Source: a virus | Lineage: Duplodnaviria > Heunggongvirae > Uroviricota > Caudoviricetes | DNA length: 64,000 nucleotides | Strand: one strand, 5' to 3' | IMG/VR virus record: IMGVR_UViG_3300031555_004779 | Part shown: piece by piece, positions 1 through 64,000 of the stretch | Numbering within the stretch: the stretch's first letter is position 1 | How the letters are laid out: the number at the start of each line of letters is the position of its first letter | Made by a program: the position numbers and the translations under genes | The notes under the pieces: generated by a model | The model's input: the letters and a program-made list of their open reading frames with translations, nothing else | Told to the model about the DNA's origin: nothing | The model's database searches: none

Positions 1-3000
1 AGTTAAGGTACTACCAAATGAACCATATTGAGTTATTAAATTTTCCGCATATATAGGCAAATCTTTTAATGGGTCAATAACACTCGCATCAACACCAATT
101 TCTTCTAATTGAGTAACTGCTTCTTCAACGCCTAAAGAAGAAGTAAGGTCAGCATCAGCGATAATTTTCTCTGCCTATGCTTTTAAATCACTGTCTTCTA
201 TATTAGCAAGACCAGTAATTATCTTAGTATAAGCATCTGCCATTGCCTATGCAGCTGCTGGGTCATCTTCACCAGCAATTTCTTCAACATATTCAGCATA
301 TTGATTTAATTTATGCTAAATTGCTGTAGAAATTCTATTAGTCGCACCAGCTGTTTCATCCACTGAAATATTTCCTTCTTCGTCAACCTAGCCATATAAT
401 TTACTAAGTTTTTCCCAACGGCCTCCAGCAGATAAACGTTCTAATTTTGCCTATGCTCTTTGTATAGATTCATCTTCAGTTTCAGTTGCCTAATTATAAT
501 GTTCAAGCGCTAAAGCCAATTCTTTGCTGTCAGAATTCGCAGCGACTCCAAGTAAATTAGCAACCTTAGTGGTAAATGTATTTTCATCTAACATGCCAAG
601 TTTTGCTTGTTCAATTAGTGAATTATACTTATCTACATTTTCACCTTCGGTTAGCATCTAAGCTAAAGATTCTGCCGTTGCCATGCGAACATCAGTTTTT
701 TCGGTTAGCGTAGCAGCGGCTTCTGCCTTAATAAAACCTTCATCAGTAAAAATATTTTCATTTACTTCGCGTGTAATTTTATAAGCATCATTCTCACCAG
801 AAGCAATAAAATCAGAAACAGCAGCCGCGATAACAACATCAGCCAAACCTTTTACATCATTAACGGCAGACTCACTATCTAAATTATATGACTATCCTAA
901 TCTGCTATAATTCTCTAGAGAAGTTAACTAAGCCTATTCTAAATTTCTTTTATCCTTTCTTGAATCTAAAGCTAACTAACTCTAATTACCAAAAAATTCA
1001 TTACGTTCTGCGTCTGTATATCCGGTAATTGCAGAGAAAATACTATCAAAAGTTTCTCTAGTTACACCAAAATTAGCATTATTAGCGGCTTCATTTCTTA
1101 TTAAACTTAATAACTCTGCTTCTGTTGTCGCCGCTTGAAAGCCAGTCAATGACTCCTGAGAAGCTTTTGATAAATCAAATAAAGTAGAATATTTTTCCCA
1201 TAATTTTAAATCTTCGTTATTTAAAGCCTATGAAAAATTCTTTATTTGTTCAATACTTAGTCCAGCGTCAGTAAGAGTTAAAATAGAATCAAGGAATCTG
1301 CCGCCTTCTGACCTATCAACAAGTGTTTCATAGCCATATTCTGCATTCGTTGCATAATAAGAACCGCCAAAAGCTTCTAGTAATGAAATCTATCCCCTAG
1401 ATAGTGTCTCTTCATCTAAACTTCCCTATTCTCTGAGAGCTCTAAAAAGGCTTAGCTATTCTTCTTGAGTTATTTTAAATTCCTTACCATCTTTATCCCA
1501 ATAAGAAAACCCTTCAGTAAGAAAATCCATCCAAGTATTTTCATTAGAAAATTCAGCTGTTTTAGCTTTTTCCTAAAAAGCATCCATGAATGGAGTAAGA
1601 GCTGCGTCCGCCGCTTTTTGCTATTCTTCATTTTCCTTAACCGCTGCTTCAGCAGCAATAATTTGCGCCGCGGCCGCTTCATAAGCAGCCTATGCAGCAG
1701 CTTGTCTAGCATTTGTTAATTCTGCTTCAGCAGCTATTACACTAATAATAGCATTGCCTGCGGCATCTACACCAGAAGTTAATTCTGGAAAATTACTAGC
1801 AAAAGCATTTTGAGCATCAATATAAGCCTATTGTGCTTCAAGACTATCGTATTGTTCAGATTCCAAACGTTTCAATTCATCTATAGAAGTCTATAGATTA
1901 CTTGCTCGTTCATTAGCTTTAGCTCGCTCTAAATTTTTCTCTTCGGCTTTTTCATTAGCTTTTTCCAAATCAAATTGAGCTTGCTCTAAATCATTAACAC
2001 CAGTAATTATCGCAGCTAAACCTGCCGCGGCGGCAGTTCCAATTGCTGCCACAGCACCTGCTATTGGATGAATGCTAGCTGCTATACTGGTAATCTAACC
2101 ACCAATTGAAGCCACATTACCAGCAGCAGTCATTTTTCTGCCTGCAACTATATCTTCAGTAGCAGTTTTTGCTCCAGCAACAGTCAAAGCAGAGCCGGCC
2201 ATTGTTAACACAACACCACCGACTTCGCCAATTTTTCCTGCTGTGTTCATTAGTTTTTCGTGCTTTTGTGCTTTTTGCTCTGCATCCAACTGATGCTAAT
2301 ATTCAGCTTCTAATCTTTCTATATTTTTTCTATTTTCGTTTTTACGTTTTTCTAAATCAGCAGATTCTTTATCTATTTCAGCACTTTTCTTTTTTATTTT
2401 CTACTATTCTTCTAATTCATTATTTATTTTATTTTCTAATTCTGCTCTTCTTTTTTGAGCATCATCAATCTGTGATTGATATCTCTAATATGCAGGTCCA
2501 GTTTCAACTACTCCTGCCTAACTTCTTTGGCTATTAGCAATTTCACGGTCTATCTAAGCTCTCTCTTGTTCAAAAGAAGCCATTCTCTTCTATGATTCTT
2601 GCATTTCGGCATTAACAGCTGTTTTTTTCTTATTAACTTCTGTATCGGCACTTTGCAAATCATCATGGAGCTTTCTTTCAGCTTTTACTTGTTCATGTAT
2701 CTATTGAGAACCAGTTAATTCTACAGCTAAAGGTTGCTAAGTTCCATCTTCCTCCAATTTAACTGGAACTGGCTTTTCTTCTCCAGATTGAGTGCCCGTA
2801 GTAGTAGTAGTAGTAAAAGCAGACTACCTCGTTGCTTCTTTGGTACCAAAAATTTTAGAAGCAAAACTACCAAGCACTCCTCCTTTACTCTAAGAAGCGC
2901 CTTTAGTAATCTTACCCATCTTACCAAAAAATCCATCAATCAAACCAGTGGTTAAACCTTTAATTCCCTTAATAGCCGACCCAAAACCTAATATAACATC

Positions 3001-5481
3001 TAGTTTTGGTAATTTATTAATACCCGCCAATAAATCATTAACAAAATCTAATAATCCTCCAATAAGTGGACCATTAACAATATCCATATAAAATTGTTGG
3101 AAATTAGTTTTAATATTATTCAATTTTGTATCTAATGATTCTAGAGTTTTACTATATTGCAGAAGTCCTGCATCTTCACTATTTTCTGCAGCACTAGCAA
3201 CTTCTTGAAGGCGTTCTGCATTAGAAACTAAAGCTAAGAAACGGGATTGTTGACGGTTGCCTGCAAAAATAGTAGCAATATAACGTTGAGTAACACTATC
3301 TAATGTATCCCATTTTCCTGCTAATTCAAAAATTACTTCATCAAAATCACGGAATTGGCCCTACGCATCTTTTAAAGAAATGCCTACAGATTTTAATGCA
3401 GTATCAACACGGTTATAATCTATATCTTCGCCTTCGCTATCTACTGTTAAACCTTTAGTCATTTCACCATAACGAGAAATGATAGATTTCATAGCAGAAC
3501 CAATATTCTGAGGACTTTCACGAGTAGCTTCTACCATGACGGCTAACATTGCTGTAGTATTTTCAAAACTACTACCAACAGAAGCAGCAGAAGAAGCTGT
3601 TTTGGACATAGCGGTTACTAATTCTTGAGTATCAGAGGCAGTAACGGCCGCTACCTTAGAATATACATCAGTAACATGAGCCGCGTCTGTCATCTCCATA
3701 TTGAAACCACGAATAGCGACTGTCATACCATCAGCGGCTTCTTTGTAATCCATGCCGGCAATACGAGCCATTTTTAATGTCTCAGTTGTAGCCGCCATAG
3801 TATCTAATTCATTTAAACCTTGTTGGAAATAAAGCTGAGAAACTTGATAAACACCTTGAGTTGTTACACCATACTATTTGGCAATACCCATATATTCATC
3901 AATTTTTCCCCATAAATCAGAAACACTATAATCAGTAACTACAGCGATTTCTGTCATTGCAGAATCGAGAGATTTTATATCAGCATAAGCACTGCGCAAG
4001 CCACTTTTTACCATTGTAATAACTTGCTGAGCACCCATCCAATGTTTTACACTAGATTTTAAATTATTTTTAAAACTATCTGCTTCAGCCTATGCTCTAG
4101 CCGCTTCCACCTCTCCTCTTCTTCTATCGTCAACTTCAGTCTAATAAACATTAGAAGCACGAGTGTTGTACTAACCAGTTGAAGCAATAATTTGATTCAA
4201 ACGATTAATAGTGCCTTCCTTTGCCTATTTATCAAGAAGTTCAATTTGCTTTTTCTAAGCTTCTATCTATGCATCAAAATGTCCGCTAACAGTTTCAGTG
4301 TGCTAATTAGAAATTGCCTATAATTCACTCTATAAAGCATTAGACAAATTCATTAACTAAGTAGCTTCGCTAATTAACTGTTGTAGTCTAGCAGATTCAG
4401 CTTGATAATTACTTGCCTAACTATTATAGGCATCAACAACACCTTTCGTTGATTCATATTTTGCAACAATGCTAGAATCGCTCTTTCCTGCTGCAGCCTA
4501 AGCACCACGAACTTGATTCTCTAAACCGTGTACACCTTTTCCTCCCTAACTTGGAGCGGCCATAAATTGTCCTAATTTTCCTTGTAAGGTAGTAACAATA
4601 GTTTTAGCATTCTACGTAGCAAAAGCATCAATTTCGGCAGGTGTTAGTTCCATCCACTGACCAACAATTTGTGCAAACTCTAACCCATCTCCAGCCTCTA
4701 ATGTTTGCTTGGTAATATTCTAAGCAAATAAATTACCATAATCAGCAATTACGTCTTCTTTCTTTCTAAAATCAGTTTTTACGCCGCCTAATTTATCTGC
4801 TACAGTTTTTTGTTTTTGTAATTTAATATAATTTTTATACTATTTTTCTAAATTTTCAAAATTGGCTGCTTCCATTGCGGCGGAAGCATTATTATTTTCG
4901 AAAGCTTGCTAATTAGCTTGTAAATCGGCTAATTCTTTACCAAGCGCTGCAATTTCACCCTGAGCTTTGGCAGCAGCTTTTCCTAAACTATTTACATTAG
5001 AAGATAAACTGGCTTCGCTAGAAAAACCGCCCTTTCCAGACGCAGCCATATATTTTGTTAATTGATCTTGAGATAAAACAGTAGATGCACTTTTATTTAT
5101 TTCTGCATTCTTTTCTCTCTAAATCTGTTTTAACATTTTTCTAGCTTCTGTCAGCTAAAGGGTTCCAAGCCCTAATGATTCAGCAGTTGAAGTACTTACT
5201 TTATACTTCATTTCTGCAAAAGCCTATGTAATTTTATCAATCTAAGTAGCAGATTGTTTTAAATCTTTTTCATTAAAAAGATTTTTTCCGAATGAAGATT
5301 TAGTTTTTCCTAAAGTTTTATCTATATTTCCGAAAGCTTTACTAAAACTTTTTTCTAAACCAGGACTTATATCAAGATCTGAAAAAGTCTACTGTAAACC
5401 ATTACTTAAAGACTTAATAACATCTACCTAATTTTCTAAATTCAATTTCGCTGCGACAGAAATCTCAATTGGTTTCGCCAT
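1..5481 (-). CDS. tail tape measure protein. The 3' part of the gene runs off the window start. The frame is continuous only if TAG is read as sense.
   Basis: ATG at 5479-5481 follows RBS AAAGGGAGTGAAAAGGAAT. Same-frame ORF pieces 3361-3798, 2890-3123, 2095-2289 and 658-846 all share one frame and are separated by TAG. Piece 3361-3798 carries a TP901-type tape-measure motif (MARIAGMDYKEAADGMTVAIRGFNM). Piece 2095-2289 has an Ala/Gly-rich hydrophobic segment typical of tape-measure proteins. Confidence 0.75.
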
Positions 5482-5510
5482 ATTCCTTTTCACTCCCTTT
5501 TTGTAAAAAA

Positions 5511-5540
5511 TAAGTGCTCCCAGAATGGGAGCACAACTTA
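5511..5540. terminator. GC-rich hairpin between the tape-measure gene and the upstream tail gene
   Basis: Inverted repeat TAAGTGCTCCCAGAATGGGAGCACAACTTA. Confidence 0.35.
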
Positions 5541-5541
5541 T

Positions 5542-6348
5542 TTAAATACCAAGAATATCATCATCTAGATAAAGCACTTCACACACAGTTGCTTCTCTAT
5601 CTCCTTGTGACTCCGGTATTGCAATTATATTAAAGGTAGACACAGCAGGGTCTGCCCTTTCTCCCATTCTCAAATTTATATTACTCACAACGCGGACTTT
5701 TGGCATACGGAGTAAACCTGTATGATATAGTCCTTCGTTTTCATCTTTCATTAAGAATGTGGCTTCAAGGGTATATAAATTAGTAAATCTTTCCCGAGCC
5801 ATTGAATAAAGTACCGTATCACCATTATGATAAAAGTAGTAATCACAACGTACAACTTCACCAGCATATTTCTTGTCAAAAATTACCTTTCTTCCTTCAA
5901 TAGATATAGGTTTAATTCTTTCTTGAAGATTATCTAAATCATAAATATAAAAGAATGCTTTTTTAAGTTTTAATTCAGGAGTATATTTTAAAACTACTTC
6001 ACCCTAATCTCCAATGATTAAATCTTCAACAAAGAACAATGGGTCATCAGGTTTCTTTTGTAACATATTAGCATTTAAAAGAAGATTAAAACTAGTAGCG
6101 TTTAATGTTCCATTTGTAAAACTAAACATCGTTTCTTTTCTATCTTCCCAAATTACACGAGGTTCATTTCCCCAGCCACCACGTGCCATAATAGGAGTTA
6201 CTTGTTCACTTAGCAAAGCAATTTGAATATTTTCAAAATACATTACAGGTTCGCCAGCTTCAAGTACTCTTTTCCCAAAAGCAGTTTCTTCACGAGTTTT
6301 TATACAAACTCTTTCTAAATCTTTTATTCCTAATTCCTATAAAATCAT
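5542..6348 (-). CDS. tail-associated protein. It is a paralog of the 6427-7284 product (shared ARGGWGNEP/AQGGWGNPK motif) and contains in-frame TAG.
   Basis: ORF pieces 5542-5802 and 6004-6243 share a frame. ATG at 6346-6348 follows GGAGGAAAAAA. The position between the major tail gene and the tape-measure gene suggests a tail chaperone or tube role. Confidence 0.4.
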
Positions 6349-6426
6349 TTTTTTCCTCCAAGATAAAAAAATAAAGGGAGCGGCGGACGTGCCGCACGCT
6401 CCCAAAGGAGAAAACTTTCGTATAAA

Positions 6427-7284
6427 TTAGTTATACTTAATTAGGCTCATCATGTTACCATCGTTATCACGAAGTACATTTAGAGTCATGTTGAAGGTAG
6501 AAGGATCGCCTTCAGCCTGCATGTTTAGAGTTACTTCAGATAGCATCTTAGCCTTGTTGATTACGAACTGGAAGGCTTCATCAGCACCGGTAGCTTCAGA
6601 ACGAATTAGAGCGTCACCAACTACACGATAGGTGCCAGGGAAAGTGTTGGGAGAAATAACGATTTCAGAAGCCTGAGAATTATTTTCGCGAGTTTCTTCC
6701 CAGAAGAAACGAATCTTGCGGGTACCTTCTTCCTCGGTTACAGTATAACCAATTACAGCGCCATCTAGACTATCAACGCCGTTCTTTACATTGCCACGTA
6801 CGCCATCCTTCATGTCGATGTATTGATAGGTGGTCATAGCCTCGGCGGGGAACTGAGCCTTGCCGTCAATAGTCTTACCGGCTTTCTTTTCATCAGTTTC
6901 AACGGGGAAAGCGATAGTATCGCCAGCCTTGAAGTTCTTTTCAGCAGTACGACGAACGATTACATATTCATCAGCAGCAGTCTTTCTGAACTGACCGCCC
7001 TGAATGATACGTAGCTCTTCCCAAGATACGACAGCATCTTCTAGAGTTACGTTAATATCCTTGCCGTAATCCCAAGTAACGAGCTTAGGATTGCCCCAGC
7101 CGCCCTGAGCAGATACGTTTTCAGCAGTGGTTTCAGTGGTAGAAACCTTTAGAGTGTCTAGATAAAGTACTACGTCACCCTCTTGAATGCCGTTGATTTC
7201 GTCATTAGCGAGAGCAAATAGAGAGACGTTAGCTACTTCCTTAATACCATAGCGTTCAAAAATATTTAGAGCCATGAGTAACAT
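6427..7284 (-). CDS. putative major tail (tube) protein
   Basis: Intact 285-aa ORF with RBS AAGGAGGATG, lying upstream of the chaperone-like gene and the tape-measure gene in the usual siphovirus gene order. Confidence 0.45.
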   Translation of the reverse strand: MLLMALNIFERYGIKEVANVSLFALANDEINGIQEGDVVLYLDTLKVSTTETTAENVSAQGGWGNPKLVTWDYGKDINVTLEDAVVSWEELRIIQGGQFRKTAADEYVIVRRTAEKNFKAGDTIAFPVETDEKKAGKTIDGKAQFPAEAMTTYQYIDMKDGVRGNVKNGVDSLDGAVIGYTVTEEEGTRKIRFFWEETRENNSQASEIVISPNTFPGTYRVVGDALIRSEATGADEAFQFVINKAKMLSEVTLNMQAEGDPSTFNMTLNVLRDNDGNMMSLIKYN

Positions 7285-7295
7285 CCTCCTTACTT

Positions 7296-8540
7296 GAATG
7301 TCATGTTTTTAATCCAATGAGAAAGCTTTTCTTTGCTTATCTTTGCACCGGCCATAGCGGCCTGTGAATTTATATTAAACTCTTCATACCAGCCCATCCG
7401 CTTTAGCTAGTCTTGAAAAGCATAATATGTCATATATTGTGTATCTATTAATCTATATGCTCCATTTGTTCCAATCGGAATAGAAGCGATAAGGTCAGTA
7501 AGCTATACTTTACTTTCACCTTTATTTTTTGTCTGCTTTTGCTTAGCAATTTCACGCTTTTTTCGGCCTTCAATTAATTGAATCTTGATACGTCTTGCAT
7601 CTGGAGAATCGCTATCTTTAAACTCTATTCTATCTGAAGTATAGTCTTCCATAGCACAAACAGCACCAATATAACTCTAAAACTCATAGAAATTATCTTT
7701 ATTCAAAATTCGCTTCTCAGTTGGATCGCCCAAAACGATAGAGGAGTTATTCATTAATATCGTACCGCGATCTTGCGTAAATAATTCTAAAGCACGAAGC
7801 AAAACTTGTTTATGTGTCGGTTCCATAGAAACCAACATTAATAGATACTCAAAATCCGTCAGTTTATCTAAGAGTTTTTTCATCTCTCTATCTTCAGCTG
7901 GCGGTTTGGAGGTAAGCAATACTGAAATACACTAATAAAATTCTTCTAAACCAATAGAGGCGACTGTATCCATTAGTGGAGAATATACAAGACAAATATC
8001 TTTATATATTAGTGGCTTACCATATAATAATTTTAATTTATCTCCATCAGTTAAATTCATTTATACTATAATACATTGTATAGCCGCCCATTTGTGGAGA
8101 TAATGTTAGAGGAACGCTGTGAGAAAACTAAAGTTTCCCAATGCCCTCAATTCGCTGTTGATTAAACATCTAGTCTATCTCCTACATTAATAAGTAGGGA
8201 CGCAAGTTATTTTCATCAAGCAACCATTCCTCATAAGGGCAAACAATTTCAAAGCGTAAAGTACATAATTTGAAATCGTCATTATTTGGATTGACAATAT
8301 ATTTGTCAAAAACTACAACGATAAAAGAACATTCCTTATCATCATTTTCTGGTATCTTTGGAACGATGATAAGCTATTTATTTATTAAATCTGTACCGTC
8401 TACATTTGCAAGCTCTTCACTAAAAGGACTTGTATTTTGATATTTTAATAAACGACACAAACGCTAATTTTCAGTAAGTTTATTAAGTATAGAAAATAAA
8501 TTATCGCCCATTATAGCGAATCTGCGTTGTGTAGCCGCCA
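7296..8540 (-). CDS. tail/virion structural protein, TAG-containing, about 414 codons
   Basis: The frame runs from ATG at 8538-8540 (RBS AGGAGGTATAAT) to TAA at 7296-7298. TAG codons occur at 7677-7679 and elsewhere. Confidence 0.4.
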
Positions 8541-8542
8541 TA

Positions 8543-9616
8543 TTATACCTCCTGCCACAAAGAAATAACCTTTATTTCTTTTTCATATTTTACTCCATCA
8601 TAAATTGCTGATAAAGTAAAAGTGCCAAGTTTATTCTTTTTATTTGTAATTACTTTACCTACATTACCATTAGTTTCAACAGTAGCTAGTTCTTCATTTG
8701 AACTTTTGAATTTTATATCTCCATTCAAATTTGGAATTGTTAATTTATATTCAGCAGTTTTAGTTATACGAATATAATCATCGCCACTAATAAAACCAGT
8801 TTGTTTATTTTGTTTGCCTATAGAAACTAAAATAGTTTTCATAGCATTTTCATAAGAAAGAATTACCATAGTTTCTCCAGATTCATTGGCAATAATTTCA
8901 CCATTCTCATTAACAATAAAACCACTGCCCGGCATTATCTAAGGAGCGCCGCTATTTTCTACAATAAGCCCATCTTTAGAAATAGTATACTCTGGTCGGA
9001 AAATTTCTCCAACAGAAATATACATTTTATCTGGAGCATTAATAGACCAAACTTGTTTTTTATCAGCATTTGCTAATTGTTCATACAAATCATCTGTAAG
9101 CTCATTAACTTTTGTTTCAGTAAATGACATATAAATAATACCAGGAACTGAAACTTTATCATAATCAACGAGCCGCCAAGCTTCATCAAAAACAATGATT
9201 TCTGTATTCTTTCTTATTTCCTAATAAGGCATAATAATTTCAATAAACTTGTTTGGCTAAGGAGTAATCAATTCATTCCAAGTTCTAAAATTTTCTTTAA
9301 TTTTAGATTCCTAAGAACCAATAATATGACATAAAGAAGAATGAAGATTACCTTCTTCATCTACCCAATTTATTTTATGATTACACTTAATAATCTCAAA
9401 TTTATCATGAGGTTGATAAGAAGAAATAGTTTTATACCAAATTAACCAATTTGAATTATCCCATTCAATAATATTACCAGCATTTAACTCCACACACGTA
9501 TCAACTAATAATTTTAAAGATGTTTCTAATTCATTTTGCTTATGTGTAAGAATTACACCATCAAATACTTTTTCTCCACTTTTCAACCCGCGAACAGTAT
9601 GTTCGCTATAACGCAA
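8543..9616 (-). CDS. structural protein with a C-terminal Ig-like (BIG2-type) domain, TAG-containing
   Basis: Pieces 9311-9616, 8939-9130 and 8543-8935 are co-frame, joined by TAG at 8939-8941 and at 9221-9223. The C-terminus TLSAIYDGVKYEKEIKV is a typical Ig-like decoration domain. Confidence 0.4.
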
Positions 9617-9701
9617 ATACTATTTAAATTCACGTTTACCAGATTTTAAAGCTCTTTCTTGCGGAGTGATACCCAAATGACCCGCGCGCTTACGATATAC
9701 T

Positions 9702-9977
9702 TCATAATACTCGCTCACCTTTAATCAACTCCTCAACAAGATTCATACACTCAAAAATAGTTTTGCGGAAATATTCATAATTTAAATATTTTAACTCCGA
9801 AAGCTTACCAATGAGTGGCCAATAATTAATTGTTCTTTCGGCTCTGGCCAAACCATGTAATTCAATTAATATTGTATCTAAAAATTTTTCCCAAGCTCCT
9901 TCCTTTTCTCTTTCACAGAGTAAACCAAATAAACGACCTTTTAATTTATGATAAAATCCTTCTTTTGACTCAATCAT
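9702..9977 (-). CDS. hypothetical protein (possible head-tail connector). The N-terminus may extend upstream through TAG.
   Basis: ORF track entry; its position in the morphogenesis module. Confidence 0.3.
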   Translation of the reverse strand: MIESKEGFYHKLKGRLFGLLCEREKEGAWEKFLDTILIELHGLARAERTINYWPLIGKLSELKYLNYEYFRKTIFECMNLVEELIKGERVL

Positions 9978-10204
9978 TTCTTACCAGCCAACTAAGTAAA
10001 GATTTTATTAGGACGATAATTAACTGACCGACTATATCTATCTAACATAAAACGACAATCATCTCGTACCTATACCTAAGTTTTGTTTAATTGATTAAGG
10101 AAATTAGCTTGTGAAAAATCTTTGTCAGAATATAATTGTCTAATATTATCCCAAGTTGCTATTGCTCGGTTTAACCATTCAAGTTTCATAAAAGAACCAA
10201 GAAT

Positions 10205-10426
10205 CTATTTTTCATCATTCCCAAGTTCAGAAACGAATACTTTTCCAATTGGATCATATTCTAATGAAACACGAGGATATCTAAAATGAAAAATCGCCGC
10301 ATCTAACAATTTGTTCCAATCTTTTTCAACAATATCTAAATATTCTCTTTCCATCCATTCATCGGCTTCAACCTTAGAAAGGAAGACATCATAAACATCT
10401 TGTAGTGTTGTTGCCACAAGAATCAC
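10205..10426 (-). CDS. hypothetical protein. The ORF ends at a TAG (10205-10207), so the true 3' end probably lies further downstream.
   Basis: ORF track entry; its terminal codon is TAG. Confidence 0.25.
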   Translation of the reverse strand: MILVATTLQDVYDVFLSKVEADEWMEREYLDIVEKDWNKLLDAAIFHFRYPRVSLEYDPIGKVFVSELGNDEK

Positions 10427-10863
10427 TCCTTACGAGCCATCGCCATGACGTTTAGAATATCTACATTGGTATATTTCTTAATAATATTACAACGACCAGG
10501 ATCGGCAATAGAAAGTTCAACTGCTGTAGCAACGATTTCATCCTGAAGAGCAGGAGAAGCATTCTTTAATGCATCCGCTAATTCTTTTACAGTTTTATCC
10601 GTTAAAAGTTCTTTAACATTAATTTCTGCACCAGTTTTAGTTTCTACTTCAATATGTTCCACACCAGCGTCATTTGTTTCATCGTAAATAACGCTAATAA
10701 AACCCCACTTAACCATATTTTCGCAACCATGGTCATAAATAAACTCTACAAATACATCTTCGGGCATCTGACGTTCCTGCTTAGGACGAAGTTCAGTGCG
10801 GAATCTTACATTGGGAAGATTTACTGTAATTACAGAGTTACTAACATTTTTAATCTTATTCAT
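10423..10863 (-). CDS. hypothetical protein (head completion or connector candidate)
   Basis: Intact 146-aa ORF immediately downstream of the major capsid gene. Confidence 0.35.
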   Translation of the reverse strand: MNKIKNVSNSVITVNLPNVRFRTELRPKQERQMPEDVFVEFIYDHGCENMVKWGFISVIYDETNDAGVEHIEVETKTGAEINVKELLTDKTVKELADALKNASPALQDEIVATAVELSIADPGRCNIIKKYTNVDILNVMAMARKE

Positions 10864-10895
10864 ACGCCTTTTATCTCCTTTCGTTTTGTATAATC

Positions 10896-10921
10896 CGGGT
10901 GGGGTTTTCGCCCCACCCGGT
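10896..10921. other. stable GC hairpin CCGGGTGGGGTTTTCGCCCCACCCGG directly after the capsid gene. It may be an attenuator or RNA-stability element.
   Basis: 11-bp perfect stem with no flanking U-run. Confidence 0.3.
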
Positions 10922-10929
10922 ATCAGTAA

Positions 10930-11967
10930 TTAGTCAATAAACTGTTGATTATCCCAGCCGGGAGCGTCAATAGAAGCATTTAGATAAATGCCCCAATAAT
11001 GAGGTTCAGCGGCTAGACCAATGCCCATCTTCTTATAGAACTGGATTTCAATAGACCAGTCTTCGTTCTGGACATACTTCATATGAGTGTCACCAACTAA
11101 AGCAACCTTAACTAGCTTTTCCTTACCAGCGGGTAGAACATAAGCAAAGCCAGGATGCCATACCATCTTGGAGTTGGTTTCATCGGTGAAAGAGTTGGGC
11201 ATTACAACAACAGGAGCGCCAGCGAAGCGACCGATGTAGCCCTGATTACGGAAATCGCGAATATCTTCATCGCTCATCTTGTAGTTCTGGCCATCGGTGA
11301 TAACATTAACCATGGTAGCAGCAAACTGAGAAGAGCAGTAGATTACGGGATCGCCATAAGCACCAACAGTATTAATTAGAGCGGCCATCTTAGCGCCGTC
11401 AAAGCCATTAGCTAGAACACGGTTAGCAGCAGGACGGCCAGCCTGATTCCAGGTGTGTAGTAAGCAGCCCTGAATTTCTTCAAATACGCGATCAACTAGA
11501 CCTTCAACGAGAATTTCGTGTAGCTCGGTTAGATCTTCCTCGCCATCGAGATAACGTTCCCAGTCCATGATAGCGCCGCCACCAAAGGCGAAGGAGCTGA
11601 CTTCAAAAGTCTCACGGTCTAGACGGAAGGTTTCATATACGCCAGCAGCAGTAGCACGAGTAACATAAGTCTTACCACGGTTACGGCCTAGCTTACGCTT
11701 GAAAATAATCTTATCGTTATTGCCATACTGCTTTACTTCGCAGAAAGGAGCAATAATATCCATTACCTTACGAGGTACGATTTCATCAGCATCCTGCTCT
11801 AGAATAGCAAATACTTCAGGAGCATTCTTCTGTAGTAGGTGATAGTTACCAGCTAGCTTCTTTACTTCGTCGCGAAGAGCAGCCTTATAATCAACGTTCT
11901 GCCCCTCAAATTCGGCAGGGATATTACGGCCGCGGGCACAGTCTAATAATTGCTTTAAAGTCTTCAT
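10930..11967 (-). CDS. major capsid protein (HK97-fold candidate)
   Basis: 345 aa, strong RBS, located between the scaffold and connector genes and followed by a hairpin. Only the size and position are typical of a major capsid protein. Confidence 0.55.
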   Translation of the reverse strand: MKTLKQLLDCARGRNIPAEFEGQNVDYKAALRDEVKKLAGNYHLLQKNAPEVFAILEQDADEIVPRKVMDIIAPFCEVKQYGNNDKIIFKRKLGRNRGKTYVTRATAAGVYETFRLDRETFEVSSFAFGGGAIMDWERYLDGEEDLTELHEILVEGLVDRVFEEIQGCLLHTWNQAGRPAANRVLANGFDGAKMAALINTVGAYGDPVIYCSSQFAATMVNVITDGQNYKMSDEDIRDFRNQGYIGRFAGAPVVVMPNSFTDETNSKMVWHPGFAYVLPAGKEKLVKVALVGDTHMKYVQNEDWSIEIQFYKKMGIGLAAEPHYWGIYLNASIDAPGWDNQQFID

Positions 11968-11985
11968 CTTACATTACCTCCAACA

Positions 11986-12528
11986 TTAAGCCTTTACCAT
12001 GTGATAATGGAGAGCAGGCTCGCCATTGGGCATAGTCCAGACGCGACGAACGCGAGCGAAAACGCCACTTTCGGGCATGGTAGCAGTAACCTGAGGACGG
12101 CCATTGCCAACAACAGGAATTAGATATAGGGGAGCATCCTTTAGAGCAGTAGCGATAGCTTCCATATCGGCATATTCGCCCATATCAAAGCAGTTAGAAG
12201 TGAATACATCACCATCTTCTAGTTCGCCAATACGAGGATACTGACCTTCAACAGCAACGCCACGGAAAGTCTTTAGACCTTCTAGATAACGTCCCCATTC
12301 TTTTTCAGTGGTATAAACAATACCAATCTTGCGAGTGTTCTCAGAAATTAACTTATATTCGCCGTTTGCACGTTCGGCGTCAACCCACATACCATTTTCA
12401 GCGGGTGCTTCAGCAGTGAACTCAGCAGATAGGGGTAGCTGAGAACCGATCATACCAGTCTTGAGGAATCCGGCACGATTAATTTCTAGCTGAGCATATT
12501 GCTTTACAGGAAACTTAGCCATAATCAA
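11986..12528 (-). CDS. head-associated protein (decoration or accessory)
   Basis: 180-aa ORF between the scaffold and capsid genes. Confidence 0.3.
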   Translation of the reverse strand: MIMAKFPVKQYAQLEINRAGFLKTGMIGSQLPLSAEFTAEAPAENGMWVDAERANGEYKLISENTRKIGIVYTTEKEWGRYLEGLKTFRGVAVEGQYPRIGELEDGDVFTSNCFDMGEYADMEAIATALKDAPLYLIPVVGNGRPQVTATMPESGVFARVRRVWTMPNGEPALHYHMVKA

Positions 12529-12541
12529 TTACCTCCAGTAA

Positions 12542-13276
12542 TTACCTTTTATACTTGTTTAAAATTCGTGCTAATGCACTAGGTTCTTCCTGAGGAAGTT
12601 GAGGCACACGAATTTCTTCGTTCTGCTCTCTTGCCATAGAGAAGCTAGTATACTCTAAAGCGAAACGAGTATTCATTTCGTCAATAGTCATAGTTTCTTT
12701 TGCTTCCTCAATTTGTGATACGACATCGGCGGGCAAACGACCAGTGAACTGCTTAATTAAACGTTCCTTCTCTTCAGTTTCGTACTTATTGATAAGTTCA
12801 TGCTGTGAAGAAATCGTGGCGTCTTTTTCGTCAACGTCTTTTTTATATTGCGCACTCTGTTCTTTGAGTGCCTCATACTCACTCATAAGAGTATTCTTTT
12901 CACTCTCAAGAGTTTCGTATTGAGTGCGTAAAGTATTTAGCTCCTCGCTTAGAGCTTCATATTGAGCTTGTAGTTCATTTAGCTTTGCGGCATAATCAAC
13001 TTCAGGCTCGGCGGGAACGCTAGGCTCTTCGGTAGCAGGTTCTTCTTCAGTAGCGGATTCCTCAGCAGGCTGTTCTTCAACAACGGGCTGTTCTTCTTCC
13101 GCAGGCTGTTCTTCTGCAGCGGGAGCACTTTCTTCTTCGGCAACTGGAGGAACTACTTCTTCCTCAGCGGCAGGAGCAACAGGCTGTTCCTGAATCTGTT
13201 CTTCAACAATTGCTTCTTGATTTTCTAACTCCATAGCGTTCATACCTCCATTTTCATAATAATTTTTTATAGCCAA
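12542..13276 (-). CDS. scaffolding protein
   Basis: 244 aa. It is very E/A/Q/P-rich with coiled-coil-type heptads (EEQPAEE repeats) and lies upstream of the capsid gene. Confidence 0.5.
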   Translation of the reverse strand: MAIKNYYENGGMNAMELENQEAIVEEQIQEQPVAPAAEEEVVPPVAEEESAPAAEEQPAEEEQPVVEEQPAEESATEEEPATEEPSVPAEPEVDYAAKLNELQAQYEALSEELNTLRTQYETLESEKNTLMSEYEALKEQSAQYKKDVDEKDATISSQHELINKYETEEKERLIKQFTGRLPADVVSQIEEAKETMTIDEMNTRFALEYTSFSMAREQNEEIRVPQLPQEEPSALARILNKYKR

Positions 13277-13405
13277 AGAAAATTCTTTATAACTATCATC
13301 TTCAGTAGAAAAGAATGCAGCACCCTAAAAACAAGGTGGATGCTTGTCGCCTAAAATACATAGCCCGGCCATTACGCCATCGCTATATACATAAGCATAT
13401 TCTTC

Positions 13406-13771
13406 CTATCCTTCAAAACATACATTCATCCATTCACCTTTAATTGTATCTGGATCAATTTCCATGCTTTGTTTTTTACTAAAAATATTTTCAGCTTCTT
13501 TCCAATACTTAGCCCAAATAATTACATCATAGGTGGCATAGTTACGAATAACGCCATCAGCGTCAGTATTCTTTTCCCAAGTTAAAGAACCTGGAATTAC
13601 ATAGCCGTAACTTTTTGCTTCTTCGTGACTTTCATGGCCTTTAAAATCATTTATCTCTATATCATAAGTACCAATGATAGGCTTTGAATAAGCACTTAAA
13701 GCAAATTTTTCTGCAAACTTATCAGTAATATAACTTCCGTTACGGTTTAGATGTTTGTAGAATACACGCAC
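13406..13771 (-). CDS. hypothetical protein (head morphogenesis region)
   Basis: 121-aa ORF. Confidence 0.3.
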   Translation of the reverse strand: MRVFYKHLNRNGSYITDKFAEKFALSAYSKPIIGTYDIEINDFKGHESHEEAKSYGYVIPGSLTWEKNTDADGVIRNYATYDVIIWAKYWKEAENIFSKKQSMEIDPDTIKGEWMNVCFEG

Positions 13772-13883
13772 CTTACCTGTACGAAGCTCTGGGTCTGAAG
13801 CAATAGAAGAAAAACTAGAAGCAATAAATTCTGCTTCAAACTAAAAAGGAATTGGTTTAATGTCTTTCAACTTACTTCACTCC

Positions 13884-15167
13884 TTAGGTTGCTCCGTCTC
13901 TATTCCGTACCGTTTTATCAGAACGTTGAGTAATAGATTTTTCAGGACGGCCACCTTCATTTGATAAGTCTGGAGAAGATTTAGTCGTACTGGAAGATTT
14001 TTCTGATGAATTAGATTTTTTTTCTTCGTCTCCAGGAGTAGTATAAGATGATTGCAAAGGCACCATCAATTCGGTCATCTTCCATACGTTATTTTCAAAA
14101 TGAGACATTTGTAGTAAATCTGTCATTTCTATACCGATTGCACTAGCTACCAGATTCTTTGGATAACCGTATTGTGCTATCTTGAGATACATGTCAACAT
14201 CTTCGGATTGGAAAATAGTGGTCGTTGGGAAGAAAGAAATCGTAAAATAAAAATTTTCATTCTTTGCTTTATTTTTCAACCAAGCATTTAACCAAACTTG
14301 ATATTGTTTACTCCAAGCAAACATGATAGAAATATCTTTCTTAATAGAATAAGTTAAAGCAGTTGAACCACTTTCTGGATTAAAGATTTCACCAGCAATA
14401 CCTAATTCATCATAAACACTATCTACATACTTAGTAATACGATTTGAAGAAGCAGTAGATGAAGATTCTTCATCTTGAATATTTTCAAGCGATATTTCTG
14501 CGTATGTAGTTAGAACATTTACTGTATCTTCTTCAGCAAGCATATGACAAGTGCCTTGATGGAGCGCTTCGGCTTCTTCCAAAGAAAAAAGCAACTCACC
14601 ATCAGTTTTGTCAATGGGTAGCTTTTGAATAAGTAATTTATTCAAAGCTTTAGAGTCTTTCTTTGTTTCACGGTCGCGGGCAGTCTGTAAGTCGGCGACA
14701 GCACCACTCGCGGATACAAGGGGCGGCAAGTAGTCTTTGTTAAAACTGAAACATATACCCCCGTCTATTGGTGGAATTTCTACCCAATAAGAAATTGGAG
14801 AAAGAGACCTTTGATTGGCTTTCGTTTGTACATATTTTGGGAACAATGATAAAATTGCTTTCCGCTCAGCTTCAGAAGTAGTAACCATACTAAAATAAGT
14901 ACAGTCTAATTCAAGAACAGGCAAGCCATTTTCATCATTAAAACGAGAGCGACAATACTTGGCTGGCAAAGAATAAAATACAGGACGTCCTTGTTCTGTT
15001 TCTTTTAACAAACCAAAATAGACACCTTCTTGAAAGATGACTTTATTGATTTGCGGCAATATATAGTCAAGGTTCATAGATTTAACATATTTCGCCATTT
15101 CCTTATATTGCTTCTTAATTTTTTTTACATTAGGCTTATTGTCTAAGTCATAATGTGGAACGAGCAT
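13884..15167 (-). CDS. portal protein
   Basis: 427 aa, immediately downstream of the large terminase gene, with a Ser/Thr/Lys-rich C-terminal tail. Confidence 0.5.
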   Translation of the reverse strand: MLVPHYDLDNKPNVKKIKKQYKEMAKYVKSMNLDYILPQINKVIFQEGVYFGLLKETEQGRPVFYSLPAKYCRSRFNDENGLPVLELDCTYFSMVTTSEAERKAILSLFPKYVQTKANQRSLSPISYWVEIPPIDGGICFSFNKDYLPPLVSASGAVADLQTARDRETKKDSKALNKLLIQKLPIDKTDGELLFSLEEAEALHQGTCHMLAEEDTVNVLTTYAEISLENIQDEESSSTASSNRITKYVDSVYDELGIAGEIFNPESGSTALTYSIKKDISIMFAWSKQYQVWLNAWLKNKAKNENFYFTISFFPTTTIFQSEDVDMYLKIAQYGYPKNLVASAIGIEMTDLLQMSHFENNVWKMTELMVPLQSSYTTPGDEEKKSNSSEKSSSTTKSSPDLSNEGGRPEKSITQRSDKTVRNRDGAT

Positions 15168-15197
15168 ATAAGCATAATTTAAAAGACTTGAATAATA

Positions 15198-17231
15198 CTA
15201 TTTTGCACGGTCATAAATACCGCTAAAACGAGAAAAGAAACGAGACAAATCACGAATGGCTTCAACATCGCCACTGGCAAGAATCTCATTTATTTCCTCT
15301 TTTGTAAAGCCTTCACTACTTATAGCATTATAAGCCCGTCCAAAACGATTGCGATAACTAGCATCATTCTGCGGTGTGCGGATTACACTGCGAGCAAAGT
15401 TCTTAAATGCCTCAATATCGCGTTCTTGTCTTGGCATAATTATCACCTGCTCTTATCTTTTACCGGGTGAATAAAACATCATTTGCCCTAAGCCGCCTTT
15501 CTTGCGTTTGCGGATTGCTTTATCTTCGTGGTACTTTATTCTATAAAGTCCATAAGCAATAGCGGAAACACGGTCTTTATTTATGCGAGTAGAAATCTAT
15601 TCTACTGCTAACTAATTAGCGGCTCCTGTGGGTCTTAATTTGAGGTTATTTATCTCATCTATAAGTCGCGAAGTCATTATATATGGTAAAAGAAATTTTT
15701 CTCTTTGATACAAATTCATTCGTTGTCCTTTTTTGGTTGATAACAATTTTTCTTTCGCTACACGTTCATTGGCAAGAAGGGCAACATTTCCACTGTTAAA
15801 TTGAACATAAAGATTAGAATAAATTTCGTTGTTTAATTGAGCAGTGGCTTTTAAATTATATACAGTTCCTTTTTCTCCGCGAGGAAGAGGATAATCTTCA
15901 TCATTGAAAACATAAAGTGGCCCATAAAGTTGTCCATGCGGTCCAACAGAAGGAAGAACCAATTCGTCAACAAGACCATGACCAACGCCATTACCGTCAA
16001 CAACTATTTCGCGGGGTTGGAAAAGTTCGTTTAGTTCTTTGATACGGCCAGCCTATTGTGGCAGCATCATTTTAGTAAGGTTTTCAGTATATACTACTCG
16101 TTTCTTCCATGCGCTATCATTGGGATAAACCTTAATCACCATAATGGAAGAATCGTTATTACCTGTGCGCGCAACGTCAACAGACATGATATAAAAAGCA
16201 TCTGGATGTTTTGCTTCGGGTTTTGCTTTGCGTTCGGCATGAAGCAATTTACGAGAAGCAATAAGTTTGTTATTATTAAACCAACTATCATTTGATGAAC
16301 CAGTCCAAATACTCATGCTTTCACGAGCGAAGCCATCTTCACTAAAGGTGGAAGACATCTTCTGGTCAGTAATGGTTTTCTTATCAAATAAACCATAGCG
16401 CAAAGGAAGTTCATAACTCGCGCCGCAGATAAAATAATCTTCTGGGTCAATAACACCCTAAATAGTAAGTTCTACTAAGCGCTCATATGCAAAAGTGTTC
16501 TTACTGCCGGCAGAAGTAATATATGTTTGTTGACTATGGGGTTCTGTTGGATTTGTTCCACCGGAAAGACATAGCCGGGGTATGTTCATCATGGGGATGA
16601 TTACTTCGGAAAGTAAAGTACCATCTACTAGTGCTGCTTCTTCAACCACACCGCCAGTAGCACGTTGACCGCGGCTGGAGGCAGAAAGAGCAAGAATGTG
16701 GAAAATGCTACCGTTCTTAAATTCAAGTTCAATGTAGTCAGTAGACATTTTGGTACTTTTTAGTTCGGCTTTAAGCAATGGATACCAAGACCAAATTTCT
16801 TCAAGTTTCTGACGAGTAATATCAAGAGAAGCCTTTTTAAACTGCGAAACTACGAAACGTTTTGATTTTGGTAAGAACATACAAATAAGATACTAGGATA
16901 GTATTGCTAAGAAGGATTTAGATGTTGCGCGAGTAAACGTGCCAAAGAAATAACGATAGCGTATCATTGCACGAAGAATAATACGCTAATAGTAATAAAA
17001 TTCTATTGGGCAATCTTTTGTTTTTATAAGTTCAAGAAATAGGTCTGGATACCGCATGAAATAGCGGCAGTAGTTTTGACAAAGTTTTTCGTTTTTTTCT
17101 AAAAAATCTTCAGTAAGAACATAACCTTTTTCAACTGGTATACCTTCGCGCAACGTATTCTTATTTACGCGAAAAATATTAACCGGGTTGGAATTATTAG
17201 TTAAGGGCATCGTCATCGTCATAGGAATCAC
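15198..17231 (-). CDS. terminase large subunit, TAG-recoded
   Basis: Pieces 16986-17231, 16458-16880, 16053-16403, 15612-15962 and 15198-15446 are all in one frame. I translated the junctions by hand and found TAG at 16986-16988 and at 16893-16895. A deviant Walker A (GTFTRQTSKS, compare T4 gp17 SRQLGKT) sits near residue 100. An RNaseH-like nuclease start (IMSVDVARTG) follows in the C-terminal half. Confidence 0.65.
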
Positions 17232-18171
17232 CCTCGTCTTTATCTTCGTAGGTTATGTTGGCAAGAATTTCTTCTTCACTATCTCCAAGACTGTAATCAC
17301 CCGAGGCTTCTAGCCGTTCGGCAACTTCTAGTTGTTTGCGGCGGTCTTCTACTTGGTCGCCAATGGAGGCTTCACCCTGAACAAGACGTTTTAGGTAATT
17401 TTGCATTGACTGCATGGTGAAGTCTACACTATCTTGTGGTTCATCATGCCAATTGGGTTTCCAACCACGTTTTTCAAGCCAACCAAATAATTCGCCTACT
17501 GAGTCAAAGTCGCCAAGATTGCGGCTGTTCTTTGGTTCAAAACCTTCGGCTTTGATGATGTTGTGGTACATAGCCATTTCGTTTTTAGCGTCTAAGCCAG
17601 CGCGCAACTTTTGGTTGATGATTAGACCAACTTCACACAAACGTTTGGCGTCATCGCGTTGAGTGGCGGTAACTAGATTTTGTGTGGCAAGCAAATCATT
17701 ATACAGATCTTCAAGATAATGATAATCTTCTACGGTGCGGTCAACCTCACTGGGCCATTTGCGCCGCATTCGCATCATGAATGCTTCGGTAGCGCCATCA
17801 AGGAAGTCGGCAAGCGTGCCAAGGTCTTCTTCTTCGCGCCATTGTTCGTTTATGGTTTTCCAATCTAAGTTGAAGTTGTAGGTTGCGCGGCGCTCATCTA
17901 TCATTTTTGCATATAGGTGTAATGTGCGCTCTTTTGCTGATTTATAAAATTTGGTCCATTGGTCTATTAGAAATGGCCAATCAAGCCACTACATTAATTT
18001 GTCTACGGCCGCGAGGTCATCGGCGGGCACCATACGTTCAAGGCAATCAATACAATAAATGCTGCGGCCACCCGGATGGAATTGAGAGGGCGTGGCAAGA
18101 AATTGGGACTCGCCACAATCTTTTTTACATTTTGGACATTTGCGGTGTCGTTCTATAGTTTCAAGTGCCAT
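17197..18171 (-). CDS. Zn-ribbon DNA-binding protein, candidate terminase small subunit, with one in-frame TAG
   Basis: Pieces 17989-18171 and 17197-17904 are co-frame. I translated the junction by hand and found a single TAG at 17989-17991. The N-terminus has a CPKC..CIDC ribbon and the C-terminus is acidic. Confidence 0.35.
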
Positions 18172-19493
18172 TAGATCTTCACCTCTATTTTCTTTGTGGC
18201 TCGCTTGTTGCGGTTATCACGTTGAATCTTCTGACAATCTTTACACTGGGAGCAATAGCCTGTTTTCTTGTCTTTTGCGCGAGCAAAATATAGAGGGTCA
18301 CGAGGAAGGCTGCGGCCGCACCGAGAACATTTAATTGTGCCGCGATGGCCAGAGGCTACTTCGGATTCAAGGCGTAGACGTTTTGCAGTGTTGGCGAGTT
18401 TGCGCGGAATTACGTTACGGGCCATATTGCGCAATTGGGTGTCGCTAAGAGTGACATCTTCGGCTTCGAGTGCTTTTTGAATTACGAAGAGATTGCGATG
18501 GGCAACACGTTGTTCAAGAACAAACTACTCTACGTCGGTTAGGTTAGATTCTTCTATTAAACGTTCCAGGTCCCAGCATATTTGCCGCATGTCGGATTCA
18601 GGATGTGCGTAACAGCGTTTGAGCAAGCTAACGTAGTTGTCAAGTAGAGCTAAAATATGGGTGGGGTCTTCATAGTCAAGTTTGTTGTCAGATAATTTCC
18701 AATATATGTGGCCGGTAGCATAATTACGCGGCGCATCTTGTAGTAGAGGTTGTTCGTGGTCGCCGGTATGGGGATGACGTTTGCGGGCGCACCATTCTTC
18801 ACTGGGAAGCCATAAGCCGGTGTCGTGGAGGAAGTCGATTTTGCTATGGGAAGCGGGTTTTACATTAAAGAAATGAAGTGTTGGATTATAAACATCCTTA
18901 ATGTAATATTGTTGGCGACGAAGGTCAATTACAAAGTGACCAAGTTTGTATAACTAATATTTTGATATTGGATGCTCCAGCACCCATTCGTTAGGGGTTT
19001 CGTGGCCGCGATACATACGCAGGCGTTCTTCCCATTTGTCGATGCTGGCCCACAGTTCGCGCATGAAGGGAATTTCATTGCCTTCGTTGTCAAAGTCGTC
19101 ACCACGTTCAAGAATTGAGCCATCTTCGGCGTATTTGGTGCGGCGGATTTCTTGTCTATAAACTTTATAGGGGGATTTGTTTTCTGGCCCTACAGGTTTG
19201 GCAGTGTTTTCTATGTCTTGCGCCACCATTGGGTCTTCCAGCAGGCCGTCAAGGGATTCGTTTGATTCGGCTTTCGTGGTGAAGCTATTGTAGCGGCGTT
19301 TAGGCTAGGATATTTCTTTTGTATCTACTGCGCTTAGTAGGGTATCGTCTTTGCCAAACAAAATGTAGTCAGCCATTTGTTCCAAATCGGTTTGGTTTGG
19401 GTCGGTGTCGAGCTCGTCGATAATTTCACAAATGGCATCACAACGTTCGTCGGCGTAGATGATGTCGTAGTTGAGACTGTATTTTTTTTTCAT
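18171..19493 (-). CDS. hypothetical protein with C-terminal CxxC Zn-ribbons, TAG-containing
   Basis: Pieces 19305-19493, 18954-19229 and 18171-18434 are co-frame. It is the first gene after the leftward promoter. Confidence 0.3.
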
Positions 19494-19577
19494 AGGTTAT
19501 CTTGGGATTCACCTCTTTTTTAAATTTGCGGATGTGGTCTACATAAGAGGTATTTACGATTTTTATTTTATAGGAAA

Positions 19578-19606
19578 ATTTTACCAAAAAATTAAAATTT
19601 TGTCAA
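19578..19606 (-). promoter_or_regulatory. leftward sigma70-type promoter for the morphogenesis module
   Basis: On the minus strand: TTGACA, 17-nt spacer, TAAAAT. Confidence 0.4.
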
Positions 19607-19824
19607 ATTTTGTGGCTGTTGGTGGATGGATGAATTGGGTTAAAGTTTGGAGCGAAAATTTGAGCGAAGGGAAATTTAGTTTTGAGGGGAGGAGATTTTT
19701 TTGAAAATTCAGTTCTCTGGACAGTTTACCAGACCCGCCTTCGGCGGGTTAGTTGTGCCTAACTGATGCCCGAAACGGTAGCCCCCTTTGCCAGATTGTA
19801 CATCCTGCGCCTGCTGTCGCCTGT

Positions 19825-19846
19825 TGTCAAGTAATTTTACTTGACA
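19825..19846. promoter_or_regulatory. 22-bp palindrome TGTCAAGTAA-tt-TTACTTGACA in the divergent control region. Operator candidate.
   Basis: 10-bp arms, perfect. It carries TTGACA on both strands. Confidence 0.4.
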
Positions 19847-19946
19847 GCCTGCCGATTTTTGGCGGTTGTCATTTTTGGCCGTTTTTCGCCCATTTCATAC
19901 ACAAAAAATTTTTTTCAAATTACATCAAAAAAAGTGTAAAAAAGGC

Positions 19947-19975
19947 TTGCAATCCCCTGCCCCCTGTGTTATAAT
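19947..19975 (+). promoter_or_regulatory. rightward early promoter
   Basis: TTGCAA, 17 nt, TATAAT, followed by a roughly 115-nt GC-rich leader before the first early gene. Confidence 0.5.
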
Positions 19976-20095
19976 TGACTCAAGCGGTGAGGGAACGCGG
20001 CCCGACCCCCTCGGGAACTGAATAAGCCAAAAAAGCCGAATTGATGGGAAGTAGGCAAAAGGCGAAAAAACTATAATTATATGGAGGTTGGAAAC

Positions 20096-20707
20096 ATGGA
20101 AAAAATCACTGTAAACGGTATCGAGCTGAGTTTTGAGAACAAAAACGACCTGCAAAATTTACGGATTCATCAGCCTGCACTGTTCCGCGCAATTCGCACA
20201 AATAACGCTACACTGATTCGTTGGGCGCTTGACCTGTACATGGACGAGCTTGACAGGCAGGACGAAAAGCTGTCAACTGGAAGTTATGGCAAGCTCGCGG
20301 AAGTATACGACCGTGTAGAGTGCGCGATTGCTAACAGACAGCGCATTTGGCTGCACGATATCCATTGCCGTAGACAGAACATTGATGACCACCGCGTGAA
20401 CGGCGTGCGCTACGAACGCAAGACAGGCTTTGCACAGTGGGAATATGGTGTAAGCTACGAAGATTGCATGGAAAAGCTCGAACGCCGAGCCAATGCAGGA
20501 ATCGTGTGGCGTTGGGAACCGTTCAAAGATGAACGCGTCATTGAAATGCCCCTGCGTGACCTGCTTGACATTCTCGCAAGCTACAACGAAAAGAAGGGGC
20601 TGAAAGTGTGGTTTGGATTTGTAGCCGCCAAAGGACAGCTGCAGATTCAGCCCGTCAAGGGAATCAGCAAAAAGCGCGAAGCTTTCATCGAAAACCTGCT
20701 GAAGTAA
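20096..20707 (+). CDS. early protein, hypothetical
   Basis: GGAGG sits 7 nt before the ATG; TAA stop. The hairpin GGGGAGGGCGAAAGCCCTCCCC follows. Confidence 0.5.
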   Translation: MEKITVNGIELSFENKNDLQNLRIHQPALFRAIRTNNATLIRWALDLYMDELDRQDEKLSTGSYGKLAEVYDRVECAIANRQRIWLHDIHCRRQNIDDHRVNGVRYERKTGFAQWEYGVSYEDCMEKLERRANAGIVWRWEPFKDERVIEMPLRDLLDILASYNEKKGLKVWFGFVAAKGQLQIQPVKGISKKREAFIENLLK

Positions 20708-20763
20708 CCAAACAGGGGAGGGCGAAAGCCCTCCCCAAAGCTACAAAAATGGAGGTTGTGAAA

Positions 20764-21105
20764 ATGTATTTTCCCAAAAATTTCCGCGTAAATACTCGCC
20801 CTGATGAAGCTGAAAAGCTCGCTTTTGAATGTTCGCCGTGGGACGAGCTGATGGTTCTGTCTGATGGAAAAAGCCACATTGTGATGGAAGTTGAAACCCG
20901 TAATTTTTTCCAGACCGAAGCTGAAAGCCCTGAAGCTGCTATCAAGGCATACATTGACTATATTGACGGCGATACCACCGTTTACATCTACGATGAAGAA
21001 GAGGACGGCTGGATTGACACTGATGAAAAAGTCCCTGCAAGCTCGCTGATGGAATTGGAAGAAATCCGCTGTGAATGGGACATGGAACACGGGAAGCTGT
21101 GGTAA
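20764..21105 (+). CDS. early protein, hypothetical (acidic)
   Basis: RBS GGAGGT, then ATG at 20764. Confidence 0.5.
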   Translation: MYFPKNFRVNTRPDEAEKLAFECSPWDELMVLSDGKSHIVMEVETRNFFQTEAESPEAAIKAYIDYIDGDTTVYIYDEEEDGWIDTDEKVPASSLMELEEIRCEWDMEHGKLW

Positions 21106-21141
21106 ACAGCTTCCCAATCTAAAAAAATGGAGGTTAAGAAC

Positions 21142-21318
21142 ATGCTGAAAGTAAATGTTAGCTACACCAATGGAACCTGCGCATCTTGTGACTTTAATGG
21201 CCCTGTAGAAGCTTACAACTTTGCTCGACTGCTGGTAAAAATGGACTGGGTAAATTCTACTGCTATCAAGGATGGCAACTGCATCATCGCTGCTTATGAT
21301 AAGAAGGGAGCTGTGTAA
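21142..21318 (+). CDS. early small protein
   Basis: RBS GGAGGT, then ATG at 21142. Confidence 0.45.
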   Translation: MLKVNVSYTNGTCASCDFNGPVEAYNFARLLVKMDWVNSTAIKDGNCIIAAYDKKGAV

Positions 21319-21319
21319 A

Positions 21320-21457
21320 ATGTTCCATGCTATCAACTGGTGGTATCTTCCCGTTGCTCTTGTAAAGCTCGCTGGTCTGATTGCTGGTATTGCTCTGATT
21401 GCTGTATGCGCCAGCTGGCCACTGTGGGTGTGTGCTGGTATCGTGGGGCTGATTTAA
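21320..21457 (+). CDS. small hydrophobic membrane protein (45 aa)
   Basis: The ATG at 21320 overlaps the preceding TAA. Two hydrophobic segments. Confidence 0.4.
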   Translation: MFHAINWWYLPVALVKLAGLIAGIALIAVCASWPLWVCAGIVGLI

Positions 21458-21475
21458 GAATCAGCCCCAACAAAA

Positions 21476-21494
21476 CTATATGTTTAACATATAG
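21476..21494. promoter_or_regulatory. IPR19 palindrome CTATATGTTTAACATATAG (copy 1). -35 TTGACA at 21503, -10 TATAAT at 21527.
   Basis: Perfect 9-bp arms around a central W. A terminator-like hairpin lies upstream and a promoter lies 8 bp downstream. Confidence 0.6.
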
Positions 21495-21560
21495 TATTTT
21501 TCTTGACAAACAAACTACAAACATGCTATAATAAACCATACTAACAAGGAGGTACAAACC

Positions 21561-21926
21561 ATGTCTCACCGCACTGTTATCCATGCTTCTTTCTACTTCT
21601 CAGCTGACTTCCTGCTGTATAATGACCATGGCCGTGAATTGTTGGTAGTACATGGTGATGACCTTCCTGTTGATGGCGAAGTTGACGAAGCTACTTTCCG
21701 CGCTCTGTTGAAGGATATTCGTGCCAAGGAAAAAGCGCGCTGTCGTGTAAAGTACACTGAAAAGAAAGTTACAGCCGAACCAAAGTTTGACCCTGCACAC
21801 GATGGCTATACTGTTGGGCGTACTTTCGGTGATGGATTTGGCGATGTACAAAAAGCGCTTCGCAATGTAAATAGCGAAACTTATCCTATGACAAAAAGCG
21901 AATGGGCGTTCTCATACTGGGCATAA
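21561..21926 (+). CDS. early protein, hypothetical
   Basis: Cassette gene: AAGGAGG RBS, TAA stop, hairpin GGGCATAAAAACGCCC. Confidence 0.5.
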   Translation: MSHRTVIHASFYFSADFLLYNDHGRELLVVHGDDLPVDGEVDEATFRALLKDIRAKEKARCRVKYTEKKVTAEPKFDPAHDGYTVGRTFGDGFGDVQKALRNVNSETYPMTKSEWAFSYWA

Positions 21927-21944
21927 AAACGCCCTTTATAAAAA

Positions 21945-21963
21945 CTATATGTCTAACATATAG
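21945..21963. promoter_or_regulatory. IPR19 palindrome variant CTATATGTCTAACATATAG (copy 2)
   Basis: One arm mismatch. Confidence 0.55.
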
Positions 21964-22031
21964 TTTTATCACTTTACAATCAAGCGAAAATGTGTTACAA
22001 TACAATCATCAAAGGAAAGGGGTTGCACATC

Positions 22032-22175
22032 ATGAAGAAAAATTATTGGGTCATTATCAAAAACGGTTTTGTAGGTTGCCGCCACTTTATCACAGAAGAC
22101 GACGCAAACGACGCATGCGAGGCCATGAACATGCTTGACCCCGGTTGGATTGTGCAAGGGATTGTGTGCGGTTAA
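22032..22175 (+). CDS. early small protein (47 aa)
   Basis: The promoter -10 TACAAT lies inside the longer track ORF, so the start was taken at the ATG after AAAGGAAAGGGG. Confidence 0.4.
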   Translation: MKKNYWVIIKNGFVGCRHFITEDDANDACEAMNMLDPGWIVQGIVCG

Positions 22176-22192
22176 TCCGCACACAAGAAAAA

Positions 22193-22211
22193 CTATATGT
22201 CTAACATATAG
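22193..22211. promoter_or_regulatory. IPR19 palindrome variant (copy 3)
   Basis: CTATATGTCTAACATATAG. Confidence 0.55.
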
Positions 22212-22278
22212 TTTTAACGCTTTACAAAAAGAAAAAATCATGATATAATAAACCCATCAAATGAAGGAGGTTTTCACC

Positions 22279-22464
22279 ATGACCACCAAATGTTATTTCC
22301 TTGAAAATTCTGATTCTTGCGTCCGCGTCATTGATTACATCACAAATGTTATCCCTTGTTTTATTCGTGAATTGCTTATTGCCAATGATGGTATTACTCT
22401 CACGATTGAATGCCGCGATTATGACCTTGCTTTTGTAGAACGTACCCTTGCGCCCTATGTATAA
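22279..22464 (+). CDS. early small protein
   Basis: RBS AAGGAGG. Confidence 0.45.
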   Translation: MTTKCYFLENSDSCVRVIDYITNVIPCFIRELLIANDGITLTIECRDYDLAFVERTLAPYV

Positions 22465-22482
22465 TACATAGGGCTTAAAAAA

Positions 22483-22501
22483 CTATATGTTTAACATATA
22501 G
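22483..22501. promoter_or_regulatory. IPR19 palindrome (copy 4)
   Basis: CTATATGTTTAACATATAG. Confidence 0.6.
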
Positions 22502-22568
22502 TTTTACCTATTTACAAAAATGCCAAACTGTGTTATACTTATACCATCAAGAGAGGGAGGTATCCACC

Positions 22569-22760
22569 ATGGGTAAGGTAGTCTATTTCGAGTCTGGCGT
22601 TGTTATGGAGTTTAATAAGGAGTACTCTAACCGTAAGCATGTCCGCGAGACCGTGCGGCTGGAGCAAAGCTGGCACAAGGAACGTTTTGGGCGTGCGCCG
22701 CGTGTACGTTATGCGCGCCCGTGGAAACGTGACGAAGTGAATCCCTATTGGAGATGGTAA
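22569..22760 (+). CDS. early small basic protein
   Basis: RBS GGGAGG. Confidence 0.45.
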   Translation: MGKVVYFESGVVMEFNKEYSNRKHVRETVRLEQSWHKERFGRAPRVRYARPWKRDEVNPYWRW

Positions 22761-22777
22761 CATCTCCATTACAAAAA

Positions 22778-22796
22778 CTATATGTTTAACATATAG
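22778..22796. promoter_or_regulatory. IPR19 palindrome (copy 5)
   Basis: CTATATGTTTAACATATAG. -35 TTTACA lies 8 bp downstream. Confidence 0.6.
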
Positions 22797-22882
22797 AAAT
22801 AAGTATTTACAAAAACGAAAAAATGTGATATTATATACTTGTCCGAAGGGGACAAACAAAAAAATGAAAAGAGGTAAAAAAC

Positions 22883-23158
22883 ATGACTATGAACTTTAAC
22901 GCCAAGGAAGCCAACAAGACCACCAACGCCACCCGTGAAGCCCAGCAGGAACGTGCCCGCAAGTGTGCAGAAATCCACGTTGAACAGATGATTGAACCCA
23001 TGATTAAAGACGCCGCCAATCGTGGCGAAAATAACGTGGATGTTCATTTCCATAATTCCACCGTCGGTCTGTATGGGAACATCAATGTCATTCTTTGTGA
23101 AAACGGTTTTGAAACTTCTTTCAATCGTGAGCGCACTTGCTTGCACATCAAATGGTAA
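22883..23158 (+). CDS. early protein, hypothetical
   Basis: RBS AAGAGGT. Confidence 0.45.
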   Translation: MTMNFNAKEANKTTNATREAQQERARKCAEIHVEQMIEPMIKDAANRGENNVDVHFHNSTVGLYGNINVILCENGFETSFNRERTCLHIKW

Positions 23159-23182
23159 GCGCTTCGGCGCTTACTTAAAAAA

Positions 23183-23201
23183 CTATATGTTTAACATATA
23201 G
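23183..23201. promoter_or_regulatory. IPR19 palindrome (copy 6)
   Basis: CTATATGTTTAACATATAG. Confidence 0.6.
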
Positions 23202-23285
23202 AAATAATGATTGACGTTTTAGAAAAAATATGATACAATAAGACCATCAAAAAGGGGTTAACCCCAAAAGAAAGGAAGTCCCACC

Positions 23286-23609
23286 ATGAAAAAGATTTTT
23301 GCCCTGATTCTCTCCATCGCTCTTATTCTGTCCTGTGCCTCTGCCTCTGCTCGTACTGCTTTCGATGCCAACCGCGAAAAAATTCATTTCGTCGTACTTG
23401 ATTATGATGATGAAGCAGACGAAACTTTCACCGCCGTTTGGACTTTCAAAACGGTTATCAGCAAGATTGAGAAGGGCGAAAACTTCTTCGAACTTCTCGC
23501 GATGGAATGCGATGGTTTTATCCCTTGCCGTTGGGAAGTTGATGCAAATGGCAATGGCCACATCTATTCCACATTGGATGACCACGAAATCACACCGGAA
23601 ACTTGGTAA
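23286..23609 (+). CDS. secreted or lipoprotein-like early protein (signal peptide with ILSC lipobox)
   Basis: N-terminus MKKIFALILSIALILSCASA. Confidence 0.5.
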   Translation: MKKIFALILSIALILSCASASARTAFDANREKIHFVVLDYDDEADETFTAVWTFKTVISKIEKGENFFELLAMECDGFIPCRWEVDANGNGHIYSTLDDHEITPETW

Positions 23610-23632
23610 AGGGCGAAAGCCCTTTATAAAAA

Positions 23633-23651
23633 CTATATGTTTAACATATAG
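23633..23651. promoter_or_regulatory. IPR19 palindrome (copy 7)
   Basis: CTATATGTTTAACATATAG. Confidence 0.6.
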
Positions 23652-23734
23652 AAATAGGTATTTACTTTTTCCGCATATGGTGCTATAATAAAGACACTCC
23701 AAAGGGAGAATAAAAACATTCGGAGGTCAAGACC

Positions 23735-23971
23735 ATGAAAATCACTATCACTTCTATGATGCTTTGCGAACTGTGCGGCGGCAAGTTTACCTATGAGGCT
23801 TGCGAGGCTCTGTGCGACTGGTTCGAAGAAACAGCTGACCGCGACTTCGCCCCGGCCATCGGCGACATCTGCGTATCTTACAGCGAGCTGAGAGCTGAGG
23901 ATATTGATGAGGATGATGAAGAAAAAATCATTGCTCATTTGAACAATGGCAACGTACTGATTGCGCTTTAA
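23735..23971 (+). CDS. early small Cys-containing acidic protein
   Basis: RBS GGAGGT. Confidence 0.45.
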   Translation: MKITITSMMLCELCGGKFTYEACEALCDWFEETADRDFAPAIGDICVSYSELRAEDIDEDDEEKIIAHLNNGNVLIAL

Positions 23972-23987
23972 GCGCAATCTTACAAAA

Positions 23988-24006
23988 CTATATGTTTAAC
24001 ATATAG
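23988..24006. promoter_or_regulatory. IPR19 palindrome (copy 8)
   Basis: CTATATGTTTAACATATAG. Confidence 0.6.
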
Positions 24007-24076
24007 AATTAAACCTTTACAATTCTAATTTTTCATGCTATAATGAATCATACAAAAAAACAAGGAGGTTCCCACC

Positions 24077-24358
24077 ATGATGACCATCAGCACCACCCAC
24101 GAACACGGCTCCAACAAAGTTTACTACCGCGTAGAAACCCGCAAGGACTGGAAAGAAGCCTATCAGCTGATTCGTTACAAAGCGAATGCAAAAACGCTGA
24201 GCTACATCATCCACAATGGCCTCATCTATCACTGCATCCCGTGGGGCGAAGGAATCTATGAACACGCACAGAACGCGCCGCACAACGAAAAGCACAGCCG
24301 TTGGGCAATCGCACAAAGCACGCGCCGGCTTTACATTTACGATAAAATGGGGTTGTGA
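24077..24358 (+). CDS. early protein, hypothetical
   Basis: RBS AAGGAGG. Confidence 0.45.
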   Translation: MMTISTTHEHGSNKVYYRVETRKDWKEAYQLIRYKANAKTLSYIIHNGLIYHCIPWGEGIYEHAQNAPHNEKHSRWAIAQSTRRLYIYDKMGL

Positions 24359-24376
24359 AAACAACCCCTTAAGTTT

Positions 24377-24395
24377 CTATATGTTAAACATATAG
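24377..24395. promoter_or_regulatory. IPR19 palindrome (copy 9, central A)
   Basis: CTATATGTTAAACATATAG. Confidence 0.6.
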
Positions 24396-24464
24396 TTTTG
24401 TCTATTGACTTTACCAGGTACGCATGTTATAATAAGTCATACCAAAACGAAAGGGGATCCCACC

Positions 24465-24758
24465 ATGACCAACACTATCAACTCCACCACTCTCCGCACC
24501 ATCTACGACAATCTGTCTGCCGAATCTCGTGCCACCATTCTGTTCATCCTTGACATCGAACTTCGTAATAACATCAATGATGAAGAAGTGTTTGAGCGTT
24601 GGCTGCAGTGCGGCGTGCCGGACGGCTGCATGACAGTCAAAAACGTACAGGAATACATGGACACCGAAAACATGACATGGGAAGAATTTGAAGAATATAT
24701 TCTTCTCGCCGCCAGTTGCTTTGAGATGGATAATGAGGAGGAAGAAGAAGATGAATAA
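24465..24758 (+). CDS. early acidic protein
   Basis: The start was taken after RBS GAAAGGGG. The upstream part of the track ORF overlaps the -10 element. Confidence 0.45.
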   Translation: MTNTINSTTLRTIYDNLSAESRATILFILDIELRNNINDEEVFERWLQCGVPDGCMTVKNVQEYMDTENMTWEEFEEYILLAASCFEMDNEEEEEDE

Positions 24759-24879
24759 TCCTTATTGGTTAATCAGGTTCGTTCAGCGCTATGTAAAGGC
24801 CGAAGGTTGGTTTGACATTATCATTCTTCTCGCAGCGTTTGTTGTGGGAATATATGTAATGGTAGTTAGTTTCATCTAA
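24751..24879 (+). CDS. small membrane protein (42 aa), overlapping the upstream gene
   Basis: ATG lies inside GAAGATGAAT. One hydrophobic helix. Confidence 0.35.
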   Translation: MNNPYWLIRFVQRYVKAEGWFDIIILLAAFVVGIYVMVVSFI

Positions 24880-24897
24880 CTACCAATACTATTAAAA

Positions 24898-24916
24898 CTA
24901 TATGTTAAACATATAG
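24898..24916. promoter_or_regulatory. IPR19 palindrome (copy 10)
   Basis: CTATATGTTAAACATATAG. Confidence 0.6.
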
Positions 24917-24984
24917 AATTGATTGTTGACTTTGTAATACTTTTCTGTTATACTTATACCATCAAATGATGGAGGTGCCCCGCC

Positions 24985-25200
24985 ATGATGAATGAGTGTG
25001 AGGTTCGCAACTGTGGTTACTGGTATCAGGACGAGTACGAAGAACGCCCCTCTTGTCACTATAACGACCATCGCTTCCCTGCTCCTTGTGAAGAGGACGA
25101 CAGCTGCGATGATGACTACTGGGACGATTTCGAACCCGACGACATCGACAGCGATGAAGGCTTTGACCCGTATGAAGGTTGCTTTACATTTGACTGTTAA
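24985..25200 (+). CDS. early Cys/Asp-rich small protein
   Basis: RBS GGAGGTG. Confidence 0.45.
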   Translation: MMNECEVRNCGYWYQDEYEERPSCHYNDHRFPAPCEEDDSCDDDYWDDFEPDDIDSDEGFDPYEGCFTFDC

Positions 25201-25224
25201 CCGCCTTTTGGCGGTTCTTTAGAA

Positions 25225-25243
25225 CTATATGTTAAACATATAG
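25225..25243. promoter_or_regulatory. IPR19 palindrome (copy 11)
   Basis: CTATATGTTAAACATATAG. Confidence 0.6.
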
Positions 25244-25252
25244 TTTTCTCTC

Positions 25253-25281
25253 TTGACTTCCTATATAGGGTATGTTATAAT
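25253..25281 (+). promoter_or_regulatory. promoter of the ORF-less cassette
   Basis: TTGACT, 17 nt, TATAAT. Confidence 0.5.
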
Positions 25282-25287
25282 CCTATT

Positions 25288-25460
25288 GTCGAAAGAAAGA
25301 AAGGACGGGTGAGAGCCAATGGGTTAGGCGTACGGCCACTTGATGCTAAGTGGAGCGACGAATACTTGTGCCGCAAGCATCTGCGGGTCACTTCGGGAGC
25401 GGCGACCGAAGCTGGCATATGAGCCGTGCCACCCAGTGTCCGGAAGCTGGGTGATTTTTG
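25288..25460 (+). ncRNA. candidate promoter-driven non-coding RNA (about 170 nt, GC-rich, structured)
   Basis: Full cassette architecture, but no ORF with an RBS. Several 5-6-bp stems. It ends in the hairpin CCCAG..CTGGG followed by TTTTT. Confidence 0.4.
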
Positions 25461-25471
25461 TATGCTGGAAA

Positions 25472-25490
25472 CTATATGTTAAACATATAG
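25472..25490. promoter_or_regulatory. IPR19 palindrome (copy 12)
   Basis: CTATATGTTAAACATATAG. Confidence 0.6.
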
Positions 25491-25557
25491 AATTAAAGAT
25501 TGACATACTTTTTCTTTTGTGATACAATAACATCATCAAAGGAAAGGAGCGACCACC

Positions 25558-25872
25558 ATGACCATCACCATCAGCAAACTCACATTCTCCAACCACTTCT
25601 GCACTGACCGCCGTGACAGATACGAAACCATTCGGCGCGTAGGCTTCGGCCAAATCGTAAAACAACAATGGTACAACGGTTGCTGGCACTGCCTCACCGA
25701 CATGGGCGTTATGCTGGTAGTTGACGAAGCTGGCAATTATTGTATGACCGCTTACTTTGCAGACTGGGTTGAAGTAAACCGTATCTATCAGGGCAACGTG
25801 CCGCGAGCAATGAAGAAACGCATTGACCGCAATATTTCTTATGGATATACGAAAGCGAGGTATAAGGGATAA
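25558..25872 (+). CDS. early protein, hypothetical
   Basis: RBS AAAGGAGCG. Confidence 0.45.
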   Translation: MTITISKLTFSNHFCTDRRDRYETIRRVGFGQIVKQQWYNGCWHCLTDMGVMLVVDEAGNYCMTAYFADWVEVNRIYQGNVPRAMKKRIDRNISYGYTKARYKG

Positions 25873-26039
25873 TGGATTATGGAAAATTTATAGGCACAAC
25901 AAGCGGCGTATCGGGACTTCGCGCCTTACTTTCCAATTATGAAGGAGCAAATTTACGTTTTGCTTCTAATGATTATGGTGATTCTTGTATGGTAGAAATT
26001 TGGTACGATTCGTCTACCAATACCATCACGCTTGCCTAA
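25872..26039 (+). CDS. small protein (55 aa), translationally coupled through a TAATG overlap
   Basis: Hand translation gives MDYGKFIGTTSGVSGLRALLSNYEGANLRFASNDYGDSCMVEIWYDSSTNTITLA. A hairpin follows. Confidence 0.35.
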   Translation: MDYGKFIGTTSGVSGLRALLSNYEGANLRFASNDYGDSCMVEIWYDSSTNTITLA

Positions 26040-26056
26040 TAGGCAAGCAAATAAAA

Positions 26057-26075
26057 CTATATGTTAAACATATAG
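26057..26075. promoter_or_regulatory. IPR19 palindrome (copy 13)
   Basis: CTATATGTTAAACATATAG. Confidence 0.6.
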
Positions 26076-26172
26076 TTTTCTTTTGAATTTGTTGTTGACT
26101 TCTTCCCAATATGTGATATAATAAGATTGTCCAAAGGGACAAGAAATAAAAAACAGAAAGAGGTTATCAACT

Positions 26173-26598
26173 ATGGCAAAACTCAGCAAGCAGGTTAAGG
26201 ATTACATGTGGAGCAAGGTTCGTGAACGCATGGATGCGGTGCTCGCCCCGCTGAATGAACAGGTGAAAGCTGAAGAAGAGCACATCAGTGAAGTTCTGAC
26301 CACAGCAAAGGAAAAAGCCAATGAACTGTTTCAGTCCATTCTGAAAGCTGAATTCCCTGAACAGTGGAAGGAACTGGAAGAGAAGTGCACCAGCGATTAC
26401 TACACCCGTCTGCCCCGTGCTACTACCAGTGATACCCACATGATTCATTCCCTTGCTCGCCCCGAGCGCGACAAGAAGAAGAAAGAAATGGAAGAATATG
26501 CCAACAAGTTCATGAATGAACTGTTCATGGATGTTGAACTCGGCGCTGTCAAGAAAGATGAAATTCTGAACGCGCTTTCCAAGTTGGAGTTGGGCTAA
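26173..26598 (+). CDS. early protein, hypothetical (coiled-coil)
   Basis: RBS AAAGAGGT. Confidence 0.5.
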   Translation: MAKLSKQVKDYMWSKVRERMDAVLAPLNEQVKAEEEHISEVLTTAKEKANELFQSILKAEFPEQWKELEEKCTSDYYTRLPRATTSDTHMIHSLARPERDKKKKEMEEYANKFMNELFMDVELGAVKKDEILNALSKLELG

Positions 26599-26623
26599 TG
26601 CCCAATTCCTTTTTATAGTAAAA

Positions 26624-26642
26624 CTATATGTTAAACATATAG
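26624..26642. promoter_or_regulatory. IPR19 palindrome (copy 14)
   Basis: CTATATGTTAAACATATAG. Confidence 0.6.
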
Positions 26643-26727
26643 AAATAAAGGTTGACTCTATATTTAAAAGGTGATATAATAAAGACGTTCCAAAGGGGAC
26701 AAAGAATAAAAGAAAGAAGGTTATCCC

Positions 26728-27321
26728 ATGTATTTCAAGACTTACAAGCCCGCCACCCTCGCTGACAACTCCGCTCGTGCCCGTGCCGCTCACATCCTCA
26801 ACGCCGTTGCTCGCCACACCAATGTGTTTGACCCTTCCTTTGAAGATTACGCAGATTATATCTACGAAAAGAAGTTGACTTTCCGCGACCGCGCCCTCAT
26901 CATCGGCGAAGAAGAACGCTGGCTGGAAGAGCTGAAAGTTGAATGGGACAACCTCATGGAGCTTGTCAAAGAATCCAAGAAGCCCACTTGCGCCACCAAG
27001 GGTCATTTCGCTTATTTCCTCATTTTCAATGATGGTTTTGTGAAGAACGGCGAAACCAACAATATTGCTTCTCGCTATTCTCAGTTGAGCAGTGAGCACG
27101 ATGGTATCAATCACATGTGGTACATTGAACTCAACAACGAAGAAGAGCGCAAACTCGCTCAGCATGCCGTTCACAATGTGTTTGACCATTCCCGCGCCAT
27201 GAATCGCGCCATGGGCAAACAGGATTATTATCAGAGCGAACTTGAAACCGCGAATCGTTTCATGACTACCCATAAGGGACAAATCTGGCGCGCTATCATG
27301 GACGCAATCGGGGAGGAGTAA
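26728..27321 (+). CDS. early protein, hypothetical (197 aa)
   Basis: RBS AAGAAGGT. The hairpin GGGGAGGAGTAATCCTCCCC follows. Confidence 0.5.
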   Translation: MYFKTYKPATLADNSARARAAHILNAVARHTNVFDPSFEDYADYIYEKKLTFRDRALIIGEEERWLEELKVEWDNLMELVKESKKPTCATKGHFAYFLIFNDGFVKNGETNNIASRYSQLSSEHDGINHMWYIELNNEEERKLAQHAVHNVFDHSRAMNRAMGKQDYYQSELETANRFMTTHKGQIWRAIMDAIGEE

Positions 27322-27337
27322 TCCTCCCCTTATAAAA

Positions 27338-27356
27338 CTATATGTTAAACATATAG
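27338..27356. promoter_or_regulatory. IPR19 palindrome (copy 15)
   Basis: CTATATGTTAAACATATAG. Confidence 0.6.
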
Positions 27357-27422
27357 AATCTTTTCTTGACTTCTTAACAATTTTCTGATACAATATAACC
27401 ATCAACAAAGGAGGTTGAACCC

Positions 27423-27554
27423 ATGAACCGTTACGAAGTCTTTGAACACATCACTAACAAACACATCTGCGTACTGCTTGCCACCAACTATGCCGAAGCA
27501 TGGAGTATCGCAGAATCTCACGGATGGTATCCCAATAATTATTATATTGTGTAA
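27423..27554 (+). CDS. small protein (43 aa)
   Basis: RBS AAAGGAGGT. Confidence 0.4.
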   Translation: MNRYEVFEHITNKHICVLLATNYAEAWSIAESHGWYPNNYYIV

Positions 27555-27567
27555 GGAGCTGAGAAAC

Positions 27568-27978
27568 ATGGAAGAACTTATTGGCTTAAGCGTTATCCTT
27601 GGTATATTTGTTGTGGCTGGCCTTATCGGCTGGGGCGCGAGCGCTTTGTATAATATTTACTGGAAATATCGTGTCAAAAAGAACCGCATCAATCATCCTA
27701 AACTGATTGAACTTCAAAAAGAACGCGAAAAAATGTGCGAAGAATACAATCAATGGTGGGATGAAAGACATGAAGCAAAAAAGCGTATTGACAAATACAT
27801 GGAAGAAATCAAATACCATGAAGAAGATGTAACCAAAAGTTTTTTGGAAGCAATCAAACAAGAACAGCAAATTTATTCCAACGCCGACAAACACATGAAA
27901 GAACTTTCTCCCTTGGTTGATGCCGCACGTGAAGCAGAGCAAACATACCGCGAAGAACATAACATCCGCCACTGGTAA
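27568..27978 (+). CDS. membrane-anchored coiled-coil protein
   Basis: N-terminal transmembrane helix LSVILGIFVVAGLIGWGASALY, then a charged helical region. Confidence 0.45.
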   Translation: MEELIGLSVILGIFVVAGLIGWGASALYNIYWKYRVKKNRINHPKLIELQKEREKMCEEYNQWWDERHEAKKRIDKYMEEIKYHEEDVTKSFLEAIKQEQQIYSNADKHMKELSPLVDAAREAEQTYREEHNIRHW

Positions 27979-28000
27979 TTTTTACCAGTGGTTCCAAAAA

Positions 28001-28019
28001 CTATATGTTTAACATATAG
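28001..28019. promoter_or_regulatory. IPR19 palindrome (copy 16)
   Basis: CTATATGTTTAACATATAG. Confidence 0.6.
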
Positions 28020-28090
28020 AAATAAATTTGACATTTACAAAATTTTTTGATACAATAAATATACTCCAAAAGGAAAGGAAGGAAACCACC

Positions 28091-28276
28091 ATGACGAACT
28101 TTGAACGCGAAGAAAACCGAATCACTTTTGAATCTCAGAACGCACAGCGCTATGCTATGGCGCAGGTTGAGTGTGGTGCTTGGGATGCTGACTATGCGGA
28201 AGCATGGCTGTCCAATCGTCTTCAGCATCTGCAAGCTGAATGGAATGAACTGCATGACGAGCTGAAAGGAGAATAA
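28091..28276 (+). CDS. early small protein
   Basis: RBS AAGGAAGGAAACC. Confidence 0.45.
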   Translation: MTNFEREENRITFESQNAQRYAMAQVECGAWDADYAEAWLSNRLQHLQAEWNELHDELKGE

Positions 28277-28278
28277 GT

Positions 28279-28437
28279 ATGCCACTTATTACGCTTTTCC
28301 TCTCTATTATTTTTGGCGTGGTTGCTTTTGGTCTTATACTTTGCGCCACTGAAGATAACTATTGGTATTGGGTTCCCGCGGTATGCTTTGGCTTTTGGGC
28401 AGTTGTAGGATTTTTGAAATTCCTTGCAATGTGTTAA
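28279..28437 (+). CDS. small membrane protein (52 aa)
   Basis: Two hydrophobic helices. Its stop codon lies inside the second palindromic motif. Confidence 0.4.
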   Translation: MPLITLFLSIIFGVVAFGLILCATEDNYWYWVPAVCFGFWAVVGFLKFLAMC

Positions 28438-28448
28438 AATTTTAACAA
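28431..28448. promoter_or_regulatory. second palindromic motif, copy 1 (TGTTAAAATTTTAACA)
   Basis: Perfect 8-bp arms, upstream of the -35 of gene 28522. Confidence 0.5.
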
Positions 28449-28521
28449 TGTAAAATTTTTCCATCCGCTTGACAAATGTGTCCATCTATGATATAATATA
28501 TATGTAAGGAGTGATGATGAT

Positions 28522-28716
28522 ATGGAAACTCGCAACTATTATGTGCCTCGTTCTCATTATGCCAAGATGGTTATTGACCGCATTGTGTGTCTTGTGCCGT
28601 GTTGCGTGCCGAACATCGTGCCGAAAGATTACGATTGTTTAGTTGTATCCTTCACTTGTCATCCTCGTTATTATTCTATCGTAGAAACGGTACTCAAACA
28701 GGAAGGTTGGCTTTAA
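28522..28716 (+). CDS. early Cys-rich small protein
   Basis: RBS AAGGAGTG. Confidence 0.45.
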   Translation: METRNYYVPRSHYAKMVIDRIVCLVPCCVPNIVPKDYDCLVVSFTCHPRYYSIVETVLKQEGWL

Positions 28717-28734
28717 TCGGCCAACCGACCTAAA

Positions 28735-28753
28735 CTATATGTTAAACATATAG
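28735..28753. promoter_or_regulatory. IPR19 palindrome (copy 17)
   Basis: CTATATGTTAAACATATAG. Confidence 0.6.
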
Positions 28754-28833
28754 TATTTCATTTTCAAAAAGGATTGACAAAATCCTATTTCCATGTTAGA
28801 ATAAACCATCCCAAAACGAAAGGCGGTTATCTT

Positions 28834-29289
28834 ATGAAACTGACTGTAATCCTCGACATGGACGGCACAATTGCTGACCTCTACAAGGTGGAAAACTGGC
28901 TCGGCAAACTTCGCAACTTTGACCCTTCTCCCTACATTGAAGCATCTTTGATGGTGGCTGGTATCGCAGAAGCTGTCAAGGCAATTCGTGAAGCAGGCGC
29001 GGAAGTTAAGGTTGTAAGCTGGCTGAGCAAAGAAACCAATTCTGACTTTGACAAGCTCGTGCGCAAGGCCAAGCGTGATTGGCTTGCTGAACAGGGCATT
29101 GAGGTTGACAGCGTGCGTTGTGTCCCCTATGGCACACAGAAAGCATACTATCGCAATCCCGAAAACATCAACATTCTGTTTGATGATAATGCCGAAGTGC
29201 GTGAAAGTTTTGAAGGATTCAACAACTGTTTCGCCCTTGACCCCACCGAAAACAACATTGCAGAAGTGTTGAAGGAACTGATGGCGTAA
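28834..29289 (+). CDS. HAD-superfamily 5'(3')-deoxyribonucleotidase-like protein
   Basis: N-terminal DxDGT motif (ILDMDGTIADL) typical of the NT5C-type phosphatase family. The start was taken after AAAGGCGG because the promoter lies inside the longer track ORF. Confidence 0.5.
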   Translation: MKLTVILDMDGTIADLYKVENWLGKLRNFDPSPYIEASLMVAGIAEAVKAIREAGAEVKVVSWLSKETNSDFDKLVRKAKRDWLAEQGIEVDSVRCVPYGTQKAYYRNPENINILFDDNAEVRESFEGFNNCFALDPTENNIAEVLKELMA

Positions 29290-29305
29290 GCCATCAGTTA
29301 TAGAA

Positions 29306-29324
29306 CTATATGTTTAACATATAG
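29306..29324. promoter_or_regulatory. IPR19 palindrome (copy 18)
   Basis: CTATATGTTTAACATATAG. Confidence 0.6.
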
Positions 29325-29337
29325 AAATATTGGGCAC

Positions 29338-29355
29338 TTGTTAAAAACTTAACAA
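29338..29355. promoter_or_regulatory. second palindromic motif, copy 2 (TTGTTAAAAACTTAACAA)
   Basis: TTGTTAA-N4-TTAACAA, sitting between the IPR19 copy and the promoter. Confidence 0.5.
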
Positions 29356-29430
29356 ACTTTATGCTTGACACAATAACCAAAGTGTGATACAATCATAGTG
29401 TCCTAAAAAGGACAGAAAGGAATTGATACC

Positions 29431-29832
29431 ATGCCTAAGAAAACCGTATCGCAGATGCGAACCGAAACCCGTGATAACTTCATGAAAGAAGTTATGGAAC
29501 TCCTGCAAATCCACAAAGGGGATGACACCTTACCTTATAAGGGCAACGCATTCTCCGTCCCTCGCACCCTTGAAAACGGTGATGAAATCTATGTACAATT
29601 AACCATCAGCATTCCTACTGGCACCCGTGATGGCAAGCAGTTTGACGGTTATGAAGAGCATGAAAATTACATGCTTGAACAGGAAGAAAAGCGAATCGCC
29701 GCCGAAGAACGAGCCGCCGAAAAGGCAAAGCAGACCGCAGAGCGCAAGGCAAAGCAGGAAGCCGCACGCAAGAAGCGCGAAGAAGCCGAAGCCGCGAAGA
29801 AAGCACGAAGGGAGGAAAAGGCGGTGGAGTAA
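29431..29832 (+). CDS. early protein with a K/E/A-rich charged C-terminal helix
   Basis: RBS AAAGGAATTG. Confidence 0.45.
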   Translation: MPKKTVSQMRTETRDNFMKEVMELLQIHKGDDTLPYKGNAFSVPRTLENGDEIYVQLTISIPTGTRDGKQFDGYEEHENYMLEQEEKRIAAEERAAEKAKQTAERKAKQEAARKKREEAEAAKKARREEKAVE

Positions 29833-29853
29833 TCCACCGCCCCACAATCCCAC

Positions 29854-30084
29854 ATGAAATACTACAAAGTATTGTGCGAACGTGCGCATGTGGGTAAAGG
29901 CCGAACAGCTTACATAACGTTCTATTATGAAGCAGAAAACGCTTTACACGCAATGAACAAAGCAAAATGCCAACGCGGAACGAAGCGAAGCAAACTTCCG
30001 TTAGGTTGTCAAGAAGTATCCAAAGAGGAATATTTGGAAAACATTTCCACTTCTGCTTATGTACGAGCAGGTGTGCGCGATTGA
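29854..30084 (+). CDS. small basic protein
   Basis: Follows the upstream gene with no strong RBS. The hairpin GTGCGCGATTGAGCGCAC follows. Confidence 0.35.
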   Translation: MKYYKVLCERAHVGKGRTAYITFYYEAENALHAMNKAKCQRGTKRSKLPLGCQEVSKEEYLENISTSAYVRAGVRD

Positions 30085-30100
30085 GCGCACATCTTTGAAA

Positions 30101-30119
30101 CTATATGTTTAACATATAG
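30101..30119. promoter_or_regulatory. IPR19 palindrome (copy 19)
   Basis: CTATATGTTTAACATATAG. Confidence 0.6.
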
Positions 30120-30194
30120 AAATAAAGTTTGACAAACACAAAAATTTGTGATATTATATATACGTTCCTAAGGGAGCAGAAAGGAAGTAAGAAT

Positions 30195-30401
30195 ATGTGG
30201 ATTGGCGAAAAACGTCCGATGCGAAAATGGTATTTCACTCAGGTTTGGATAGAATGGAAGGAAAAGCCCGAAGATGAACTTTCTTTGTCTCTCATCCCCT
30301 TGCGCGCCTACCTCGATGGCGTTCTCGCTCGTTGGTTTAATCCTGATTTTACCTTTCAATTCAAGCTTGTTCCTCCATGGAAGATTCAGTTTACTGAATA
30401 A
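30195..30401 (+). CDS. early small protein
   Basis: RBS GAAAGGAAGT. The hairpin GTAGGCGTAAGCCTAC follows. Confidence 0.45.
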   Translation: MWIGEKRPMRKWYFTQVWIEWKEKPEDELSLSLIPLRAYLDGVLARWFNPDFTFQFKLVPPWKIQFTE

Positions 30402-30420
30402 GTAGGCGTAAGCCTACCGT

Positions 30421-30497
30421 GGGCAGTTGGCGCAATCGGTTAGCGCGGCAGTCTCATAAACTGTTGGTTCTGGGTTCAAGTCCCTGACTGCCCACCA
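30421..30497 (+). tRNA. tRNA-Met (or Ile2), anticodon CAT
   Basis: Acceptor GGGCAGT/ACTGCCC. Anticodon loop CTCATAA. T-arm GGTTCAAGTCC. Encoded CCA. Confidence 0.75.
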
Positions 30498-30519
30498 AAA
30501 ATTTTCTTCAAAAAAAGTA

Positions 30520-30548
30520 TTGACAAACTAAAAAGTTTGTGATACAAT
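30520..30548 (+). promoter_or_regulatory. promoter for the Leu/Lys tRNA pair
   Basis: TTGACA, 17 nt, extended -10 TGTGATACAAT. Confidence 0.5.
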
Positions 30549-30639
30549 ATGATTGTAAGGTTGAGGAAAGGAAATGCCTTATGAAGCATGACTTGCTCTG
30601 CTTCGGCGGTATCGTGAAAAACTCCGAGCCGCCAATTAT

Positions 30640-30723
30640 GCGGGTGTGGTGGAATAGGCAGACACAGGAGACTTAAAATCTCCCGCTTCGTGCGTGCCGG
30701 TTCGAGTCCGGCCATCCGCACCA
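30640..30723 (+). tRNA. tRNA-Leu, anticodon TAA (type II, long variable arm)
   Basis: Acceptor GCGGGTG/CATCCGC. Anticodon stem GGAGA/TCTCC with loop CTTAAAA. T-arm CCGGTTCGAGTCCGG. Encoded CCA. Confidence 0.7.
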
Positions 30724-30794
30724 TTCTGCTTATGCAGATGTATCTGTCAAGGCGACGTAGCACCTCACGACCCGGCGTGTAATCCGGGACAAAC

Positions 30795-30870
30795 GCGCCA
30801 TTAGCTCAGGTGGTAGAGCACGTGACTTTTAATCACGGTGTCCGGGGTTCGAGTCCCCGATGGCGCACCA
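30795..30870 (+). tRNA. tRNA-Lys, anticodon TTT
   Basis: Acceptor GCGCCAT/ATGGCGC. Anticodon stem CGTGA/TCACG with loop CTTTTAA. T-arm GGGGTTCGAGTCCCC. Encoded CCA. Confidence 0.75.
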
Positions 30871-30877
30871 AATTAAA

Positions 30878-30896
30878 CTATATGTTTAACATATAG
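30878..30896. promoter_or_regulatory. IPR19 palindrome (copy 20)
   Basis: CTATATGTTTAACATATAG. Confidence 0.6.
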
Positions 30897-30981
30897 ATAT
30901 CTTGCTTGACACAATACCTAAATCATGATACAATATAATCACTCCAAAGGGAGAAAGAAACTAAGAAAGGAAGTATCTACT

Positions 30982-31410
30982 ATGGCACCTAATGGAATCG
31001 TTCGTCGCATTGATGATCTCGGTCGTATCACTATCCCCAAGGAAATTCGTCGCAACATGGGACTGAATGACGGTGATGCGTTGGAAATTAACTACAATAA
31101 CAATGGCGTTATTTCCATTCGCAAGTACAAGAAGTCTTTCGAGCAGTGTGCGATTGACTGGTACAACAAGGCTATCAATGTCCACGATAACAGCAGCCTT
31201 GATTTTCACTATTTCCGTCATACTGACTTTTGGTATCGCGGCGATTATACTTTTTGTGTAGTCGGCCATACCATTCCCAATTTCGTTCAGCGTGGAGGTT
31301 ACGCCAAGCGTTTTGAAGAGGATATCTTTGATGAACGCATTGGCAAGGTTGCCGCCTATGCTCGTGCCATGGGTCGCAAACTCAACAAGATGATTGGGTA
31401 CGAGGGCTAA
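30982..31410 (+). CDS. AbrB/SpoVT-family (swapped-hairpin) DNA-binding regulator with a C-terminal domain of unknown function
   Basis: N-terminus MAPNGIVRRIDDLGRITIPKEIRRNMGLNDGDALEI closely matches the AbrB/SpoVT N-domain (VRKVDELGRVVIPIELRRTLGI..DALEI). Confidence 0.75.
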   Translation: MAPNGIVRRIDDLGRITIPKEIRRNMGLNDGDALEINYNNNGVISIRKYKKSFEQCAIDWYNKAINVHDNSSLDFHYFRHTDFWYRGDYTFCVVGHTIPNFVQRGGYAKRFEEDIFDERIGKVAAYARAMGRKLNKMIGYEG

Positions 31411-31427
31411 TGCCCTCCCCAACTTAA

Positions 31428-31446
31428 CTATATGTTTAACATATAG
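31428..31446. promoter_or_regulatory. IPR19 palindrome (copy 21)
   Basis: CTATATGTTTAACATATAG. Confidence 0.6.
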
Positions 31447-31529
31447 AAACAACTATTGACTTCATAAAATAACAATGATATAATATTATCGTTCCCAAGA
31501 GAGAGGAACAGAAAGGAAGGTATCCCCAA

Positions 31530-32525
31530 ATGTTCGCAGTCGTTATTGGTATTCTCCTCATCATCGCCGCTATTGCTATTCCCTTTATTACTAATGGTAT
31601 GGGCTATAAGGGTGGCGGTATTGGCTCTGTTATCTGTCTGATTCTCGCCGCGGTTATCATTACCCTGTCCTGTATCTCCACCGTTCCCACTGGCCACACT
31701 GGTATTCTCACTACGTTCGGCCGTGTTGAGGACAAGAATCTTCCCGAAGGTATGAACTTCCATGCTCCGTGGCAGAGTATTACTACCATGACCAATAAGG
31801 AACAGACCAGCACCGAAACCAATATGTGTTTCTCCGCTGACTTGCAGGAAGTTGCCTATACTTACACTACGAAGCATAGTCTGCTTGCTTCTGCCGCGCC
31901 TAACATTTATAAGACCGTAGGTACTGACTATTACAATATCCTCATTGTGCCGCAGGTCAACAACGCCATCAAGGCAGAGTTTGGTTTGGTTGAAGCAGAA
32001 AATATGACTGAACTGCGTACCCAGCTTCAGAAGAACATCAATGACAAGGTACAGACTTTTGCTGATAAGTATGGTATCAACGTTACCGTTGTAATTGATG
32101 ACTTTGACTTCTCCGATGCTTATACCAATGCCATTGAAGCCAAGCAGGTAGCCGAACAGGAAGCCCTGCGCGATAAGACCCAGCAGCAGATGGAAACCGA
32201 GCGCGCTCGTCAGCAGGCAGAACGCACGAAGATTCAGGCCGAAAACGATGCCGCTATTCGTGAAATCAATGCCAACGCCGATGCGGAAGCCGCGCGAATT
32301 AAGGCACAGGCCGATTTTGAAGTCGCCCAGCTTGAAGCCGATGCCATTGCTTACAAGGGCGAAAAGGAAGCCGAAGCAACTGCCGCTCTTGCCGCCGCTA
32401 TTACCGATGAAGTTGTCGCGTATGAATATGCGCAGAACTGGTCTGGTGAACTTCCCCAGTATATGATGGGCGGTACTGGCGCTCTGCCTATCATTGATAT
32501 TCCCATGAATACGGAAGAGGAGTAA
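31530..32525 (+). CDS. SPFH/band-7 (stomatin/HflC-like) membrane protein
   Basis: Two N-terminal transmembrane segments. SPFH core start TGHTGILTTFGRVED..PEGMNFHAPW. Long AEAxA coiled-coil tail. Confidence 0.6.
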   Translation: MFAVVIGILLIIAAIAIPFITNGMGYKGGGIGSVICLILAAVIITLSCISTVPTGHTGILTTFGRVEDKNLPEGMNFHAPWQSITTMTNKEQTSTETNMCFSADLQEVAYTYTTKHSLLASAAPNIYKTVGTDYYNILIVPQVNNAIKAEFGLVEAENMTELRTQLQKNINDKVQTFADKYGINVTVVIDDFDFSDAYTNAIEAKQVAEQEALRDKTQQQMETERARQQAERTKIQAENDAAIREINANADAEAARIKAQADFEVAQLEADAIAYKGEKEAEATAALAAAITDEVVAYEYAQNWSGELPQYMMGGTGALPIIDIPMNTEEE

Positions 32526-32549
32526 TCCTCTTCCTTTTTTAATTTCATT

Positions 32550-32568
32550 CTATATGTTAAACATATAG
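32550..32568. promoter_or_regulatory. IPR19 palindrome (copy 22)
   Basis: CTATATGTTAAACATATAG. Confidence 0.6.
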
Positions 32569-32664
32569 TTTTATTTCAAAATAAGTATTTACAAATCCCA
32601 AAACCTATGATATACTTATATCGTTCCTAAGGGGAACGGAAATAAAAGAAAGAAGGTAAAACAC

Positions 32665-33285
32665 ATGGAAAACAAATATGTATGGAGAAACGAAGAACTC
32701 AACAACCAGCTCACCGCTATCGCTTATGCCAAGAATGAAAATGATATGGCGAAGGCTATTCGTGAATGCTTGAAGAACATCGCTATTGAATGGTGGAAAG
32801 ACCTTTCCGAAGAAACCAAGCAGGCCATCCGTTTGGTTGACTTCAATCATGCTGTTATCTGCTCTCTGATGTTCTTCAGCCCCGAAAGCGTTATGTGCGA
32901 CTATTATCCCATTCGCGCCGCTCTGGATGATATGGTGGAAGCTCATGCCGCTCTCATCACTGGTGAATACCCCTATGGCGGCGTGCCCATCATGCCCCAC
33001 GATGTAAACAATCGTAAGTATTTCTGGGGCACAAGCGAAAACGCCATTCAGGCTACCTATTATCTTAACAAGTGCAAGAAGCAGTTAACCGAAGAAGTGC
33101 AGAATGTCGCTCGCATGTATGGTATTGAAGATGCCAAGGCCATTGTTGAAACTGCTATCGAGCATTCTTCTGTAGTCAACAACCACAAGAAGAACAAGGC
33201 AAAGTATGTATCTGAACTCCGCAAGGAATATCTGCACGAAGTATTTGCTATGCTCAGGCAATATGATGCTTTGAGGGGTGAGTAA
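32665..33285 (+). CDS. early protein, hypothetical (206 aa)
   Basis: RBS AAGAAGGT. The hairpin GGTGAGTAATCACC follows. Confidence 0.5.
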   Translation: MENKYVWRNEELNNQLTAIAYAKNENDMAKAIRECLKNIAIEWWKDLSEETKQAIRLVDFNHAVICSLMFFSPESVMCDYYPIRAALDDMVEAHAALITGEYPYGGVPIMPHDVNNRKYFWGTSENAIQATYYLNKCKKQLTEEVQNVARMYGIEDAKAIVETAIEHSSVVNNHKKNKAKYVSELRKEYLHEVFAMLRQYDALRGE

Positions 33286-33303
33286 TCACCCTTCTTTTTT
33301 ATT

Positions 33304-33322
33304 CTATATGTTAAACATATAG
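33304..33322. promoter_or_regulatory. IPR19 palindrome (copy 23)
   Basis: CTATATGTTAAACATATAG. Confidence 0.6.
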
Positions 33323-33419
33323 TTTTATTTGAAAATTCTTATTGACTTTCCTATAATATGTGATATAATGAATATGTCCTTAAGGAAAGGACATAATAAA
33401 AAGAAAGAAGGTACTTCAC

Positions 33420-33863
33420 ATGGCTAACTACTTCTCCGAACGCAATGAACTGGAAAACAAGATTCGTGACCTCGCTATTGCTCTCGACAGTCTTCGCAGA
33501 ACCAAGGATGATGCTCGTCAGAACTATCTCGCTGAACTCGCCCACCTCATCAAATCTCGTCCCGGCCTGACCGCTTCGCAGTATGCTATGCTTATGAGCA
33601 ACGATGCTTGCGAACGTAACAGCATTCAGATGAGCATCAGCAACATGGGGTACATGGCAGAAGCCTGTGAAAAGAATCTCCGCTCCTATCCCTATTACGG
33701 TGATACTTCCCATGTGGTATGTTCCAATCCTTCCATGCCGTCTTTGAAGCGTAAGCAGACCACAGTCAAGCGCCGTTTCATTGAGGTTGACGAAAACAAT
33801 CAGCCTATCGGCACCCATGAAACCACTGAATACCGTACCGTTTACAGCATCAAGGAGGACTAA
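33420..33863 (+). CDS. early protein, hypothetical
   Basis: RBS AAGAAGGT. Confidence 0.5.
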   Translation: MANYFSERNELENKIRDLAIALDSLRRTKDDARQNYLAELAHLIKSRPGLTASQYAMLMSNDACERNSIQMSISNMGYMAEACEKNLRSYPYYGDTSHVVCSNPSMPSLKRKQTTVKRRFIEVDENNQPIGTHETTEYRTVYSIKED

Positions 33864-33867
33864 ACCA

Positions 33868-34128
33868 ATGAAGAAGATTTTCGCTCTTGTCCTCGCCCTG
33901 ATTCTCGTTTTCGCCGTTGCTTCTCCCGCCCTCGCCAACGTTGGTTGGTTTGACTTCAACTATGACTTCCAGTATGTCATCATCAATTTCGGCTCCCGTA
34001 CCATTGAAGGTACATGCGAAAAATGGTGGGATTATGAAGATAGCGACGTTGTACAGGTACAGATTGACGGCGTTATCTATCTGACCCATTATGAAAATGT
34101 TCTGTTGTGTAGCAAGAAACTGTGGTAA
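33868..34128 (+). CDS. small secreted protein with signal peptide
   Basis: RBS AAGGAGG. N-terminus MKKIFALVLALILVFAVASPALA. Confidence 0.45.
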   Translation: MKKIFALVLALILVFAVASPALANVGWFDFNYDFQYVIINFGSRTIEGTCEKWWDYEDSDVVQVQIDGVIYLTHYENVLLCSKKLW

Positions 34129-34154
34129 AACCACAGTTTCTTTTTTATGAGAAA

Positions 34155-34173
34155 CTATATGTTAAACATATAG
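34155..34173. promoter_or_regulatory. IPR19 palindrome (copy 24)
   Basis: CTATATGTTAAACATATAG. Confidence 0.6.
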
Positions 34174-34189
34174 AATTAAAAGAGTGGAA

Positions 34190-34603
34190 TTACTTCCACT
34201 CAATTTCATCGCAACGCATCTTATTAAAGTTGTGGTCTAACACAAGGTCAGCCATACCATGCAACATACAAGAAACAGTTTTCACTCCCTTTGGCACATA
34301 GAGAATAATTTCTTTTCTTTTTGCAGAAGCATAACCCACTTCAAATGCCGTGCCCGCGTCAGCATTGAAACCCCAATCAATAGCAATCACAAGGTCAGCG
34401 CGTTCAAGCATTTTAATATCATGATGACAAACTTTCGCGCCCCAATTCCAGTTGGGAAGATTATCGCCGTCAGGAACTTTATAATATCGGGGAATGAAGA
34501 TTTCCCAATCATCATATCTGCGCGCGATTTCATCAATGATTCTACTATATTCTTTTTCCTGTTCGGGAGTAAACCAAGGGCCAGCCAAATAAAGCAACTT
34601 CAT
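34190..34603 (-). CDS. nucleoside 2-deoxyribosyltransferase-like (DNPH1/Rcl-like) protein, in an inverted cassette
   Basis: Motifs LYLAGPWFTPEQ and GTAFEVGYA. The minus-strand promoter (TTGACA, 17 nt, TATACT) and RBS AAGGAAGG are read from the palindrome at 34668-34686. The start was set at MKLLYLAG. Confidence 0.5.
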   Translation of the reverse strand: MKLLYLAGPWFTPEQEKEYSRIIDEIARRYDDWEIFIPRYYKVPDGDNLPNWNWGAKVCHHDIKMLERADLVIAIDWGFNADAGTAFEVGYASAKRKEIILYVPKGVKTVSCMLHGMADLVLDHNFNKMRCDEIEWK

Positions 34604-34667
34604 GATATAGCACCTTCCTTTCGTGATATAGTATATCATGTTTAGTGTTGCTTGTCAACAAGAAAAA

Positions 34668-34686
34668 CTATATGTTAAACATATAG
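34668..34686. promoter_or_regulatory. IPR19 palindrome (copy 25), serving the minus-strand cassette
   Basis: CTATATGTTAAACATATAG. Confidence 0.6.
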
Positions 34687-34695
34687 AAACAAGCG

Positions 34696-34723
34696 TTGAC
34701 TTTTCTCCAAAAATGAGTATAAT
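34696..34723 (+). promoter_or_regulatory. promoter with no ORF before the next promoter at 34815-34843
   Basis: TTGACT, 16 nt, TATAAT, followed by a roughly 85-nt GGA-rich transcript. Confidence 0.4.
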
Positions 34724-34902
34724 AGATAATGTCAAGAGGCAAGAGGGTAGGGCGAAGGTTAGAGGGTAATCCGGAACCCACCAAAAAAATCCTCAAAAAA
34801 ATCTCAAAAAGCACTTGACAACCGCCACAAACTGTGGTACAATAAAATCACTCCAAAGGGAGTAAATAAGAAAGTCCTAACATGGACAGAAAGAGGTATC
34901 TT

Positions 34903-35412
34903 ATGGCTAACATGAAGGAAATCACCGCTACCGTTCTCGCTCAGTATCCCGATGCTACCGCTTGCCGCAATGGCTCCAATGGCAACTTCCTCGCCGTGAT
35001 GGGCGAAGTTGTTGATGGTGTTCAGACCTACTACGGCGTGAAGGTATGGAAGCTCGCCGCCAAGGCCACCAAGACCAACCCTGCCTTTGATGTGGAAGCC
35101 GCCCACGCGGAGTATGAAGCCTATGCCGCGAAGCAGGCCGAAAAGGCAAGCAAGCCCAAGGTTTCTAAGGAACCCGACCCCGAGAAGGTTGCCGCGAAGA
35201 AACGCCGTCAGGCCGGCCTGCTCGAGTACATGACCGAGAACGCAGGTGTGGAAGTTACTTCCAATGATGTGTTCACCGCCTTGAAGGATAGCGTGTACGA
35301 TGGTTGTCTTATCATGGCAGTCGGCTCCGACCTTCAGGCTCTTGCCAAGGTTGACGAAAAGTTGACCGTTCGCGTTGAGAAGGGCAAGAAGTACTGGACT
35401 TACAACGCCTGA
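34903..35412 (+). CDS. paralog family member A (170 aa), hypothetical
   Basis: RBS AAAGAGGT. The protein aligns along its length with the products of 37476-38006 and 38926-39438. All three end in a conserved C-terminus such as EKGKKYWTYNA. Confidence 0.5.
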   Translation: MANMKEITATVLAQYPDATACRNGSNGNFLAVMGEVVDGVQTYYGVKVWKLAAKATKTNPAFDVEAAHAEYEAYAAKQAEKASKPKVSKEPDPEKVAAKKRRQAGLLEYMTENAGVEVTSNDVFTALKDSVYDGCLIMAVGSDLQALAKVDEKLTVRVEKGKKYWTYNA

Positions 35413-35459
35413 TGTACAAGGTGGGAAGGAAACTTCCCACCTTTTCCATCCCAACAAAA

Positions 35460-35478
35460 CTATATGTTAAACATATAG
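35460..35478. promoter_or_regulatory. IPR19 palindrome (copy 26)
   Basis: CTATATGTTAAACATATAG. Confidence 0.6.
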
Positions 35479-35491
35479 AAAAACAGCCCGC

Positions 35492-35509
35492 TTGTTAAAA
35501 ACTTAACGA
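35492..35509. promoter_or_regulatory. second palindromic motif, copy 3 (TTGTTAAAAACTTAACGA)
   Basis: One arm mismatch. Confidence 0.45.
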
Positions 35510-35584
35510 AATTTGTTGTTGACATATCACGCAACCTATGATACAATGTATACATCCTAAGAAAAGAAAGGCGGTTACTATCCC

Positions 35585-36346
35585 ATGGAAACCATTCTCG
35601 TATTTGACACCGAAACCACAAGCATTGACAAACCTTTTGCCTATGATGTGGGCTATAAGATTCTGACCCGAAATTTTGAAACGCTCGAATCCAAGCACTT
35701 TGTGATTGAACAGATTTGGCATAATCTCCCTCTGTTTGAATCTACTTATTACAAAGATAAGCGCCCTTTGTACGTTCTCGCCATGCGTAAGCATGAAGCC
35801 ATCATGACCAAGTGGGGATACATGGTTGCTAAAATGCTCCGCGACATTAAGAAATATAATGTTGTAGCCGCTTATGCTTTCAATAGCACTTTCGATGACC
35901 GTGTTTTTCTTCACAACTGCGAATGGTTCAAAACTCGCAACCCCTTTGATACCATTCCCATCTATGATATTTGGGGCTATTCCTCCCAGTTTATCACGAA
36001 TACGCAAGCATACCGCGATTTTGCCGAAGCAAACCAATGCTTCACCGAATCCGGCAACATCAGCGGAAACGCCGAAAACCTTTACCGCTTCATGACCGCC
36101 GACCCCGATTTTGAAGAAGCGCACCAAGGCTTGCAAGACGTGGAAATTGAAGCCGAAATTTTACGCGAGTGCATCAAGCGTGGTGCAGAGTGGGACACCG
36201 AATATAAAGTGGTACAAAAGATTCCGCGTGAAATTGAACACCCTTACGCAATCAAGGTGAATGGAAAAGTTATCCATGAAGGCAAGTACACCAAAAAGTA
36301 TGTACGCAAGGATGTATATTCCTTCACGGAAGAAATGGTGGAGTAA
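35585..36346 (+). CDS. DEDDh-family 3'-5' exonuclease (DnaQ/RNase T-like)
   Basis: Exo I motif LVFDTETTS at the N-terminus. An H-x4-D Exo III motif (AHQGLQDVEIE) near residue 180. Confidence 0.55.
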   Translation: METILVFDTETTSIDKPFAYDVGYKILTRNFETLESKHFVIEQIWHNLPLFESTYYKDKRPLYVLAMRKHEAIMTKWGYMVAKMLRDIKKYNVVAAYAFNSTFDDRVFLHNCEWFKTRNPFDTIPIYDIWGYSSQFITNTQAYRDFAEANQCFTESGNISGNAENLYRFMTADPDFEEAHQGLQDVEIEAEILRECIKRGAEWDTEYKVVQKIPREIEHPYAIKVNGKVIHEGKYTKKYVRKDVYSFTEEMVE

Positions 36347-36373
36347 TCCACCATTTCTTCCATCACAACAAAA

Positions 36374-36392
36374 CTATATGTTAAACATATAG
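36374..36392. promoter_or_regulatory. IPR19 palindrome (copy 27)
   Basis: CTATATGTTAAACATATAG. Confidence 0.6.
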
Positions 36393-36462
36393 AAAATAAA
36401 TTTGACAAACATAAAAAATTCTGATATACTATATATGAAAATTAAGAAAGGAAGATGATTCT

Positions 36463-36696
36463 ATGACCGAACACGTCCACCCTTACATTGATGATGAACA
36501 CGATATCACCTGTCCTTACTGTGGCTCTCCGCTGTACAACTGGCGCGAAGAAACAGGGGATGTGGAATGGGAAGAACTACACAACGGACGTTTCACCTAT
36601 AAGGAAACGTGTGAACAGTGCAACCGTCGTGTAACGTATCATTTGAACTTCACCATAACTTGTGCCGTAGTTGAAGAAGAAAGGTTAGATAGGTAA
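36463..36696 (+). CDS. Zn-ribbon small protein (CPYCG..CEQCN)
   Basis: RBS AAAGGAAGATG. Confidence 0.45.
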   Translation: MTEHVHPYIDDEHDITCPYCGSPLYNWREETGDVEWEELHNGRFTYKETCEQCNRRVTYHLNFTITCAVVEEERLDR

Positions 36697-36881
36697 TGGT
36701 AACATATCTCGCCCTTGCTAATCTCGTAGTTAGCACATTCAGTACCGTATGGTTTAGCCGCGACACCGATATTTACACTGTAACAGATGTTATCATGACT
36801 ATGCTGTGCTGTGTACTTCCTATCATTCCCCTTTGCTATCTCTACCGTTGGTGTAACAAGTTTGTGAGAGGAGAAATCTAA
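36696..36881 (+). CDS. small membrane protein
   Basis: ATGA overlap with the upstream gene. Two hydrophobic helices. Confidence 0.4.
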   Translation: MVTYLALANLVVSTFSTVWFSRDTDIYTVTDVIMTMLCCVLPIIPLCYLYRWCNKFVRGEI

Positions 36882-36883
36882 CT

Positions 36884-37321
36884 ATGGAAGTTAAGACTAT
36901 CTATATTGCCAATGATGGCACGGAGTTTGAAGATAAGGAAGAATGCCTTACCTATGAATCTTCTTTGACATCTGAATGCGATTTTGTCCAACTGTATGAC
37001 AATGATGGCAAACTCATTGATTGGAATCCCGATGATTATGATGGTATGTGGGATCATCTCTATTACATCGTCATTGAACCGCACCGCGAAGAAGAAGCAG
37101 AAGAATGGTGGGCCAATTCCTTTGGCGTTATGCTTGGTGTTAATCCGTTCAGTGAAATGGATAACGACTGGAAAGCATGGAAACACCATTATCATGGTGA
37201 CGAACCGACCGTTCTTGCTTTTGACTTCGGAGGAAATGACAGTTGGATTATTTTCAATGAAGTCTATGACGAAGTAAAAGGCATTGTTCGCGGCCTTGAC
37301 CTTGTGGATGCTCTCGGTTGA
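36884..37321 (+). CDS. acidic early protein, hypothetical
   Basis: ORF track entry. A hairpin follows. Confidence 0.45.
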   Translation: MEVKTIYIANDGTEFEDKEECLTYESSLTSECDFVQLYDNDGKLIDWNPDDYDGMWDHLYYIVIEPHREEEAEEWWANSFGVMLGVNPFSEMDNDWKAWKHHYHGDEPTVLAFDFGGNDSWIIFNEVYDEVKGIVRGLDLVDALG

Positions 37322-37336
37322 GAGCATTCCAATAAA

Positions 37337-37355
37337 ACTATATGTTAAACATATA
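37337..37355. promoter_or_regulatory. IPR19 palindrome (copy 28)
   Basis: CTATATGTTAAACATATAG. Confidence 0.6.
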
Positions 37356-37368
37356 GAAATATCACCCG

Positions 37369-37386
37369 CTTGTTAAAAACTTAACA
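37369..37386. promoter_or_regulatory. second palindromic motif, copy 4 (TTGTTAAAAACTTAACAA)
   Basis: Identical to copy 2. Confidence 0.5.
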
Positions 37387-37475
37387 AAGAAAATACTTGA
37401 CCAATCACCAAAAGTGTGATACAATAAATACGTCCTCAAGAGAGGAACACTAAATAAGAAAGAGGTATCCCAATT

Positions 37476-38006
37476 ATGAAGAACGAACTTCGCGCCGAAG
37501 CCCTGTCCGCAGTCCTGCCCAAGGTAATGGAAATGTTCCCCGATGCCGTCAATGTCTGCGTTTCCAACAAGAACATGCTTGCCGTTGATACTGGCAAGGT
37601 TGATGACAATGGTAAACCCATCTACGCCACCATTGATATTACCATCAAGGACAACGAAGCCACCAAGACCCGCGAAGGCTTTGACCTGATGACCGCCGTC
37701 AACGCCTACAACGAAAAGGCTTCCAAGGCTACCGAGCGTAAGTCCAAGACCCCTTCCGCGCCCAAGAACACCGAAGCCGCCGAGCGCAAGAACAAGCGTA
37801 TGACCGCCCTGCGCGAGTGGTGGACGAATGAAGCCGTTTCCGGCGAGGGCTACACCAGCACCATGATCAAGACCGAGCTTGCCGATGTGTATAGCGAACT
37901 GACCATTATGCAGGTTGGCTCTGACCTCAAGACCCTGTCTGAAATCATTCCCACCGAGTGCGAGATGCGCGTGGTCGAGGGCAAGAAGCACTACTTCAAG
38001 GCGTAA
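37476..38006 (+). CDS. paralog family member B
   Basis: RBS AAGAGGT. Ends in VEGKKHYFKA. A classic terminator hairpin GCTCCCCGAAAGGGGAGC plus a T-run follows. Confidence 0.5.
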   Translation: MKNELRAEALSAVLPKVMEMFPDAVNVCVSNKNMLAVDTGKVDDNGKPIYATIDITIKDNEATKTREGFDLMTAVNAYNEKASKATERKSKTPSAPKNTEAAERKNKRMTALREWWTNEAVSGEGYTSTMIKTELADVYSELTIMQVGSDLKTLSEIIPTECEMRVVEGKKHYFKA

Positions 38007-38012
38007 GTCAGC

Positions 38013-38038
38013 GCTCCCCGAAAGGGGAGCATTTTTTG
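38013..38038 (+). terminator. rho-independent terminator
   Basis: GCTCCCC-GAAA-GGGGAGC followed by ATTTTTTG. Confidence 0.6.
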
Positions 38039-38047
38039 TTTGGAAAA

Positions 38048-38066
38048 CTATATGTTAAACATATAG
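38048..38066. promoter_or_regulatory. IPR19 palindrome (copy 29)
   Basis: CTATATGTTAAACATATAG. Confidence 0.6.
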
Positions 38067-38082
38067 AATAAAAAAGGAACGC

Positions 38083-38562
38083 TTAACGTTCCTTCGGTGG
38101 AGCATATTTATTGTATTTTTCTCTTTGCTCACCATATCCCACAGTACCAAGCATACTATAGTTATCGCGCAGATAGAAAATCATACCTTCTAAGATATCT
38201 TTCGTGCGCTCACGTTCATGACGAATTGCTTCTGCCTTGATTGCGTTATTGCCTAACTTCAAGATGCGGTCTGCCTGCTCAGTAACAGTTGCTTCAACGG
38301 CATTCTCTTCATATTTGCTAATGACTTCATCCATAGGATATTCATCAAAGCCAATATACCAAAAACCTTCTCTGCTCTTGTCGGCATTCTGCACATAGCT
38401 TTCATACTGAGAAAACTTCTTCATAGTCAAGCGTTCCCAACAACGAATTGCTTCTGCTCTGTCATCAGTAACAAACAAAGTTTTCCAGTAATACCAGCCA
38501 TGCTCAACGATTTCATAAATTGTTTTCTTAGAACAGAACTCCATAAACATCTTCTTATCCAT
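38083..38562 (-). CDS. hypothetical protein (159 aa) in an inverted cassette
   Basis: The minus-strand promoter (TTGACG, 17 nt, TATAAT) and RBS AAAGGGGTG are read from the palindrome at 38631-38649. Confidence 0.45.
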   Translation of the reverse strand: MDKKMFMEFCSKKTIYEIVEHGWYYWKTLFVTDDRAEAIRCWERLTMKKFSQYESYVQNADKSREGFWYIGFDEYPMDEVISKYEENAVEATVTEQADRILKLGNNAIKAEAIRHERERTKDILEGMIFYLRDNYSMLGTVGYGEQREKYNKYAPPKER

Positions 38563-38630
38563 GTGTTACACCCCTTTCTTGATTGCTTCTATATTATAAC
38601 ATTTGTTTTTTATTCCGTCAAGTACTAAAA

Positions 38631-38649
38631 CTATATGTTAAACATATAG
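38631..38649. promoter_or_regulatory. IPR19 palindrome (copy 30), serving the minus-strand cassette
   Basis: CTATATGTTAAACATATAG. Confidence 0.6.
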
Positions 38650-38744
38650 TTTCCCCTTTTCCGCCCGGATTTCCGGGCTTTTCTTTTACTCTCTCATCCC
38701 ACTGCGTACCGCACGATTCCCAAAATTTTCCAAAATATACAAAA

Positions 38745-38797
38745 AGCTGGAAAGCTGGAAAATTTTTCCAAAGCTGGAAATTTTATAGAAGCTGGAA
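38745..38797. repeat. four direct repeats of AGCTGGAA just upstream of a TTGACA-17-TATAAT promoter
   Basis: Copies at 38745, 38754, 38772 and 38790, at spacings of 9, 18 and 18 bp. Confidence 0.5.
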
Positions 38798-38925
38798 TCA
38801 TATAAAAATTTGACAAATTCTAAAATTTTTCGTATAATATACCCATAAAGAACGAAAGAGTTCTAGAAATAATTATGGAGAAGGAAAACTCCAAATACAG
38901 AAACCCTCGAAAAAGGAGAAAACTT

Positions 38926-39438
38926 ATGGATGTAATGACTCGTGATGCCCTACGTACTGCTGTAATTGACAAGCTACTAGCTGACTTCCCCAAGGCCCAG
39001 AAGGTTGCCGGTGGTGTTGCCTTCATGTCTGAGACCCTAGATGAGGAAACTGGCCTATATTTCCCTGTTGAGATTAAGGTAAGTGTAAAGAATACTCAGG
39101 CTACCGCTCGTTCTGAAGCCTATGACTTTGAAAAGGCTGTTGCTGATTTCGCCGCTAAGCCCGGTCGCCGTACTGTTGACCCTGCCAAGAAGGCTGAACG
39201 TGAAGCTGCTCATGCTGCCTCTGTTGCTAAGAAGAATGCTAATCTAAAGGTTCTACGCGACTGGATTGCTGGCCATGAGATGAACGAAATGACCGCTACC
39301 ATGGTTTATGAGGCTATTCCTGAACTACAGACTGGTACTCTAATGGCTGTTGGTACTCTACTAAAGGAACTAGTTGAAGACGGTACTGTTGTAGTAACTC
39401 TAAGCGAGAAGCGCAAGAAGCTATATACCAAGGCGTGA
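38926..39438 (+). CDS. paralog family member C. It is diverged and Leu is coded mainly by CTA.
   Basis: RBS AAGGAGAA. Ends in SEKRKKLYTKA. An in-frame upstream ATG at 38875 has a weaker RBS. Confidence 0.45.
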   Translation: MDVMTRDALRTAVIDKLLADFPKAQKVAGGVAFMSETLDEETGLYFPVEIKVSVKNTQATARSEAYDFEKAVADFAAKPGRRTVDPAKKAEREAAHAASVAKKNANLKVLRDWIAGHEMNEMTATMVYEAIPELQTGTLMAVGTLLKELVEDGTVVVTLSEKRKKLYTKA

Positions 39439-39466
39439 GCGTCTAACGACGCTCAGAGAGCGTCAC

Positions 39467-39490
39467 GAGGAGCGTAAGCTCCTCTTTTTT
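39467..39490 (+). terminator. rho-independent terminator
   Basis: GAGGAGC-GTAA-GCTCCTC followed by TTTTTT. Confidence 0.6.
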
Positions 39491-39499
39491 ATTTTCCGA

Positions 39500-39517
39500 T
39501 TGTTAAAATTTTAACAA
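39500..39517. promoter_or_regulatory. second palindromic motif, copy 5 (TTGTTAAAATTTTAACAA, perfect)
   Basis: 18-bp perfect palindrome. Confidence 0.5.
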
Positions 39518-39754
39518 AGTGTGTATGATAAAAAGAAGCGCTTAAAATGTATAACTCGTCAGGCTTGATTTGTTAAATTTTATATGACATAAATTTGACT
39601 TATTAGAAAAATTATGCTACAATATAAATAAAGCTGGATACTTATAGTTTGAGCGAAACGCTCTTATTGATATTATGGGAGGTGTTCGCAATTCCGAACA
39701 AACTTTTTGAATAGCTGGAAAACTACCGATTAACCAACCAACTAACTGTTACCA

Positions 39755-39784
39755 AATTGGTAGAATTGGTAGGAATTGGTAGAA
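39755..39784. repeat. three tandem copies of AATTGGTAG(A/G) at an exact 10-bp period
   Basis: Copies at 39755, 39764 and 39774. Related copies occur at 40480 (inverted) and 40625. Confidence 0.5.
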
Positions 39785-39872
39785 CTACATATTATGAATG
39801 GAAGAATGGCAAGCCGCCAGCAAAGTTAATTACTTACCAAAAAGTAGAACAATTTCTACAAGGAGAATAGAA

Positions 39873-40043
39873 ATGACTTATTTCAATTGTTATAGTGCCA
39901 AGTTAGCAGGATTTCTACGTAAAAAGGGCTTCAAAATTGTAGGCACAAAAGTAAACCTAAAGAAACCGCAATATGACATATTCCTATTTGAAGAAACAGA
40001 AGAATTAAAGAAAGCTGTAGATGAATATTGCCACAGCCTATAA
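39873..40043 (+). CDS. small basic protein (56 aa), possible DNA-binding protein
   Basis: RBS AAGGAGAATAG. An in-frame upstream ATG at 39798 lacks an RBS. Confidence 0.4.
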   Translation: MTYFNCYSAKLAGFLRKKGFKIVGTKVNLKKPQYDIFLFEETEELKKAVDEYCHSL

Positions 40044-40056
40044 TGGAGGAGTTCCA

Positions 40057-40473
40057 ATGATTAACAGTTTCAAAGATAATAAAGTGCGCGATAGTGCTTT
40101 AGTTTATAACGGCACTTGGGAGCAAATAAAAAAATTATATGCCACCAATCCGCAGCAAGCGGGAGAGCTGGCAATTTCTGCCATTGAAATGGCATTGACA
40201 GGCGATATTAGTTCTGATGACTTTCTTGTTGGAATCGCTTTGGAAAACATGAGAGTGGTAGCTAAAAAGAATAAGGATAAATGGGATAAAGAATGCGACA
40301 GAAAACGCACGAATAAAATCGCCGCGCTTGCTCTTGATAAAATTGCGGAGTTATATTTACAAAAAATACCACAAACAAAAATTGGTCAAGAATTAAATAT
40401 TCCACAACAAACAGTTAGTTATCGCTTAAATATTATACGCAAAGAATTTCCTGAATTACTAAAAGAGGAATAG
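40057..40473 (+). CDS. ArpU/Alt-like late transcription regulator (sigma region-4-like C-terminal HTH). Its terminal codon is TAG and the frame stays open beyond it.
   Basis: RBS GGAGGAG. C-terminal helix-turn-helix IGQELNIPQQTVSYRLNIIRKEF. About 140 aa, located at the early/late boundary ahead of a repeat-rich AT region. Confidence 0.4.
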   Translation: MINSFKDNKVRDSALVYNGTWEQIKKLYATNPQQAGELAISAIEMALTGDISSDDFLVGIALENMRVVAKKNKDKWDKECDRKRTNKIAALALDKIAELYLQKIPQTKIGQELNIPQQTVSYRLNIIRKEFPELLKEE

Positions 40474-40554
40474 GACCTTACCAATTCTACCAACTTTACT
40501 AATATTGGTAATTTTAGTACCAATGGTACCAGTAGTACCAACAATCCAACGTAT

Positions 40555-40614
40555 GATACTGATACTGTAACTGATACTGATACTGATACTGTAACTGATA
40601 CTGTAACTGATACT
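40555..40614. repeat. hexanucleotide tandem array (GATACT/GTAACT) of 10 units
   Basis: In frame with the open extension behind the ArpU-like gene, where it would encode (DT/VT)n. Confidence 0.6.
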
Positions 40615-40865
40615 TCTTTACCCGCTACGCGGGAAATTGGTAGAACCTACCAAAAAATGTCAGTGACAGAAATTGACAAAATGTTGGTAGAAAATGATAC
40701 GGAAGAAATTGTATATAAGGACGGCGCGCTAACGAATTACACAACTGGTGAGGTTATCTATCTTGACGCAGATAGCCAAAAGGAATATGATTCTTATCTT
40801 TATGAATGGAGCTAATTTCATTTTCATTTCTTGAAAGCGTTTCAAAAATCCAATTTCATTTCCAT

Positions 40866-40896
40866 ATAACCCGAAACCCTCCCCTACGCGGGAGGG
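40866..40896 (+). terminator. rho-independent terminator
   Basis: ACCCTCCC-CTACGC-GGGAGGGT followed by TGTTTGTTTT. Confidence 0.55.
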
Positions 40897-41099
40897 TTGT
40901 TTGTTTTCCCGAAACTATGCCGGCGGGCAGATGGTTCTCTTCCACCATTATAATGTTATCATAAATTTGTCAAATTGTCAATGTTTCTTTCAGTTAAAAA
41001 TTTGCGTGGGATGAAGATACCAAAGGTTAGATGTATTGAATTTTGACAGTGTAAAAATGATGATTGATTATATGTTTTTCCATATGATTTTTATAGTAT

Positions 41100-41225
41100 A
41101 TCAAAAGTTGGAGAAAACTTAAAAAAATTTTTAAAAAATTTTTAAAAAAGAAAATTTTATTTAAAAAAAATTTAATTTAAATAAAAAATAAAATAATTAA
41201 ATTTCCACGGGAATTTTTTGGATAT
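41100..41225. other. phased A-tract/T-tract block (AAAAAATTTTTAAAAAATTTTTAAAAAA...), about 90% A+T, likely intrinsically bent. Candidate DNA-unwinding element, origin or packaging region.
   Basis: Alternating A5-7 and T5 runs at roughly 10-11-bp intervals. A C/A-rich strand-biased tract follows at 41320-41410. Confidence 0.35.
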
Positions 41226-41523
41226 AATGGGAAAATTTGATTGAACGACACCTCGGTTTTTCTACTTATACGATGAAGATGAAAACGGATTTTGTAGGGG
41301 AAAAATGAAGGATGGTCACTAAAACACCACACCACCCACACCACACACTACCATTCACCTCGGCGACACAACTTTACCCCACCAAAACCCCAAAATCAAC
41401 GCATCATCTCCTTTCGTTTTGCTTATATTATTATTTATTTCCTCTTTAAAGCAGAAAAGAAGTAGGCGTATAAACCTTCCTTCTAACCGCCCTAAACAAA
41501 CTAAAAAAATACACTGAGGAAGA

Positions 41524-41931
41524 ATGAGAAACATTATGAAAAAAGCATATCCAAGTAAAGAGCAAATCCGCGATACGCTAACAGCAATCAACAAGTCCTA
41601 TCGTCAAATCGCTCTTGACAGCGGCATATCGTTAAAATCAGTTTTAAATATAATGGACCTGAAAAATTATAATTTTTCATCATACGAAAAAATTATAGCC
41701 TATTGCCGCACTCAAGTGCCAGAAAAAGATTGGACTTATGTTCCTATCGCCGATTTGCTCTTATTTTTTTCGTCTAATAGAATTTCTAACAAAATCGCCG
41801 CCAAGTATGGATATACATCCTCTATAAGAAAAAGTTTTTTTGCGCAAAGAAACTTACCTAGAATAGATACATATATCCTCCTATGTAATATCAAAATTGA
41901 AATGGAGGCTGAAAACCTATGTTTAGAATAA
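41524..41931 (+). CDS. HTH (XRE-like) protein, first gene of the rightward late block
   Basis: Helix-turn-helix IALDSGISLKSVLNIM. RBS GAGGAAG. Confidence 0.4.
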   Translation: MRNIMKKAYPSKEQIRDTLTAINKSYRQIALDSGISLKSVLNIMDLKNYNFSSYEKIIAYCRTQVPEKDWTYVPIADLLLFFSSNRISNKIAAKYGYTSSIRKSFFAQRNLPRIDTYILLCNIKIEMEAENLCLE

Positions 41932-42107
41932 TCTCAACCAACCTGGAACCCACCCCCGTTTATGTTGCTGATACCAAAGAAGACTTAGAAGCAATTAAGC
42001 GCCAGCAATATGACAACGATATGCAAGGCATCGCTGCACTAGTGTTGGATGACGGGGACGGCAAGCCAATGTTGTATGTAATGAATACCGAAGGAGAGTG
42101 GGTATAA
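41919..42107 (+). CDS. hypothetical small protein
   Basis: ORF track entry. Confidence 0.35.
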   Translation: MFRIISTNLEPTPVYVADTKEDLEAIKRQQYDNDMQGIAALVLDDGDGKPMLYVMNTEGEWV

Positions 42108-42108
42108 T

Positions 42109-42561
42109 ATGATAGATGTTGCAGCATATGCGCTATTAAAACGCGGCATTACTACCGCAGGTTCCACCACTCCAGGAGTAGGCATCGTTGATGCCAAAAT
42201 TGAAAATGGTCACCTAATCCTAATCATGAGTGATGGAAGCACTATTGACGCTGGCCTATTACCTACTGGCGCCGGCATAGATGACTCTGTGGTTTCTACT
42301 GAAACTACATGGTCAAGTGCGAAAATAGAAGAATACCACACTCAACATGTTGAAATCCGTGCTGCTGAAATTGCGCAAGAAGTCGCCGAACGCGCTTTAA
42401 GTGAATTTGTACCCGAACTAATTAGTGGTGGTACCGCAGAAAGCACAATAGAGTACATTGAAGGTGGTTCTGCCTCAGATGTAGAGCCAGATGTACTTTA
42501 CGGTATGGATGCCGATGAAGAGCCCGTAGGCGTAAAATTTGATTTTTCCGAGGAGGCGTAA
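42109..42561 (+). CDS. hypothetical protein (150 aa, Gly/Thr-rich N-terminus, acidic C-terminus)
   Basis: ORF track entry. Confidence 0.4.
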   Translation: MIDVAAYALLKRGITTAGSTTPGVGIVDAKIENGHLILIMSDGSTIDAGLLPTGAGIDDSVVSTETTWSSAKIEEYHTQHVEIRAAEIAQEVAERALSEFVPELISGGTAESTIEYIEGGSASDVEPDVLYGMDADEEPVGVKFDFSEEA

Positions 42562-42564
42562 CAT

Positions 42565-42792
42565 ATGGCACGTTTAATTGAACTAGAAAACCAAAAACAA
42601 TGCGCCTCTTGGGGCTATCAAGGTGAAAGTGGCGCAACAATTTTAATCGCTTCTATAAGCGAATTTGCAGCCCAGTATCCAACTGGAAAACCCAATGTAA
42701 TTTTCCAACGTCATGATGGTCATCCTTATATGCACAAATTTATTCTTTCAGGGGAAAATCTCCTTATAGAATTAAATTCTACTGATACTTAG
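42565..42792 (+). CDS. hypothetical small protein
   Basis: ORF track entry. Confidence 0.35.
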   Translation: MARLIELENQKQCASWGYQGESGATILIASISEFAAQYPTGKPNVIFQRHDGHPYMHKFILSGENLLIELNSTDT

Positions 42793-42846
42793 CAATGGGG
42801 AAAGTGCGAAGTTCAAATTAGCTGGCTCGTCAGCGGTAACAAAGTA

Positions 42847-43263
42847 ATGAAGAAGAAAATTTATTCTTCCTACATTTTGCCTGGCGATCTTGAAGGTGAC
42901 CTTCCACTTACAGACGAAAGTATTTTAGCTTTGGATAATTTGGAAGCTTATGTAGAAGAAGCAAAATTGCTATTAAATGAAGCAAAACAATACGCCGCTG
43001 AACTGGTATTTGTTGAAGCATTACCCGAAGTTGGTGATAACACTAAACTTTATATTGACAAAGCAACTTCTTCTATGTATTATTGGAGTGGCGATGCCTT
43101 TATGCTTCTCAATCCTTCTTATGAATGCGATTGTGACGATAAAAAGCCTAGTCCGCCACCACCACCTCCACGTCCACCACACATTCCTTGTCCGCCAATA
43201 ACAGGCGATGGACAAGAGATTCTTTATGGTGGCAATGCTTTCTTTCCACAAGCAGAAGACTAA
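42847..43263 (+). CDS. protein with a proline-rich segment (PSPPPPPRPPHIPCPP)
   Basis: ORF track entry. Confidence 0.4.
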   Translation: MKKKIYSSYILPGDLEGDLPLTDESILALDNLEAYVEEAKLLLNEAKQYAAELVFVEALPEVGDNTKLYIDKATSSMYYWSGDAFMLLNPSYECDCDDKKPSPPPPPPRPPHIPCPPITGDGQEILYGGNAFFPQAED

Positions 43264-43307
43264 TAAATAAATCCCCACAACTAGATTAACGCAAGCAGGT
43301 GAATAAA

Positions 43308-44756
43308 ATGGCGACAGTTTTAAGCACTAAAATCATTCTTCGTAATGATACTGCGGCTAGTTGGTTAGAACACAATCCAATTCTATCTGCCGGCGAATTT
43401 GGTATTGAATGGGATACTGGTTTATTTAAAATCGGTAACGGTACAACCACCTATAACAAATTACCATATGCCGGCGCTCCTAGTGCAAGCGGTTCTGCTA
43501 TTCTAGATGCTGATGGATATACCTTAAGCGCGAATCTAGAACGCAAACTTGGCTTAAACAAATGGGGCATAGAATACCACAAATGGGTTGGCGACCACTA
43601 TGAGCTTGTTCCCGTTGATGCGAACAATCCATGGAAAATCAACTTACAACCAAAAGTCGCGCAAAACCCAACCACTGGTACCTTAGAGCTTGCTTGGTTT
43701 GAACCTTCCCCAATTTCTGCGGAAGACATTTCTGGCGCAGTTTCCGATTTACAAGAAACTGTTAATACTCTAAGTACTACTGTTGGTACAAAGGAAGATG
43801 CCGCAGGAACTGATAGTGTTTTTGGCGCAATAGCAACGCTAGACCAAAAACATAACGAACTTGCCGCGATTTCACTTCCTCTCACCGGCGGCCAAATGAC
43901 AGGTGAACTTCTACTTGCAGACGGTTCTCCTGCAGTTTCTGAGAAAACTGTAGATGATAAGATTACCTATGCTGTCGTAAACATGGGCACACTAAAACGC
44001 AAAGTAGTTACTGTTCTTCCTGATGTGGCTGATGCTGATGAGAACACAATTTATATGATAAAGAAGGGAACTTCTTTATTAAGCAATAGTTACGATGAAT
44101 ATTTCTTAATTGAAGGTACATTTGAATTAATTGGCGATACGTCTGCCGATTTGGAAGATTATATCAAAAAGCCATTAACATTCACCGAAGGAAATATTGC
44201 TTTATTTAGTAATGATGGTTCAATTAAAGATGCCGGCATTACTGCTAAAGATATATCAGAACATATTGCTGACAATGTTCTTCACATTACTGCCGAAGAA
44301 CGTGCTCGTTGGAACTCTGGAACTGGTTCTGGCGAAGCTCCAATTTATATTTTCGGTTCTGGCTTACAAGCTGACAATACTGGCGCAGTAACTTTAAAAG
44401 TTGCTGAAGAAAGTAATGGTATTACCGTTAGTGATGACGGTATTGCTCTTGCTCTTGCAACCAATGAATCCGCTGGCGCGATGTCCGCTGCACAATATTC
44501 TAAAATTTCTAATATGAAAGATATTTAGGGTGTTGTTCTTGGTGATATTGTTGAAGCAGCTTTCGACCCAAAGAATCGTGTACATATTCCAATGGCAAAT
44601 TCTGTAAGTCCTGGTGTTGTAGTTTCCTCTAGTGCTACCAACTCTATTGCAGTTGATATGCTTTCTGGTACCATGACCGTAAATACAATTGAAACAAGTA
44701 AACTTGTAGTTCCTGAAGGACAAGAGCTAATCTTAAATGGTGGCTCTGCTTCTTAA
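43308..44756 (+). CDS. tail fibre protein 1. The conserved N-terminal anchor domain is shared with five other genes. One in-frame TAG at 44526.
   Basis: RBS AGGTG. N-terminus IILRNDTAASW..P.L..GE.G.E.DTG..KIGNGTT.YN.LPY. The frame continues past the TAG to TAA at 44754. Confidence 0.55.
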
Positions 44757-44783
44757 TTTTATTAAAAAGTGAGGTAAAAATTT

Positions 44784-46535
44784 ATGGCTGATAATCATAC
44801 CCTAAATACTCGCATTAAACTTAAATATGACAGTTATGAAAACTGGATTGCAAAGGACCCTGTCCTACTAGCTGGCGAAGTTGCCATTGCTACCGTTGCT
44901 TCTAATGATGCTGAAGGCAAGCCTGGCTTTCAAAACCTACCCAACATTGTATTCAAGGTTGGTGACGGAAGCAGCAAATACAGCGCCCTAAAGTTCGTAT
45001 CTGCTCTAGCTGCTGACGTACACAGCTGGGCTAAGGCTGCTGATAAGCCTGTTTACACCGCCGCTGAAATTGATGGAATCAAGGCTTATATTGATGGCGT
45101 AATTGGCGATCACAGTGAAATTCAAGATACTGATACCAAGTATATCATGGAAACTGTAGATGGCAACACCTATAAGTACGGTCTATATTCTACCAACAAG
45201 GCTGGCGAAAACAAGACTCTAGTATATACTCTAGACCTAAGTGGTGTAGACGGACGTCTAGATGATCTAGAAGCCGCTGTTGGTGAATCTGGTAAAGTTT
45301 CTCAACAGATTGCTGCTGCTATTGAAGCTATCGCAGTTGCCGAAACCAACCTTGGCACCACTGAAATGTATTCTGGTTACAAGCAGGTTGGCGGTATTGT
45401 AACTCTAAACAAGCGTACTCTAGGTATTGCTAACGTAGATGGCCTACAGACCGCTCTAGACGCTAAGCAGGACAACTTAGTCTTCGAGACTGCTTATGAT
45501 GCTGCTACCAATAAGGTTGCCACTATGGCTAACGTTACTGGTGCTATCGACGCTCTAGATAAGGCCGATGCCGCTGTTGAAAAACAGTTTGTAACCGCCG
45601 TATCTGAAGAAAATGGTATCATCACTGTAAGTCGTGCTGCTCTAAAGGCTTCTGATATTCCTAATATCACTCAGAGCCAGGTAGACGGCCTAGAAGATGC
45701 CTTAGATGCTAAGCAGGATAACCTAGTAATTGCCGACAATTACAATGCCGAAAGCAATAAGGTTGCTACCGAAGCTACCGTAACTAAGGCTGTTGCTGAC
45801 TTAAATGGTGCTATGCACTTTGAAGGCGTTGCGCCTAAGGATCCCACTACCTTCACCAACAAAGAAAATGATGTTTATAGTGGTGGCGACGTCTTACTAT
45901 TCGGTTATGACGAATATGTATATGATGGAAATACTTGGCACAAGCTAGGCAACGAATCCATTTATAAGCTAAAGAGCGAAGCTGCTACCGAGCACGAAGC
46001 TATGCAAGGTGAAATTGATGCTCTAGAAGCTAATAAGCAGGATAACCTTGGCTTTGAAGGTACCTACAACAAGGACACCAACAAGGTTGTAACCAAGTCT
46101 GCAATGACTGATGCCATCACCTCTGCTGTTGACGCCCTAGATAAGGCTGATACTGCCGTTGAGCATCAGTTCGTAACTAGCGTAAGCGAAGAAAATGGTG
46201 TTATTACTGTTCTACGCGCTCAGCCTGCTATCGCTGACGTAAATGGTCTAACCGAACGTCTAAGCGGTATTGACAGCGAGATTGCTAAGAAGCAAGATAT
46301 TGTTGGTTTTGCCGATGATTACAATAAGGACACCAATAAGGCTGCGACCGTAGCAACCGTAACCAATGCTATCAATGCTCTAGACAAAGCTGATGCTGCT
46401 GTTGAAGGACAGTTCGTTACTGCTGTACCTCAGGAAAATGGTATTGTAACCGTTTCTCGTGCTGCTGTAACCACTGACCACATCCAGCAAGGCACCAAGC
46501 CTTTCATTCTTGATTGTGGCACTGCCACTCTTTAA
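44784..46535 (+). CDS. tail fibre protein 2 (coiled-coil and repeat rich). CTA is the main Leu codon.
   Basis: N-terminus IKLKYDSYENW..P.L.AGE......KVGDGSSKY. A hairpin terminator (46547-46578) follows. Confidence 0.55.
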   Translation: MADNHTLNTRIKLKYDSYENWIAKDPVLLAGEVAIATVASNDAEGKPGFQNLPNIVFKVGDGSSKYSALKFVSALAADVHSWAKAADKPVYTAAEIDGIKAYIDGVIGDHSEIQDTDTKYIMETVDGNTYKYGLYSTNKAGENKTLVYTLDLSGVDGRLDDLEAAVGESGKVSQQIAAAIEAIAVAETNLGTTEMYSGYKQVGGIVTLNKRTLGIANVDGLQTALDAKQDNLVFETAYDAATNKVATMANVTGAIDALDKADAAVEKQFVTAVSEENGIITVSRAALKASDIPNITQSQVDGLEDALDAKQDNLVIADNYNAESNKVATEATVTKAVADLNGAMHFEGVAPKDPTTFTNKENDVYSGGDVLLFGYDEYVYDGNTWHKLGNESIYKLKSEAATEHEAMQGEIDALEANKQDNLGFEGTYNKDTNKVVTKSAMTDAITSAVDALDKADTAVEHQFVTSVSEENGVITVLRAQPAIADVNGLTERLSGIDSEIAKKQDIVGFADDYNKDTNKAATVATVTNAINALDKADAAVEGQFVTAVPQENGIVTVSRAAVTTDHIQQGTKPFILDCGTATL

Positions 46536-46609
46536 TTAAATAATATGCCGACCGACTGATGTCGGTCGGCATTTTTTTCATATATAATTCTATTAAAAGG
46601 AGAATGCAC

Positions 46610-49600
46610 ATGAGTAGAAAATTAATCACCAAGATTATTCTACGCAACGATGTAACTCAAAATTGGTTACTCGTTGCCGATACCATGGTACTCCTACGCG
46701 GTGAAATTGGTTTAGAATATACTGATACTGGCGTAAAAATGAAAATAGGTGACGGCATCTCTACATGGGGACAGCTTCCTTATTTTGTTTCTGGCGCTGG
46801 CACAGCCGAACTACCTGAGAATTTTACTTGGGCTGATTTACTAGGTGTAGCCGCTGAAGGAGAAACAACCTCCACTACAAATATTGGTTTAGTAAAACCC
46901 GCTTTAGCAGATAAAGTTGATGTTAATATTTTAAATGCTAATGCTGAAATTATTGATACTAATATTTTTGACCTAACTGAAAAAATTGGTTCTTTAACTA
47001 CACTTGTTGAAGAAAATGTCAATCAAATTCGTGCTACTTTAGCTGATTATGAAGGACGCATTGCGGCTCTAGAAAACAATAGTCCTGAAATTGATTCTGC
47101 TGAATTAGAAGCATTAAAAACTTCTGTTGCAGAATTAACTGAACGTGTTGTAATTCTTGAAAATCGCCAACCTACTGAAGGTGGTACTGTTGATTTCACT
47201 GAAATCAATAATGCGATTGCAGCCTTAGACAAGCGCATTGTAGCTATAGAAGAATCTTTTGTTAAAAAAGAAGAACTAACTTCTGTAAAAGATGAATTTA
47301 ATAAAACTCTTGAAAATTATACTACCAGAGAAGATTTAAGTTCTGTAAAAGAAATTGTTTACGGAAATACCGAGTGTATTACTGAAGTTGAAAATTTCGC
47401 TAAAAAGTTAGAAGAACAAGCCGGCCGTGTTAATGTATAGCTAAATGAAATGACAGAAAAAGACCTTTCTCTTGAACGTCGTATTACCACTCTTGAAGAA
47501 AATGGCGTTCCAGGTGATGGCGGTTCTGCCGAAGTAAGTCCTGAAACTCTTGCTCAAATTGAAGCTAATACTGCTAATATTGCTACTCTAACTGAAACTG
47601 TTGGTGGATTTGACGAACGTATTACTACTGCAGAAGAAAATGCCGCGACCGCTTTAACCTTTGATGAGCGCATTACCGCTGCTGAAACTACTGTCGCTGG
47701 TTATGATACTAAAGTTAATGCTGCCGTAGAAGCTACTCAAGCTATTACTGGTATGCAAACTACCATTAATGAAACAACCGCTCGTATGGAAGCAGTTGAA
47801 ACAGAAATGGAAGCTACCAACACTAATGTAGAAGCTATGGGTACTCGTGTTGAAGCAGCAGCTTCTGTCGTAGAAGAATTTGATGGCCGCGTAACTACCA
47901 CCGAAGCTCGTTTAGAAGAATTAATTGAAGCTTCTTCTAATGGCGAACTTGACGGTGTAGCCGAAGTAGTTGATGCTCGCGTAGCAACTGATGGTACCAC
48001 CTATGAAAACTTAGGTTCTCACGTTCGTGCTTTAGGTGATGAAATCGCTTATGTAAAGAACAATACCGCTGATTTAGTTGGTGGAAAACTTGTTGATGGT
48101 CTTTCTTATGAAGGATATATGCTACAATTAACTGCCGGCGGTAATCCTGTTGGTAACGCTGTAGAAATCAAGGGTGGTTCTGGTACTGGTACTGGTGGAG
48201 CAGGCACTTATACTGCCACTTTAACTAACCTACTAGATAGCCGTATGATTTCTGTTCCTAAAGGCGAATCTGTTGTACTAAAGTACAAGTATACTTCTGT
48301 TGATAACGAAGGGACTGACGATGGCGATGGCATCGGTGCAATTTCTGTTGAAAACGTTATCAAAGCTCGCTTCCCTGTAGCCCAAGGTGAAGTTGAAACA
48401 GATATTACTAATTACTTAGTAAATGGTACCAACACTGTTAAATTAACTGTTGAAAACTCTGAAGGTACGGTAAAGACTATTATTTATACCGTTACTGTTA
48501 TTGCTTTGACTTTAACCACTCCCTTTGCTGAAATGAATACTTATTCTGGCGATGTGGGATTCCAATATACAATTACTGGTAATGGTGCTAAAGTAATTCA
48601 TTTCATTTTAGATGACGATTATGAAGTTGGCACTGAAACTATCACTGCTGTAAATGCTACTCGTACTTTCACTATTCCAAAGCAAACTGATGGTGCTCAT
48701 ATTTTCAGTGTTTATGCCGAAACTGAAGCTGAAGGTACTATCATTCGTTCTGACGAATTACGTCTCGGTATGATGTGGACCTCTAGTGAAATGACTGAAA
48801 AAGCAGTTCTAGTTAATTATAACGGCGGTGAAAAGCAATAGGGTGAAATTATTCAGATTCCTTATTTAATATATGATCCATTCTCTCAAAATGCTGATGT
48901 ATTCTTTAGCATTTATAATGAAGATGGTTCTTTATATTATGAATCTGAGTCTAGTATTGTAGACCAGACTGCTAAGATTTGGTCAGTACAAGATTTCCCT
49001 GAAGGAAACACTGTTTTCCGTGTAACTGCTGGTAATAAAGAAGATACCGCGGAAACTAATGTATATGAAGAAGTTGTTATTAAGATTAATCCTTCTTCTT
49101 TCACTAATACTATAATTGATGATAACCTCCTACTAGACTTCAACGCTCGCAATAAGACTAATTATGTTGAAAACCCGGGCCACTGGGAATACAATGGTAT
49201 TGTTGCTGAATTTGACAACTTCAACTGGGCAGAAGCCGATGGTTGGGTAACCGACAAAGATGGCGCAAGCGTACTACGCTTCCTACCTGGCGGCAAGATG
49301 GTTATTCCTTTCAAGCCTTTTGAAAGTGATATTCGTAACTCCGGTTACACCATTGAAGCAGAGTTTGCAACCAATAATGTTCGTGACTATGATAGCGTTG
49401 TAATTGACACTTACAGTGGCGGTCGTGGTTTGATTATTCGTTCTCAGAACGCAGCTCTAAACTCTGAACAGTCTGGTGTAGGTGTACAGTTCAAAGAAGA
49501 CGCACGTATTCGTTTGACTTTCGTAGTCGAACAGAACACTCTAAATCGTTTTGTATATGTTTATATTGATGGTATCCTTTGCGGCATCACTCAATATTCA

Positions 49601-52600
49601 CTAACTGACAACTTCAAACAGACCGACCCAGTTGATATCACTATTGGCGCTGAAACTTGTGGTCTTGACCTATATAATCTACGTTTCTATGGCCGCGCTT
49701 TTTCTATTGATGAACAACTCAACAACTTCATGTGCGACCGTTCTACTCTAGAAGAGCGTATTGCTGTTCGCGACCGCAATGCTATTACTGATGATGCTGG
49801 TAAGATTACTGTAGACAAGATTAGTCTTTCTATCCCCTACATGATTATGGAATGTCCCGAACTTCCTCAATTTAAGGGTGATAAGAAAAAGAAGATGTCT
49901 GTAAAATATGTTGATGGATTACATCCCGATTATAGTTTCGAGGCAACTGGATGCGAATTTGACGTACAGGGTACTTCTTCTGCTGGTTATCCCGTAAAGA
50001 ACTTTAAAGTAAAATTAAAGAGTGGATTAACCTATACTGCTTCTGGCGAATATGCTGACGGTTGGTTATTTGATAAAGAAAACTCTCTACCCACTGAAGT
50101 ATTCTGCTTAAAAGCTGACTACGCTTCTTCTGAACACGCTAATAACGTAATGTTAGTTGACTATTATGATAAGGTAAGCCCATATCGTATGCCTCCTCAG
50201 CAGATTGATGACCGTGTTCGCAGTGGCGTAAATGGTAAGGCTATTATTGTTTTCTGGCACAATACCGATACTGGTGAAGTAACCTTCTAGGGTTGCTATA
50301 ACATGAATGATGATAAGTCTAATGAACAGACCTTTGGTTTCGTAGATATTGATGTTACTTCTTTAATTCCTGAACCTCGCATTGAATGCTGGGAATGGTG
50401 TAACAACAATAATGACCTAGTTCTTTTCCTTGATGACGCCGCATTTGACCAAACTAAGGTTGATGAAGACGGTAAGCCCTATCCCGCTTGGCAGGATGAC
50501 TTTGAACCTCGTTTCCCAGACTTAGATGACCATATGTATGGCGAACAAGAGGGCGAACTTGATAAACTACGTCGTATGGTTAGTTGGGTAGTTTCCACTA
50601 ACCAAAAAACAGCAACCAATAATATTATTGCTCCAGTAACCTTACCTCATTATTTAACTGGTGTACCAACTGAATATGCAGTTGATTCTGCTGAATATAG
50701 ATTAGCGAAGTTCAAGTCCGAATTTGAAGATTACTTTGAAATGGATGCAATGACTTTCTACTATATCTTCACCGAAGTATTCCTCATGGTTGATAACCGT
50801 GCTAAGAACATGTTCTTAACCACTTTTGATGGCGATCATTGGTTCCCAATTCCTTACGATATGGATACTGCGATTGGTATTAACAATGAAGGTGCTCTTG
50901 CCTTTGAATATCACCTTGAAGATACTGACTATGTAGATGACGAGAAAGTATACAATGGTCAGGATAGCGTACTATGGATTAATTTCCGTATGTGCTTCCC
51001 CTCTGAAATCCGCACTATGTATCAAGAACTTCGTTCTAACAATGAGAATCCTTTCTCTTACTAGGCTATTTACGAAAAGATGAAGAAACACCAAGAAACT
51101 TGGCCTGAAGTTGCTTGGAACTGGGATGCTCAGTTTAAGTATCTTGAGCCTTTCCATCTTGGTTCTAACAACCTTGCCATGCTACAAGGTAACAAAGCTT
51201 CTCAGCGAGATTGGTGGCTATATAATGCCTTTAAGTATCGCGATAGTAAATATCAGGCTGGTGAGTCTTTAACCAATTATATTCACCTTCGTTTATATGA
51301 AGCCGGTGAAATCAATATCGTTCCTTATTCTCACTTATACACTCGTGTTAAGTTTGGTCAAGCCAAAGACGAGACTCAAAGAACATTCCGTGACCAAACC
51401 GCTTGCTTCACTACTGAAGGTATTGCTGACTTAAATGACCTTGAAACACACATTTATTCTGCTGACCGTCTAGTAGACATCGGCGACTTAAGTGCTTTAA
51501 AGATTGGTTATTGTGACGTTTCTCCTGCTATTAAACTTGGCCGACTAATCCTCGGTAGTGAAGCAGATGGATATACCAATCCCAACTTAAAGACCTTAAA
51601 CATTGGTCGTAATGAATTACTACAAGAGATTAATGTAAGTAACTGTACTGGTCTTGGTACTCCCGATAAAACTGGTGCTATTCCTACCGCCGTTATTGAC
51701 GCTAGCAAGTGCCCCAGCCTTGAAGTACTAAAGGCAAAGGGAACTTCTGTACTCGGTGCTAACTTTACTGATGGTGGCCGTCTACGTGAAGTATATCTAC
51801 CTGGTACTGTAACTTCCATTACTCTACGTAATCAGCATAACCTAGAAACCTTTGAACTAGAAAGCTACGCTAATATTTCTACCATCTTAATTGACAATAC
51901 CGCTAATATGCCTATTGAAGAAATGGTAGCAAATGCCGGCAAACTTGACCGTGTTCGTATTACTAATTAGTCTTGGAATGCCACTGATGAAGCTTCTCTA
52001 TTGGCTACTGTCCGTAAGTTAGCTGCTTGTGACGGTTTAAGTGCTGATGGTTCTACTACATTAGAAAATCAGCCTATCGTAACTGGTCGCGCGCATGTAG
52101 CTTCTATTAGTGAAGCAGCTCTTGAAGAAATCAATACTCTATTCCCAGAACTAATTGTTGTTGTAAATGGAGTACCAAAACTCTTTATGCGCTATCTAAA
52201 CTACGACAATACTCTACTCTATCGTTATGTAATTAACGCTGGTGAAGATGCTATTGATCCAATTGCGAAGGGTTATATCAGTGCTCCCGATCGCGCGGAT
52301 ACTGAAACTGCAGAATATACCTTTATTGGTTGGTCTGAACTACCCACTAACGTACAGAAAGCTTATAACATTGTTGCTAAGTATGATGGACGTTTCCGCG
52401 TAGATTTTACTAATCTTGAGGGTGAAGTTATTAATTCTCAATGGATTCTTGATGGCGAAGATGCGGTAGAACCCGTTTCTAGTGGCTTGGTAAATGCTCC
52501 TGTTAAAGAAAGTACAGCACAATATGATTACGAATTTGCTGGTTGGGATCGTAGCTTTATTAAAGTTGAAGAGCCTTTGGTTCTAAAACCTCTATTCAAC

Positions 52601-53533
52601 CCAATTCTTCGTAGTTATAAAGTATTCTTCTATAATGATTCTACATTAATTGAAGAACACACTATCTTCTATGGTAGTACTGCTACTTTCACTGGAGATA
52701 CTACTAAAATTAAGAAAATCATTGGCGGAGAAGAAAGTATTTATTATGAATTCACTGGTTGGTCACCAAGTCCTGATAAACCAATTATTAGTAATACTTG
52801 GTATTATGCTGAATTCTCATTTAATGGCTATATTACTGATAGTTGGGAAACTATCGCTGCTGCCGCTAAAGCCGGGGATGTAAGTGCTTATGGCTTAGGC
52901 GGACGTAAGATTTTAGAATATAGTGTTAACGGAGTAAGTTATTCCAAAATTGAACTTGAAATTGTAGGAAAAAATCATGATATTCTTGCAAAAGAAGATA
53001 GTTCCTATAACGGTGGTTCAGGAAAAGCCGCTTTAACATTTATTGCAAAATTAATAGGTGATGAAGCCCGTATTATGAACCAAACTCAGCATTCTATCGG
53101 TGCTAATAGCTCTCTAAATACTGGCGGCTGGGCAGTTTCTGATATGCGTCTATGGATGCAGAATACTCTTTGGGTAGCAATGCCCGCTGAATTACAAGCC
53201 GCTATCAAACCAGTCATTAAAAAAAGCGATAATGGTTTCTTCGTTTCTACTATTCGTGAAACTGAAGACACATTATGGTTGCCTTCTGATCGTGAACTTA
53301 ACTGCGAAAATACTGGCTTGGTTCTCGCTGGACAGGGCGAACCGTATCCTGTTTATACTGACGCAGCTAGTCGCAAGAAATAGAATAAGGGCGGTGGCTT
53401 AAAACTATATTGGACTCGTTCTACTGGTCGTGAAGGATAGCATTATTATCGTTACATTGATAGCCAAGGTAACGGTGGTAATCTAGGCGCGGCTTCTCAA
53501 AACCTTGGTGTAGCCTTTGGCTTCTGTATCTAA
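46610..53533 (+). CDS. giant tail fibre/tail spike protein (about 2307 codons). The frame is continuous only if at least eight TAG codons are read as sense.
   Basis: Track ORFs 46559-47440, 47450-48841, 49298-50290, 50303-51064, 51080-51970 and 52001-53383 are all in one frame, each joined by a single TAG. The 48842-49297 stretch is open with no ATG. The terminal stop is TAA at 53531. The start was set at ATG 46610 after AAAGGAGAATGCAC. The N-terminus carries the shared anchor motif. Confidence 0.55.
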
Positions 53534-53547
53534 GGAGGAAAACTAAT

Positions 53548-53907
53548 ATGTTCTATAAAGTAATGTTTAACAACATGGTCGTTGACCTCCTTACCGAGGC
53601 ACGCTGGGTTCGTTATCTTCCTAATTCCAAACGCTTGGTTGCCACTGATAGCCAAGCGGCTAATGGAATTATGGGCAGCGACCATGATACTGTATATCAT
53701 TTGTTTGGCAAGCCTTATACTTTTGATAAAGAAGTAAAAACTGTTGAGGTAATTAAGATTGACGGTGTAGAATATGAAAAACTACGTGGCCAATTTATGT
53801 TACAGCAACAGGAAAATGAAAGCATGAAGAAAGAAATTTGCTCTTTAAAAGAGCAATTAAATTCTCAAGAAGCTTTGTTACAAGCTATTTTAGCTAAACT
53901 ATCTTAA
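53548..53907 (+). CDS. possible tail fibre assembly or chaperone protein (C-terminal coiled coil)
   Basis: RBS AAGGAGGAAAACT. Positioned directly after the fibre gene. Confidence 0.35.
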   Translation: MFYKVMFNNMVVDLLTEARWVRYLPNSKRLVATDSQAANGIMGSDHDTVYHLFGKPYTFDKEVKTVEVIKIDGVEYEKLRGQFMLQQQENESMKKEICSLKEQLNSQEALLQAILAKLS

Positions 53908-54049
53908 TAAATAGGGGAGAATTTTCTCCCCTATTTTTTTTGATTGTTAAGAATAAAATGCTTTAATGAATTGTTTTTTTTAACACATTATAAATGAGAG
54001 TAATCTCTTTTAAAAATTCCTTCTTATTTATAACATGGAGGTTAAACAT

Positions 54050-56869
54050 ATGGCATAGAAAGTTCTTAAAACTCGTATAAAACAAAGAATAGATACTGCC
54101 GAAAACTGGGCTCAAATTGCTGAAGCTCCATTAGAAGGCGAAATTATTATTTATAAATCAACAGACGATACAATCCCTGATAAAATAAAAATTGGCGATG
54201 GCGCGACTACCGCTTCTAATTTACCTTTTATTACCGATGTTGATACTAATAATCTTTCCGCCGGCGTTCGCATTCCAGAGAGCGACACTAATTCTCTCGG
54301 CTCTGTTACTCAGGGTATTTATTGGGAAAATGGTCGTCCTCAATTAATGTCTTACACTTTAGGTAAGAGTGTTCCTTCCAACGCAGTATTTACTGATACA
54401 AACACCAAAGTTACTTCTGCCGCTAATCACTATGCACCACAGACAGATAGTGCTTCTGCTTTAAATGTTGATGCTTCTAGTACAACTGCGGCAACTTGGG
54501 GTTCTACTAGTTTGGTTACTGGTGTTAATCTAACTCGTGATGCTAAAGGACACGTAACTGGCATGACAGTTGATTCAATTAAGATGCCATCCGACCCAAC
54601 TTATACTTTACCTACAGCAACTTATAATACTCTTGGTGGTGTAAAACCTGCTTACACTTCAACTGGTTCTGCTACGCTAACTACTGCCGCTGCAACGAAT
54701 ACTACTACTCCTACCATTCAAAAGAAATCTACTACTTCATCTCGTTATTATGGCGTAGAAGCAGACGTAAATGGTATTTTATTTGTTAACGTTCCTTGGA
54801 CTGGTGATATTACTGGTGTAACTGCTGGCGATGGTTTAACCGGTGGCGGTTCTTCTGGTTCCGTAACGCTAAAAGTTGGCGCTGGCGCTGGTATTACTGT
54901 TAGTGCTGACGCAGTTGGACATACTAACAGTGTAACTGCGGATACCGCTTCCGAGGGTGGCTCTGCTCGTACTTTGGCTCATGGTGGTACTTTTAATATC
55001 CCAAGTGTTACTTATGATACTGAAGGTCATATCACAGCAAAAGGTTCTACCACCTTAACTCTACCAAGTCTTCCCAACGCAGGTACAAGTGCGGGCGTTG
55101 TAAAGTCTGGTGGCGTAGCTACTATTGCTGATGGTGTAATTACTGCTGTTAGCGGCGCTAGCAATGCAGATACCGCAGGCACTGCTAATAAAGTAGCTAA
55201 TTCTCTATCAATTCAAGGCAATGGAACTGGTATTACTTTTGATGGTTCTGCGGCTAAAACTGTAAATATTAAAGGTTCTGGCACCGTTTCTGTAACTGGC
55301 AATACCAGTGGTGTAATTACTATTACTGGCTCAGCCCATCCTACTGCTTTAAAGAACCCAAATGCGTTGACTATAGATGTAAATGGAACTTCTACTTCTT
55401 ACGACGGTTCTTCTACTAAGACTGTAACTATTAATGCCGCGGCTTTAGGTTTATCCAGTGCTATGCAATTTGGCGGCGTTGTAACTTCTTTACCAACATC
55501 AAGTACTGCTGGTACTGTTGTACTAATGGGTAATAAGGAATATGTATACGATACCAATGGAAATTGGGTTGAACTTGGTGACGAAGGAAGTCATGCTTTA
55601 AAAACAATTAAAGTTACTGCTAATGCTGGTTTGACTGGTGGTGGCACTCTTGCTTCTGATATGACTATTGGTCATGCTAATAGCATCACCGCGGGCACCG
55701 CGCAAGGTAGCAGTGGTACATTAAGTCATGGCGGAACATTTACTATTCCTAAGATTACTTATGATGCTTATGGTCATATTACTGGCGCGTCTACTACAAC
55801 TTATACATTACCTGCTGATAGCAATACTCACTATACTGCTAACTTATATTTAGGTGCTTCTGGCGCTTCTTCTAATGCTACTACCGCAGTAAGCAATCCT
55901 TACTTAGTATTACGTGAAAATAGCACTACAAGAAACAATATTCAATTAAAAGGTAGTTCTGGCATTTCTGTAAGTGGTGCAAGCGGAGTGGCAACTATTG
56001 GACATACCAACTCTGTTACCGCTGCTACCGCATAGGGTTCCGCAACTGGCACTTTAAGTTTTGGTGGAACATTTACAATTCCCACTATTACTTATGACGC
56101 TCAAGGACATATTACTGGTAAGGGCACTACAACTCTTACTATGCCAGCGAACCCCAATACCGATACTCACTGGACAGCCAACTTAATTACTGGCGCTTCT
56201 GCCACAGCGACCGCTAATGCGGCAGCATCTGATGGTAGCGTTTATTTGAACTTAATTGAAAATGGCAGTGTTCGCAATTCTCATCTCATTGATGGCGCGG
56301 GTACTGTTACTGTTACTAGTGATACAAATGGCAAAATTACTATTACTGGTTCTGCGCATCCAACAGTTAATAATGCCAAGATTACCCTTAGTGCTGGTAC
56401 TGGTCTAACTGGCGGCGGAGATTTTACTCTAAATCAATCTGGTGCAGAGACAATTTCCTTTGGACATAGTAATAGTGTTACTGCTGGCACAGCGCAAGGC
56501 GGTAGTGGCCAGTTAAGTCATGGTGGTACTTTTACTGTACCTACTATTACCTATGACGCACAAGGTCACATTACTGCTAAAGGTACTACTACTTATACCT
56601 TACCTACTGACAATAACACAGATACCAAAGTAACTCAGGCAGCGGCAATTGCTACTAATGGTAATTATCCTGTTCTACTTGCTTATAGTACATCTACATC
56701 TTCTGTAACTAATACTGTAAATAAGAGCACAACTTTGTTATATAATCCTTCTACTGGAACATTAAGTGCTACCAAGTTCAGTGGTAATGGTAATTCCTTA
56801 ACAGATATTAATGCAGTCCAATTAACTCTTGCTGATAGCGATGAATTGATTCTTGACTGTAATGATTAA
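54050..56869 (+). CDS. tail fibre protein 4 with four internal repeats of about 50 aa. TAG-recoded.
   Basis: RBS GGAGGT, then ATG at 54050. TAG at 54056 and at 56033. Repeat unit GH(T/A)NS(V/I)TAGTAQGSSGTLSHGGTF(T/N)IP.ITYDA.GHIT. A TAG in one repeat aligns with a CAA (Gln) codon in its sister repeats. Confidence 0.55.
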
Positions 56870-56948
56870 TAAAACTTAAAGGGCTGGCTGGAATGATGCC
56901 AGCTCTATTTTCCAATATCTGGAATGATGATATAAAGGAGATGTTATT

Positions 56949-58478
56949 ATGGCGACAAATACGTTAAAAACACGTATTCAACATAAAAATGGTTCAGCTT
57001 CTGATTGGTCTTAGGCAACAACGTTCGTACCTCTAAAAGGCGAGCTTATTATATATAATGATGCTACTACACCAAAAATTAAGGTTGGTGACGGTGCAAC
57101 ACTAGTAGAAAATCTACCTTTTGTAGGTGCTTCTATTACAATGAATGGAGCAATAGCCTCCAGTCCAAGTTTTTACGCACCTACAACCGCTGGTACAGCG
57201 GGGCAGGTATTAAAATCTAATGGTTCTGGCGCTCCTACTTGGGCGGCAGAATACAGTTATACTTTACCAACCGCCACATCATCAGTTCTTGGCGGTGTAA
57301 AAGTAGGTTCTAATATTACAGTATCCAGCGGTACAATTAGTTTGACTAAAGCGAATGTTACCGCGGCATTAGGTTATACACCACCAACAAGTGATACAAA
57401 TACAACCTATTCTGCTGGCACTGGTATTAGTTTAAGTGGTACTACATTCTCAAATAGTGGTGTTCGTTCTATTTCTACTGGTTCAAGCAATGGTACAATT
57501 AGTGTAAATACTAATGGCACAAGTGCCAATGTTGCGGTAAAGGGATTGGGTAGCGCGGCGTATCTAGCTAGTACGGATTTGATTCATTCTGTATCTTTGG
57601 CTACAGACGGTACTCTTAGAGTAAATAATGGTAGTGGTACTTCTATTCTTTCTTTAGGTAATTATTATTTAAAGCTTTCTGGTGGTACAGTAACTGGGAA
57701 TATCAACATTCAAGGTACAAGTTATCCATCTTTTTGCTTGCAACCAACTACTGCTAACAGTGCTGGAACATATACTGGAGGCTTCTTTGAAGGAAGTTAT
57801 GTAGATAATGTAAGTATGTGGGTATGGACTGATAGAAATAATAGCGCTAAATCTCGTCGTGGTTTAGTTTTATATGGTTATGCTTAGTAGACAAATGATA
57901 ATTATGCTTTAGCCTTACGCAGATGTGATACCTCTGGTAATTGGCAGTCGGATTTAAATATACTTCATAGTGGTAATTTTTCTTCTTACGCTTTATCATT
58001 ATCTGGCGGCACAATTTCTGGTAATTTAACTGTTACAGGCACTATTACTGGCACAAAAGTCTACGGTGCCGTTTGGAATGACTATGCCGAATATCGCTCT
58101 CAAAACGAAACTATCGAACCTGGCTACATCACCTATTGTGATGACGATGGCAAATTGAAGAAAACTGCCAAACGTCTCCAAAAATACGAAGGCGTTGTGT
58201 CCGATACCTTTGGTTTCGCAATTGGTGAAACTGACGATTGCAAAACTCCTCTTGCAGTATCTGGTCGTGCTCTTGTTTACTGCGACCCAGAAGAACACTT
58301 CCACTCTGGTGATTGTGTATGTGCTGGACCAAATGGTTTGGCGTATCGTATGATGAGAGAAGAAATTATTGAATTCCCTGACCGTATTGTTGGTGTTGTT
58401 TCTGAGATTCCAACATATGAAACTTGGGGTACTGGAAATGTAAAAGTTGATGGTCGTATTTGGATAAAAATTAAATAA
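56949..58478 (+). CDS. tail fibre protein 5. TAG at 57010 and a tandem TAG-TAG at 57886-57891.
   Basis: The N-terminal anchor motif is present. The frame stays open through both TAGs into track ORF 58155-58478 and ends in TAA TAA. Confidence 0.5.
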
Positions 58479-58554
58479 TAATACCATTGATTTAATAATA
58501 GAATATTATCCCGCCCAAGTATAAAATTTGGGCGGGAAGTTAAGGAGGATAGTT

Positions 58555-59076
58555 ATGACTTAGAAAAAAATTTTTAGACCAAGAAGGTGTGCAATATCTT
58601 TGGTCTAAAGTGTCTTTGCAAGACTACCCTAATAATGATACTTTAATTGCAGTTTTAAATGCAATTGATGAAACTAAAGCTGATAAGGAAGAAATTCCTT
58701 CAAAAATAAGTCAATTAGAAAATGATTCTAATTTAATGACTCAAGAATAGGCTGATAGCCTAGCCACCAATTACGATGCTGCTGGTTCTGCTGCTCAGGC
58801 GCTAGTAGATGCCAAGGCTTATGCTGATGGTCTTGCTGGTAACTATGATGCTAAGGGTTCCGCCGCGCAGGCCCTAACCGATGCTAAGGCTTATAGTGAT
58901 GGCAATTTAGGTGTTGCTAAGACTTATAGTGATACTAACTTGGCTGCGGCGAAGACTTATAGTGATGGTAACCTAAATACTGCTAAAGCTTATACCGATA
59001 CTGAATTAGCCAAGGTAGTAGCACTATCTACTGAGGAAATTGACGCCGCAATCGCTGCTGCTACTCCTGCTAATTA
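58555..59076 (+). pseudogene. repeat protein (AKAYxDxNL repeats) with a frame break at an A7T5 homopolymer just after the start codon
   Basis: ATG 58555 follows AAGGAGGATAGTT. The long ORF lies in the +1 frame relative to the ATG, after AAAAAAATTTTT at 58564-58575. An in-frame TAG lies at 58747-58749. Confidence 0.3.
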
Positions 59077-59112
59077 ATCAGTTAGTTAATTTGGTTTCGG
59101 TGAGGGATGTTT

Positions 59113-59296
59113 ATGCAAGTTGTAAGACTTTGTTAGAGAAATGACATTGAAGCTAATTGGAAGATTAGTAATCCCGTACTATATATGGGAGAAATCGCAG
59201 TTAGTATTGACGTCAATAATCTCAAAATCGGTGATGGAAAAACCGCGTGGAAAGACTTGCCATATTATATGTAGTCTCTAACCGATGAAGAAATTT
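59113..59296 (+). CDS. stand-alone tail-fibre N-terminal anchor domain (about 60 aa) with two in-frame TAG codons
   Basis: Hand translation gives MQVVRLC*RNDIEANWKISNPVLYMGEIAVSIDVNNLKIGDGKTAWKDLPYYM*SLTDEEILALCK. A hairpin plus T-run terminator follows (59314-59345). Confidence 0.4.
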
Positions 59297-59401
59297 TGGC
59301 GTTATGTAAATAAAAGGGGTGATTATTCACCCCTTTATTTTATTATAAAAATTTGACAAAAAGAAAAAATTATTTTATACTTAAAAGAAAAGAGGTATAA
59401 A

Positions 59402-60487
59402 ATGAGAGTTTCTTGTAATGATTTAAAAAGACAAATAAATAAATATTCTTCTGAGTTAGAAGAAAAATTATCTAATGTATTTTATAGTGGCTCTTATATT
59501 CTTGGTTAGGAAGTCGCAGCTTTTGAAGAAGAATTTTCTTCTTATTTGGATATTAAACATTGTATAGGAGTGGCTAGCGGATTAGATTCTTTAATTCTAG
59601 CTTTTTAGCTTTTAGGAATTGGCGCTGGTGATGAAGTAGTTATGGCGGCGAATGTTTATACAGCTTGTGCTTTAGCTGCCATTAAAAATGGAGCGATTCC
59701 TGTATTAGTTGATTGCAATGAGTATTATAATATAGATGTTTCTCAAATTGAAAAAGTTATAACACCAAAAACAAAGGCTATTTTAGCCGTCCATTTATAT
59801 GGACAAAGTTGCGATATGGATGCTATAATGTCTATAGCAGAGAAATATAATTTATATGTTATTGAGGACTGCGCTCAAGCACATGGTGTGACTTTTAATG
59901 GGAAAAAAGTTGGTACTTTTGGTGATATTGGTTGTTTTAGTTTTTATCCAACTAAAAATCTTGGAGCTTTGGGAGACGGTGGTTGTCTAGTAACGAATAA
60001 TGATGCTATTGCTAAAAGGGGTCGTATTCTTCATAATTATGGCCAAAAAGAAAAAAATATTTTTGATGAAATTGGCATGAATAGTAGACTTGATGAAATT
60101 TAGGCTGGTTTACTAAGAATAAAATTAAAACATTTGGATGAAATGAATAAAGAACGAGAAGAAATTGCTAATTATTATTTACAAGAAATTCAAAATGATA
60201 ATATAAATTTGCCAAAAATACAACCAAAAAGTAGCTGTGTATGGCATCAATTTGTAATTAGTTCTAAAAGACGTGATGAATTAAAAGAATTTTTAAACGA
60301 AAAAAATATAGAAACTCTTATTCATTATCCGTTGCCTTTTTATTTAAACAAAGCTTATAGTTTTTTAAAATATAAATAGGGAGACTTTCCCAATGCAGAG
60401 AAAAAAGTATTGAGTTTACCGATGTTTATTGGTATTAATAAAAGTGAAAAAAAGAAAGTAGTGGAAACATTAAGGGAGTTTAATTAA
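59402..60487 (+). CDS. DegT/DnrJ/EryC1/StrS-family PLP-dependent sugar aminotransferase. TAG-recoded, with four in-frame TAG codons.
   Basis: RBS AAGAGGT. PLP-Lys motif [16 protein letters not shown]. The motif NSRLDEI(TAG)AGLLRIK aligns with the family-conserved NYRMxEIQAAxG, which places Gln at the TAG position. Confidence 0.75.
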
Positions 60488-60640
60488 TTAAATGAATAAG
60501 AAATTTATTTATTCTACATTATTATATTCCGATGATTATATTGAGAACGAAATAAAAAATTTTGTTCTCTTATTTTTTTTACATTTTTATAATTTTGTGT
60601 TATAATAAATCACAAAAGAAAAAAGAAAGTAGGAAAATCT

Positions 60641-60823
60641 ATGTTTAAACTTGGTCCTAAACGTTCTTGTCGTGAATGTGCTTGTCTTGCTCTTCATAAA
60701 GATGGGAGCGGCACTTGTTATCCTAATAGTCCTGACTGTGGAGCAGAATATGAATTAACAGCAGAAGAAATTAACACTCCCGAAGTATGTGATTTTTGGA
60801 GGAAAAAGAGCGATGAATTATGA
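60641..60823 (+). CDS. small Cys-rich protein
   Basis: RBS AAAGTAGGAAAAT. Confidence 0.4.
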   Translation: MFKLGPKRSCRECACLALHKDGSGTCYPNSPDCGAEYELTAEEINTPEVCDFWRKKSDEL

Positions 60824-61058
60824 GAATATTTTGAATTTATTAAAAGGTAACAATTATTATACCAGCGTATATAGTAATACACAATGGTATCCAGAAGATA
60901 TAGCAGCACAAAAATATATTGATGATAGCATTAGAAGTATTTGGTACTCTGATGGAAAGACTGAAATTGAAGTAAAGGAAGAGAAGAAAAATGCCGAAAC
61001 CAAATCCGAAGTATGTTCCTCCAGCCAGCATCCCGACGACGGATGTATCTACTGGTAA
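60813..61058 (+). CDS. hypothetical small protein. Its extent is uncertain and it overlaps the next ORF.
   Basis: RBS GGAGGAAAAAGAG, then ATG at 60813. Confidence 0.3.
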   Translation: MNYENILNLLKGNNYYTSVYSNTQWYPEDIAAQKYIDDSIRSIWYSDGKTEIEVKEEKKNAETKSEVCSSSQHPDDGCIYW

Positions 61059-61242
61059 GCTTTCTGAGAAGTGGGAAACAGCGGTATCTAATGGAGATAC
61101 TTTTACTCATCCGTATAATGGCAAGCCGTATATTAGACTTTCTATTGAATATGATGATATTAATAAGATTCGCAATGCTCTTCGTGTTGCGGAGAAGAAT
61201 CCGAAGGTGGGTGTGAAGATTGACAAAGGAATCACTTGGTAA
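60991..61242 (+). CDS. hypothetical small protein
   Basis: RBS AAGGAAGAGAAG. Confidence 0.35.
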   Translation: MPKPNPKYVPPASIPTTDVSTGKLSEKWETAVSNGDTFTHPYNGKPYIRLSIEYDDINKIRNALRVAEKNPKVGVKIDKGITW

Positions 61243-61999
61243 TCGTGTAATTGATTGTAAGAAATACGCAGACAATATTCTAAACTCCATTTCTGGTGAT
61301 GGCCGTCTTGCTATTATTAGTGTTGGAGAAAATGCCGCGTCAGAAGCATATATGCGCGGCAAGCAGAAAGATTGTGACCGCGTAGAATTTCATTGTTCTC
61401 GTCATCATTTTCCTAACGGCACACTACAGAGTGCGATTGTTGATACGATTAGCATTTTAAATGAAGATGAACGAGTAACTGGTATTATTATTCAGTTGCC
61501 TCTCCCCGAAGGATATGATGAAGAATATCTTACTAGTTTGGTCTATCCCGAAAAGGACGTGGATGGTTTTGTAGAAGGTAGCCACTTTCAGCCTTGTACG
61601 CCCGAAGGTGTAATTTACATTGCTGAGCAAGAAGTGGGCGACCTTACCGGTAAGAATGTTGTAATTATTGGACGAGGAAAACTTGTTGGTCGTCCGTTGG
61701 TACAGATGATGATTGATAAGAATGCTACTGTGTCTGTTTGTCATAGTAAAACTTCGGAGAATACAATAAAATATCTTACCGAAAAAGCGGACGTTATTGT
61801 TGTTGCTACTGGTACTCCAGAAAGATGGCTCTTTAATAATTCTAATGCTATCGTAATTGATTGTGGCATTAGTCGTAATGCTGAAGGAAAACTTGTTGGC
61901 GATGTAGCCTATACTCCTGGCCGTTGTACTCCCGTGCCCGGTGGTGTTGGACTTATGACGAGAGCAATACTGATGAAGCATGTAGAAAGGAAAAAGTAA
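61220..61999 (+). CDS. folD: bifunctional 5,10-methylene-tetrahydrofolate dehydrogenase / 5,10-methenyl-tetrahydrofolate cyclohydrolase
   Basis: Motifs GIIIQLPLP, IGRGKLVGRPL and TPVPGGVGLMT match FolD hallmarks. The start is probably TTG at 61220 after GGTGGGTG. Confidence 0.8.
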   Translation: MTKESLGNRVIDCKKYADNILNSISGDGRLAIISVGENAASEAYMRGKQKDCDRVEFHCSRHHFPNGTLQSAIVDTISILNEDERVTGIIIQLPLPEGYDEEYLTSLVYPEKDVDGFVEGSHFQPCTPEGVIYIAEQEVGDLTGKNVVIIGRGKLVGRPLVQMMIDKNATVSVCHSKTSENTIKYLTEKADVIVVATGTPERWLFNNSNAIVIDCGISRNAEGKLVGDVAYTPGRCTPVPGGVGLMTRAILMKHVERKK

Positions 62000-62172
62000 T
62001 GGAAGATATTAGTTTAGCCACAGATATTTGGCTACAATTTTTTAATAAAAATAAAGACCAAATGTATACAACGCTTAGTCAAGATAATGTTAATACTATG
62101 ATTAACTATCTCAATGCGGTAGAAAGCGTCATCATGGACTATCGGCGTGAGCGAGGAGATTTTAGTTGGTGA
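61999..62172 (+). CDS. hypothetical small protein (ends DFSW)
   Basis: ATGA overlap with the folD stop. Confidence 0.35.
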   Translation: MEDISLATDIWLQFFNKNKDQMYTTLSQDNVNTMINYLNAVESVIMDYRRERGDFSW

Positions 62173-62189
62173 GAAGCGCGCTTGATGTA

Positions 62190-62378
62190 ATGCGAGATAG
62201 TGTTCAATCTTGGACTGTTGGATATGGAGAATACCAATACCCGACTTACACAATTGAAGGTGGCGGTCCAAAGTTTTTGGAATTTATTGAATGGCTAAAA
62301 CGTACTCCATATAAAGAATACGTATATGAACCTGTTGAACCAGTAAAGGAGCCAAAGGATGAAGGCATTAGTTGGTGA
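62190..62378 (+). CDS. hypothetical small protein (ends GISW)
   Basis: Weak RBS. Its C-terminus resembles that of the upstream ORF. Confidence 0.3.
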   Translation: MRDSVQSWTVGYGEYQYPTYTIEGGGPKFLEFIEWLKRTPYKEYVYEPVEPVKEPKDEGISW

Positions 62379-62568
62379 GAGTTATCCTCTTTATTATAAA
62401 TATAAAGACTTAACTTATTTGGATGCAATGAATTTAGATTATCGTCTTTCCGAATTGGACGATATGGGAGCATTTTCCGCCACAGAATATATTGTAATTA
62501 AACGAGCATTGGAAAATACTTATCCATCATATAAACGATGGAGAGAAAGGAATATTAAAAATGGCTAA
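62359..62568 (+). CDS. hypothetical small protein
   Basis: ORF track entry. Confidence 0.35.
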   Translation: MKALVGESYPLYYKYKDLTYLDAMNLDYRLSELDDMGAFSATEYIVIKRALENTYPSYKRWRERNIKNG

Positions 62569-62971
62569 ATATGTTCACCGTAGTGGTTTTGTTGAGGCAG
62601 AACTAACTACAAATGGAACCTATATTATTAATGGTTCTACCTATATGACTGCCGAGCAGTTTAAACAAGAATTTATTGAGTTCCCTGAATCCCGAATTGG
62701 TGAGTGGCTTTTCTTTTCAAATCGTCCAGTCGACCTAACTAAAGAACGCTATAAAGGGCTTCATGAGTCTTGGGGCGAATGCTTTGAAAGTGGCTTTGAA
62801 TGCTCTATTTGCGGTGGTGTGGGAACTGCCGGCATGGGACCGCGAGGCGACATTCCTGAACAAGACAATTGGTCTATTGAAGATGAACGCTCACCTTTTT
62901 GTCCTCATTGTGGTGCTAAAATGAAATATTGGAATGAAACTTATGAAGAATGGAAGGAAAGAAAAAGATGA
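62561..62971 (+). CDS. Zn-ribbon protein (CSICGG..CPHCGAKM)
   Basis: ORF track entry. Confidence 0.4.
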   Translation: MAKYVHRSGFVEAELTTNGTYIINGSTYMTAEQFKQEFIEFPESRIGEWLFFSNRPVDLTKERYKGLHESWGECFESGFECSICGGVGTAGMGPRGDIPEQDNWSIEDERSPFCPHCGAKMKYWNETYEEWKERKR

Positions 62972-63126
62972 AATATTTTTTGCCTTTAACTAATGGTATG
63001 ATTATTGGTTCTGGTTTATATTTGCTTTATGAAATGTTTATTGGTTACGGCAACGTAATTGAAATCGCAGGCTTATTTGTTTTTAGCCTTATTTGTCGCG
63101 CCGTAGCCGGTATTTGGGAGAAGTAA
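62968..63126 (+). CDS. small membrane protein (two transmembrane helices)
   Basis: ATGA overlap with the upstream gene. Confidence 0.35.
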   Translation: MKYFLPLTNGMIIGSGLYLLYEMFIGYGNVIEIAGLFVFSLICRAVAGIWEK

Positions 63127-63127
63127 A

Positions 63128-63379
63128 ATGGAAGAAAAACGAGAACTTACTTGTCGCGATTGCGGGAATGTAGAAACTATTTATTATTGTAAAGCGCTTG
63201 CGACAGAAATTGAAAATGAGAAGAAACTCGTTGAATGCCCCTATAGCCATAATTGGCAACGCGGCAATGCTCTATATATTTGGTATTGCCCCGAATGTGG
63301 CAATCAGTTATTGGCAGTGACCCCACCTGAAAAATGTCCTGAATGTAATACCCTTCTTGGAAGAAAAAATGTAAAATAA
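63128..63379 (+). CDS. triple CxxC Zn-ribbon protein
   Basis: CRDCG, CPYSH, CPECG and CPECN motifs. Confidence 0.4.
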   Translation: MEEKRELTCRDCGNVETIYYCKALATEIENEKKLVECPYSHNWQRGNALYIWYCPECGNQLLAVTPPEKCPECNTLLGRKNVK

Positions 63380-63394
63380 AGGAGAGAAAGAATT

Positions 63395-63604
63395 ATGGGT
63401 TTTCTAGTTATTTGTGTATGGTTTTGTTTCCTATCTTATGTTGTTGGTGTAGTAGTTGGTGAACATCGCTCTGATCGCTATTGGCGTGAAAAGTGGTGGG
63501 AACTTCGTGAAGAATATATAAGCGAATACCCCGAATCTTTTGAGGATGACCCCGATGACGACGACGATGACGAGGAAGAGGAAGATGAGTCTACTAGGGA
63601 CTAA
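63395..63604 (+). CDS. small membrane protein with a poly-acidic tail
   Basis: RBS AAGGAGAGAAAG. Confidence 0.4.
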   Translation: MGFLVICVWFCFLSYVVGVVVGEHRSDRYWREKWWELREEYISEYPESFEDDPDDDDDDEEEEDESTRD

Positions 63605-63788
63605 TTGTACCAATTGTCGTAATAATGATTGTTGTTCTCTAATATTAGGTTTTCGTACTGCTTGGTGTAAAATTGAAAGTCTATATGAAAATTTGACAAA
63701 AGAATTTTATTGTGGTACAATAACAATGAAATGTGATAATTATAGTCAGAAAGAAGAAAATAATAATGAATATGGATATGGACTTTGA
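63585..63788 (+). CDS. Cys-rich small protein
   Basis: RBS GAGGAAGAGGAAG. Overlaps the upstream gene. Confidence 0.3.
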   Translation: MSLLGTNCTNCRNNDCCSLILGFRTAWCKIESLYENLTKEFYCGTITMKCDNYSQKEENNNEYGYGL

Positions 63789-64000
63789 TAAAAAAGAACT
63801 GGCAAAAGAACTTGTTCACGCATGGGAAGAGGAACGAATAATTCTTCTTCCTGTGCCGATTGGCACAAAGGTTTGGCGTGTTCATTGTTCTTATGTGCCT
63901 AAAAGTGATAACAAAAGTATTTACCGTAGTTGGGAAAAAACTTATGTTTATGATGAAGAAAAATATGAATTGTCTATGTATAACGCCGTAGATATTTATT
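63766..64000 (+). CDS. hypothetical protein (3' partial, runs off the window end)
   Basis: Open frame to the window end. Confidence 0.3.
   Translation, partial: MNMDMDFDKKELAKELVHAWEEERIILLPVPIGTKVWRVHCSYVPKSDNKSIYRSWEKTYVYDEEKYELSMYNAVDIY

Follow-up and report, generated by a model that had tools for sequence, protein, structure and literature searches.

Five copies of an 18-bp dyad, TTGTTAA-N4-TTAACAA, precede a subset of early genes and an operon leading to the late genes in a 64-kb stretch of phage DNA (hereafter the window, meaning the whole of the stretch analysed). Judging from the sequence, we consider it about an even chance that these dyads are host Rex boxes, which would tie this early-gene subset and the pre-late operon to the NADH/NAD+ ratio of the host. 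Rex is the clostridial repressor that senses NADH/NAD+. The dyad has the sequence of the clostridial Rex consensus and stays invariant while the neighbouring phage palindrome switches type, which favours a host factor over a phage-specific regulator. Moreover, since the dyad is unchanged where the phage's own operator has changed, the phage may read or manipulate host redox state.

The source phage is uncultured and comes from the rumen. The whole 64 kb was scanned for TTGTTAA-N4-TTAACAA at ≤1 mismatch and five copies were found. There was no sixth copy at this cut-off in the 64 kb, the runner-up carrying 2 mismatches. The sites, to which no strand is assigned, are as follows:

28431..28448, no strand: dyad site 1, GTGTTAAAATTTTAACAA, 1 mismatch to TTGTTAANNNNTTAACAA
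29338..29355, no strand: dyad site 2, TTGTTAAAAACTTAACAA, 0 mismatches to TTGTTAANNNNTTAACAA
35492..35509, no strand: dyad site 3, TTGTTAAAAACTTAACGA, 1 mismatch (A17G) to TTGTTAANNNNTTAACAA
37370..37387, no strand: dyad site 4, TTGTTAAAAACTTAACAA, 0 mismatches to TTGTTAANNNNTTAACAA
39500..39517, no strand: dyad site 5, TTGTTAAAATTTTAACAA, a perfect 18-bp palindrome, 0 mismatches to TTGTTAANNNNTTAACAA

Four of the positions in the original prediction (28431, 29338, 35492 and 39500) were recovered exactly, whilst the fourth copy begins at 37370 rather than 37369. The pattern it had given, TTGTTAAA-N(0-6)-TTTAACAA, fits literally only the copy at 39500, and the motif as a whole is better described by TTGTTAA-N4-TTAACAA. 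Likewise, the module CCCGCTTGTTAAAAACTTAAC, said to be identical in three copies, is exact at 35487 and 37365, but the copy at 29333 has a different 5′ flank (GGCAC, 3 mismatches). Site 1 overlaps the stop codon of a 52-aa ORF upstream. The copies in the window are single and dispersed over 11 kb, with no tandem arrangement. As a control, 105 permutations of the half-site were scanned as N4-spaced palindromes at the same cut-off of ≤1 mismatch. TTGTTAA alone yielded 5 matches in the 64 kb and the other 104 yielded 0–1 each; the dyad is therefore not an effect of composition.

For Clostridiaceae the literature gives TTGTTAANNNNTTAACAA as the Rex consensus (PMC9600882, PMC4600107, PMC5367854), and the Rex motif obtained by DAP-seq in C. 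thermocellum agrees with it and was confirmed by EMSA (PMC8457756). The window sites match this consensus, which is clostridial and may not be that of the host, at 13–14 of the 14 specified positions. The relative L012 has a TTGTGAA half-site, a variant as expected of Rex, this being the staphylococcal Rex half-site (PMC2883068), and in the distant relative L145 a TTGTTAA-type site is followed, after 18 bp, by a perfect TTGTGAATTTTTTCACAA. Clostridial Rex operators (for instance those before adhE2, thlA, hydrogenase and Wood-Ljungdahl genes) likewise consist of this 18-bp inverted repeat with a mostly A/T spacer, tolerate G at position 5 (TTGTGAA) and lie in promoter regions, 80–150 nt before start codons. 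Four of the window sites are 82–97 nt from the start codon, within the span predicted for Rex sites of Caproicibacterium. The phage sites differ from these operators in belonging to a phage genome that looks virulent and not to a bacterial chromosome, in serving DNA-metabolism, regulatory and unknown genes rather than NAD(H)-linked enzymes, and in all being upstream of −35 and tied at a constant distance to a second, phage-specific palindrome. In the literature searched, no paper tied Rex boxes to phage promoters, and an approximate query found no Rex homologue in the 64-kb window or in 1.2 Mb of relatives.

The position of the dyads relative to promoters was determined with a consensus scan for extended −10 promoters. 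The promoters following the five dyads, which are strong and of the sigma-A type, are:

28469..28497, + strand: promoter after dyad 1, TTGACA-17-TATAAT with TG extension; dyad centre at about −64.5
29365..29393, + strand: promoter after dyad 2, TTGACA-17-TACAAT with TG extension
35519..35547, + strand: promoter after dyad 3, TTGACA-17-TACAAT with TG extension
37397..37425, + strand: promoter after dyad 4, TTGACC-17-TACAAT with TG extension
39595..39623, + strand: promoter after dyad 5, TTGACT-17-TACAAT with TG extension

The gaps between dyad and −35 for sites 1–5 are 20, 9, 9, 9 and 77 nt, that is, four of the five dyads lie 9 or 20 nt upstream of a consensus −35, and none overlaps the core promoter. 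Across the window and its relatives, all of the more than 40 dyad sites counted sit upstream of −35, again with no core promoter overlapped. Site 5, at 77 nt, is not promoter-proximal in the window; its ortholog in L013, L106 and L107 is 17–19 nt from the orthologous −35. Fifteen nucleotides before dyad 5 lies the following element:

39467..39484, + strand: terminator hairpin, closing the paralog C transcript

In S. aureus, Rex sites are found inside promoters or just a few bp to either side of them (PMC2883068), and the four dyads at 9–20 nt before −35 agree with the upstream variety. A simple steric repressor would be expected over the core promoter, yet every site here is upstream of −35, an observation that runs against the Rex reading.

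Three of the dyads are coupled to the abundant 19-bp palindrome (IPR19) of this phage:

29306..29324, no strand: IPR19 of the coupled cassette of dyad 2, 40 nt from −35
35460..35478, no strand: IPR19 of the coupled cassette of the exonuclease, 40 nt from −35
37338..37356, no strand: IPR19 of the coupled cassette of paralog B, 40 nt from −35

IPR19 is 40 nt from −35 in these three coupled cassettes as opposed to 8–9 nt in 21 other cassettes, and the description of an inserted module with a promoter shifted downstream is therefore correct, the shift being 31 bp. Relatives retain the geometry of the coupled module, with 13 nt between the 19-bp palindrome and the dyad and 9 nt between the dyad and −35. 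There is no 19-bp palindrome near dyad site 1 (28431).

The genes served by the dyads, together with the related paralogs, are listed below:

28522..28716, + strand: Cys-rich protein of 64 aa, the first gene served by dyad 1
28834-29289: HAD-like gene, after the Cys-rich gene of dyad 1
29431..30084, + strand: charged-helix protein (133 aa) and 76-aa basic protein, served by dyad 2
34882-35412: paralog A, of the same family as paralog B
35585..37321, + strand: exonuclease operon region, downstream of dyad 3
37476..38006, + strand: paralog B, 176 aa, downstream of dyad 4
38875-39438: paralog C, of the same family as paralog B
39798..40473, + strand: DUF5659 protein (81 aa) and 150-aa protein, an operon before the late (tail) genes

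No family match was found for the 64-aa Cys-rich protein, and the N-terminal domain of the charged-helix protein is weakly related to the paralog A/B/C family. The putative exonuclease (253 aa) belongs to phrog_20187 and has a homologue in Enterococcus phage H1 annotated as 'exodeoxyribonuclease'; an IPR19 cassette at 36374 separates it from genes for a 77-aa zinc-ribbon, a 61-aa and a 145-aa protein. Paralog B is predicted to start with an alpha/beta domain, from which a disordered linker leads to an acidic, winged-helix-like domain at the C-terminus. The 150-aa protein (40021-40473), which had been labelled ArpU-like, shows a weak match to DUF6291 and a C-terminus resembling sigma-70 region 4 below threshold (E ~0.005), and these two similarities are the only basis for that label. 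No NAD(H)-linked fermentation or energy genes are evident downstream of the five dyads, where an exonuclease, winged-helix paralogs, small unknowns and the DUF5659/HTH operon are found instead; the lack of an evident link between these genes and NAD(H) metabolism also counts against the Rex reading.

Conservation in related phages bears out the proposal that the dyad defines a gene subset (Cys-rich protein, charged-helix protein, exonuclease operon, paralog B and the DUF5659/HTH operon promoter). The dyad is found at six orthologous promoters across 11 related phages, giving 31 sites in total. A second, separately recognised operator class over the abundant 19-bp palindrome is likewise supported. 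Ten core positions (2–4, 6–7 and 12–16) are invariant in 31/31 sites, variation being limited to the outer bases and the central spacer. Amongst the same 11 relatives, the neighbouring palindrome alternates between three types, CTATATGTTWAACATATAG, TTAGATGTAWTACATCTAA and TTATCYGTTNAACRGATAA, and it has diversified into at least 8 types among wider relatives. No lineage-tracking divergence of the dyad was seen, either across the three palindrome types or in relatives with 32–45% protein identity. The 9-nt linker from dyad to −35 is also well conserved (0.87–0.92 column identity), and therefore the conservation may partly reflect common descent of the whole module. Site 1 is kept in L012, L013 and L108, whilst site 5 reaches furthest among close relatives (L013, L014, L106 and L107).

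Beyond these phages the distribution is patchy, which counts in favour of the Rex reading. The dyad recurs with different flanks in four distant relatives (L130, L139, L145 and L181; 32–45% protein identity), whereas some 70 intermediate relatives have none. Across 848 kb of related metagenome loci, matches at ≤1 mismatch were confined to the ortholog of the exonuclease promoter in close relatives, apart from four within a single non-coding repeat region. Most rumen relatives, which presumably have similar hosts, are without the box, as is Enterocloster phage PMBT24, the only cultured phage of Clostridia that was examined; these absences weigh against the Rex reading. In L181 the dyad is in tandem, in an array of 25-bp period with at least 8 copies at 20–25 bp spacing flanked by AT-rich, TTAATTAA-rich repeats, and in L040 copies of the box flank iteron-like repeats of ~20 bp of the CTATTTTCCT type. 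Tandem copies adjoining an AT-rich region are found only in the distant relative L181 and not in the window. Such repeat arrays are typical of sites for a phage- or plasmid-encoded initiator or partition protein, which again speaks against Rex.

If Rex is the binder, then at low host NADH/NAD+ the NAD+-bound or apo form would occupy approximately −62 to −45, apparently the slot held by the phage palindrome in 21 other cassettes, the palindrome of the coupled cassettes seemingly having been displaced exactly three helical turns upstream. Rex bound there could damp transcription, either by blocking upstream contacts of RNA polymerase or by blocking contact between the palindrome factor and polymerase. 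A rise in NADH would release Rex, such that the exonuclease operon, the winged-helix paralogs, two small genes and the pre-late operon would be fully on only in a reduced, actively fermenting host. As a secondary option, suggested by the tandem box arrays in a distant relative, replicating phage DNA might titrate Rex off host operators.

Phage operators are mostly read by phage proteins, and the main rival reading, with an appreciable probability short of an even chance, is that a conserved phage DNA-binding protein has the dyad as its operator. This protein might activate middle genes, repress early genes to shut them off, or bind an origin. Its specificity would coincide with or mimic the Rex box, and its gene would lie beyond the 64 kb analysed or be one of the small genes that carry no annotation. 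Bound at −54 or −64, the protein might act on RNA polymerase from upstream in the manner of p4 of phi29, which has sites upstream of A2c and A3 and is able, by holding RNA polymerase from an upstream position, to repress a strong promoter. The p4 sites are likewise inverted repeats upstream of the −35 of sigma-A promoters with helical-phase-dependent geometry, and the location of all dyads upstream of −35 at fixed, helically phased distances is in keeping with such a protein; however, p4 is phage-encoded and its site is unrelated, whereas here the site has the sequence of a host operator and no p4-like protein was found. A 14/14 coincidence with a validated host operator is moreover unlikely by chance, and the dyad is invariant at 32–45% core-protein identity whilst the other operator has at least 8 types. 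Site 5 precedes an operon of putative regulators, which would fit autoregulation, but the protein downstream is not conserved among the relatives that retain site 5. Many clade-specific genes of unknown function co-occur with the dyad, but no protein family is common to all dyad-bearing loci. The only DNA-binding candidate above threshold in the 64 kb, a clade-conserved AbrB-family protein (30925-31410), has an N-terminal domain that is present in relatives without the dyad too, and the winged-helix paralogs have acidic C-terminal domains, weak fold matches and no co-variation with either operator. No convincing phage-encoded binder was thus found within 64 kb of a genome that is probably >100 kb, and one may be encoded elsewhere. 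The arrays by AT-rich or iteron-like DNA in L181 and L040 would also suit a phage protein.

These same arrays, together with an origin-like stretch (tandem repeats and an AT-rich tract) to which window site 5 lies 1–1.7 kb upstream, are what would recommend a replication-origin or partition element, that is, an iteron for an initiator or a site for a centromere-binding protein, with the promoter copies being secondary. The array of L181 does resemble lambda ori iterons and plasmid sopC-type arrays in being tandem beside AT-rich DNA. We regard this as decidedly unlikely, for the window and all close relatives have single, dispersed copies, no initiator gene adjoins the arrays, and locking at 9 or 20 nt from −35 points to promoter logic rather than origin logic. 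Most improbable of all is that the dyad has no specific binder and is an A/T-rich spacer, resembling an UP element or bent DNA, that travelled with a promoter module when the latter was duplicated. Its A/T-rich core is at the position of an UP element (−62 to −45) and the module common to the three coupled cassettes could have spread by duplication, but G3 and C16 are invariant in 31/31 sites while the A/T-rich centre varies, the flanks of sites 1 and 5 are unrelated, the motif recurs in very distant phages with other flanks, and controls of the same composition give only 0–1 matches.

Sites for host regulators have been co-opted by phages before, as with the NtcA sites and Pho boxes of cyanophage promoters, the LexA boxes of temperate phages and the Fur box at stx1. 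In these cases, as in that proposed here, the operator of a host sensor in a phage promoter allows a host signal to be followed without a phage-encoded sensor; the signal would differ, being the NADH/NAD+ redox balance of an anaerobic Firmicute. If Rex binds, a virulent-type phage of anaerobic gut Firmicutes would follow host NADH/NAD+ via the host's own sensor, and redox would join DNA damage (LexA), nitrogen (NtcA), phosphate (PhoB) and iron (Fur) among the host signals that phages read, offering a handle on the dependence of rumen phage development on the metabolic activity of the host. A further idea, prompted by the tandem arrays in a relative, is that such arrays might serve as operator decoys and reprogramme the fermentation of the host. 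In its broadest form, which we think unlikely, the proposal is that large siphoviruses of Clostridia in rumen and gut, forming a widespread family, have wired Rex into their development, the boxes gating the exonuclease/recombination genes and the late-leading operon such that the lytic programme would run only in metabolically reduced cells, while in some lineages arrays of up to a dozen boxes on replicating phage DNA would act as decoys that strip Rex from host operators and de-repress host fermentation to fuel the phage. Were the binder instead a phage protein with Rex-box specificity, it could also act on the host Rex regulon. As regards the host, two indirect indications speak for the Rex reading: the contigs of relatives are mostly binned with Clostridia MAGs, and Eubacteriales are the predicted hosts of the phAss-1 group, a distant relation (PMC10607447).

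The early region of the window (21.4-38.7 kb) is unusually regular, carrying 30 copies of the 19-bp phage-specific palindrome CTATATGTTWAACATATAG (window 21476-38649). The majority of copies follow a terminator hairpin, and 28 of the 30 stand before a consensus extended -10 promoter, which is followed by a ribosome-binding site and a short gene, palindrome and promoter together forming what we call a cassette. The palindrome lies 8-9 nt from the -35 element in 21 cassettes, 19-20 nt in four and 40 nt in three, these distance classes differing by approximately 0, 1 and 3 helical turns. The three cassettes of the last class are coupled to a second dyad, TTGTTAA-N4-TTAACAA (in full, TTGTTAANNNNTTAACAA). 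A scan of the 64 kb for this string, together with a consensus scan for promoters, confirmed the following sites:

28431, site 1, one mismatch; promoter at 28469
29338, site 2, no mismatch; promoter at 29365
35492, site 3, one mismatch; promoter at 35519
37370, site 4, no mismatch; promoter at 37397
39500, site 5, no mismatch; promoter at 39595

The runner-up in the 64 kb has two mismatches. As a control for composition, 105 permutations of the half-site were each searched as an N4-spaced palindrome at a threshold of ≤1 mismatch; TTGTTAA alone scored five matches, with the remaining 104 scoring 0 or 1. In the three coupled cassettes (sites 2, 3 and 4) the dyad is placed 9 nt before the -35 element, which is the usual slot of the palindrome, and the palindrome is shifted by 31 bp, or three helical turns. 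No palindrome accompanies site 1, which is 20 nt from its -35 element, whilst site 5 follows a terminator, with the next promoter 77 nt further on. The second operator class proposed in the original prediction is supported and all five of its copies were recovered, albeit with the fourth beginning at 37370 and not at the position first assigned. The pattern as initially written fits the fifth site but none of the other four, and the 21-nt module described as identical in three cassettes is identical in two, the third having a different 5′ flank.

The window, a portion of a large phage genome, carries a portal gene and virion genes at 1-18 kb (minus strand) and tail-fibre-like genes at 43-57 kb (plus strand), with the early region between the two groups. 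No close relatives were found in INPHARED, a near-identity search giving tRNA matches only. Likewise, the palindrome CTATATGTTWAACATATAG has no exact match in IMG/VR, and a query with the exonuclease (the 253-aa product of the gene after site 3) found no relative there. The exact exonuclease protein is carried by 21 metagenome contigs, and hundreds of homologues occur, the contigs reaching 186 kb. Among cultured phages, the nearest relatives are large siphoviruses that infect Firmicutes, with 25-31% protein identity. Syntenic relatives were retrieved via homologues of the exonuclease and of paralog B, the gene after site 4. A close clade of 11 phages (exonuclease identity 64-95%) carries the dyad at the same six promoters, which precede:

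the Cys-rich small gene
the charged-helix gene
paralog A (in some phages only)
the exonuclease gene
paralog B
the DUF5659 operon (after site 5)

Over 31 orthologous dyads, positions 2-4, 6-7 and 12-16 are invariant, and variation is confined to positions 1, 5 (a single G), 17 and 18 and the central spacer. All 22 coupled cassettes have 13 nt between palindrome and dyad and 9 nt between dyad and -35 element, with drift in the sequence of the 13-nt linker. The palindrome itself takes one of three forms in these phages (CTATATGTTWAACATATAG, TTAGATGTAWTACATCTAA or TTATCYGTTNAACRGATAA), and farther relatives have yet other palindromes in the same slot, giving at least eight types altogether. This turnover points to the palindrome being the operator of a fast co-evolving phage regulator/operator pair. 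As the dyad stays constant in the same phages in which the palindrome changes form, one operator co-evolves with the lineage and the other is fixed; such fixity would be expected if a conserved host protein constrains the site.

Outside the close clade the dyad was not found in approximately 70 relatives at 54-62% exonuclease identity, with the exception of L014, which has the equivalent of site 5 only, and L040, which has four dyads within a non-coding repeat region. An exact-match scan of IMG/VR gave mostly single matches and four contigs with several; at ≤1 mismatch these carry eight (L145), 14 (L181), three (L130) and two (L139) dyads. All four turn out to be distantly related phages of the same family (protein identity 32-45%), and in L130, L139 and L145 the dyads are once more upstream of sigma-A promoters. 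The cultured Enterocloster phage PMBT24, which has a Clostridia host, contains no dyad at ≤1 mismatch.

The string TTGTTAANNNNTTAACAA is the operator consensus of Rex, the NADH/NAD+-sensing repressor of Clostridia, in Clostridiaceae (PMC9600882, PMC4600107, PMC5367854, PMC8457756; citing Ravcheev et al. 2012), and the DAP-seq motif of Clostridium thermocellum Rex, confirmed by EMSA, agrees with it (PMC8457756). The phage sites therefore agree with a published and validated clostridial operator at 13 or 14 of the 14 positions that it specifies. Moreover, 18 bp after one dyad site L145 has an exact copy of TTGTGAATTTTTTCACAA, which is the Rex box in staphylococci and other Gram-positive bacteria (PMC2883068), and a dyad in the relative L012 is a hybrid, one half being TTGTGAA. 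G versus T at position 5 is what separates the two published types of Rex box, and both are tolerated in the phage sites. No TTGTGAA-type box was found at promoters of the dyad-lacking relatives, where such a switch would have strongly supported a host factor. Rex sites of S. aureus are described as lying inside promoters or a few bp upstream (PMC2883068), with which the positions of the phage dyads are compatible, as are the dyad-to-ATG distances with those of predicted Rex sites (PMC9600882).

A Clostridia or Firmicute host is suggested, although the evidence is suggestive only. Among GTDB genomes, 13 relatives are contigs binned into MAGs, of which seven are labelled as class Clostridia (Eubacteriales twice, Acutalibacteraceae, Clostridia, Ruminococcus, Clostridium and Christensenella) and two more as Bacillota only. 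Going by their JGI contig series, we take the metagenome relatives to come from rumen or herbivore-gut samples. The promoters and ribosome-binding sites of the phage are of Firmicute type, and the distantly related phAss-1 group has Eubacteriales as predicted hosts (PMC10607447).

Whilst sequence identity, invariance and geometry are shown for the dyads, their binding by host Rex is inferred; it is the explanation we rank first, with about an even chance. Rex, as the NAD+ or apo form, would occupy approximately -62 to -45, where it could interfere with upstream contacts of RNA polymerase or, alternatively, with the palindrome-bound factor, which it would displace to -85; NADH would relieve the interference. 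Several observations count against Rex: none of the dyads overlaps a core promoter, the genes of the regulon have no NAD(H) theme, and the lone cultured Clostridia phage checked lacks the dyad. Moreover, the dyads of L181 form a tandem array adjoining AT-rich repeats and those of L040 flank iteron-like repeats, layouts that resemble the mark of a protein binding origins or centromeres. A role of the dyads in replication origin or partition is nevertheless improbable, and a structural role with no binder at all still more so, both fitting poorly with copies that are locked to promoters and invariant at G/C.

The main rival, which we consider a real though lesser possibility, is that a conserved protein of the phage has this specificity, and such a protein may be encoded outside the window. 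A tblastn search of the window and 1.2 Mb of loci with B. subtilis Rex (an approximate query) gave no credible match to a phage-encoded Rex. The only DNA-binding domain above threshold within the 64-kb window, itself part of a genome, is in an AbrB-family protein (30925-31410). This was rejected as the specificity determinant, its N-terminal domain being near-identical across palindrome types and occurring in dyad-lacking relatives too. Paralogs A, B and C form one family, to which the charged-helix protein is weakly related through its N-terminal domain, and several of these genes are among those placed under the dyad:

34882-35412, paralog A
37476-38006, paralog B
38875-39438, paralog C
29431-29832, charged-helix protein, N-terminal domain only

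Pfam, PHROGs and NCBIfam gave no match to any of the four. In the paralogs an N-terminal alpha/beta domain is joined by a disordered, charged linker to a C-terminal domain that is acidic and winged-helix-like; AlphaFold predicts the latter confidently for paralog B. Fold matches of the C-terminal domain are weak (winged helices of Cdt1, PerR and Fur, none at an E-value ≤0.001), and its putative recognition helix stays the same whichever palindrome type is present. With an acidic domain, weak fold matches and a helix independent of operator type, the family is unlikely to read DNA and was set aside as the dyad binder. The protein directly downstream of site 5 has sub-threshold similarity to sigma-70 region 4, with no homologue detected among the relatives compared. 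Phylogenetic profiling for a gene co-occurring with the dyad yielded too many clade-specific genes to discriminate a candidate, and no gene family is common to all of the distant dyad-bearing loci. A function at the RNA level was set aside, given that each dyad lies after a terminator and before a promoter and would form only a weak hairpin.

Sites for the host regulators LexA, NtcA, PhoB and Fur are already known in phage promoters. Pending a gel shift, Rex boxes would be a further case, and we found no paper in the searched literature linking them to phage promoters.

In L181 the 14 Rex-box-like dyads lie at 7170-8130, eight in tandem at a period of 20-25 bp. Repeats rich in TTAATTAA flank them, and they are paired with a palindrome of a different kind, the 16-bp GTTAGTYATRACTAAC. 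The whole group is immediately upstream of a HAD-family gene whose homologue is at window 28834-29289. In L145 (6170-6600, 12650-12710) CGAACATATGTTCG occupies the slot where the phage-specific palindrome would stand; we take it to be the consensus of the Gram-positive LexA (Cheo) box. The perfect TTGTGAATTTTTTCACAA adjoins a TTGTTAA-type dyad, and the two operator classes of this phage both resemble host regulator sites. The motif AGCTGGA(A) adjoins the dyad in L014 and L040. In the window all six of its occurrences in 64 kb fall within 1 kb on the plus strand (38745-39719): two are in the 5′ leader of the DUF5659 operon, and the other four lie upstream of the promoter of paralog C. The stretch 40500-41210, which is non-coding and separates the early module from the late one, contains three tandem copies of TAGTACCAA and approximately five of ACTGATACTGTA, then an AT-rich tract of AAAAAATTTTT repeats, and looks like a replication origin.

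Genes for tRNA-Met(CAT), -Leu(TAA) and -Lys(TTT) are clustered in the early region at 30421-30870, with a consensus promoter at 30520 within the cluster. The plus-strand early array is broken by two minus-strand genes, a nucleoside 2-deoxyribosyltransferase (34190-34639; break at 34155-34686) and a 159-aa unknown (38083-38562; break at 38048-38649), each with its own promoter and a palindrome copy on either side. Long ORFs antisense to several plus-strand early genes and their cassettes reach 413 aa (e.g. 26167-27408, minus strand); these have the look of compositional artefacts, not of genes, and lead a longest-ORF gene caller astray. Lastly, translations read by eye resemble a DegT/DnrJ-type aminotransferase fragment (59642-60103) and a FolD-like methylenetetrahydrofolate dehydrogenase (61220-61999), putative genes which may be auxiliary metabolic genes.

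Follow-up and report, generated by a model that had tools for sequence, protein, structure and literature searches.

Some bacteriophages of the gut decode the codon TAG as glutamine (Gln). In the sections of Borges et al. (10.1101/2021.08.26.457843) that treat such phages, early genes follow the standard code, late genes are recoded, and the change of the code is described as a gate for late translation; stops followed by terminal extensions are interpreted in these sections as mis-called starts or true stops, and a regulator with two isoforms is not among the cases described there. The reassignment of TAG to Gln in gut phages was validated by metaproteomics (PMC9523058), and the Phassvirus group uses code 15 (PMC10607447). 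The window considered here, i.e., the whole stretch of 64,000 nucleotides that was analysed, comes from a gut phage that reads TAG as Gln, like those of Borges et al. As in those phages, its early genes are free of TAG, and its late structural genes use this codon at 15.8% of Gln positions. Unlike the published code-15 model, the 64-kb window contains no CUA-anticodon suppressor tRNA detectable by ARAGORN or Rfam (only tRNA-Met, tRNA-Leu(UAA) and tRNA-Lys(UUU) were found), and neither release factor nor aminoacyl-tRNA synthetase genes were seen within it. A suppressor tRNA was also not found among 20 related loci.

Programmed read-through of a stop codon leads to C-terminally extended isoforms in several viruses, for example, to A1 in addition to the coat protein of Q-beta (at UGA) and to gag-pol of MuLV (at UAG). 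In these cases, the extended form is a fixed low fraction, which is set by the mRNA context and host tRNAs. The regulator gene considered here is similar to these systems in having one ORF, a stop codon at a domain boundary, and putative short and long products with a common N-terminal part. It differs from them in that the decoding would follow from a phage-wide reassignment, and the isoforms are predicted from the sequence.

In Firmicutes siphophages, late-gene activators of the ArpU/RinA/LtrC class are the products of genes that close the early block, directly before the terminase genes. The regulator resembles them in its position at the early/late border, the small size of the protein and a sigma-4-like helix-turn-helix (HTH). 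Unlike the members of this class, it does not match the ArpU model and has a DUF6291-like N-terminal domain.

Another comparison can be made with the O protein of phage lambda. Its gene contains ori-lambda, and the part coding for the inter-domain linker holds the iterons, an A+T-rich stretch and a palindrome. Here, too, there is a DNA-binding N-domain, linker DNA composed of a motif array, an A+T-rich tandem array and GC-rich palindromes, and a small C-terminal part. The differences are that replication genes are absent from the neighbourhood, homology with O is absent, and most relatives have the element wholly beyond the ORF. For this comparison, the evidence from GC skew is weak, and the putative binding of the motifs is suggested by the co-variation of the recognition helix and the motif.

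The frame of the regulator gene passes through an in-frame TAG at the end of its DNA-binding part and continues into a long open extension. In our opinion, this junction TAG is most probably (probability about 0.6) one of the ordinary reassigned codons of the phage, read as Gln; its gene is of the late class and would give a 252-aa product in the recoded state. The sequence-only reading of this DNA had proposed a code-dependent isoform switch, with a short form made early and an extended one once the suppressor is expressed. In a fuller version of this explanation, the 138-aa form would be made before suppression or when it is partial and the 252-aa form after it, and the two forms would act differently at the same sites, e.g., as a competitor and an activator; we consider this unlikely. 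It is less probable again that TAG is the true end of a gene for a 138-aa regulator, similar to those of two distant relatives, L017 and L018, and is followed by a non-coding cis element and a separate small gene or a conserved non-coding stretch, in phase with the regulator by chance; products of read-through would then be incidental.

Genetic code of the phage and the operon of the regulator

TAG is decoded as Gln both in the window phage and in the regulator family. When it is read through, six abutting ORFs of the same frame are joined into one ORF of 2324 codons (46559-53533), and many genes of the window become longer on both strands. The interpretation of 46559-53533 as six separate TAG-terminated genes was rejected, as they have one common frame, are devoid of SD sequences and include one 456-nt gap without a start codon. 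The gene of a DegT-type aminotransferase (59402-60487) carries an in-frame TAG within RLDEI-TAG-AGLL, at a position which we take to be a conserved Gln of the DegT-type family. In the regulator family, TAG occupies the nearly invariant Gln-23 in the loci L002, L005 and L017. The six-ORF fusion and the aminotransferase confirm the earlier premise that the phage can read TAG as Gln.

Gln codons of the late genes are CAA (169), CAG (87) and TAG (48), and those of the early genes (plus strand, 20-39.4 kb) are CAA (24) and CAG (69). TAG was found 0 times in 3245 early codons and 48 times in 9285 late codons, so the standard code suffices for the early genes, and the late genes are recoded. The statement that the other early genes stop with TAA or TGA holds for 18 of the 19 genes checked and fails for the gene at 34259-34645, which ends in TAG (34643) and has TAA 11 codons later.

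According to PHROGs, the minus strand (5.5-19.5 kb) carries genes of a sigma-like protein, terminase, portal and structural proteins, and the plus-strand genes from 42.5 kb include one of a tail-fibre-like protein. The portal is 25-30% identical to portals of large Firmicutes siphophages and Phass-1 (25% for Phass-1). An origin of replication was considered for 40-42 kb, where the cumulative GC skew passes through a shallow local minimum; this place coincides with the border of early and late genes, and no replication genes are nearby.

The regulator is the last gene of a three-gene operon (Table 1).

Table 1. Features of the regulator operon and adjoining sites of the window
Feature	Position	Strand	Details
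Terminator closing the upstream unit	39467-39484		
Sigma-70-type promoter of the three-gene operon	39595..39623	+	TTGACT, 17 nt, TG-n-TACAAT; 10/12 matches, extended -10; conserved in L001
Small XRE-type HTH gene, first of the operon	39691..39876	+	Putative ATT start 7 nt past SD GGAGGTG
DUF5659 gene	39873..40043	+	Pfam PF18903, E = 1.2e-9; TAA stop
Regulator, N-terminal part, 138 aa	40057..40470	+	ATG 40057 preceded by GGAGG; ends with the family motif FPELL, then KEE
In-frame TAG at the domain/linker junction	40471..40473	+	The only TAG of the gene
Linker, first part	40474..40554	+	TACCAA/TTGGTA motif repeats with a 9-nt period; translated DLTNSTNFTNIGNFSTNGTSSTNNPTY
Hexamer array, read as (DT/VT)n	40555..40614	+	10 in-frame units, GATACT x7, GTAACT x3
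GC hairpin CCCGC-TAC-GCGGG	40621..40633	+	Local counterpart of the post-array hairpins of the family; 3' edge coincides with the L098 homology breakpoint
52-codon tail ORF (MSVTEIDKM...YEWS)	40657..40815	+	In frame with the regulator, own SD absent, TAA 40813-40815
Intrinsic terminator of the operon	40875..40908	+	9-bp stem, 6 G-C, then a T-run; conserved in L001, L094 and L098

The first gene of the operon has an in-frame TAG as codon 8 (39712-39714) and a final TAG (39868-39870), followed by AAA TGA, i.e., with a TGA one codon further on. Its sub-threshold Pfam alignments with HTH_19 and HTH_3 start at residues 8-10, at this early TAG or just past it, and the match with phrog_8 covers residues 4-56. 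There is no ATG, GTG or TTG between TAG 39712 and helix 1 of the HTH, and the sole good SD is situated upstream of this TAG; on these grounds, the gene apparently depends on read-through at codon 8, and ATT is its likely start codon. The apparent read-through in the first gene, together with late-type codons, suggests that the operon is translated after the change of the code, which counts against an isoform switch. The similarity of the operon promoter to host sigma-70 promoters counts in favour of it, since early transcription would be possible.

A DUF5659 gene also stands ahead of the regulator in L001, L016, L094 and L097. In relatives, the cassette is made up of a small gene of the RHH or HTH type, a DUF5659 gene and the regulator, and it closes the early block; the distance from the regulator to the terminase gene downstream is 1.3 kb in L097 (small terminase) and about 2.5 kb in L018 (large terminase). 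A terminator-like site was not found on the plus strand from TAG (40471) to 40875; the regulator and its extension share one mRNA. The operon terminator and the internal hairpin have a common 10-mer, CTACGCGGGA.

The regulator, its extension and its relatives

The N-terminal part of the regulator is like a DUF6291 helical domain joined to an HTH of the sigma-70-region-4/LuxR type. Pfam PF19808 (DUF6291) matched residues 14-87 with 24.9 bits (E = 2.4e-5), below the gathering score of 27.2 bits, and precomputed matches to PF19808 are present in many homologues at 45-57% identity. Weak Pfam matches to sigma-70 region 4 and HTH models cover residues 96-128; the score of the HTH was 15.4 bits against Sigma70_r4 (cut-off 24.1) and 16.9 against TIGR02937 (cut-off 42.9). 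Foldseek neighbours from PDB and BFVD were limited to generic HTH, sigma-4/ECF and DUF6291 structures, with named DUF6291 proteins among those from BFVD; the matches with ECF sigma factors had E = 0.2-0.9 and TM below 0.3. The protein had been called ArpU-like, and no match to ArpU (TIGR01637) was found in the NCBIfam scan at E <= 1, which returned only weak sigma-70/ECF and unrelated models, or in Pfam and PHROGs. This name is fair as a positional analogy, not as an indication of family membership.

An AF2 model was made on P0001, a relative of 252 aa that shares 97% identity with the read-through product. It is helical over residues 1-140 (pLDDT about 90); residues 141-193 form a disordered linker (below 50), and residues 197-252 form a tail (pLDDT 77-89) with a beta-alpha-beta-beta-beta-alpha fold. 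Such confident folding of the tail is unfavourable for the explanation that the gene truly ends at TAG.

Past TAG 40471-40473, the frame continues through 113 sense codons up to TAA 40813-40815, as described from the sequence alone. The conclusion that this is unlikely to occur by chance is also sustained: composition-preserving shuffles of the extension gave an equally long opening in 5e-5 of trials, and the 92 codons outside the hexamer array are stop-free at p = 1e-3. Through the array itself, only one of three frames is open, and this is the frame in phase on both sides. Both observations argue against a true stop at TAG, although repeat units of 6 and 9 nt are able to hold a frame open without selection. 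Tandem Repeats Finder reported the array with a period of 6 and 10.2 copies, in agreement with the ten in-frame GATACT/GTAACT units counted earlier. Two figures need correction: the A+T content of the extension is 63% rather than roughly 70%, and the tail ORF encodes 52 residues rather than 53.

The regulator had been regarded as an early-type gene in which a TAG stands out. In fact, its Gln codons (CAA 9, CAG 1, TAG 1) correspond to late-type usage, with one TAG per 11 Gln codons matching the late-gene rate of 15.8%, and the first gene of the same operon is also TAG-ended. The regulator belongs to the late codon-usage class. The junction TAG has no backup stop for 113 codons, in contrast to the final TAG of the first operon gene and the TAG of the early gene ending at 34645, and this can be cited in support of an isoform switch. 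The same feature speaks against a true gene end, because a TAG without a backup would be read through in a phage that uses it for 15.8% of late Gln residues, and a harmful product would select for TAA or TGA. Public gene calls differ at this point: Gln is placed at the junction codon in two relatives (P0001 and P0002), P0003 and P0004 end at TAG and give a 138- or 150-aa protein, and P0121 is the 52-aa tail alone.

With the read-through product as a query, 187 homologues were obtained, including two that extend over all 252 aa and have Gln where the window has TAG. The DNA of about 100 loci was examined; outside the clade of the window, these loci contain 69 distinct genes, 58 of them with the end inside the contig. 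Annotated relatives were not found in 50,697 phage records of INPHARED, either by blastn in distant mode with 39500-41300 or by tblastn with the N-domain.

A single ORF runs for more than 25 codons past FPELL in 53 of the 58 complete relatives (median 63 codons) and encodes a low-complexity linker and a short tail. The C-terminal residue is aromatic or Met in 50 of these 58, usually within F-x-F. TAG is present in 41 of the 69 relatives and lies inside the DNA-binding N-domain in 28, which therefore cannot form a short isoform. Its share of Gln codons is similar in both parts of the genes (17.6% in the N-domain vs 15.3% in the extension), and none of the 34 Gln codons directly past PELL is TAG. 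This even distribution, which includes the nearest out-groups of the window clade, argues against an isoform switch. The C-terminal extension is normal for the family, the gene is normally recoded, and the junction TAG is not a family design.

Conservation in relatives had been named as a check. Within the clade of the window, the junction TAG was kept in all five members (the window, L001, L094, L016 with 86% identity and L101 with 87% identity), and the frame is open wherever the sequence is available. At the junction of the 69 distant relatives, a sense codon or, in two cases, TAA or TGA is found, and TAG is absent. A TAA in place of TAG, which had been named as a refuting observation, does not occur in the five clade members; true stops are present at this point in L017 (TAA at +3) and L018 (TGA at +2). 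These true stops imply that a protein consisting of the N-domain only is viable. Such natural short forms, next to long forms elsewhere, make both products of the window gene plausible working proteins, which is in accordance with an isoform switch; stops at the same point are equally what would be expected if TAG ended the gene. The frame of L017, as read from the sequence, is one base off that of long-form relatives in an A-run, and an assembly error is a possible reason.

The three codons before the junction TAG vary within the clade (KEE, KGE, KDS and NKT), and all clade N-domains are TAG-free. A TAG that is invariant beside varying codons, the sole one in the gene and exactly at a domain boundary, could be a codon kept because it is a stop, and an isoform switch would explain it. 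This conservation of one codon is, however, weak evidence: the clade represents approximately three independent lineages, and the probability of finding no TAG among ten N-domain Gln codons is about 0.15-0.18. The nearest out-groups of the clade, the recoded phages L099 and L100, have TAGs inside the N-domain and a sense codon at the junction.

In L099 and L100, the order of elements is as follows: 9-nt motif repeats, an in-frame GATACT array read as (DT)n, GC hairpins, ...FKF and a stop. The first part of the window linker is homologous to their in-frame linkers DFTNDTNNTNN (L099) and DFTKNTKNTKN (L100), and the hairpin GGTGC-TAC-GCACC of L100 is equivalent to that of the window. As judged from this homology with translated linkers, the linker of the window is apparently the ancestral one, which is hard to reconcile with a gene end at TAG.

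The element at the 3' side of the gene and the origin of the tail

Nearly all relatives have, past the DNA of the N-domain, a motif cluster, then a hexamer array and then hairpins. The cluster consists of a dense, mostly one-strand, lineage-specific 6-mer. It is TACAAA in most loci, with 15-31 copies in 800 nt, and TACCAA in seven loci including the window; GTACAA/CTTGTA was found in all six loci with the recognition helix ..QQT[VI]SNR instead of ..SYR, and single lineages use other words. In the window, 13 of 81 copies of TTGGTA are concentrated in 39750-40690 (Poisson p = 8e-11). Since the helix and the motif co-vary (Fisher p = 8e-5, uncorrected for phylogeny), it is suggested that the regulator may bind the motif cluster.

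Hexamer arrays of the family are composed of 4-9 units of GATAAT, GTTAAT and similar sequences. Variation of array length between isolates, which had been put forward as a check, is indeed seen: the array of L001 is four units shorter than that of the window. The array is located 93-118 nt past the stop in 18 loci and about 260-440 nt past it in 11 loci, and it lies inside the ORF in the window, L005, L009, L017, L019, L097, L099 and L100. Thus, the motif cluster, array and hairpins follow a stop codon in about 29 relatives, in agreement with the explanation that the window gene also ends before them.

A long hairpin is located 9-28 nt past the array in most loci and is usually followed by a second, GC-rich hairpin. 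Folding of the post-array region yielded two hairpins in every one of the 31 loci; the z-scores range from -2.6 to -7.9, and the stem sequences differ. Such constancy of the fold with differing stems indicates a function of the DNA that is independent of translation, and it was counted in favour of a true stop at TAG. RNAalifold on a MAFFT alignment found only four pairs, all with compensatory changes, because the stems differ in length; folding of the individual sequences is more informative. Rfam contained no RNA family for the window or 20 related loci. Possible roles of the element are an array of sites for autoregulation or for late promoters, a signal acting in the transcript, or an arrangement resembling an origin, such as lambda O/ori.

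A perfect palindrome, TTGGTAG-AAC-CTACCAA (40637-40653), located just before the tail ATG, was considered as an operator or RNA hairpin and rejected, as it is disrupted in L001, L094 and L098.

The tail of the window has a different history from the linker. A search with the 52-aa query found one close relative and no homologues outside the clade. A relationship with longer tails of the family was dropped, because BLASTP comparisons with those of P0075 and P0046 were not significant and a profile-profile comparison, which matched the alignment expected by eye, had a probability of 1.7%. In L098, the tail ORF together with the downstream terminator and promoter region is 92% identical to L001 and is free-standing, preceded by an unrelated gene and by a hairpin with a T-run that resembles a terminator (identified by eye); an in-frame TGA stands ten codons ahead of the tail ATG. 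Homology between L098 and the window begins at 40633, the 3' edge of the hairpin 40621-40633. Because the tail is free-standing in L098 and the homology starts at the hairpin edge, it is a mobile small-ORF module that was fused in frame with the regulator.

The tails of the window and L098 are about 95% identical, and the whole stretch 40633-41311, which is mostly intergenic, is 76% identical. A hand count of tail substitutions gave 5 non-synonymous vs 4 synonymous changes, which is not a clearly codon-like pattern. The existence of the tail as a protein, in the absence of its own SD, is supported only indirectly. Its separate occurrence in L098, behind an in-frame TGA, is one more point for those who would end the regulator gene at TAG.

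Meaning of the junction TAG

Summarizing these data, it may be supposed that, when an amber suppressor is active, Gln would be inserted at TAG and a 252-aa protein would be formed. This protein would consist of the DUF6291-like domain with the HTH in residues 1-138, followed by a disordered linker and an alpha/beta tail, each about 55 residues long. The last 52 codons were joined in frame by recombination just past the conserved hairpin. The (DT/VT)n array would then not have evolved as a linker but would be the copy of a DNA- or RNA-level element in this lineage. Since the extension is the norm in the family and TAG is scattered over the genes of recoded relatives, TAG is most simply read as Gln, and the 252-aa product would be the main functional form. 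Ribosomes that reach TAG without a suppressor would release a 138-aa DNA-binding fragment as an automatic by-product. Points against this reading are the invariant TAG of the clade, the true stops of L017 and L018, a tail that lacks homologues outside the clade, its own SD and a clearly codon-like pattern of substitutions, and the failure to find a suppressor tRNA in the 64 kb.

It is also conceivable, but again unlikely in our opinion, that in the clade of the window the junction TAG has become a tunable stop, at which the level of the suppressor would set the ratio of the 138-aa and 252-aa forms and the cis element would be translated only in the recoded state. A true end of the gene at TAG agrees with this cis element and with L098, and agrees poorly with the 92 stop-free codons outside the array and with the homology of the linker.

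If TAG is an ordinary Gln codon, the regulator is one more recoded gene, which shows the need for the right translation table in annotation. The isoform switch, if true, would be the first case in which a change of the code alters the form of a transcription regulator, beyond blocking late proteins. New here are the tail as a mobile fused module and the array as a part of a conserved element that lies inside the ORF in some loci and outside it in others.

A large family of gut-phage regulators, absent from the INPHARED collection, thus carries a motif array, a hexamer array and two hairpins at the 3' side of the gene. In our opinion, this conserved element, which is translated in some relatives only, is the more unusual result, as an example of coding DNA that overlaps a cis element.

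Conserved element and mosaic DNA beside the regulator

The genes of the DUF6291-HTH family, to which the regulator of the studied phage belongs, carry a conserved cis element on their 3' side, and examples of it were found both in the window and in related loci (see the table). Its parts come in this order: a dense cluster of a lineage-specific 6-mer (15–31 copies) is followed by a tandem array of hexamers and then by two hairpins, the stems of which vary in sequence between loci and always keep their pairing. In some phages the element lies within the ORF, whereas in others it is situated 93–440 nt past the stop codon. Comparison with Rfam gave no family match for this element.

The region further downstream was compared with L098, a mosaic relative. 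The breakpoint between the two sequences coincides with the 3' edge of the hairpin at 40621-40633. In L098, an unrelated gene and a terminator are followed by the 52-codon ORF together with its terminator and promoter region, and a stretch of about 150 nt from the promoter region downstream is present there in a second copy. A nearly pure A+T tract of about 95 nt, containing 11- and 16-nt repeats, is flanked on its 5' side by a conserved promoter-like site with TTGACA and on its 3' side by the next operon. This tract, the promoter-like site and two copies of the word TTGTCAA are all kept in L098 and in L001, a locus of the same clade as the window.

Locations of the features considered (window positions unless a locus is named)
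Feature	Position	Strand
Sigma-factor-like gene	18171-19493	-
tRNA cluster (Met-CAU, Leu-UAA, Lys-UUU)	30421-30870	+
Early gene with TAG stop	34259-34678	+
TAG stop of this gene	34643-34645	+
Small XRE-type HTH gene	39691-39876	
Cis element, window copy	40474-40633	
Hairpin at the breakpoint	40621-40633	
Cis element in related loci	L052:2900-3420; L029:3029-3125; L067:2930-3480	
Region compared with L098:1-560	40633-41311	
TTGTCAA, two copies	40968-40990	
A+T tract and promoter-like site	41110-41205; 41043-41071	
ORF of 2324 codons	46559-53533	+
Tail-fibre-like ORF	56949-58478	+
TAG TAG in this ORF	57885-57890	+
DegT/EryC1-type aminotransferase gene	59402-60487	+
FolD-like fragment (apparent)	61352-61999	+

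Genes containing or ending in TAG

In the small XRE-type HTH gene, the start codon is apparently an ATT that lies 7 nt past GGAGGTG, and codon 8 (39712-39714) appears to be an in-frame TAG. The gene stops at TAG (39868); one codon further on there is a backup TGA, which shares bases with the next gene's ATG. This arrangement of start, TAGs and backup TGA is kept in L001.

Seven in-frame TAGs occur in the ORF of 2324 codons, which under the standard code is broken into six abutting ORFs of the same frame. It presumably codes for a giant protein of the tail or of a fibre, and the gene call for its counterpart in L001 is at least 1413 aa long. In the tail-fibre-like ORF, two in-frame TAGs are consecutive.

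The gene heading the packaging module contains three in-frame TAGs and encodes a protein of 440 aa that matches the phage sigma-factor family phrog_5767 (E = 1e-20) and has a zinc-finger/HNH-like C-terminal part. Two auxiliary metabolic genes were also noted: the aminotransferase gene with four in-frame TAGs and another that, when the sequence is read by eye, looks like a fragment of a FolD-type methylene-tetrahydrofolate dehydrogenase.

Early and late modules

The tRNA cluster belongs to the early block, and there is no suppressor tRNA among its three members; the first two tRNAs are 142 nt apart, and a promoter-like TTGACA...TACAAT lies between them. One early gene, which from its position is probably the counterpart of a gene call in L001 resembling nucleoside deoxyribosyltransferase, is the one exception to the TAG-free stops of this block, its TAG being followed by TAA 11 codons later.

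In the early block, the trinucleotide TAG is depleted in all frames of the coding strand, which has 5.5 per kb compared with 12.5 per kb on the opposite strand. The preference for glutamine codons is reversed between the modules: early genes (20000-39438) prefer CAG (69 vs 24 CAA), whereas late genes (42500-58500) prefer CAA (169 vs 87 CAG), and the G+C content is about 44% in the former and about 40% in the latter.

Follow-up and report, generated by a model that had tools for sequence, protein, structure and literature searches.

The 64,000-nucleotide stretch of phage DNA analysed here (the window) carries on its plus strand six genes that open with a homologous domain of ~55-75 aa, named below by their starts (g43308, g44784, g46610, g54050 and g56949, or fibres 1 to 5, and a mini-gene at 59113). 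They lie in a cluster with several smaller genes and terminators, beyond which an inserted cassette follows (Table 1). The terminase, portal and virion-protein genes are on the minus strand, and the fibre cluster runs opposite to the head/tail module at a distance of about 25 kb, with an early-gene region of about 23 kb in between. The portals most like the one encoded here are from large Bacillus, Enterococcus and Lactococcus siphoviruses, and its distant relatives include that of phAss-1 (25% identity). The source phage is probably a siphovirus, with a Gram-positive bacterium as its host. Within the 64-kb window no baseplate or docking-hub gene was identified, and a search for a template repeat and a reverse transcriptase gave neither; its only tRNAs are tRNA-Met, Leu(taa) and Lys(ttt).

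Table 1. Features of the fibre cluster and its 3' flank (positions in the window)
Feature	Position	Strand	Evidence
Conserved 150-aa protein, cluster head	42109..42561	+	58 homologues
Conserved 232-aa protein, one TAG, poly-Pro tract	42565..43263	+	Syntenic 234-243-aa gene in L059-L062
Fibre 1 (g43308), 482 aa, one TAG; N-domain 43308-43481	43308..44756	+	Mtd_N 37.5 bits; many PHROG tail-fibre N-terminal matches
Fibre 2 (g44784), 583 aa, no TAG; N-domain 44784-45008 with 18-aa insertion	44784..46535	+	Leave-one-out 38.8 bits; weak Mtd_N
Intrinsic terminator after fibre 2	46545..46572	+	
Fibre 3 (g46610), giant, 2307 aa, six TAG; N-domain 46610-46795	46610..53533	+	Window profile; PHROG
Conserved 119-aa protein	53548..53907	+	51 homologues, always immediately 3' of the giant gene
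Intrinsic terminator	53909..53936	+	
Fibre 4 (g54050), 939 aa, two TAG; N-domain 54050-54241	54050..56869	+	Leave-one-out 53 bits
Terminator-like hairpin after fibre 4	56886..56904	+	
Fibre 5 (g56949), 509 aa, three TAG; N-domain 56949-57131	56949..58478	+	Mtd_N 30.1 bits
"Partner" fibre-like gene	58555..59077	+	
Mini-gene, 66 aa, two TAG	59113..59313	+	Mtd_N 38.1 bits
Intrinsic terminator closing the fibre cluster	59313..59336	+	
Inserted cassette, outside the fibre set	59353..60569	+	

In relatives, the 150-aa gene at the head of the cluster is invariably placed two genes 5' of the first fibre gene, and Pfam and PHROG searches with its product gave no match; the family search with the 232-aa protein gives only a sub-threshold tail-terminator match. 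Orthologues of fibres 1 and 3 are 71-79% and 79-82% identical, fibre 2 is present in all relatives at a length of 583-590 aa, and fibre 4 is 86% identical to its orthologue in one relative (L068) and mosaic with respect to the others. The body of fibre 2 contains a ~65-aa unit repeated about four times and that of fibre 4 Gly/Thr-rich repeats of ~45 aa. The true start of fibre 3 is placed at 46610 because the ATG at 46559 falls within the terminator hairpin; behind the N-domain come a coiled coil, regions of Ig-like and CotH-like type and, at the C-terminus, DUF6273, a C-type-lectin-like domain (PMC10743442). Proteins of Bacteroides and gut phages match residues 548-2076 of fibre 3. The 119-aa protein, for which no Pfam or PHROG family match was obtained, may be a fibre assembly factor. 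In fibre 5, the C-terminal region has a sub-threshold likeness to the Peptidase_G2 autoproteolytic chaperone domain, and the last 150 aa are common to 55 viral contigs. The cassette has a promoter-like site of its own (TTGACA-17-TATACT), encodes a DegT-family aminotransferase (59402-60487, four TAG) and has a terminator at 60543-60569. It is the 3' boundary of the fibre cluster; in L075, which is without it, the mini-gene abuts a homologue of the window from 60543 onwards.

The domain begins at residue 1-3 in all six proteins. When a profile was built from five copies, it recovered the sixth with 39-59 bits (E about 6e-11 to 3e-17; 38.8 bits for g44784, 49.6 for g46610 and 53.1 for g54050), and the six-copy profile, run against all six reading frames of the window, found these six copies and no other. 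The best of 1000 shuffles scored 6-12 bits and the best unrelated six-frame segment ~6 bits. With leave-one-out scores so far above both controls, the likeness of the six N-termini, which had been proposed from the sequence-only reading, is homology and not a matter of composition. The residue pattern given in that reading is present at all six starts in a looser form, g44784 deviating by an 18-residue insertion and the end ...KVGDGSSKYSALKF, and g56949 by K.G where the pattern has R.D. Pairwise identity among the six N-termini is 26-52% over ~50-75 aa (BLASTP), which is low if all of them fit one identical site.

Pfam PF18454 (Mtd_N; gathering score 26.3 bits) is matched above its cut-off by three of the six proteins, fibres 1 and 5 and the mini-protein, and below it by g44784 (14.5 bits), with no match at E<=0.1 in g46610 and g54050. 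These last two are tied to the domain through the window's own profile and through PHROGs, where the N-termini match tail fibre, tail spike and hyaluronidase families and where g46610 and g44784 both match the N-terminus of PHROG 19976. A PDB profile search matched the HylP structures 6x3m, 2yvv, 2c3f, 3eka and 2dp5 at the N-termini (E 4e-9 to 4e-4); HylP structures were the only solved ones retrieved by the six-copy profile, over their residues ~1-57. The Pfam, PDB and PHROG matches thus agree on the HylP-like N-terminal module that had been suggested earlier. The AlphaFold monomer of the mini-protein family is of low confidence (pLDDT 53.6), too low for comparison with a trimeric beta-prism fold.

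Relatives of the cluster, from gut-metagenome phages at 70-85% nucleotide identity, keep fibres 1-3 and the 119-aa gene, and the N-domain fibres downstream (196-1409 aa) differ from genome to genome. Nucleotide homology ends at 46832 in fibre 3 (residue 74) and at 57106-57129 in fibre 5 (residue 53-60). Between fibre 5 and the 803-aa fibre of one relative, only residues 1-68 and 368-509 are common, and the relatives' fibres of 803-1409 aa share with it only the N-domain and the C-terminal domain. The proposed combination of a common N-module with exchangeable bodies is supported by these breaks at the end of the N-domain, and across related genomes the 5' part of the repertoire is conserved and the 3' part varies. 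As far as can be read from sequence, one genome holds several putative receptor-binding protein genes with the same N-module and differing remainders. With the module common to all fibres, bodies could be exchanged by recombination at the 3' end of the module. The downstream parts are mostly unrelated, as had been stated, but repeat motifs of g54050 recur in g56949, and a weak stretch of ~140 aa links g54050 to g44784. The suggestion that they include depolymerase modules was not supported: Pfam detected no depolymerase domain in the window's own fibres, and esterase and pectate-lyase-like bodies are present in relatives only.

What the shared domain does can be approached by analogy. The Bordetella phage protein Mtd is located at the ends of tail fibres (PMC2408619), and small N-terminal domains link receptor-binding proteins to the tail (PMC5380687). 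By analogy with Mtd, the domain would form trimers at the proximal end of each fibre and hold that fibre in place on a docking structure, either of the virion or of another fibre, and by analogy with the three-part design of phage receptor-binding proteins, the unlike bodies and C-terminal domains would supply the binding specificities. We infer in this way the docking function, the virion location, the trimeric state and the adaptor role of the mini-protein discussed below. Alternatively, beta-structured fibres in general might use the domain as an N-terminal cap for trimerisation or folding, their attachment being set elsewhere, for example in the first few residues or in other proteins. Such a cap would suit a domain that is very widespread (18,709 clusters at 50% identity) and rather divergent among the six copies, and the 2-7 tandem copies found in single proteins fit poorly with a pure docking module. 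However, the domain is at the extreme N-terminus of all of the at least 30 fibres examined, the recombination boundaries coincide with its end, separate domain ORFs precede bodies that do not have it, and Mtd is thought to attach through this very domain (PMC10743442); we regard the folding cap as unlikely. The domain is also carried by gp26 of crAss001, which is not resolved.

Some or all of the proteins could, instead of being baseplate fibres, decorate the head, neck or tail shaft, or be non-virion proteins, and the ~23 kb of early genes between the cluster and the tail genes, a weak phi29 head-fibre match in fibre 5 and one PHROG match filed under "head and packaging" point that way. Family matches are mostly to tail fibres or spikes, however, the lectin-like DUF6273 (PMC10743442) and the autochaperone-like C-termini are typical of receptor-binding proteins, and TAG recoding marks late genes, as in the structural module; we consider this reading improbable.

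The mini-gene consists of the Mtd_N domain (59119-59268) and a conserved tail, YYMqSLTDEEILALCK. It had been ended at 59296 and considered a possible remnant; it ends with the TAA at 59313, and conservation of its length, sequence and context together with purifying selection refutes the remnant. Its orthologues form nine clusters at 69-83% identity, every one 66-67 aa long, and 36 of the 66 alignment columns are invariant, including L-T-D-x-E-x-x-A-L-C in the tail. Synonymous sites are saturated, with dN at 0.09-0.21, and dN/dS is 0.06 against L075. An SD-like GAGG precedes the gene in all orthologues. These alignments demonstrate a conserved gene under selection. In six of six independent contexts the partner gene lies directly upstream, and in L070, L072, L073 and L075 the partner C-terminus and the mini-gene form one contiguous homologous block (58745-59313), the mini-gene being inherited as a unit with that C-terminus. 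The partner has an N-module of a different type (KKFLD..G..YLWSK) and AKAYxD repeats in its C-terminus, which ends in ALSTEEIDAAIA; its ATG at 58555 has a good RBS, and an A7 run puts it one base off the frame of the ORF at 58589-59077.

By analogy, the mini-protein is most likely a separately encoded anchor or adaptor: a stand-alone copy of the module, extended by a putative conserved acidic helix ending in Cys, that would join a body without Mtd_N to the same docking sites, as the adaptor of K1-5 and SP6 does. The candidate body is the partner fibre. Against this adaptor view, the partner has no obvious need of an anchor, since it has its own, different N-terminal module. Anchors without bodies recur among relatives, where a 78-aa Mtd_N-only ORF lies 14 nt 5' of a 1020-aa body that is without the domain, and 67-68-aa ORFs that encode only an anchor of the second N-module type overlap an ORF for a 197-aa body. 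The mini-protein could also be a cap or competitor, a trimeric anchor stub that fills docking sites left empty by the long fibres or sets how many of each fibre are mounted. It is the domain with almost nothing added, conserved and under selection, and its gene ends the transcription unit and is followed directly by the terminator, all of which would suit a cap. A general cap, however, predicts neither the fixed pairing with the partner nor block inheritance with the partner C-terminus, the conserved C-terminal helix with its Cys suggests a specific binding partner, and relatives such as L068 have no mini-gene; we give the cap little credence and favour the separate anchor. More speculatively, and as a possibility that we would hold only tentatively, the 66-aa protein may belong to a free-standing anchor-only family (Mtd_N plus the helix T-x-E-E-I-x-A-L-C), so that together with similar 70-78-aa proteins and the 67-68-aa ORFs of the second type, fibres would be built non-covalently from separate anchor and body, or their mounting regulated. 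If this were true, anchor-only subunits would allow receptor-binding bodies to be swapped without recombination inside a gene.

All of these readings depend on how TAG is translated. In-frame stops in the six genes are 14 TAG, 0 TAA and 0 TGA, and since every interrupting stop is TAG, the fibre genes are long ORFs only with TAG as a sense codon. Orthologues have CAA or CAG opposite the window's TAG at 12 of 21 orthologous positions. Of the two TAG codons of the mini-gene (8 and 54), codon 8 is Gln in all orthologues, and within an internal repeat one copy has TAGTAQGSSGTL where another has TAATA*GSATGTL. The structural module is likewise interrupted by TAG only, one ORF of at least 1847 aa holding 58 of them, and the relatives of the fibre cluster are recoded too. 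In-frame TAG only, in late genes and with Gln in homologues, establishes by sequence comparison the TAG-to-Gln recoding of the cluster; the sequence-only reading had the six starts right and overlooked the genes' dependence on it. A suppressor tRNA with a CUA anticodon is absent from the window, beyond which the genome extends, and such tRNAs are missing in some recoded phages (PMC10607447). That the ORFs are decaying pseudogenes cut by true TAG stops, with the mini-gene a remnant, would follow from the standard code, which breaks the genes, and from a window without a suppressor tRNA, but is extremely unlikely and effectively refuted by 14 TAG beside zero in-frame TAA or TGA, the same bias in the structural module with its ORF of 58 TAG, the Gln codons at TAG sites in orthologues, the recoded relatives, and the kept length and dN/dS of ~0.06 of the mini-gene.

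In summary, a large gut phage that reads TAG as glutamine in its late genes quite likely has, from 42.1 to 59.3 kb of the window, a cluster of accessory fibre (receptor-binding protein) genes, with five fibres and a 66-aa gene carrying a paralogous Mtd_N/HylP-type N-domain as anchor module, unlike bodies that are exchangeable, and the mini-protein as an adaptor. The cluster illustrates how at least five distinct fibres for host binding could be mounted on a single kind of attachment module in a large uncultured gut phage and be reshuffled from strain to strain. This bears on the prediction of host range and on the engineering of phages whose receptor-binding proteins can be exchanged. Because annotation with the standard code would fragment these genes, TAG-recoded phages have their fibre repertoires counted too low. 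With its constant fibre-gene partner, the 66-aa anchor-only gene offers a small, testable clue to the way in which fibres are attached to virions in this group.

Several known systems share parts of this arrangement. The streptococcal prophage hyaluronidases HylP1/2/3 (2c3f, 2yvv, 3eka, 2dp5, 6x3m) are matched over their N-terminal ~55 residues, whereas their catalytic triple-stranded beta-helix has no match here; the six genes have no Pfam hyaluronidase match, and none is a hyaluronidase by sequence. Mtd of Bordetella phage BPP-1, the founder of Pfam Mtd_N, has the same N-terminal domain family, although its chain was not retrieved by the six-copy PDB profile search at E<=1. The layout of fibre 3 mirrors that of Mtd, which combines an attachment module at the N-terminus with a binding domain of lectin fold at the C-terminus (DUF6273 in fibre 3, PMC10743442); Mtd differs in being 381 aa long and diversified by a retroelement. 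In phAss-1 ("Phassvirus"), as here, TAG-to-Gln recoding is concentrated in virion genes, and the receptor-binding fibre is divided over two ORFs (PMC10607447). It differs in having suppressor tRNAs and is only distantly related, and the paper on it describes no multi-copy Mtd_N cluster (PMC10607447).

The closest functional precedent for an anchor-only gene, whose role here is hypothesised, is found in the podoviruses K1E, K1-5 and SP6, where a separate adaptor carries the tailspikes and does the job of the tailspike N-terminal anchor (PMC5380687). That adaptor is of another fold family and much larger, and serves podovirus tails with two spikes. For the cluster as a whole, the nearest parallel is in the Rhodococcus equi phages ReqiPoco6 and ReqiPepy6 (gp001-gp008), in which five to six neighbouring fibre or spike genes open with the same domain family; their GenBank notes read "N-terminal domain similar to P-SSM4 tail fiber N-terminus". 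Their C-terminal parts include pectin lyase, SGNH esterase and hyaluronidase, bodies unlike those described here, and they differ further in their actinobacterial host, standard code, 78 kb genome and the absence of an annotated domain-only gene. Since the annotation of ReqiPoco6 gives this N-terminal domain to six genes (gp001, 002, 003, 005, 006 and 008), the type of cluster is one that was already known.

Under the standard genetic code, the region from 43 to 59 kb yields fragments only. The frames that open at the six starts proposed by the sequence-only reading are long and are broken by TAG alone, with no in-frame TAA or TGA; named by start coordinate, g43308 has one in-frame TAG, g44784 none, g46610 six, g54050 two, g56949 three and the mini-gene at 59113 two. 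In an internal repeat of g54050, one copy has TAGTAQGSSGTL where another has TAATA*GSATGTL, which points to glutamine as the meaning of TAG. In orthologous genes of related metagenome contigs, CAA or CAG occupies 12 of 21 positions where the window has TAG, and the reverse comparison, of TAG codons in the relatives against the window, gave 8 of 14. TAG is recoded to glutamine in the fibre genes, and the gene lengths in the table were computed accordingly. Translation on this basis, with alternative ATGs excluded, confirmed all six starts: ATG 46559 was ruled out for the giant gene because it falls within a terminator hairpin, and ATG 54035 for fibre 4 because it belongs to a GGAGG ribosome-binding site. 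The 3′ end of the mini-gene, previously placed at 59296, is corrected to 59313.

Features of the fibre region, its genomic surroundings and related contigs (L-numbers denote related contigs; all other positions refer to the window)
Feature	Position	Strand	Length	Remarks
Fibre 1	43308-44756	+	482 aa	
Fibre 2	44784-46535	+	583 aa	
Fibre 3 (giant)	46610-53533	+	2307 aa	
Fibre 4	54050-56869	+	939 aa	
Fibre 5	56949-58478	+	509 aa	
Mini-gene	59113-59313	+	66 aa	
Inserted cassette	59353-60569			3′ of mini-gene; absent from L075
DegT/DnrJ/EryC1-family aminotransferase	59402-60487			4 in-frame TAG; own sigma-70-like promoter-like site and terminators
FolD-like gene	61220-61999			3′ of DegT cassette
Open reading frame, probably tape measure protein	5541 to beyond left window end	minus	at least 1847 aa	58 TAG codons
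tRNA cluster Met-cat, Leu-taa, Lys-ttt	30421-30870			within early-gene region
Mtd_N-only ORF	L072 869-1105 (also L073, L074)		78 aa	tail EPVTREDIDAICGVV / TREDIDAICGVV
Fibre-like gene without Mtd_N	L072 1120-4182		1020 aa	14 nt 3′ of 78-aa ORF
Second N-module sites	58555-58740; L063 19381-; L070 10262-; L075 4525-			shared N-module
Second N-module sites, further	L072 8149-8355; L073 6333-6536			shared N-module

The N-terminal similarity among the six genes proved to be real. Pairwise BLASTP of the first 56-80 residues gave 26-52% identity for every pair, and in leave-one-out tests against 1400 six-frame segments of the window a five-copy profile recovered the sixth copy at 39-59 bits (E 6e-11 to 3e-17). 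The best unrelated segment scored about 6 bits, and 1000 shuffles of the left-out sequence reached 6-12 bits at best. A profile of all six copies finds exactly six in the window, with eight invariant columns (M1, W, G-E, K, G.G and L). By these comparisons, the six modules are evidently homologous. The Pfam family Mtd_N (PF18454, major tropism determinant N-terminal domain) scored above cut-off in g43308, g56949 and the mini-gene and weakly in g44784, and was not detected in g46610 or g54050. Many PHROGs families match at their N-termini, with annotations of tail fibre, tail spike, minor tail and hyaluronidase. Against the PDB, the six-copy profile matched the first ~57 residues of streptococcal HylP1-3 (6x3m, 2yvv, 2c3f, 3eka, 2dp5), and no other match was convincing; designed ‘Pizza’ beta-propeller blades also matched weakly. 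A profile of the mini-gene family matched 18,709 protein clusters at 50% identity, some of which have the domain in tandem. Many public proteins (P0119, P0120, P0123 and others) contain two to seven tandem Mtd_N-like units, and the unit of ~40 aa may be able to build repeat architectures besides N-terminal caps.

Megablast of the 43-60 kb region against GenBank phages gave no match, and neither fibre 1 nor the mini-gene family had close relatives in IMG/VR scans. Relatives were found through two small TAG-free genes of the cluster (42109-42561 and 53548-53907), on contigs of 25-180 kb from ENA, Logan and JGI gut metagenomes. They are also TAG-recoded, with at most 15 TAG codons per fibre gene, and in the 5′ half of the cluster their nucleotide identity to the window is 70-85%. 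The 150-aa and ~240-aa genes are conserved in all of them, as are fibres 1 (476-482 aa) and 2 (583-590 aa), a 119-aa gene and the giant fibre. On the 3′ side of the 119-aa gene, the repertoire varies by genome, with fibres of 938-1058, 949, 1272 and 1409 aa, short 196-aa proteins and proteins of 619-803 aa, and every variable fibre there begins with the Mtd_N domain. Nucleotide homology breaks off just past the domain in the giant fibre (46832, residue 74) and again at 57106-57129, residue 53-60 of fibre 5. Only residues 1-68 of fibre 5 are common to the relatives' 803-1409-aa fibres (57-64% identity), one of which also shares the C-terminal 140 residues of fibre 5. Since homology breaks at the domain end, this comparison of fibre repertoires, with its conserved 5′ set and variable 3′ set, shows that bodies have evidently been exchanged on a common N-terminal module, as a mosaic exchange at the module boundary. 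Other viral contigs have three or four Mtd_N-headed genes in a row.

The bodies behind the domain are diverse. That of fibre 2 consists of about four ~65-aa repeats, and fibre 4 has Gly/Thr-rich repeats. Fibre 3 contains a long coiled coil, a region (residues 548-2076) homologous to large Bacteroides and gut-phage proteins, a CotH-like stretch (sub-threshold) and, at its C-terminus, a DUF6273 domain; DUF6273 has been called C-type-lectin-like and is described as one that diversity-generating retroelements target (PMC10743442). Such a retroelement acting on this end was rejected, as the window holds no template-like repeat; YxDD motifs occur only within the giant fibre itself and in one virion protein. 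The C-terminal domain of fibre 5 resembles the Peptidase_G2 autoproteolytic chaperone (sub-threshold) and is common to many large viral contigs. Neither fibre 5 nor the giant fibre had a match in PDB sequence searches. The depolymerase modules envisaged in the sequence-only reading were not detected among the window's own fibres; the equivalent cluster of a relative encodes a GDSL esterase and a pectate-lyase-like beta-helix protein. In several of the contigs L062-L067 (for example L063, 6285-7295), an insert of about 1 kb breaks the giant fibre gene at window ~50879-50888 and carries either an ORF of 153/186 aa or one for a 242-aa GIY-YIG endonuclease. Past the insert, the relatives match the window again from 111 nt 5′ of their annotated second giant ORF, and both junctions share 10 nt. 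This insert looks like an intron with a homing endonuclease, but the split genes had no intron match in Rfam; the window's own giant gene is uninterrupted at ~50880.

With TAG as glutamine, the mini-gene encodes MQVVRLCQRNDIEANWKISNPVLYMGEIAVSIDVNNLKIGDGKTAWKDLPYYMQSLTDEEILALCK. Among 5.8 billion proteins searched, nine clusters matched at 69-83% identity, all of 66 or 67 aa and all already annotated as PF18454. In the alignment, 36 of 66 columns are invariant, including the tail L-T-D-x-E-x-x-A-L-C. Between the window copy and the four orthologues for which DNA was available, synonymous sites are saturated and dN is 0.09-0.21; the closest pair has dS 1.43, dN 0.090 and dN/dS 0.06, and two near-identical copies differ by three synonymous and no non-synonymous changes. 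Codon 8, TAG in the window, is CAA in all four orthologues, and codon 54, also TAG, is CAA or GAA. An SD-like GAGG precedes the gene in all orthologues. Because of this conservation, the dN/dS, the glutamine-aligned TAG codons and the SD-like GAGG, the mini-gene is evidently a translated gene under selection; its constant length and invariant tail further argue against the earlier suggestion that it is a remnant, which is rejected. An AlphaFold2 monomer model of the family was of low confidence (pLDDT 53.6).

In all six independent contexts of the mini-gene (the window, L070/71, L072/74, L073, L075 and L077), a fibre-like partner gene lies 22-47 nt to its 5′ side. The partner is an alanine-rich, fibrous protein of 312-319 aa that starts with MSKKFLDSAGVSTLW and ends in AKxYxD repeats and then ALTTEEIDAAIAAANA. 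In the window, the partner is shorter and has an N-terminal stretch of ~45 residues of other origin, whose nucleotide sequence is 76% identical to that with which a 584-aa gene of L063 begins. The segment 58745-59313, comprising the C-terminal ~110 codons of the partner, the spacer and the mini-gene, forms one contiguous homology unit in all relatives, and the mini-gene is linked to the partner C-terminus. A translational fusion of the two was rejected, since the window has 38 nt from stop to start and L072 has 25 nt, which puts them out of frame by different offsets. The partner has a good ribosome-binding site and an ATG at 58555, whose frame differs by one base from that of the ORF beginning at 58589; an A7 run (58564-58570) lies between the two, and in orthologues M(S)KKFLD... 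is in frame. A sequencing error in the homopolymer could explain the offset, as could a frameshift mutation or programmed +1 shifting. On the 3′ side, the mini-gene is followed by a terminator and small genes in L072-75 and L077, and by an esterase and a beta-helix protein in L070. The DegT aminotransferase and FolD-like genes of the window are metabolic genes in a phage, and L068 is without partner, mini-gene and DegT gene.

Anchor-only genes are not confined to this family. The 78-aa ORF, whose domain is 50-61% identical to those of full-length fibres, represents a second class, and P0246, an unrelated protein of 70 aa, consists of an Mtd_N domain and SSLTNENIDQIFK. In addition, the N-terminal module of the partner, KKFLD..G..LW.....DYPNNE (in its fuller pattern KKFLDxxGxxxLWxxxSxxDYPNNExL), is a second shared N-module, without a family match in Pfam or PHROG. 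In relatives it heads an esterase, a Gp10_C protein and the 584-aa protein, and it also occurs as stand-alone ORFs of 67-68 aa, whose stop overlaps (TAATG) the start of a 197-aa body gene. Given the 78-aa and 67-68-aa ORFs beside their bodies, anchors and bodies are repeatedly split into separate adjacent genes in this phage group.

Recoding extends over the late and structural genes (1-19493 on the minus strand, 42565-60487 on the plus strand). The minus strand at 5.5-19.5 kb encodes the terminase large subunit, portal, virion structural proteins and a sigma-like factor, with zero to six in-frame TAG codons per gene. Between 20 and 42 kb, small plus-strand genes in the standard code are tiled with three tRNA genes, none of the window's tRNAs being a suppressor; a check of 19.5-38 kb, where long ORFs are absent, for rRNA and other RNAs found the three tRNAs only. 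The 440-aa sigma-like protein (18171-19493, minus strand) matches the phage sigma-factor family PHROG 5767 over residues 247-422 in its C-terminal region and a Cys-rich endonuclease-VII-like family over residues 358-431, and may drive late transcription of the recoded genes. The fibre cluster comprises at least four transcription units, with hairpin terminators at 46545, 53909, 56886 and 59313. At its head, the 150-aa protein (42109-42561) and a conserved 232-aa protein directly 5′ of fibre 1 (42565-43263; proline run KKPSPPPPPPRPPHIPCPP, one TAG) form a constant pair, which could be a candidate docking hub. In large siphoviruses of Bacillus, Enterococcus and Lactococcus the portal has counterparts with 25-30% identity, and it also resembles that of phAss-1, a gut phage with TAG-to-glutamine recoded virion genes (PMC10607447). 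These affinities and strong GGAGG-type ribosome-binding sites suggest a Gram-positive host; scans of GTDB genomes for the major capsid protein and the mini-gene family gave no match.

Small N-terminal domains of receptor-binding proteins join them to the tail or baseplate, with whole bodies swapped behind, and in K1E, K1-5 and SP6 a separate adaptor protein takes the place of the anchor domain (PMC5380687). Mtd is located at the tips of tail fibres (PMC2408619) and is thought to attach via its N-terminal beta-prism (PMC10743442). Based on these precedents, we infer that the Mtd_N domain would serve each fibre as its proximal module for attachment and trimerisation, and that the 66-aa protein is most likely a free-standing anchor or adaptor acting with the partner fibre. 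The main alternative is that the 66-aa protein acts as a cap or competitor, as the sequence-only reading had also proposed. The Pam3 cyanophage fibre was rejected as a structural model because its anchor is alpha-helical, and in the crAss001 virion structure the Mtd_N-carrying gp26 is not resolved.

We found no earlier description of a conserved 66-aa anchor-only family with a fixed partner, nor of recurrent anchor-only ORFs beside anchor-less bodies, and the anchor-only family and recurrent split anchors together represent a modest, testable lead. TAG-to-glutamine recoding of gut-phage late genes is already known, and so is this kind of multi-fibre cluster with a shared HylP/Mtd-type N-terminus. 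By tblastn, the domain occurs among GenBank phages in cyanophages, actinophages, Streptococcus prophages, Xanthomonas/Xylella phages and crAss001, with five copies in the Rhodococcus phage ReqiPepy6 and six in ReqiPoco6. In view of this spread and of the Rhodococcus phages, the architecture picked out from the sequence is an established one. Its precedent is ReqiPoco6, whose gp001, 002, 003, 005, 006 and 008 are already annotated as fibres or spikes; the record gives each of them an ‘N-terminal domain similar to P-SSM4 tail fiber N-terminus’, and their enzymatic bodies differ.

Follow-up and report, generated by a model that had tools for sequence, protein, structure and literature searches.

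The window analysed here is a 64,000-nucleotide stretch of tailed-phage DNA, in which a single frame on the + strand runs from an ATG at 46610 to a terminal TAA at 53531-53533. The frame comprises 2,307 sense codons, seven of which are in-frame TAGs, located at 47438-47440 (codon 277), 48839-48841 (codon 744), 50288-50290 (codon 1227), 51062-51064 (codon 1485), 51968-51970 (codon 1787), 53381-53383 (codon 2258) and 53438-53440 (codon 2277). Under the standard code the region breaks into six ORFs (46544-47440, 47441-48841, 48842-50290, 50291-51064, 51065-51970 and 51971-53383), which abut exactly, with a single TAG as every junction. Neither TAA nor TGA occurs among the 2,307 codons, the nearest in-frame stop 5' of ATG 46610 being a TAA at 46541, whereas the same span holds 152 and 338 stops in the two other + frames and 102-194 in the three reverse frames; the open frame is therefore far beyond chance. 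A preliminary description of this DNA had read the region as one frame of about 6.9 kb that is continuous only with TAG as a sense codon, divided into six ORFs by single TAGs and closed by TAA only at its final codon, 53531, and our frame scan agrees with it on all these points.

The gene starts at ATG 46610, as its orthologues begin with MSRKLITK and a Shine-Dalgarno sequence, AAGGAG (46597-46602, + strand), lies 7 nt 5' of it; GGAGG-like sites also precede other real genes of the window. We consider it highly probable, at roughly 0.9, that 46610-53533 is one gene, with full-length orthologues, and encodes a tail fibre or adhesin of 2,307 residues in a large tailed phage whose late genes use code 15. 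We take its seven internal TAGs to be sense codons rather than gene boundaries, because the phage very probably reads TAG as glutamine. If the TAGs were real stops, the region would instead consist of six or seven separate genes or represent a decaying pseudogene, as standard-code ORF callers, which return six ORFs, would suggest, and three of the segments following a TAG do possess an in-frame ATG 4-6 codons past it. However, none of these ATGs, nor any other candidate start downstream of a TAG, is preceded by an SD-like site, and one segment is start-less for 152 codons: the 456 nt after TAG 48839 (48842-49297), already described as open and free of ATG, contain no in-frame GTG or TTG either. 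Moreover, TAG is the only nonsense codon within the frame, which is free of frameshifts. In-frame TAA or TGA codons and ribosome-binding sites belonging to the individual segments, which the preliminary description had named as observations that would count against a single frame, were both searched for, and neither is present.

The gene lies in a tail/fibre cluster in which five paralogous fibre genes lie side by side between 43.3 and 58.5 kb. On the same strand, it is flanked by 43308-44756 (one TAG) and 44784-46535 (no TAG) on the left, and by 54035-56869 (two TAGs) and 56949-58478 (three TAGs) on the right, all of which encode the same N-terminal motif. Our motif search also recovered it in an orphan 69-aa ORF at 59104-59310 (E=1.9e-13), even though this ORF lay outside the training set, so that the earlier statement that the motif is shared with five other genes holds. 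Its occurrence in neighbouring fibre genes, one of which (43308) matches many tail-fibre PHROGs with E-values of 1e-9 to 1e-11, likewise upholds the assignment to a tail-fibre type of protein. Directly downstream, a gene for a 119-aa protein (53548-53907, + strand), with GGAGG before its ATG and no family match, is conserved after the orthologue in four related loci (L003, L004, L005 and L011); it may possibly encode a fibre chaperone. In a search for diversity-generating retroelements and template repeats around the fibres, we found only intragenic repeats in neighbouring fibre genes, and with nothing suggestive among them we discarded the idea that such an element acts on the fibre gene.

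A megablast search of the fibre gene against 50,697 phage records returned no match, and the gene thus has no close deposited relative. Its full-length orthologues are P0001 (87% identity), P0002 (79%) and P0006 (52%). The P0002 orthologue, at locus L005, is an uninterrupted ORF of 2,268 codons under table 11 without a single TAG, an arrangement at odds with separate genes in the window. The window gene has seven TAGs, compared to five in L001, 11 in L002 and none in L005, and only two TAG positions are shared with it. In L003 and L004 the orthologue comes as two ORFs, which are probably exons of a single gene separated by a putative group I intron. Non-TAG codons aligned to the TAGs of the window gene are CAA or CAG in 14 of 17 cases in close orthologues; reciprocally, of five unshared TAGs that lie in genuine coding sequence of the orthologues, four face a CAG of the window; one orthologue TAG aligns with TTG. 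Codon 277 is CAA in L001; codon 744 is TAG in L001 and CAG in L002, L003 and L005; codon 1227 is TAG in L001 and CAG in L003 and L005; codons 1485 and 1787 are CAG in L001, L003 and L005; and codon 2277 is CAA or CAG in all four orthologues. Codon 2258 is CAA in L002, but TCT, GCG and TCC, for Ser or Ala, in close orthologues, and being a variable site it provides no argument for Gln by itself. At codon 744, reading the sequences by eye revealed Q at the corresponding position of both P0006 and P0012 (29% identity), indicating a Gln conserved in distant homologues. In these alignments, TAG at the seven sites behaves like a synonym of CAA and CAG. The dN/dS against L001 is 0.02-0.25 in all seven inter-TAG segments, the last 50 codons included, indicative of purifying selection over the whole frame and, again, hard to reconcile with a pseudogene. 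Orthologues of one gene of 2,300 codons carrying 0, 5, 7 and 11 TAGs form an unusually clean natural control, in which TAG can be seen to come and go as one more codon for Gln.

It could be asked whether TAG is decoded here as an amino acid other than Gln, such as pyrrolysine, Tyr, Trp or Leu. UAG encodes pyrrolysine in some anaerobic Firmicutes, no tRNA was seen in the loci scanned, and the TTG opposite one orthologue TAG as well as the Ser/Ala at site 2258 would fit such a reading. We nevertheless regard it as very improbable, given the preponderance of CAA and CAG at the aligned codons, the CAG at site 744 even in L002, where the orthologue is only 52% identical, and the fact that TAG and CAG are separated by a single transition. 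In addition, published proteomics found Gln in other gut phages (PMC9523058), and relatives of phAss-1 possess a tRNA-Sup(CTA) typed as Gln (PMC10607447).

The predicted protein consists, in order, of an Mtd_N-like fibre anchor, a coiled coil, a β-rich region, a LamG-like domain, a CotH-kinase-fold domain, an LRR region, repeats and DUF6273. The anchor motif (aa 1-65; 46610-46804) scores 19.7 bits against PF18454, the model for the N-terminus of tail-fibre, hyaluronidase and Mtd proteins, under the cut-off of 26.3, and matches phrog_19976, annotated as 'tail', with E=1.8e-5. Heptad-like sequence and weak coiled-coil-type Pfam matches point to a shaft at about aa 100-490 (46907-48079), which includes TAG 277. 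This is followed by a conserved central module (aa 493-1517; 48086-51160) that matches PHROG families of giant phage proteins (phrog_24896, E=1.6e-73, aa 493-1517; phrog_14959, E=2.3e-124, aa 516-1248), and these matches run across three TAGs. Within the module, a LamG/ConA-like jelly-roll at aa 907-1032 (49328-49705) is a weak match (PF13385, E=0.0019, 18.8 bits, under the cut-off of 27.6). TAG 1787 lies at the end of the LRR region. The C-terminal DUF6273 domain (aa 2069-2307; 52814-53530) passes the threshold of PF19789 with scores of 38.2 and 43.5 bits at aa 2164-2301 (cut-off 23.5), and an AF2 model built from the P0192 segment reached a pLDDT of 93. The preliminary description had suggested β-helix and depolymerase modules; our domain search yielded the CotH-fold, LamG-like, LRR and DUF6273 modules in their place, and neither Pfam nor PHROG contained a match to a pectate-lyase-like β-helix or a glycosidase at E<=0.01 for the whole protein or E<=1 for eight segments.

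Our structure models cover the CotH-fold and DUF6273 domains. Secondary-structure elements of these confidently modelled domains contain four of the TAGs, namely 1227, 1485, 2258 and 2277. TAG 1227 corresponds to residue 148 of the CotH-fold model, within the strand at 145-155, and TAG 1485 to residue 406, within the helix at 405-416, while in the DUF6273 model TAG 2258 precedes four core β-strands and TAG 2277 three. DUF6273 is conserved to its last residue, ending in GFC[ITLM], and the part 3' of TAG 2277 contains this conserved motif together with the invariant residues G219, G236 and F237. The domains, as modelled, run through the TAGs, and junctions crossed by domains are a further point against separate genes, a reading to which we assign almost no probability. 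In the single fibre, the N-terminal motif would anchor the protein to the tail beside five paralogous fibres, the coiled coil would form the shaft, and the distal LamG-like, CotH-fold, LRR, repeat and DUF6273 modules would contact the host surface.

The CotH-kinase-fold domain (aa 1080-1660; 49847-51589, + strand) was detected through fold comparison. For the deep search and the model we used the P0002 segment, which is encoded in the standard code and about 93% identical to the window, and obtained an AF2 model with a pLDDT of 88 and a pTM of 0.89. Foldseek against the PDB retrieved the B. cereus CotH structures 5jd9 and 5jda (E=1.5e-10, probability 1.0, target TM 0.64) as the only matches with E<0.001. 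Single-sequence and profile searches of this segment against PDB sequences found nothing, and CotH emerged from the fold comparison alone; PF08757 reached 23.1 bits for the segment and 20.6 bits for the whole protein, under its cut-off of 23.8. Many homologues do carry PF08757 on record, some of them named 'CotH kinase family protein' by NCBI. In 16 homologues there is no variation at D1395, N1400, D1417 and D1419, which form D1395-x3-K-N1400 and Y-D1417-x-D1419. In the fibre, D-x4-N is followed 22-24 residues on by D-x-D, which seems to recall B. subtilis CotH, where the catalytic residues D228 and D251 lie at a distance of 23 positions (PMC7821199). While the fibre domain shares its fold with the Bacillus spore-coat protein kinase CotH (5JD9/5JDA; PF08757), the two sequences agree in about 10% of residues; the domain forms part of a 2,307-aa virion fibre and is at most a candidate kinase. 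On the strength of these residues one might suppose that the module is an active enzyme on the virion fibre, a kinase or related phosphotransferase modifying a host-surface component during adsorption; we think this rather unlikely, but if true it would amount to a receptor-modifying activity unlike those of known depolymerase tailspikes.

The family carrying this module comprises more than 2,900 protein clusters. The central CotH-fold module is also found in NatCom_3357 XTK82179 (1,673 aa, 44% identity), in gp353 of Bacillus phage G (2,055 aa, 27%) and in p00 of the Bacteroides 'Hankyphage' (25%). All three are standard-code proteins without a TAG problem, annotated as 'hypothetical', and differ from the fibre in their N- and C-terminal modules. 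The NatCom_3357 homologue is encoded after tape-measure, Dit and one more gene, and before holin and endolysin, that is, in the position of a tail fibre. The CotH-fold module, though widespread, is unstudied; its predicted place in the host-contacting part of a phage fibre offers a testable starting point for exploring a new kind of interaction between phage and host surface.

In-frame TAGs are not peculiar to the fibre, but occur in essential structural genes as well, with six in TerL, one in the portal gene and 58 in the PF10145 tape-measure ORF, a pattern that also counts against separate genes. TAG accounts for 46% of the Gln codons in the tape measure, 29% in TerL, 11% in the fibre and 0% in the major capsid-like gene. 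Across structural genes, 107 of 460 Gln codons are TAG, whereas the 19 + strand ORFs at 20.5-39.5 kb contain no TAG in 3,367 codons (Fisher p=1.5e-10). We conclude with high confidence that the structural genes of this phage are written in code 15, with TAG standing for Gln. It is a large siphovirus-like gut phage whose host is probably one of the Firmicutes; its TerL is nearest to those of large siphoviruses of Bacillota. Annotation under the standard code turns the fibre into six or seven spurious genes and fragments TerL, portal and tape measure likewise, so that correct recoding is needed to see the host-recognition machinery of this phage.

Relatives suggest a genome of roughly 130-146 kb, less than half of which is covered by the 64-kb window. 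In the window neither ARAGORN nor Rfam identified a suppressor tRNA(CUA), and the decoding agent is therefore assumed. No such tRNA was present in loci L001-L005 or, up to 10 kb to the right, in the relatives L009-L011, where one doubtful tRNA-Ile(tat) call falls inside a gene of L011; nor did the window show a release-factor gene. Exact matches to proteins at the right edge of the window led only to contigs shorter than 5 kb, and a scan of IMG/VR yielded nothing further. During infection, TAG would be decoded efficiently by a suppressor tRNA-Gln(CUA) that is probably encoded by the phage outside the window. The genes of the TAG-free block at 20.5-39.5 kb could then be translated by the unmodified host, while for the structural genes, the fibre included, full-length protein would have to await active suppression; the assignment of gene blocks as early or late is presumed from gene content. 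We also considered that the uneven TAG load might let suppressor level dictate the order in which late proteins are made, but set this aside, as no clear pattern of a timer emerged: the MCP-like gene and one fibre stand at 0, TerL at 29% and the tape measure at 46%.

With 58 TAGs in the tape-measure gene, near-complete decoding is needed: for 10% of the tape measure to be full-length, at least 96% of TAGs must be decoded per codon, which translates into at least 76% full-length fibre. This bears on the suggestion, put forward earlier, that programmed termination yields several products whose mix is set by the efficiency of suppression. Suppression would then be deliberately partial and the TAG positions programmed, and fibres cut short at 276, 743, 1226 aa and so forth would form a series of functional products next to some full-length protein. 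TAG being a stop in the presumed host, truncation must indeed occur before suppressor levels rise or while they are low, and with TAG 277 situated in the coiled coil past the anchor, an anchor-only product of 276 aa is physically plausible. However, the TAG positions drift between orthologues and interchange with CAA and CAG, leaving programmed termination unsupported; truncation at the four TAGs within secondary-structure elements would produce misfolded ends; and the TAGs lack a recoding signal or common context, the next base being c, g, g, g, t, a and c, respectively. Minor truncated by-products of the fibre gene may occur, but we consider a regulated mix improbable, and under efficient decoding of TAG as Gln the full-length fibre would be the main product. 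Programmed readthrough systems, such as the Qβ A1 protein and retroviral gag-pol, employ a single conserved leaky stop to generate two functional products in a fixed ratio. While their longer product likewise requires decoding of a stop codon, the fibre has seven non-conserved TAGs that serve genome-wide as ordinary Gln codons, and with 0, 5, 7 and 11 TAGs among the orthologues, the window gene included, there is no leaky stop whose position and context are conserved.

Reading TAG as glutamine is a phage trick already known, having been established in gut phages by comparative genomics and metaproteomics (bioRxiv 10.1101/2021.08.26.457843; PMC9523058). As in the code-15 gut phages, crAss-like, Lak and others, described by Borges et al. 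and Peters et al., we find TAG in structural and late genes and aligned with Gln, next to a TAG-free block of other genes and with a host presumed to use the standard code. In contrast to the crAss-like members, the window phage is non-crAss by its TerL and reaches a TAG share of up to 46% of the Gln codons of one gene; with this locus the code-15 phages gain a non-crAss lineage whose hosts are probably Firmicutes. A further TAG-recoded phage is phAss-1, of the proposed 'Phassvirus' (OQ749652, PMC10607447), a large (136 kb) siphovirus-like gut phage whose TerL, portal, tape-measure and tail-fibre ORFs are interrupted by TAG in the same way, and in whose group recoding patterns vary among close relatives, as they do here (PMC10607447). 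Some recoded phages are also without a suppressor tRNA of their own (PMC10607447). The two phages are nevertheless distant from each other, with a TerL identity of only 33%, and their fibres differ: those described for phAss-1 are about 1,070 aa long and contain pectate-lyase domains (PMC10607447), compared to the 2,307-aa CotH-fold protein described here.

The fibre gene runs from ATG 46610 to TAA 53531-53533 as a single frame that is continuous only when TAG is open, as the preliminary description had proposed: it contains seven in-frame TAGs (47438, 48839, 50288, 51062, 51968, 53381 and 53438; codons 277, 744, 1227, 1485, 1787, 2258 and 2277) and no internal TAA or TGA. In this 6.9-kb stretch, stops number 152 and 338 in the two remaining forward frames and 102-194 in each reverse frame, so that a frame open for 2,307 codons cannot be put down to chance. 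The first in-frame stop upstream of ATG 46610 is TAA 46541, and because AAGGAG lies 7 nt 5' of this ATG and all fibre orthologues begin with MSRKLITK, it is the start codon. TAA 53531, in turn, is the real end, since in an alignment of 14 diverse homologues conservation reaches the last residues (C-terminal GFC[ITLM]) and invariant residues lie 3' of both late TAGs (codons 2258 and 2277). The six standard-code ORFs indeed share this frame and abut exactly, with one TAG at every junction. The 456 nt following TAG 48839, already noted to lack an ATG, contain no in-frame GTG or TTG either, and separate ribosome-binding sites for the segments were not found: SD-like sites are absent from every candidate start after a TAG, while they are present at the real genes of the window.

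Comparative evidence supports a single tail fibre gene with TAG recoding. A search with the recoded translation yielded the full-length relatives P0001 (87% identity, 2,303 aa), P0002 (79%, 2,268 aa) and P0006 (52%, 2,165 aa). The gene for P0002 (locus L005, 7180-13986) is translated by the standard table without an internal stop, showing that the fibre gene exists elsewhere as a single unbroken ORF. In the close orthologues (L001, L003 and L005), 14 of the 17 non-TAG codons opposite window TAGs are CAA or CAG; reciprocally, the window has CAG opposite four of the five unshared orthologue TAGs that lie in real coding sequence, and the 52%-identical orthologue L002 has CAG at site 744. TAG counts vary from seven in the window to five in L001, 11 in L002, three in L003 (whose gene is split, with one of the TAGs in intron sequence that was read through) and none in L005, and only two positions are shared with the window, both in its closest relative. 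TAG positions drift, and TAG, which a single transition separates from CAG, thus acts as a synonymous codon for Gln. Every inter-TAG segment is under purifying selection as protein in the fibre frame, with dN/dS values (Nei-Gojobori, seven segments) of 0.02-0.25 against L001 and 0.02-0.41 against L005, the final 50 codons included.

Family matches also cross TAGs, namely phrog_24896 (aa 493-1517), phrog_14959 (aa 516-1248) and PF19789 (DUF6273; aa 2164-2301). AlphaFold models place codon 1227 in a β-strand and codon 1485 in an α-helix of the central domain (pLDDT 88), and four β-strands after codon 2258 and three after codon 2277 in the C-terminal domain (pLDDT 93). Gene calling divides the fibre orthologue of several relatives into two ORFs of 1,408 and 858 aa, between which 1,020 nt are inserted exactly behind PYDMDTAIG (L003 14132-15151; also in L004), inside the invariant YDxD motif of a CotH-fold domain. 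Within the insertion lie an ORF for a GIY-YIG homing endonuclease and the core of a group I intron, which RF00028 matches at 30.3 bits (E=2e-5), short of its gathering score. Homologue clusters that stop at this site number at least seven (P0004, P0005, P0007-P0011). The window carries the intron-less, unbroken allele, with the junction between 50878 and 50879; the split by an intron-bearing insertion in relatives supports the unity of the gene.

A suppressor tRNA-Gln(CUA) would decode UAG efficiently. No suppressor tRNA(CUA) was found in the window, in the orthologous loci or, in relatives, in the 10 kb beyond the position of the window's right edge, searches that covered less than half of the genome; the only tRNAs in the window are tRNA-Met, tRNA-Leu(UAA) and tRNA-Lys. 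About 9 kb past the equivalent of the right edge, relative L009 encodes a Thg1-like protein (tRNA-His guanylyltransferase family; 19528-20319), a tRNA-related enzyme that might have a bearing on tRNA-based recoding. The preliminary description had also considered several fibre products that depend on programmed termination at the TAGs. The tape-measure ORF (5481 down to 1, - strand, off the left edge; PF10145, 100 bits) argues indirectly for high decoding efficiency: 58 of its 1,826 codons are TAG, making up 46% of those for Gln, an unusually heavy suppression dependence for an essential gene. By arithmetic, 10% full-length tape measure requires at least 96% decoding per codon, which implies at least 76% full-length fibre. 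This makes programmed termination unlikely, though truncated fibres may accompany the full-length one as minor by-products.

The protein begins with an Mtd_N-like anchor (aa 1-65; weak Pfam match, 'tail' PHROG, common motif), followed by a probable coiled coil (aa about 100-490; sequence and weak matches), a putative β-rich region (aa about 520-870; from sequence), a LamG-like segment (aa about 907-1032; weak Pfam match), the CotH-fold domain (aa 1080-1660; model and fold search), LRR (aa about 1650-1800; weak Pfam matches), three repeats with a [YF]-x-F-x-G-W motif (aa about 1880-2090; seen in the sequence) and DUF6273 (aa 2069-2307; Pfam above cut-off, and model). The expected β-helix or depolymerase modules left no signature in Pfam and PHROG searches. 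For the CotH-fold model, the only significant PDB matches were the B. cereus CotH kinase structures 5JD9 and 5JDA (E=1.5e-10, TM 0.64); in 16 homologues, D1395-x3-K-N1400 and Y-D1417-x-D1419 do not vary, and their spacing is similar to that of the catalytic D228/D251 of B. subtilis CotH (PMC7821199). By structure, DUF6273 is closest to a portion of the IgA peptidase of Thomasclavelia ramosa (E=4e-5).

The anchor motif is, as described, common to other fibre genes: it occurs in five fibre genes at 43.3-58.5 kb (+ strand), the present one included, and, by itself, in an orphan 69-aa ORF (59104-59310, +; E=1.9e-13 against a model from the other five), possibly what is left of a sixth fibre gene. 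Directly 3' of the fibre gene, a 119-aa gene (53548-53907, +) with a strong GGAGG site and no family match is a candidate fibre chaperone; a 119-aa ORF also follows the fibre orthologue in L003, L004, L005 and L011. Just 5' of the fibre genes lies a 232-aa protein (42565-43263, +) with the proline-rich stretch PSPPPPPPRPPHIPCPP and no PHROG match. ORF 58736-59077 contains three overlapping 62-nt copies at 33-nt spacing (58883-59010, +), or about four tandem 33-nt units (11 aa, AKxYSDxNL-like). Two auxiliary metabolic genes adjoin the fibre cluster, a DegT/DnrJ/EryC1 sugar aminotransferase (59402-60487, +; E=1.7e-109, four in-frame TAGs), just 3' of the orphan ORF, and a FolD-like methylene-THF dehydrogenase/cyclohydrolase (61220-61999, +; no TAG).

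With TAG opened, the window gives a tailed-phage gene map, including an MCP-like gene (10930-11967, -), portal (13884-15437, -) and TerL (15453-17222, -; 6 TAGs). The structural operon is headed by a 440-aa protein (18171-19493, -; 3 TAGs) that matches a sigma-factor-like PHROG (E=1.1e-20) and whose C-terminal region resembles a zinc ribbon or HNH domain. The structural genes use 107 TAGs among 460 Gln codons, whereas TAG is absent, both as sense codon and as stop, from the 3,367 codons of about 19 short + strand ORFs that form a block at 20.5-39.5 kb (Fisher p=1.5e-10). GC is higher in this block (0.43-0.45), which also contains the tRNA cluster (Met 30421, Leu-UAA 30640, Lys 30795) and spurious long antisense ORFs (e.g. 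26167-27450, 31299-32570) that mislead length-based gene calling.

The CotH-fold module, the extreme TAG load of the tape measure and the intron of the relatives are of secondary interest. That phage genomes contain CotH domains, as yet unstudied, has been noted earlier (PMC8008677). The module family comprises 2,961 clusters at E<=1e-3 among 1.84 billion representatives, and most of the best 150 measure 1,500-2,900 aa. The module is also found in the standard-code phages NatCom_3357 (1,673 aa, encoded behind the tape measure and Dit), Bacillus phage G (gp353, 2,055 aa) and Bacteroides Hankyphage, each time in a protein annotated as hypothetical. The nearest TerL proteins are those of Geobacillus virus E3 (40%), Enterococcus phages and SPβ-like Bacillus phages; identity to TerL of phAss-1, a TAG-recoded gut phage (PMC10607447), is 33%. 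Contigs that carry relatives measure 131-146 kb. The window's fibre gene is a code-15 (TAG read as glutamine) phage gene for a giant modular fibre, both of known kinds. Metaproteomics has verified the reading of TAG as Gln in other phages (PMC9523058). In the published account of code-15 phages (bioRxiv 10.1101/2021.08.26.457843), the host uses the standard code, the genes for the onset of infection are free of TAG and the late genes are recoded, a picture that the TAG distribution of the window fits.
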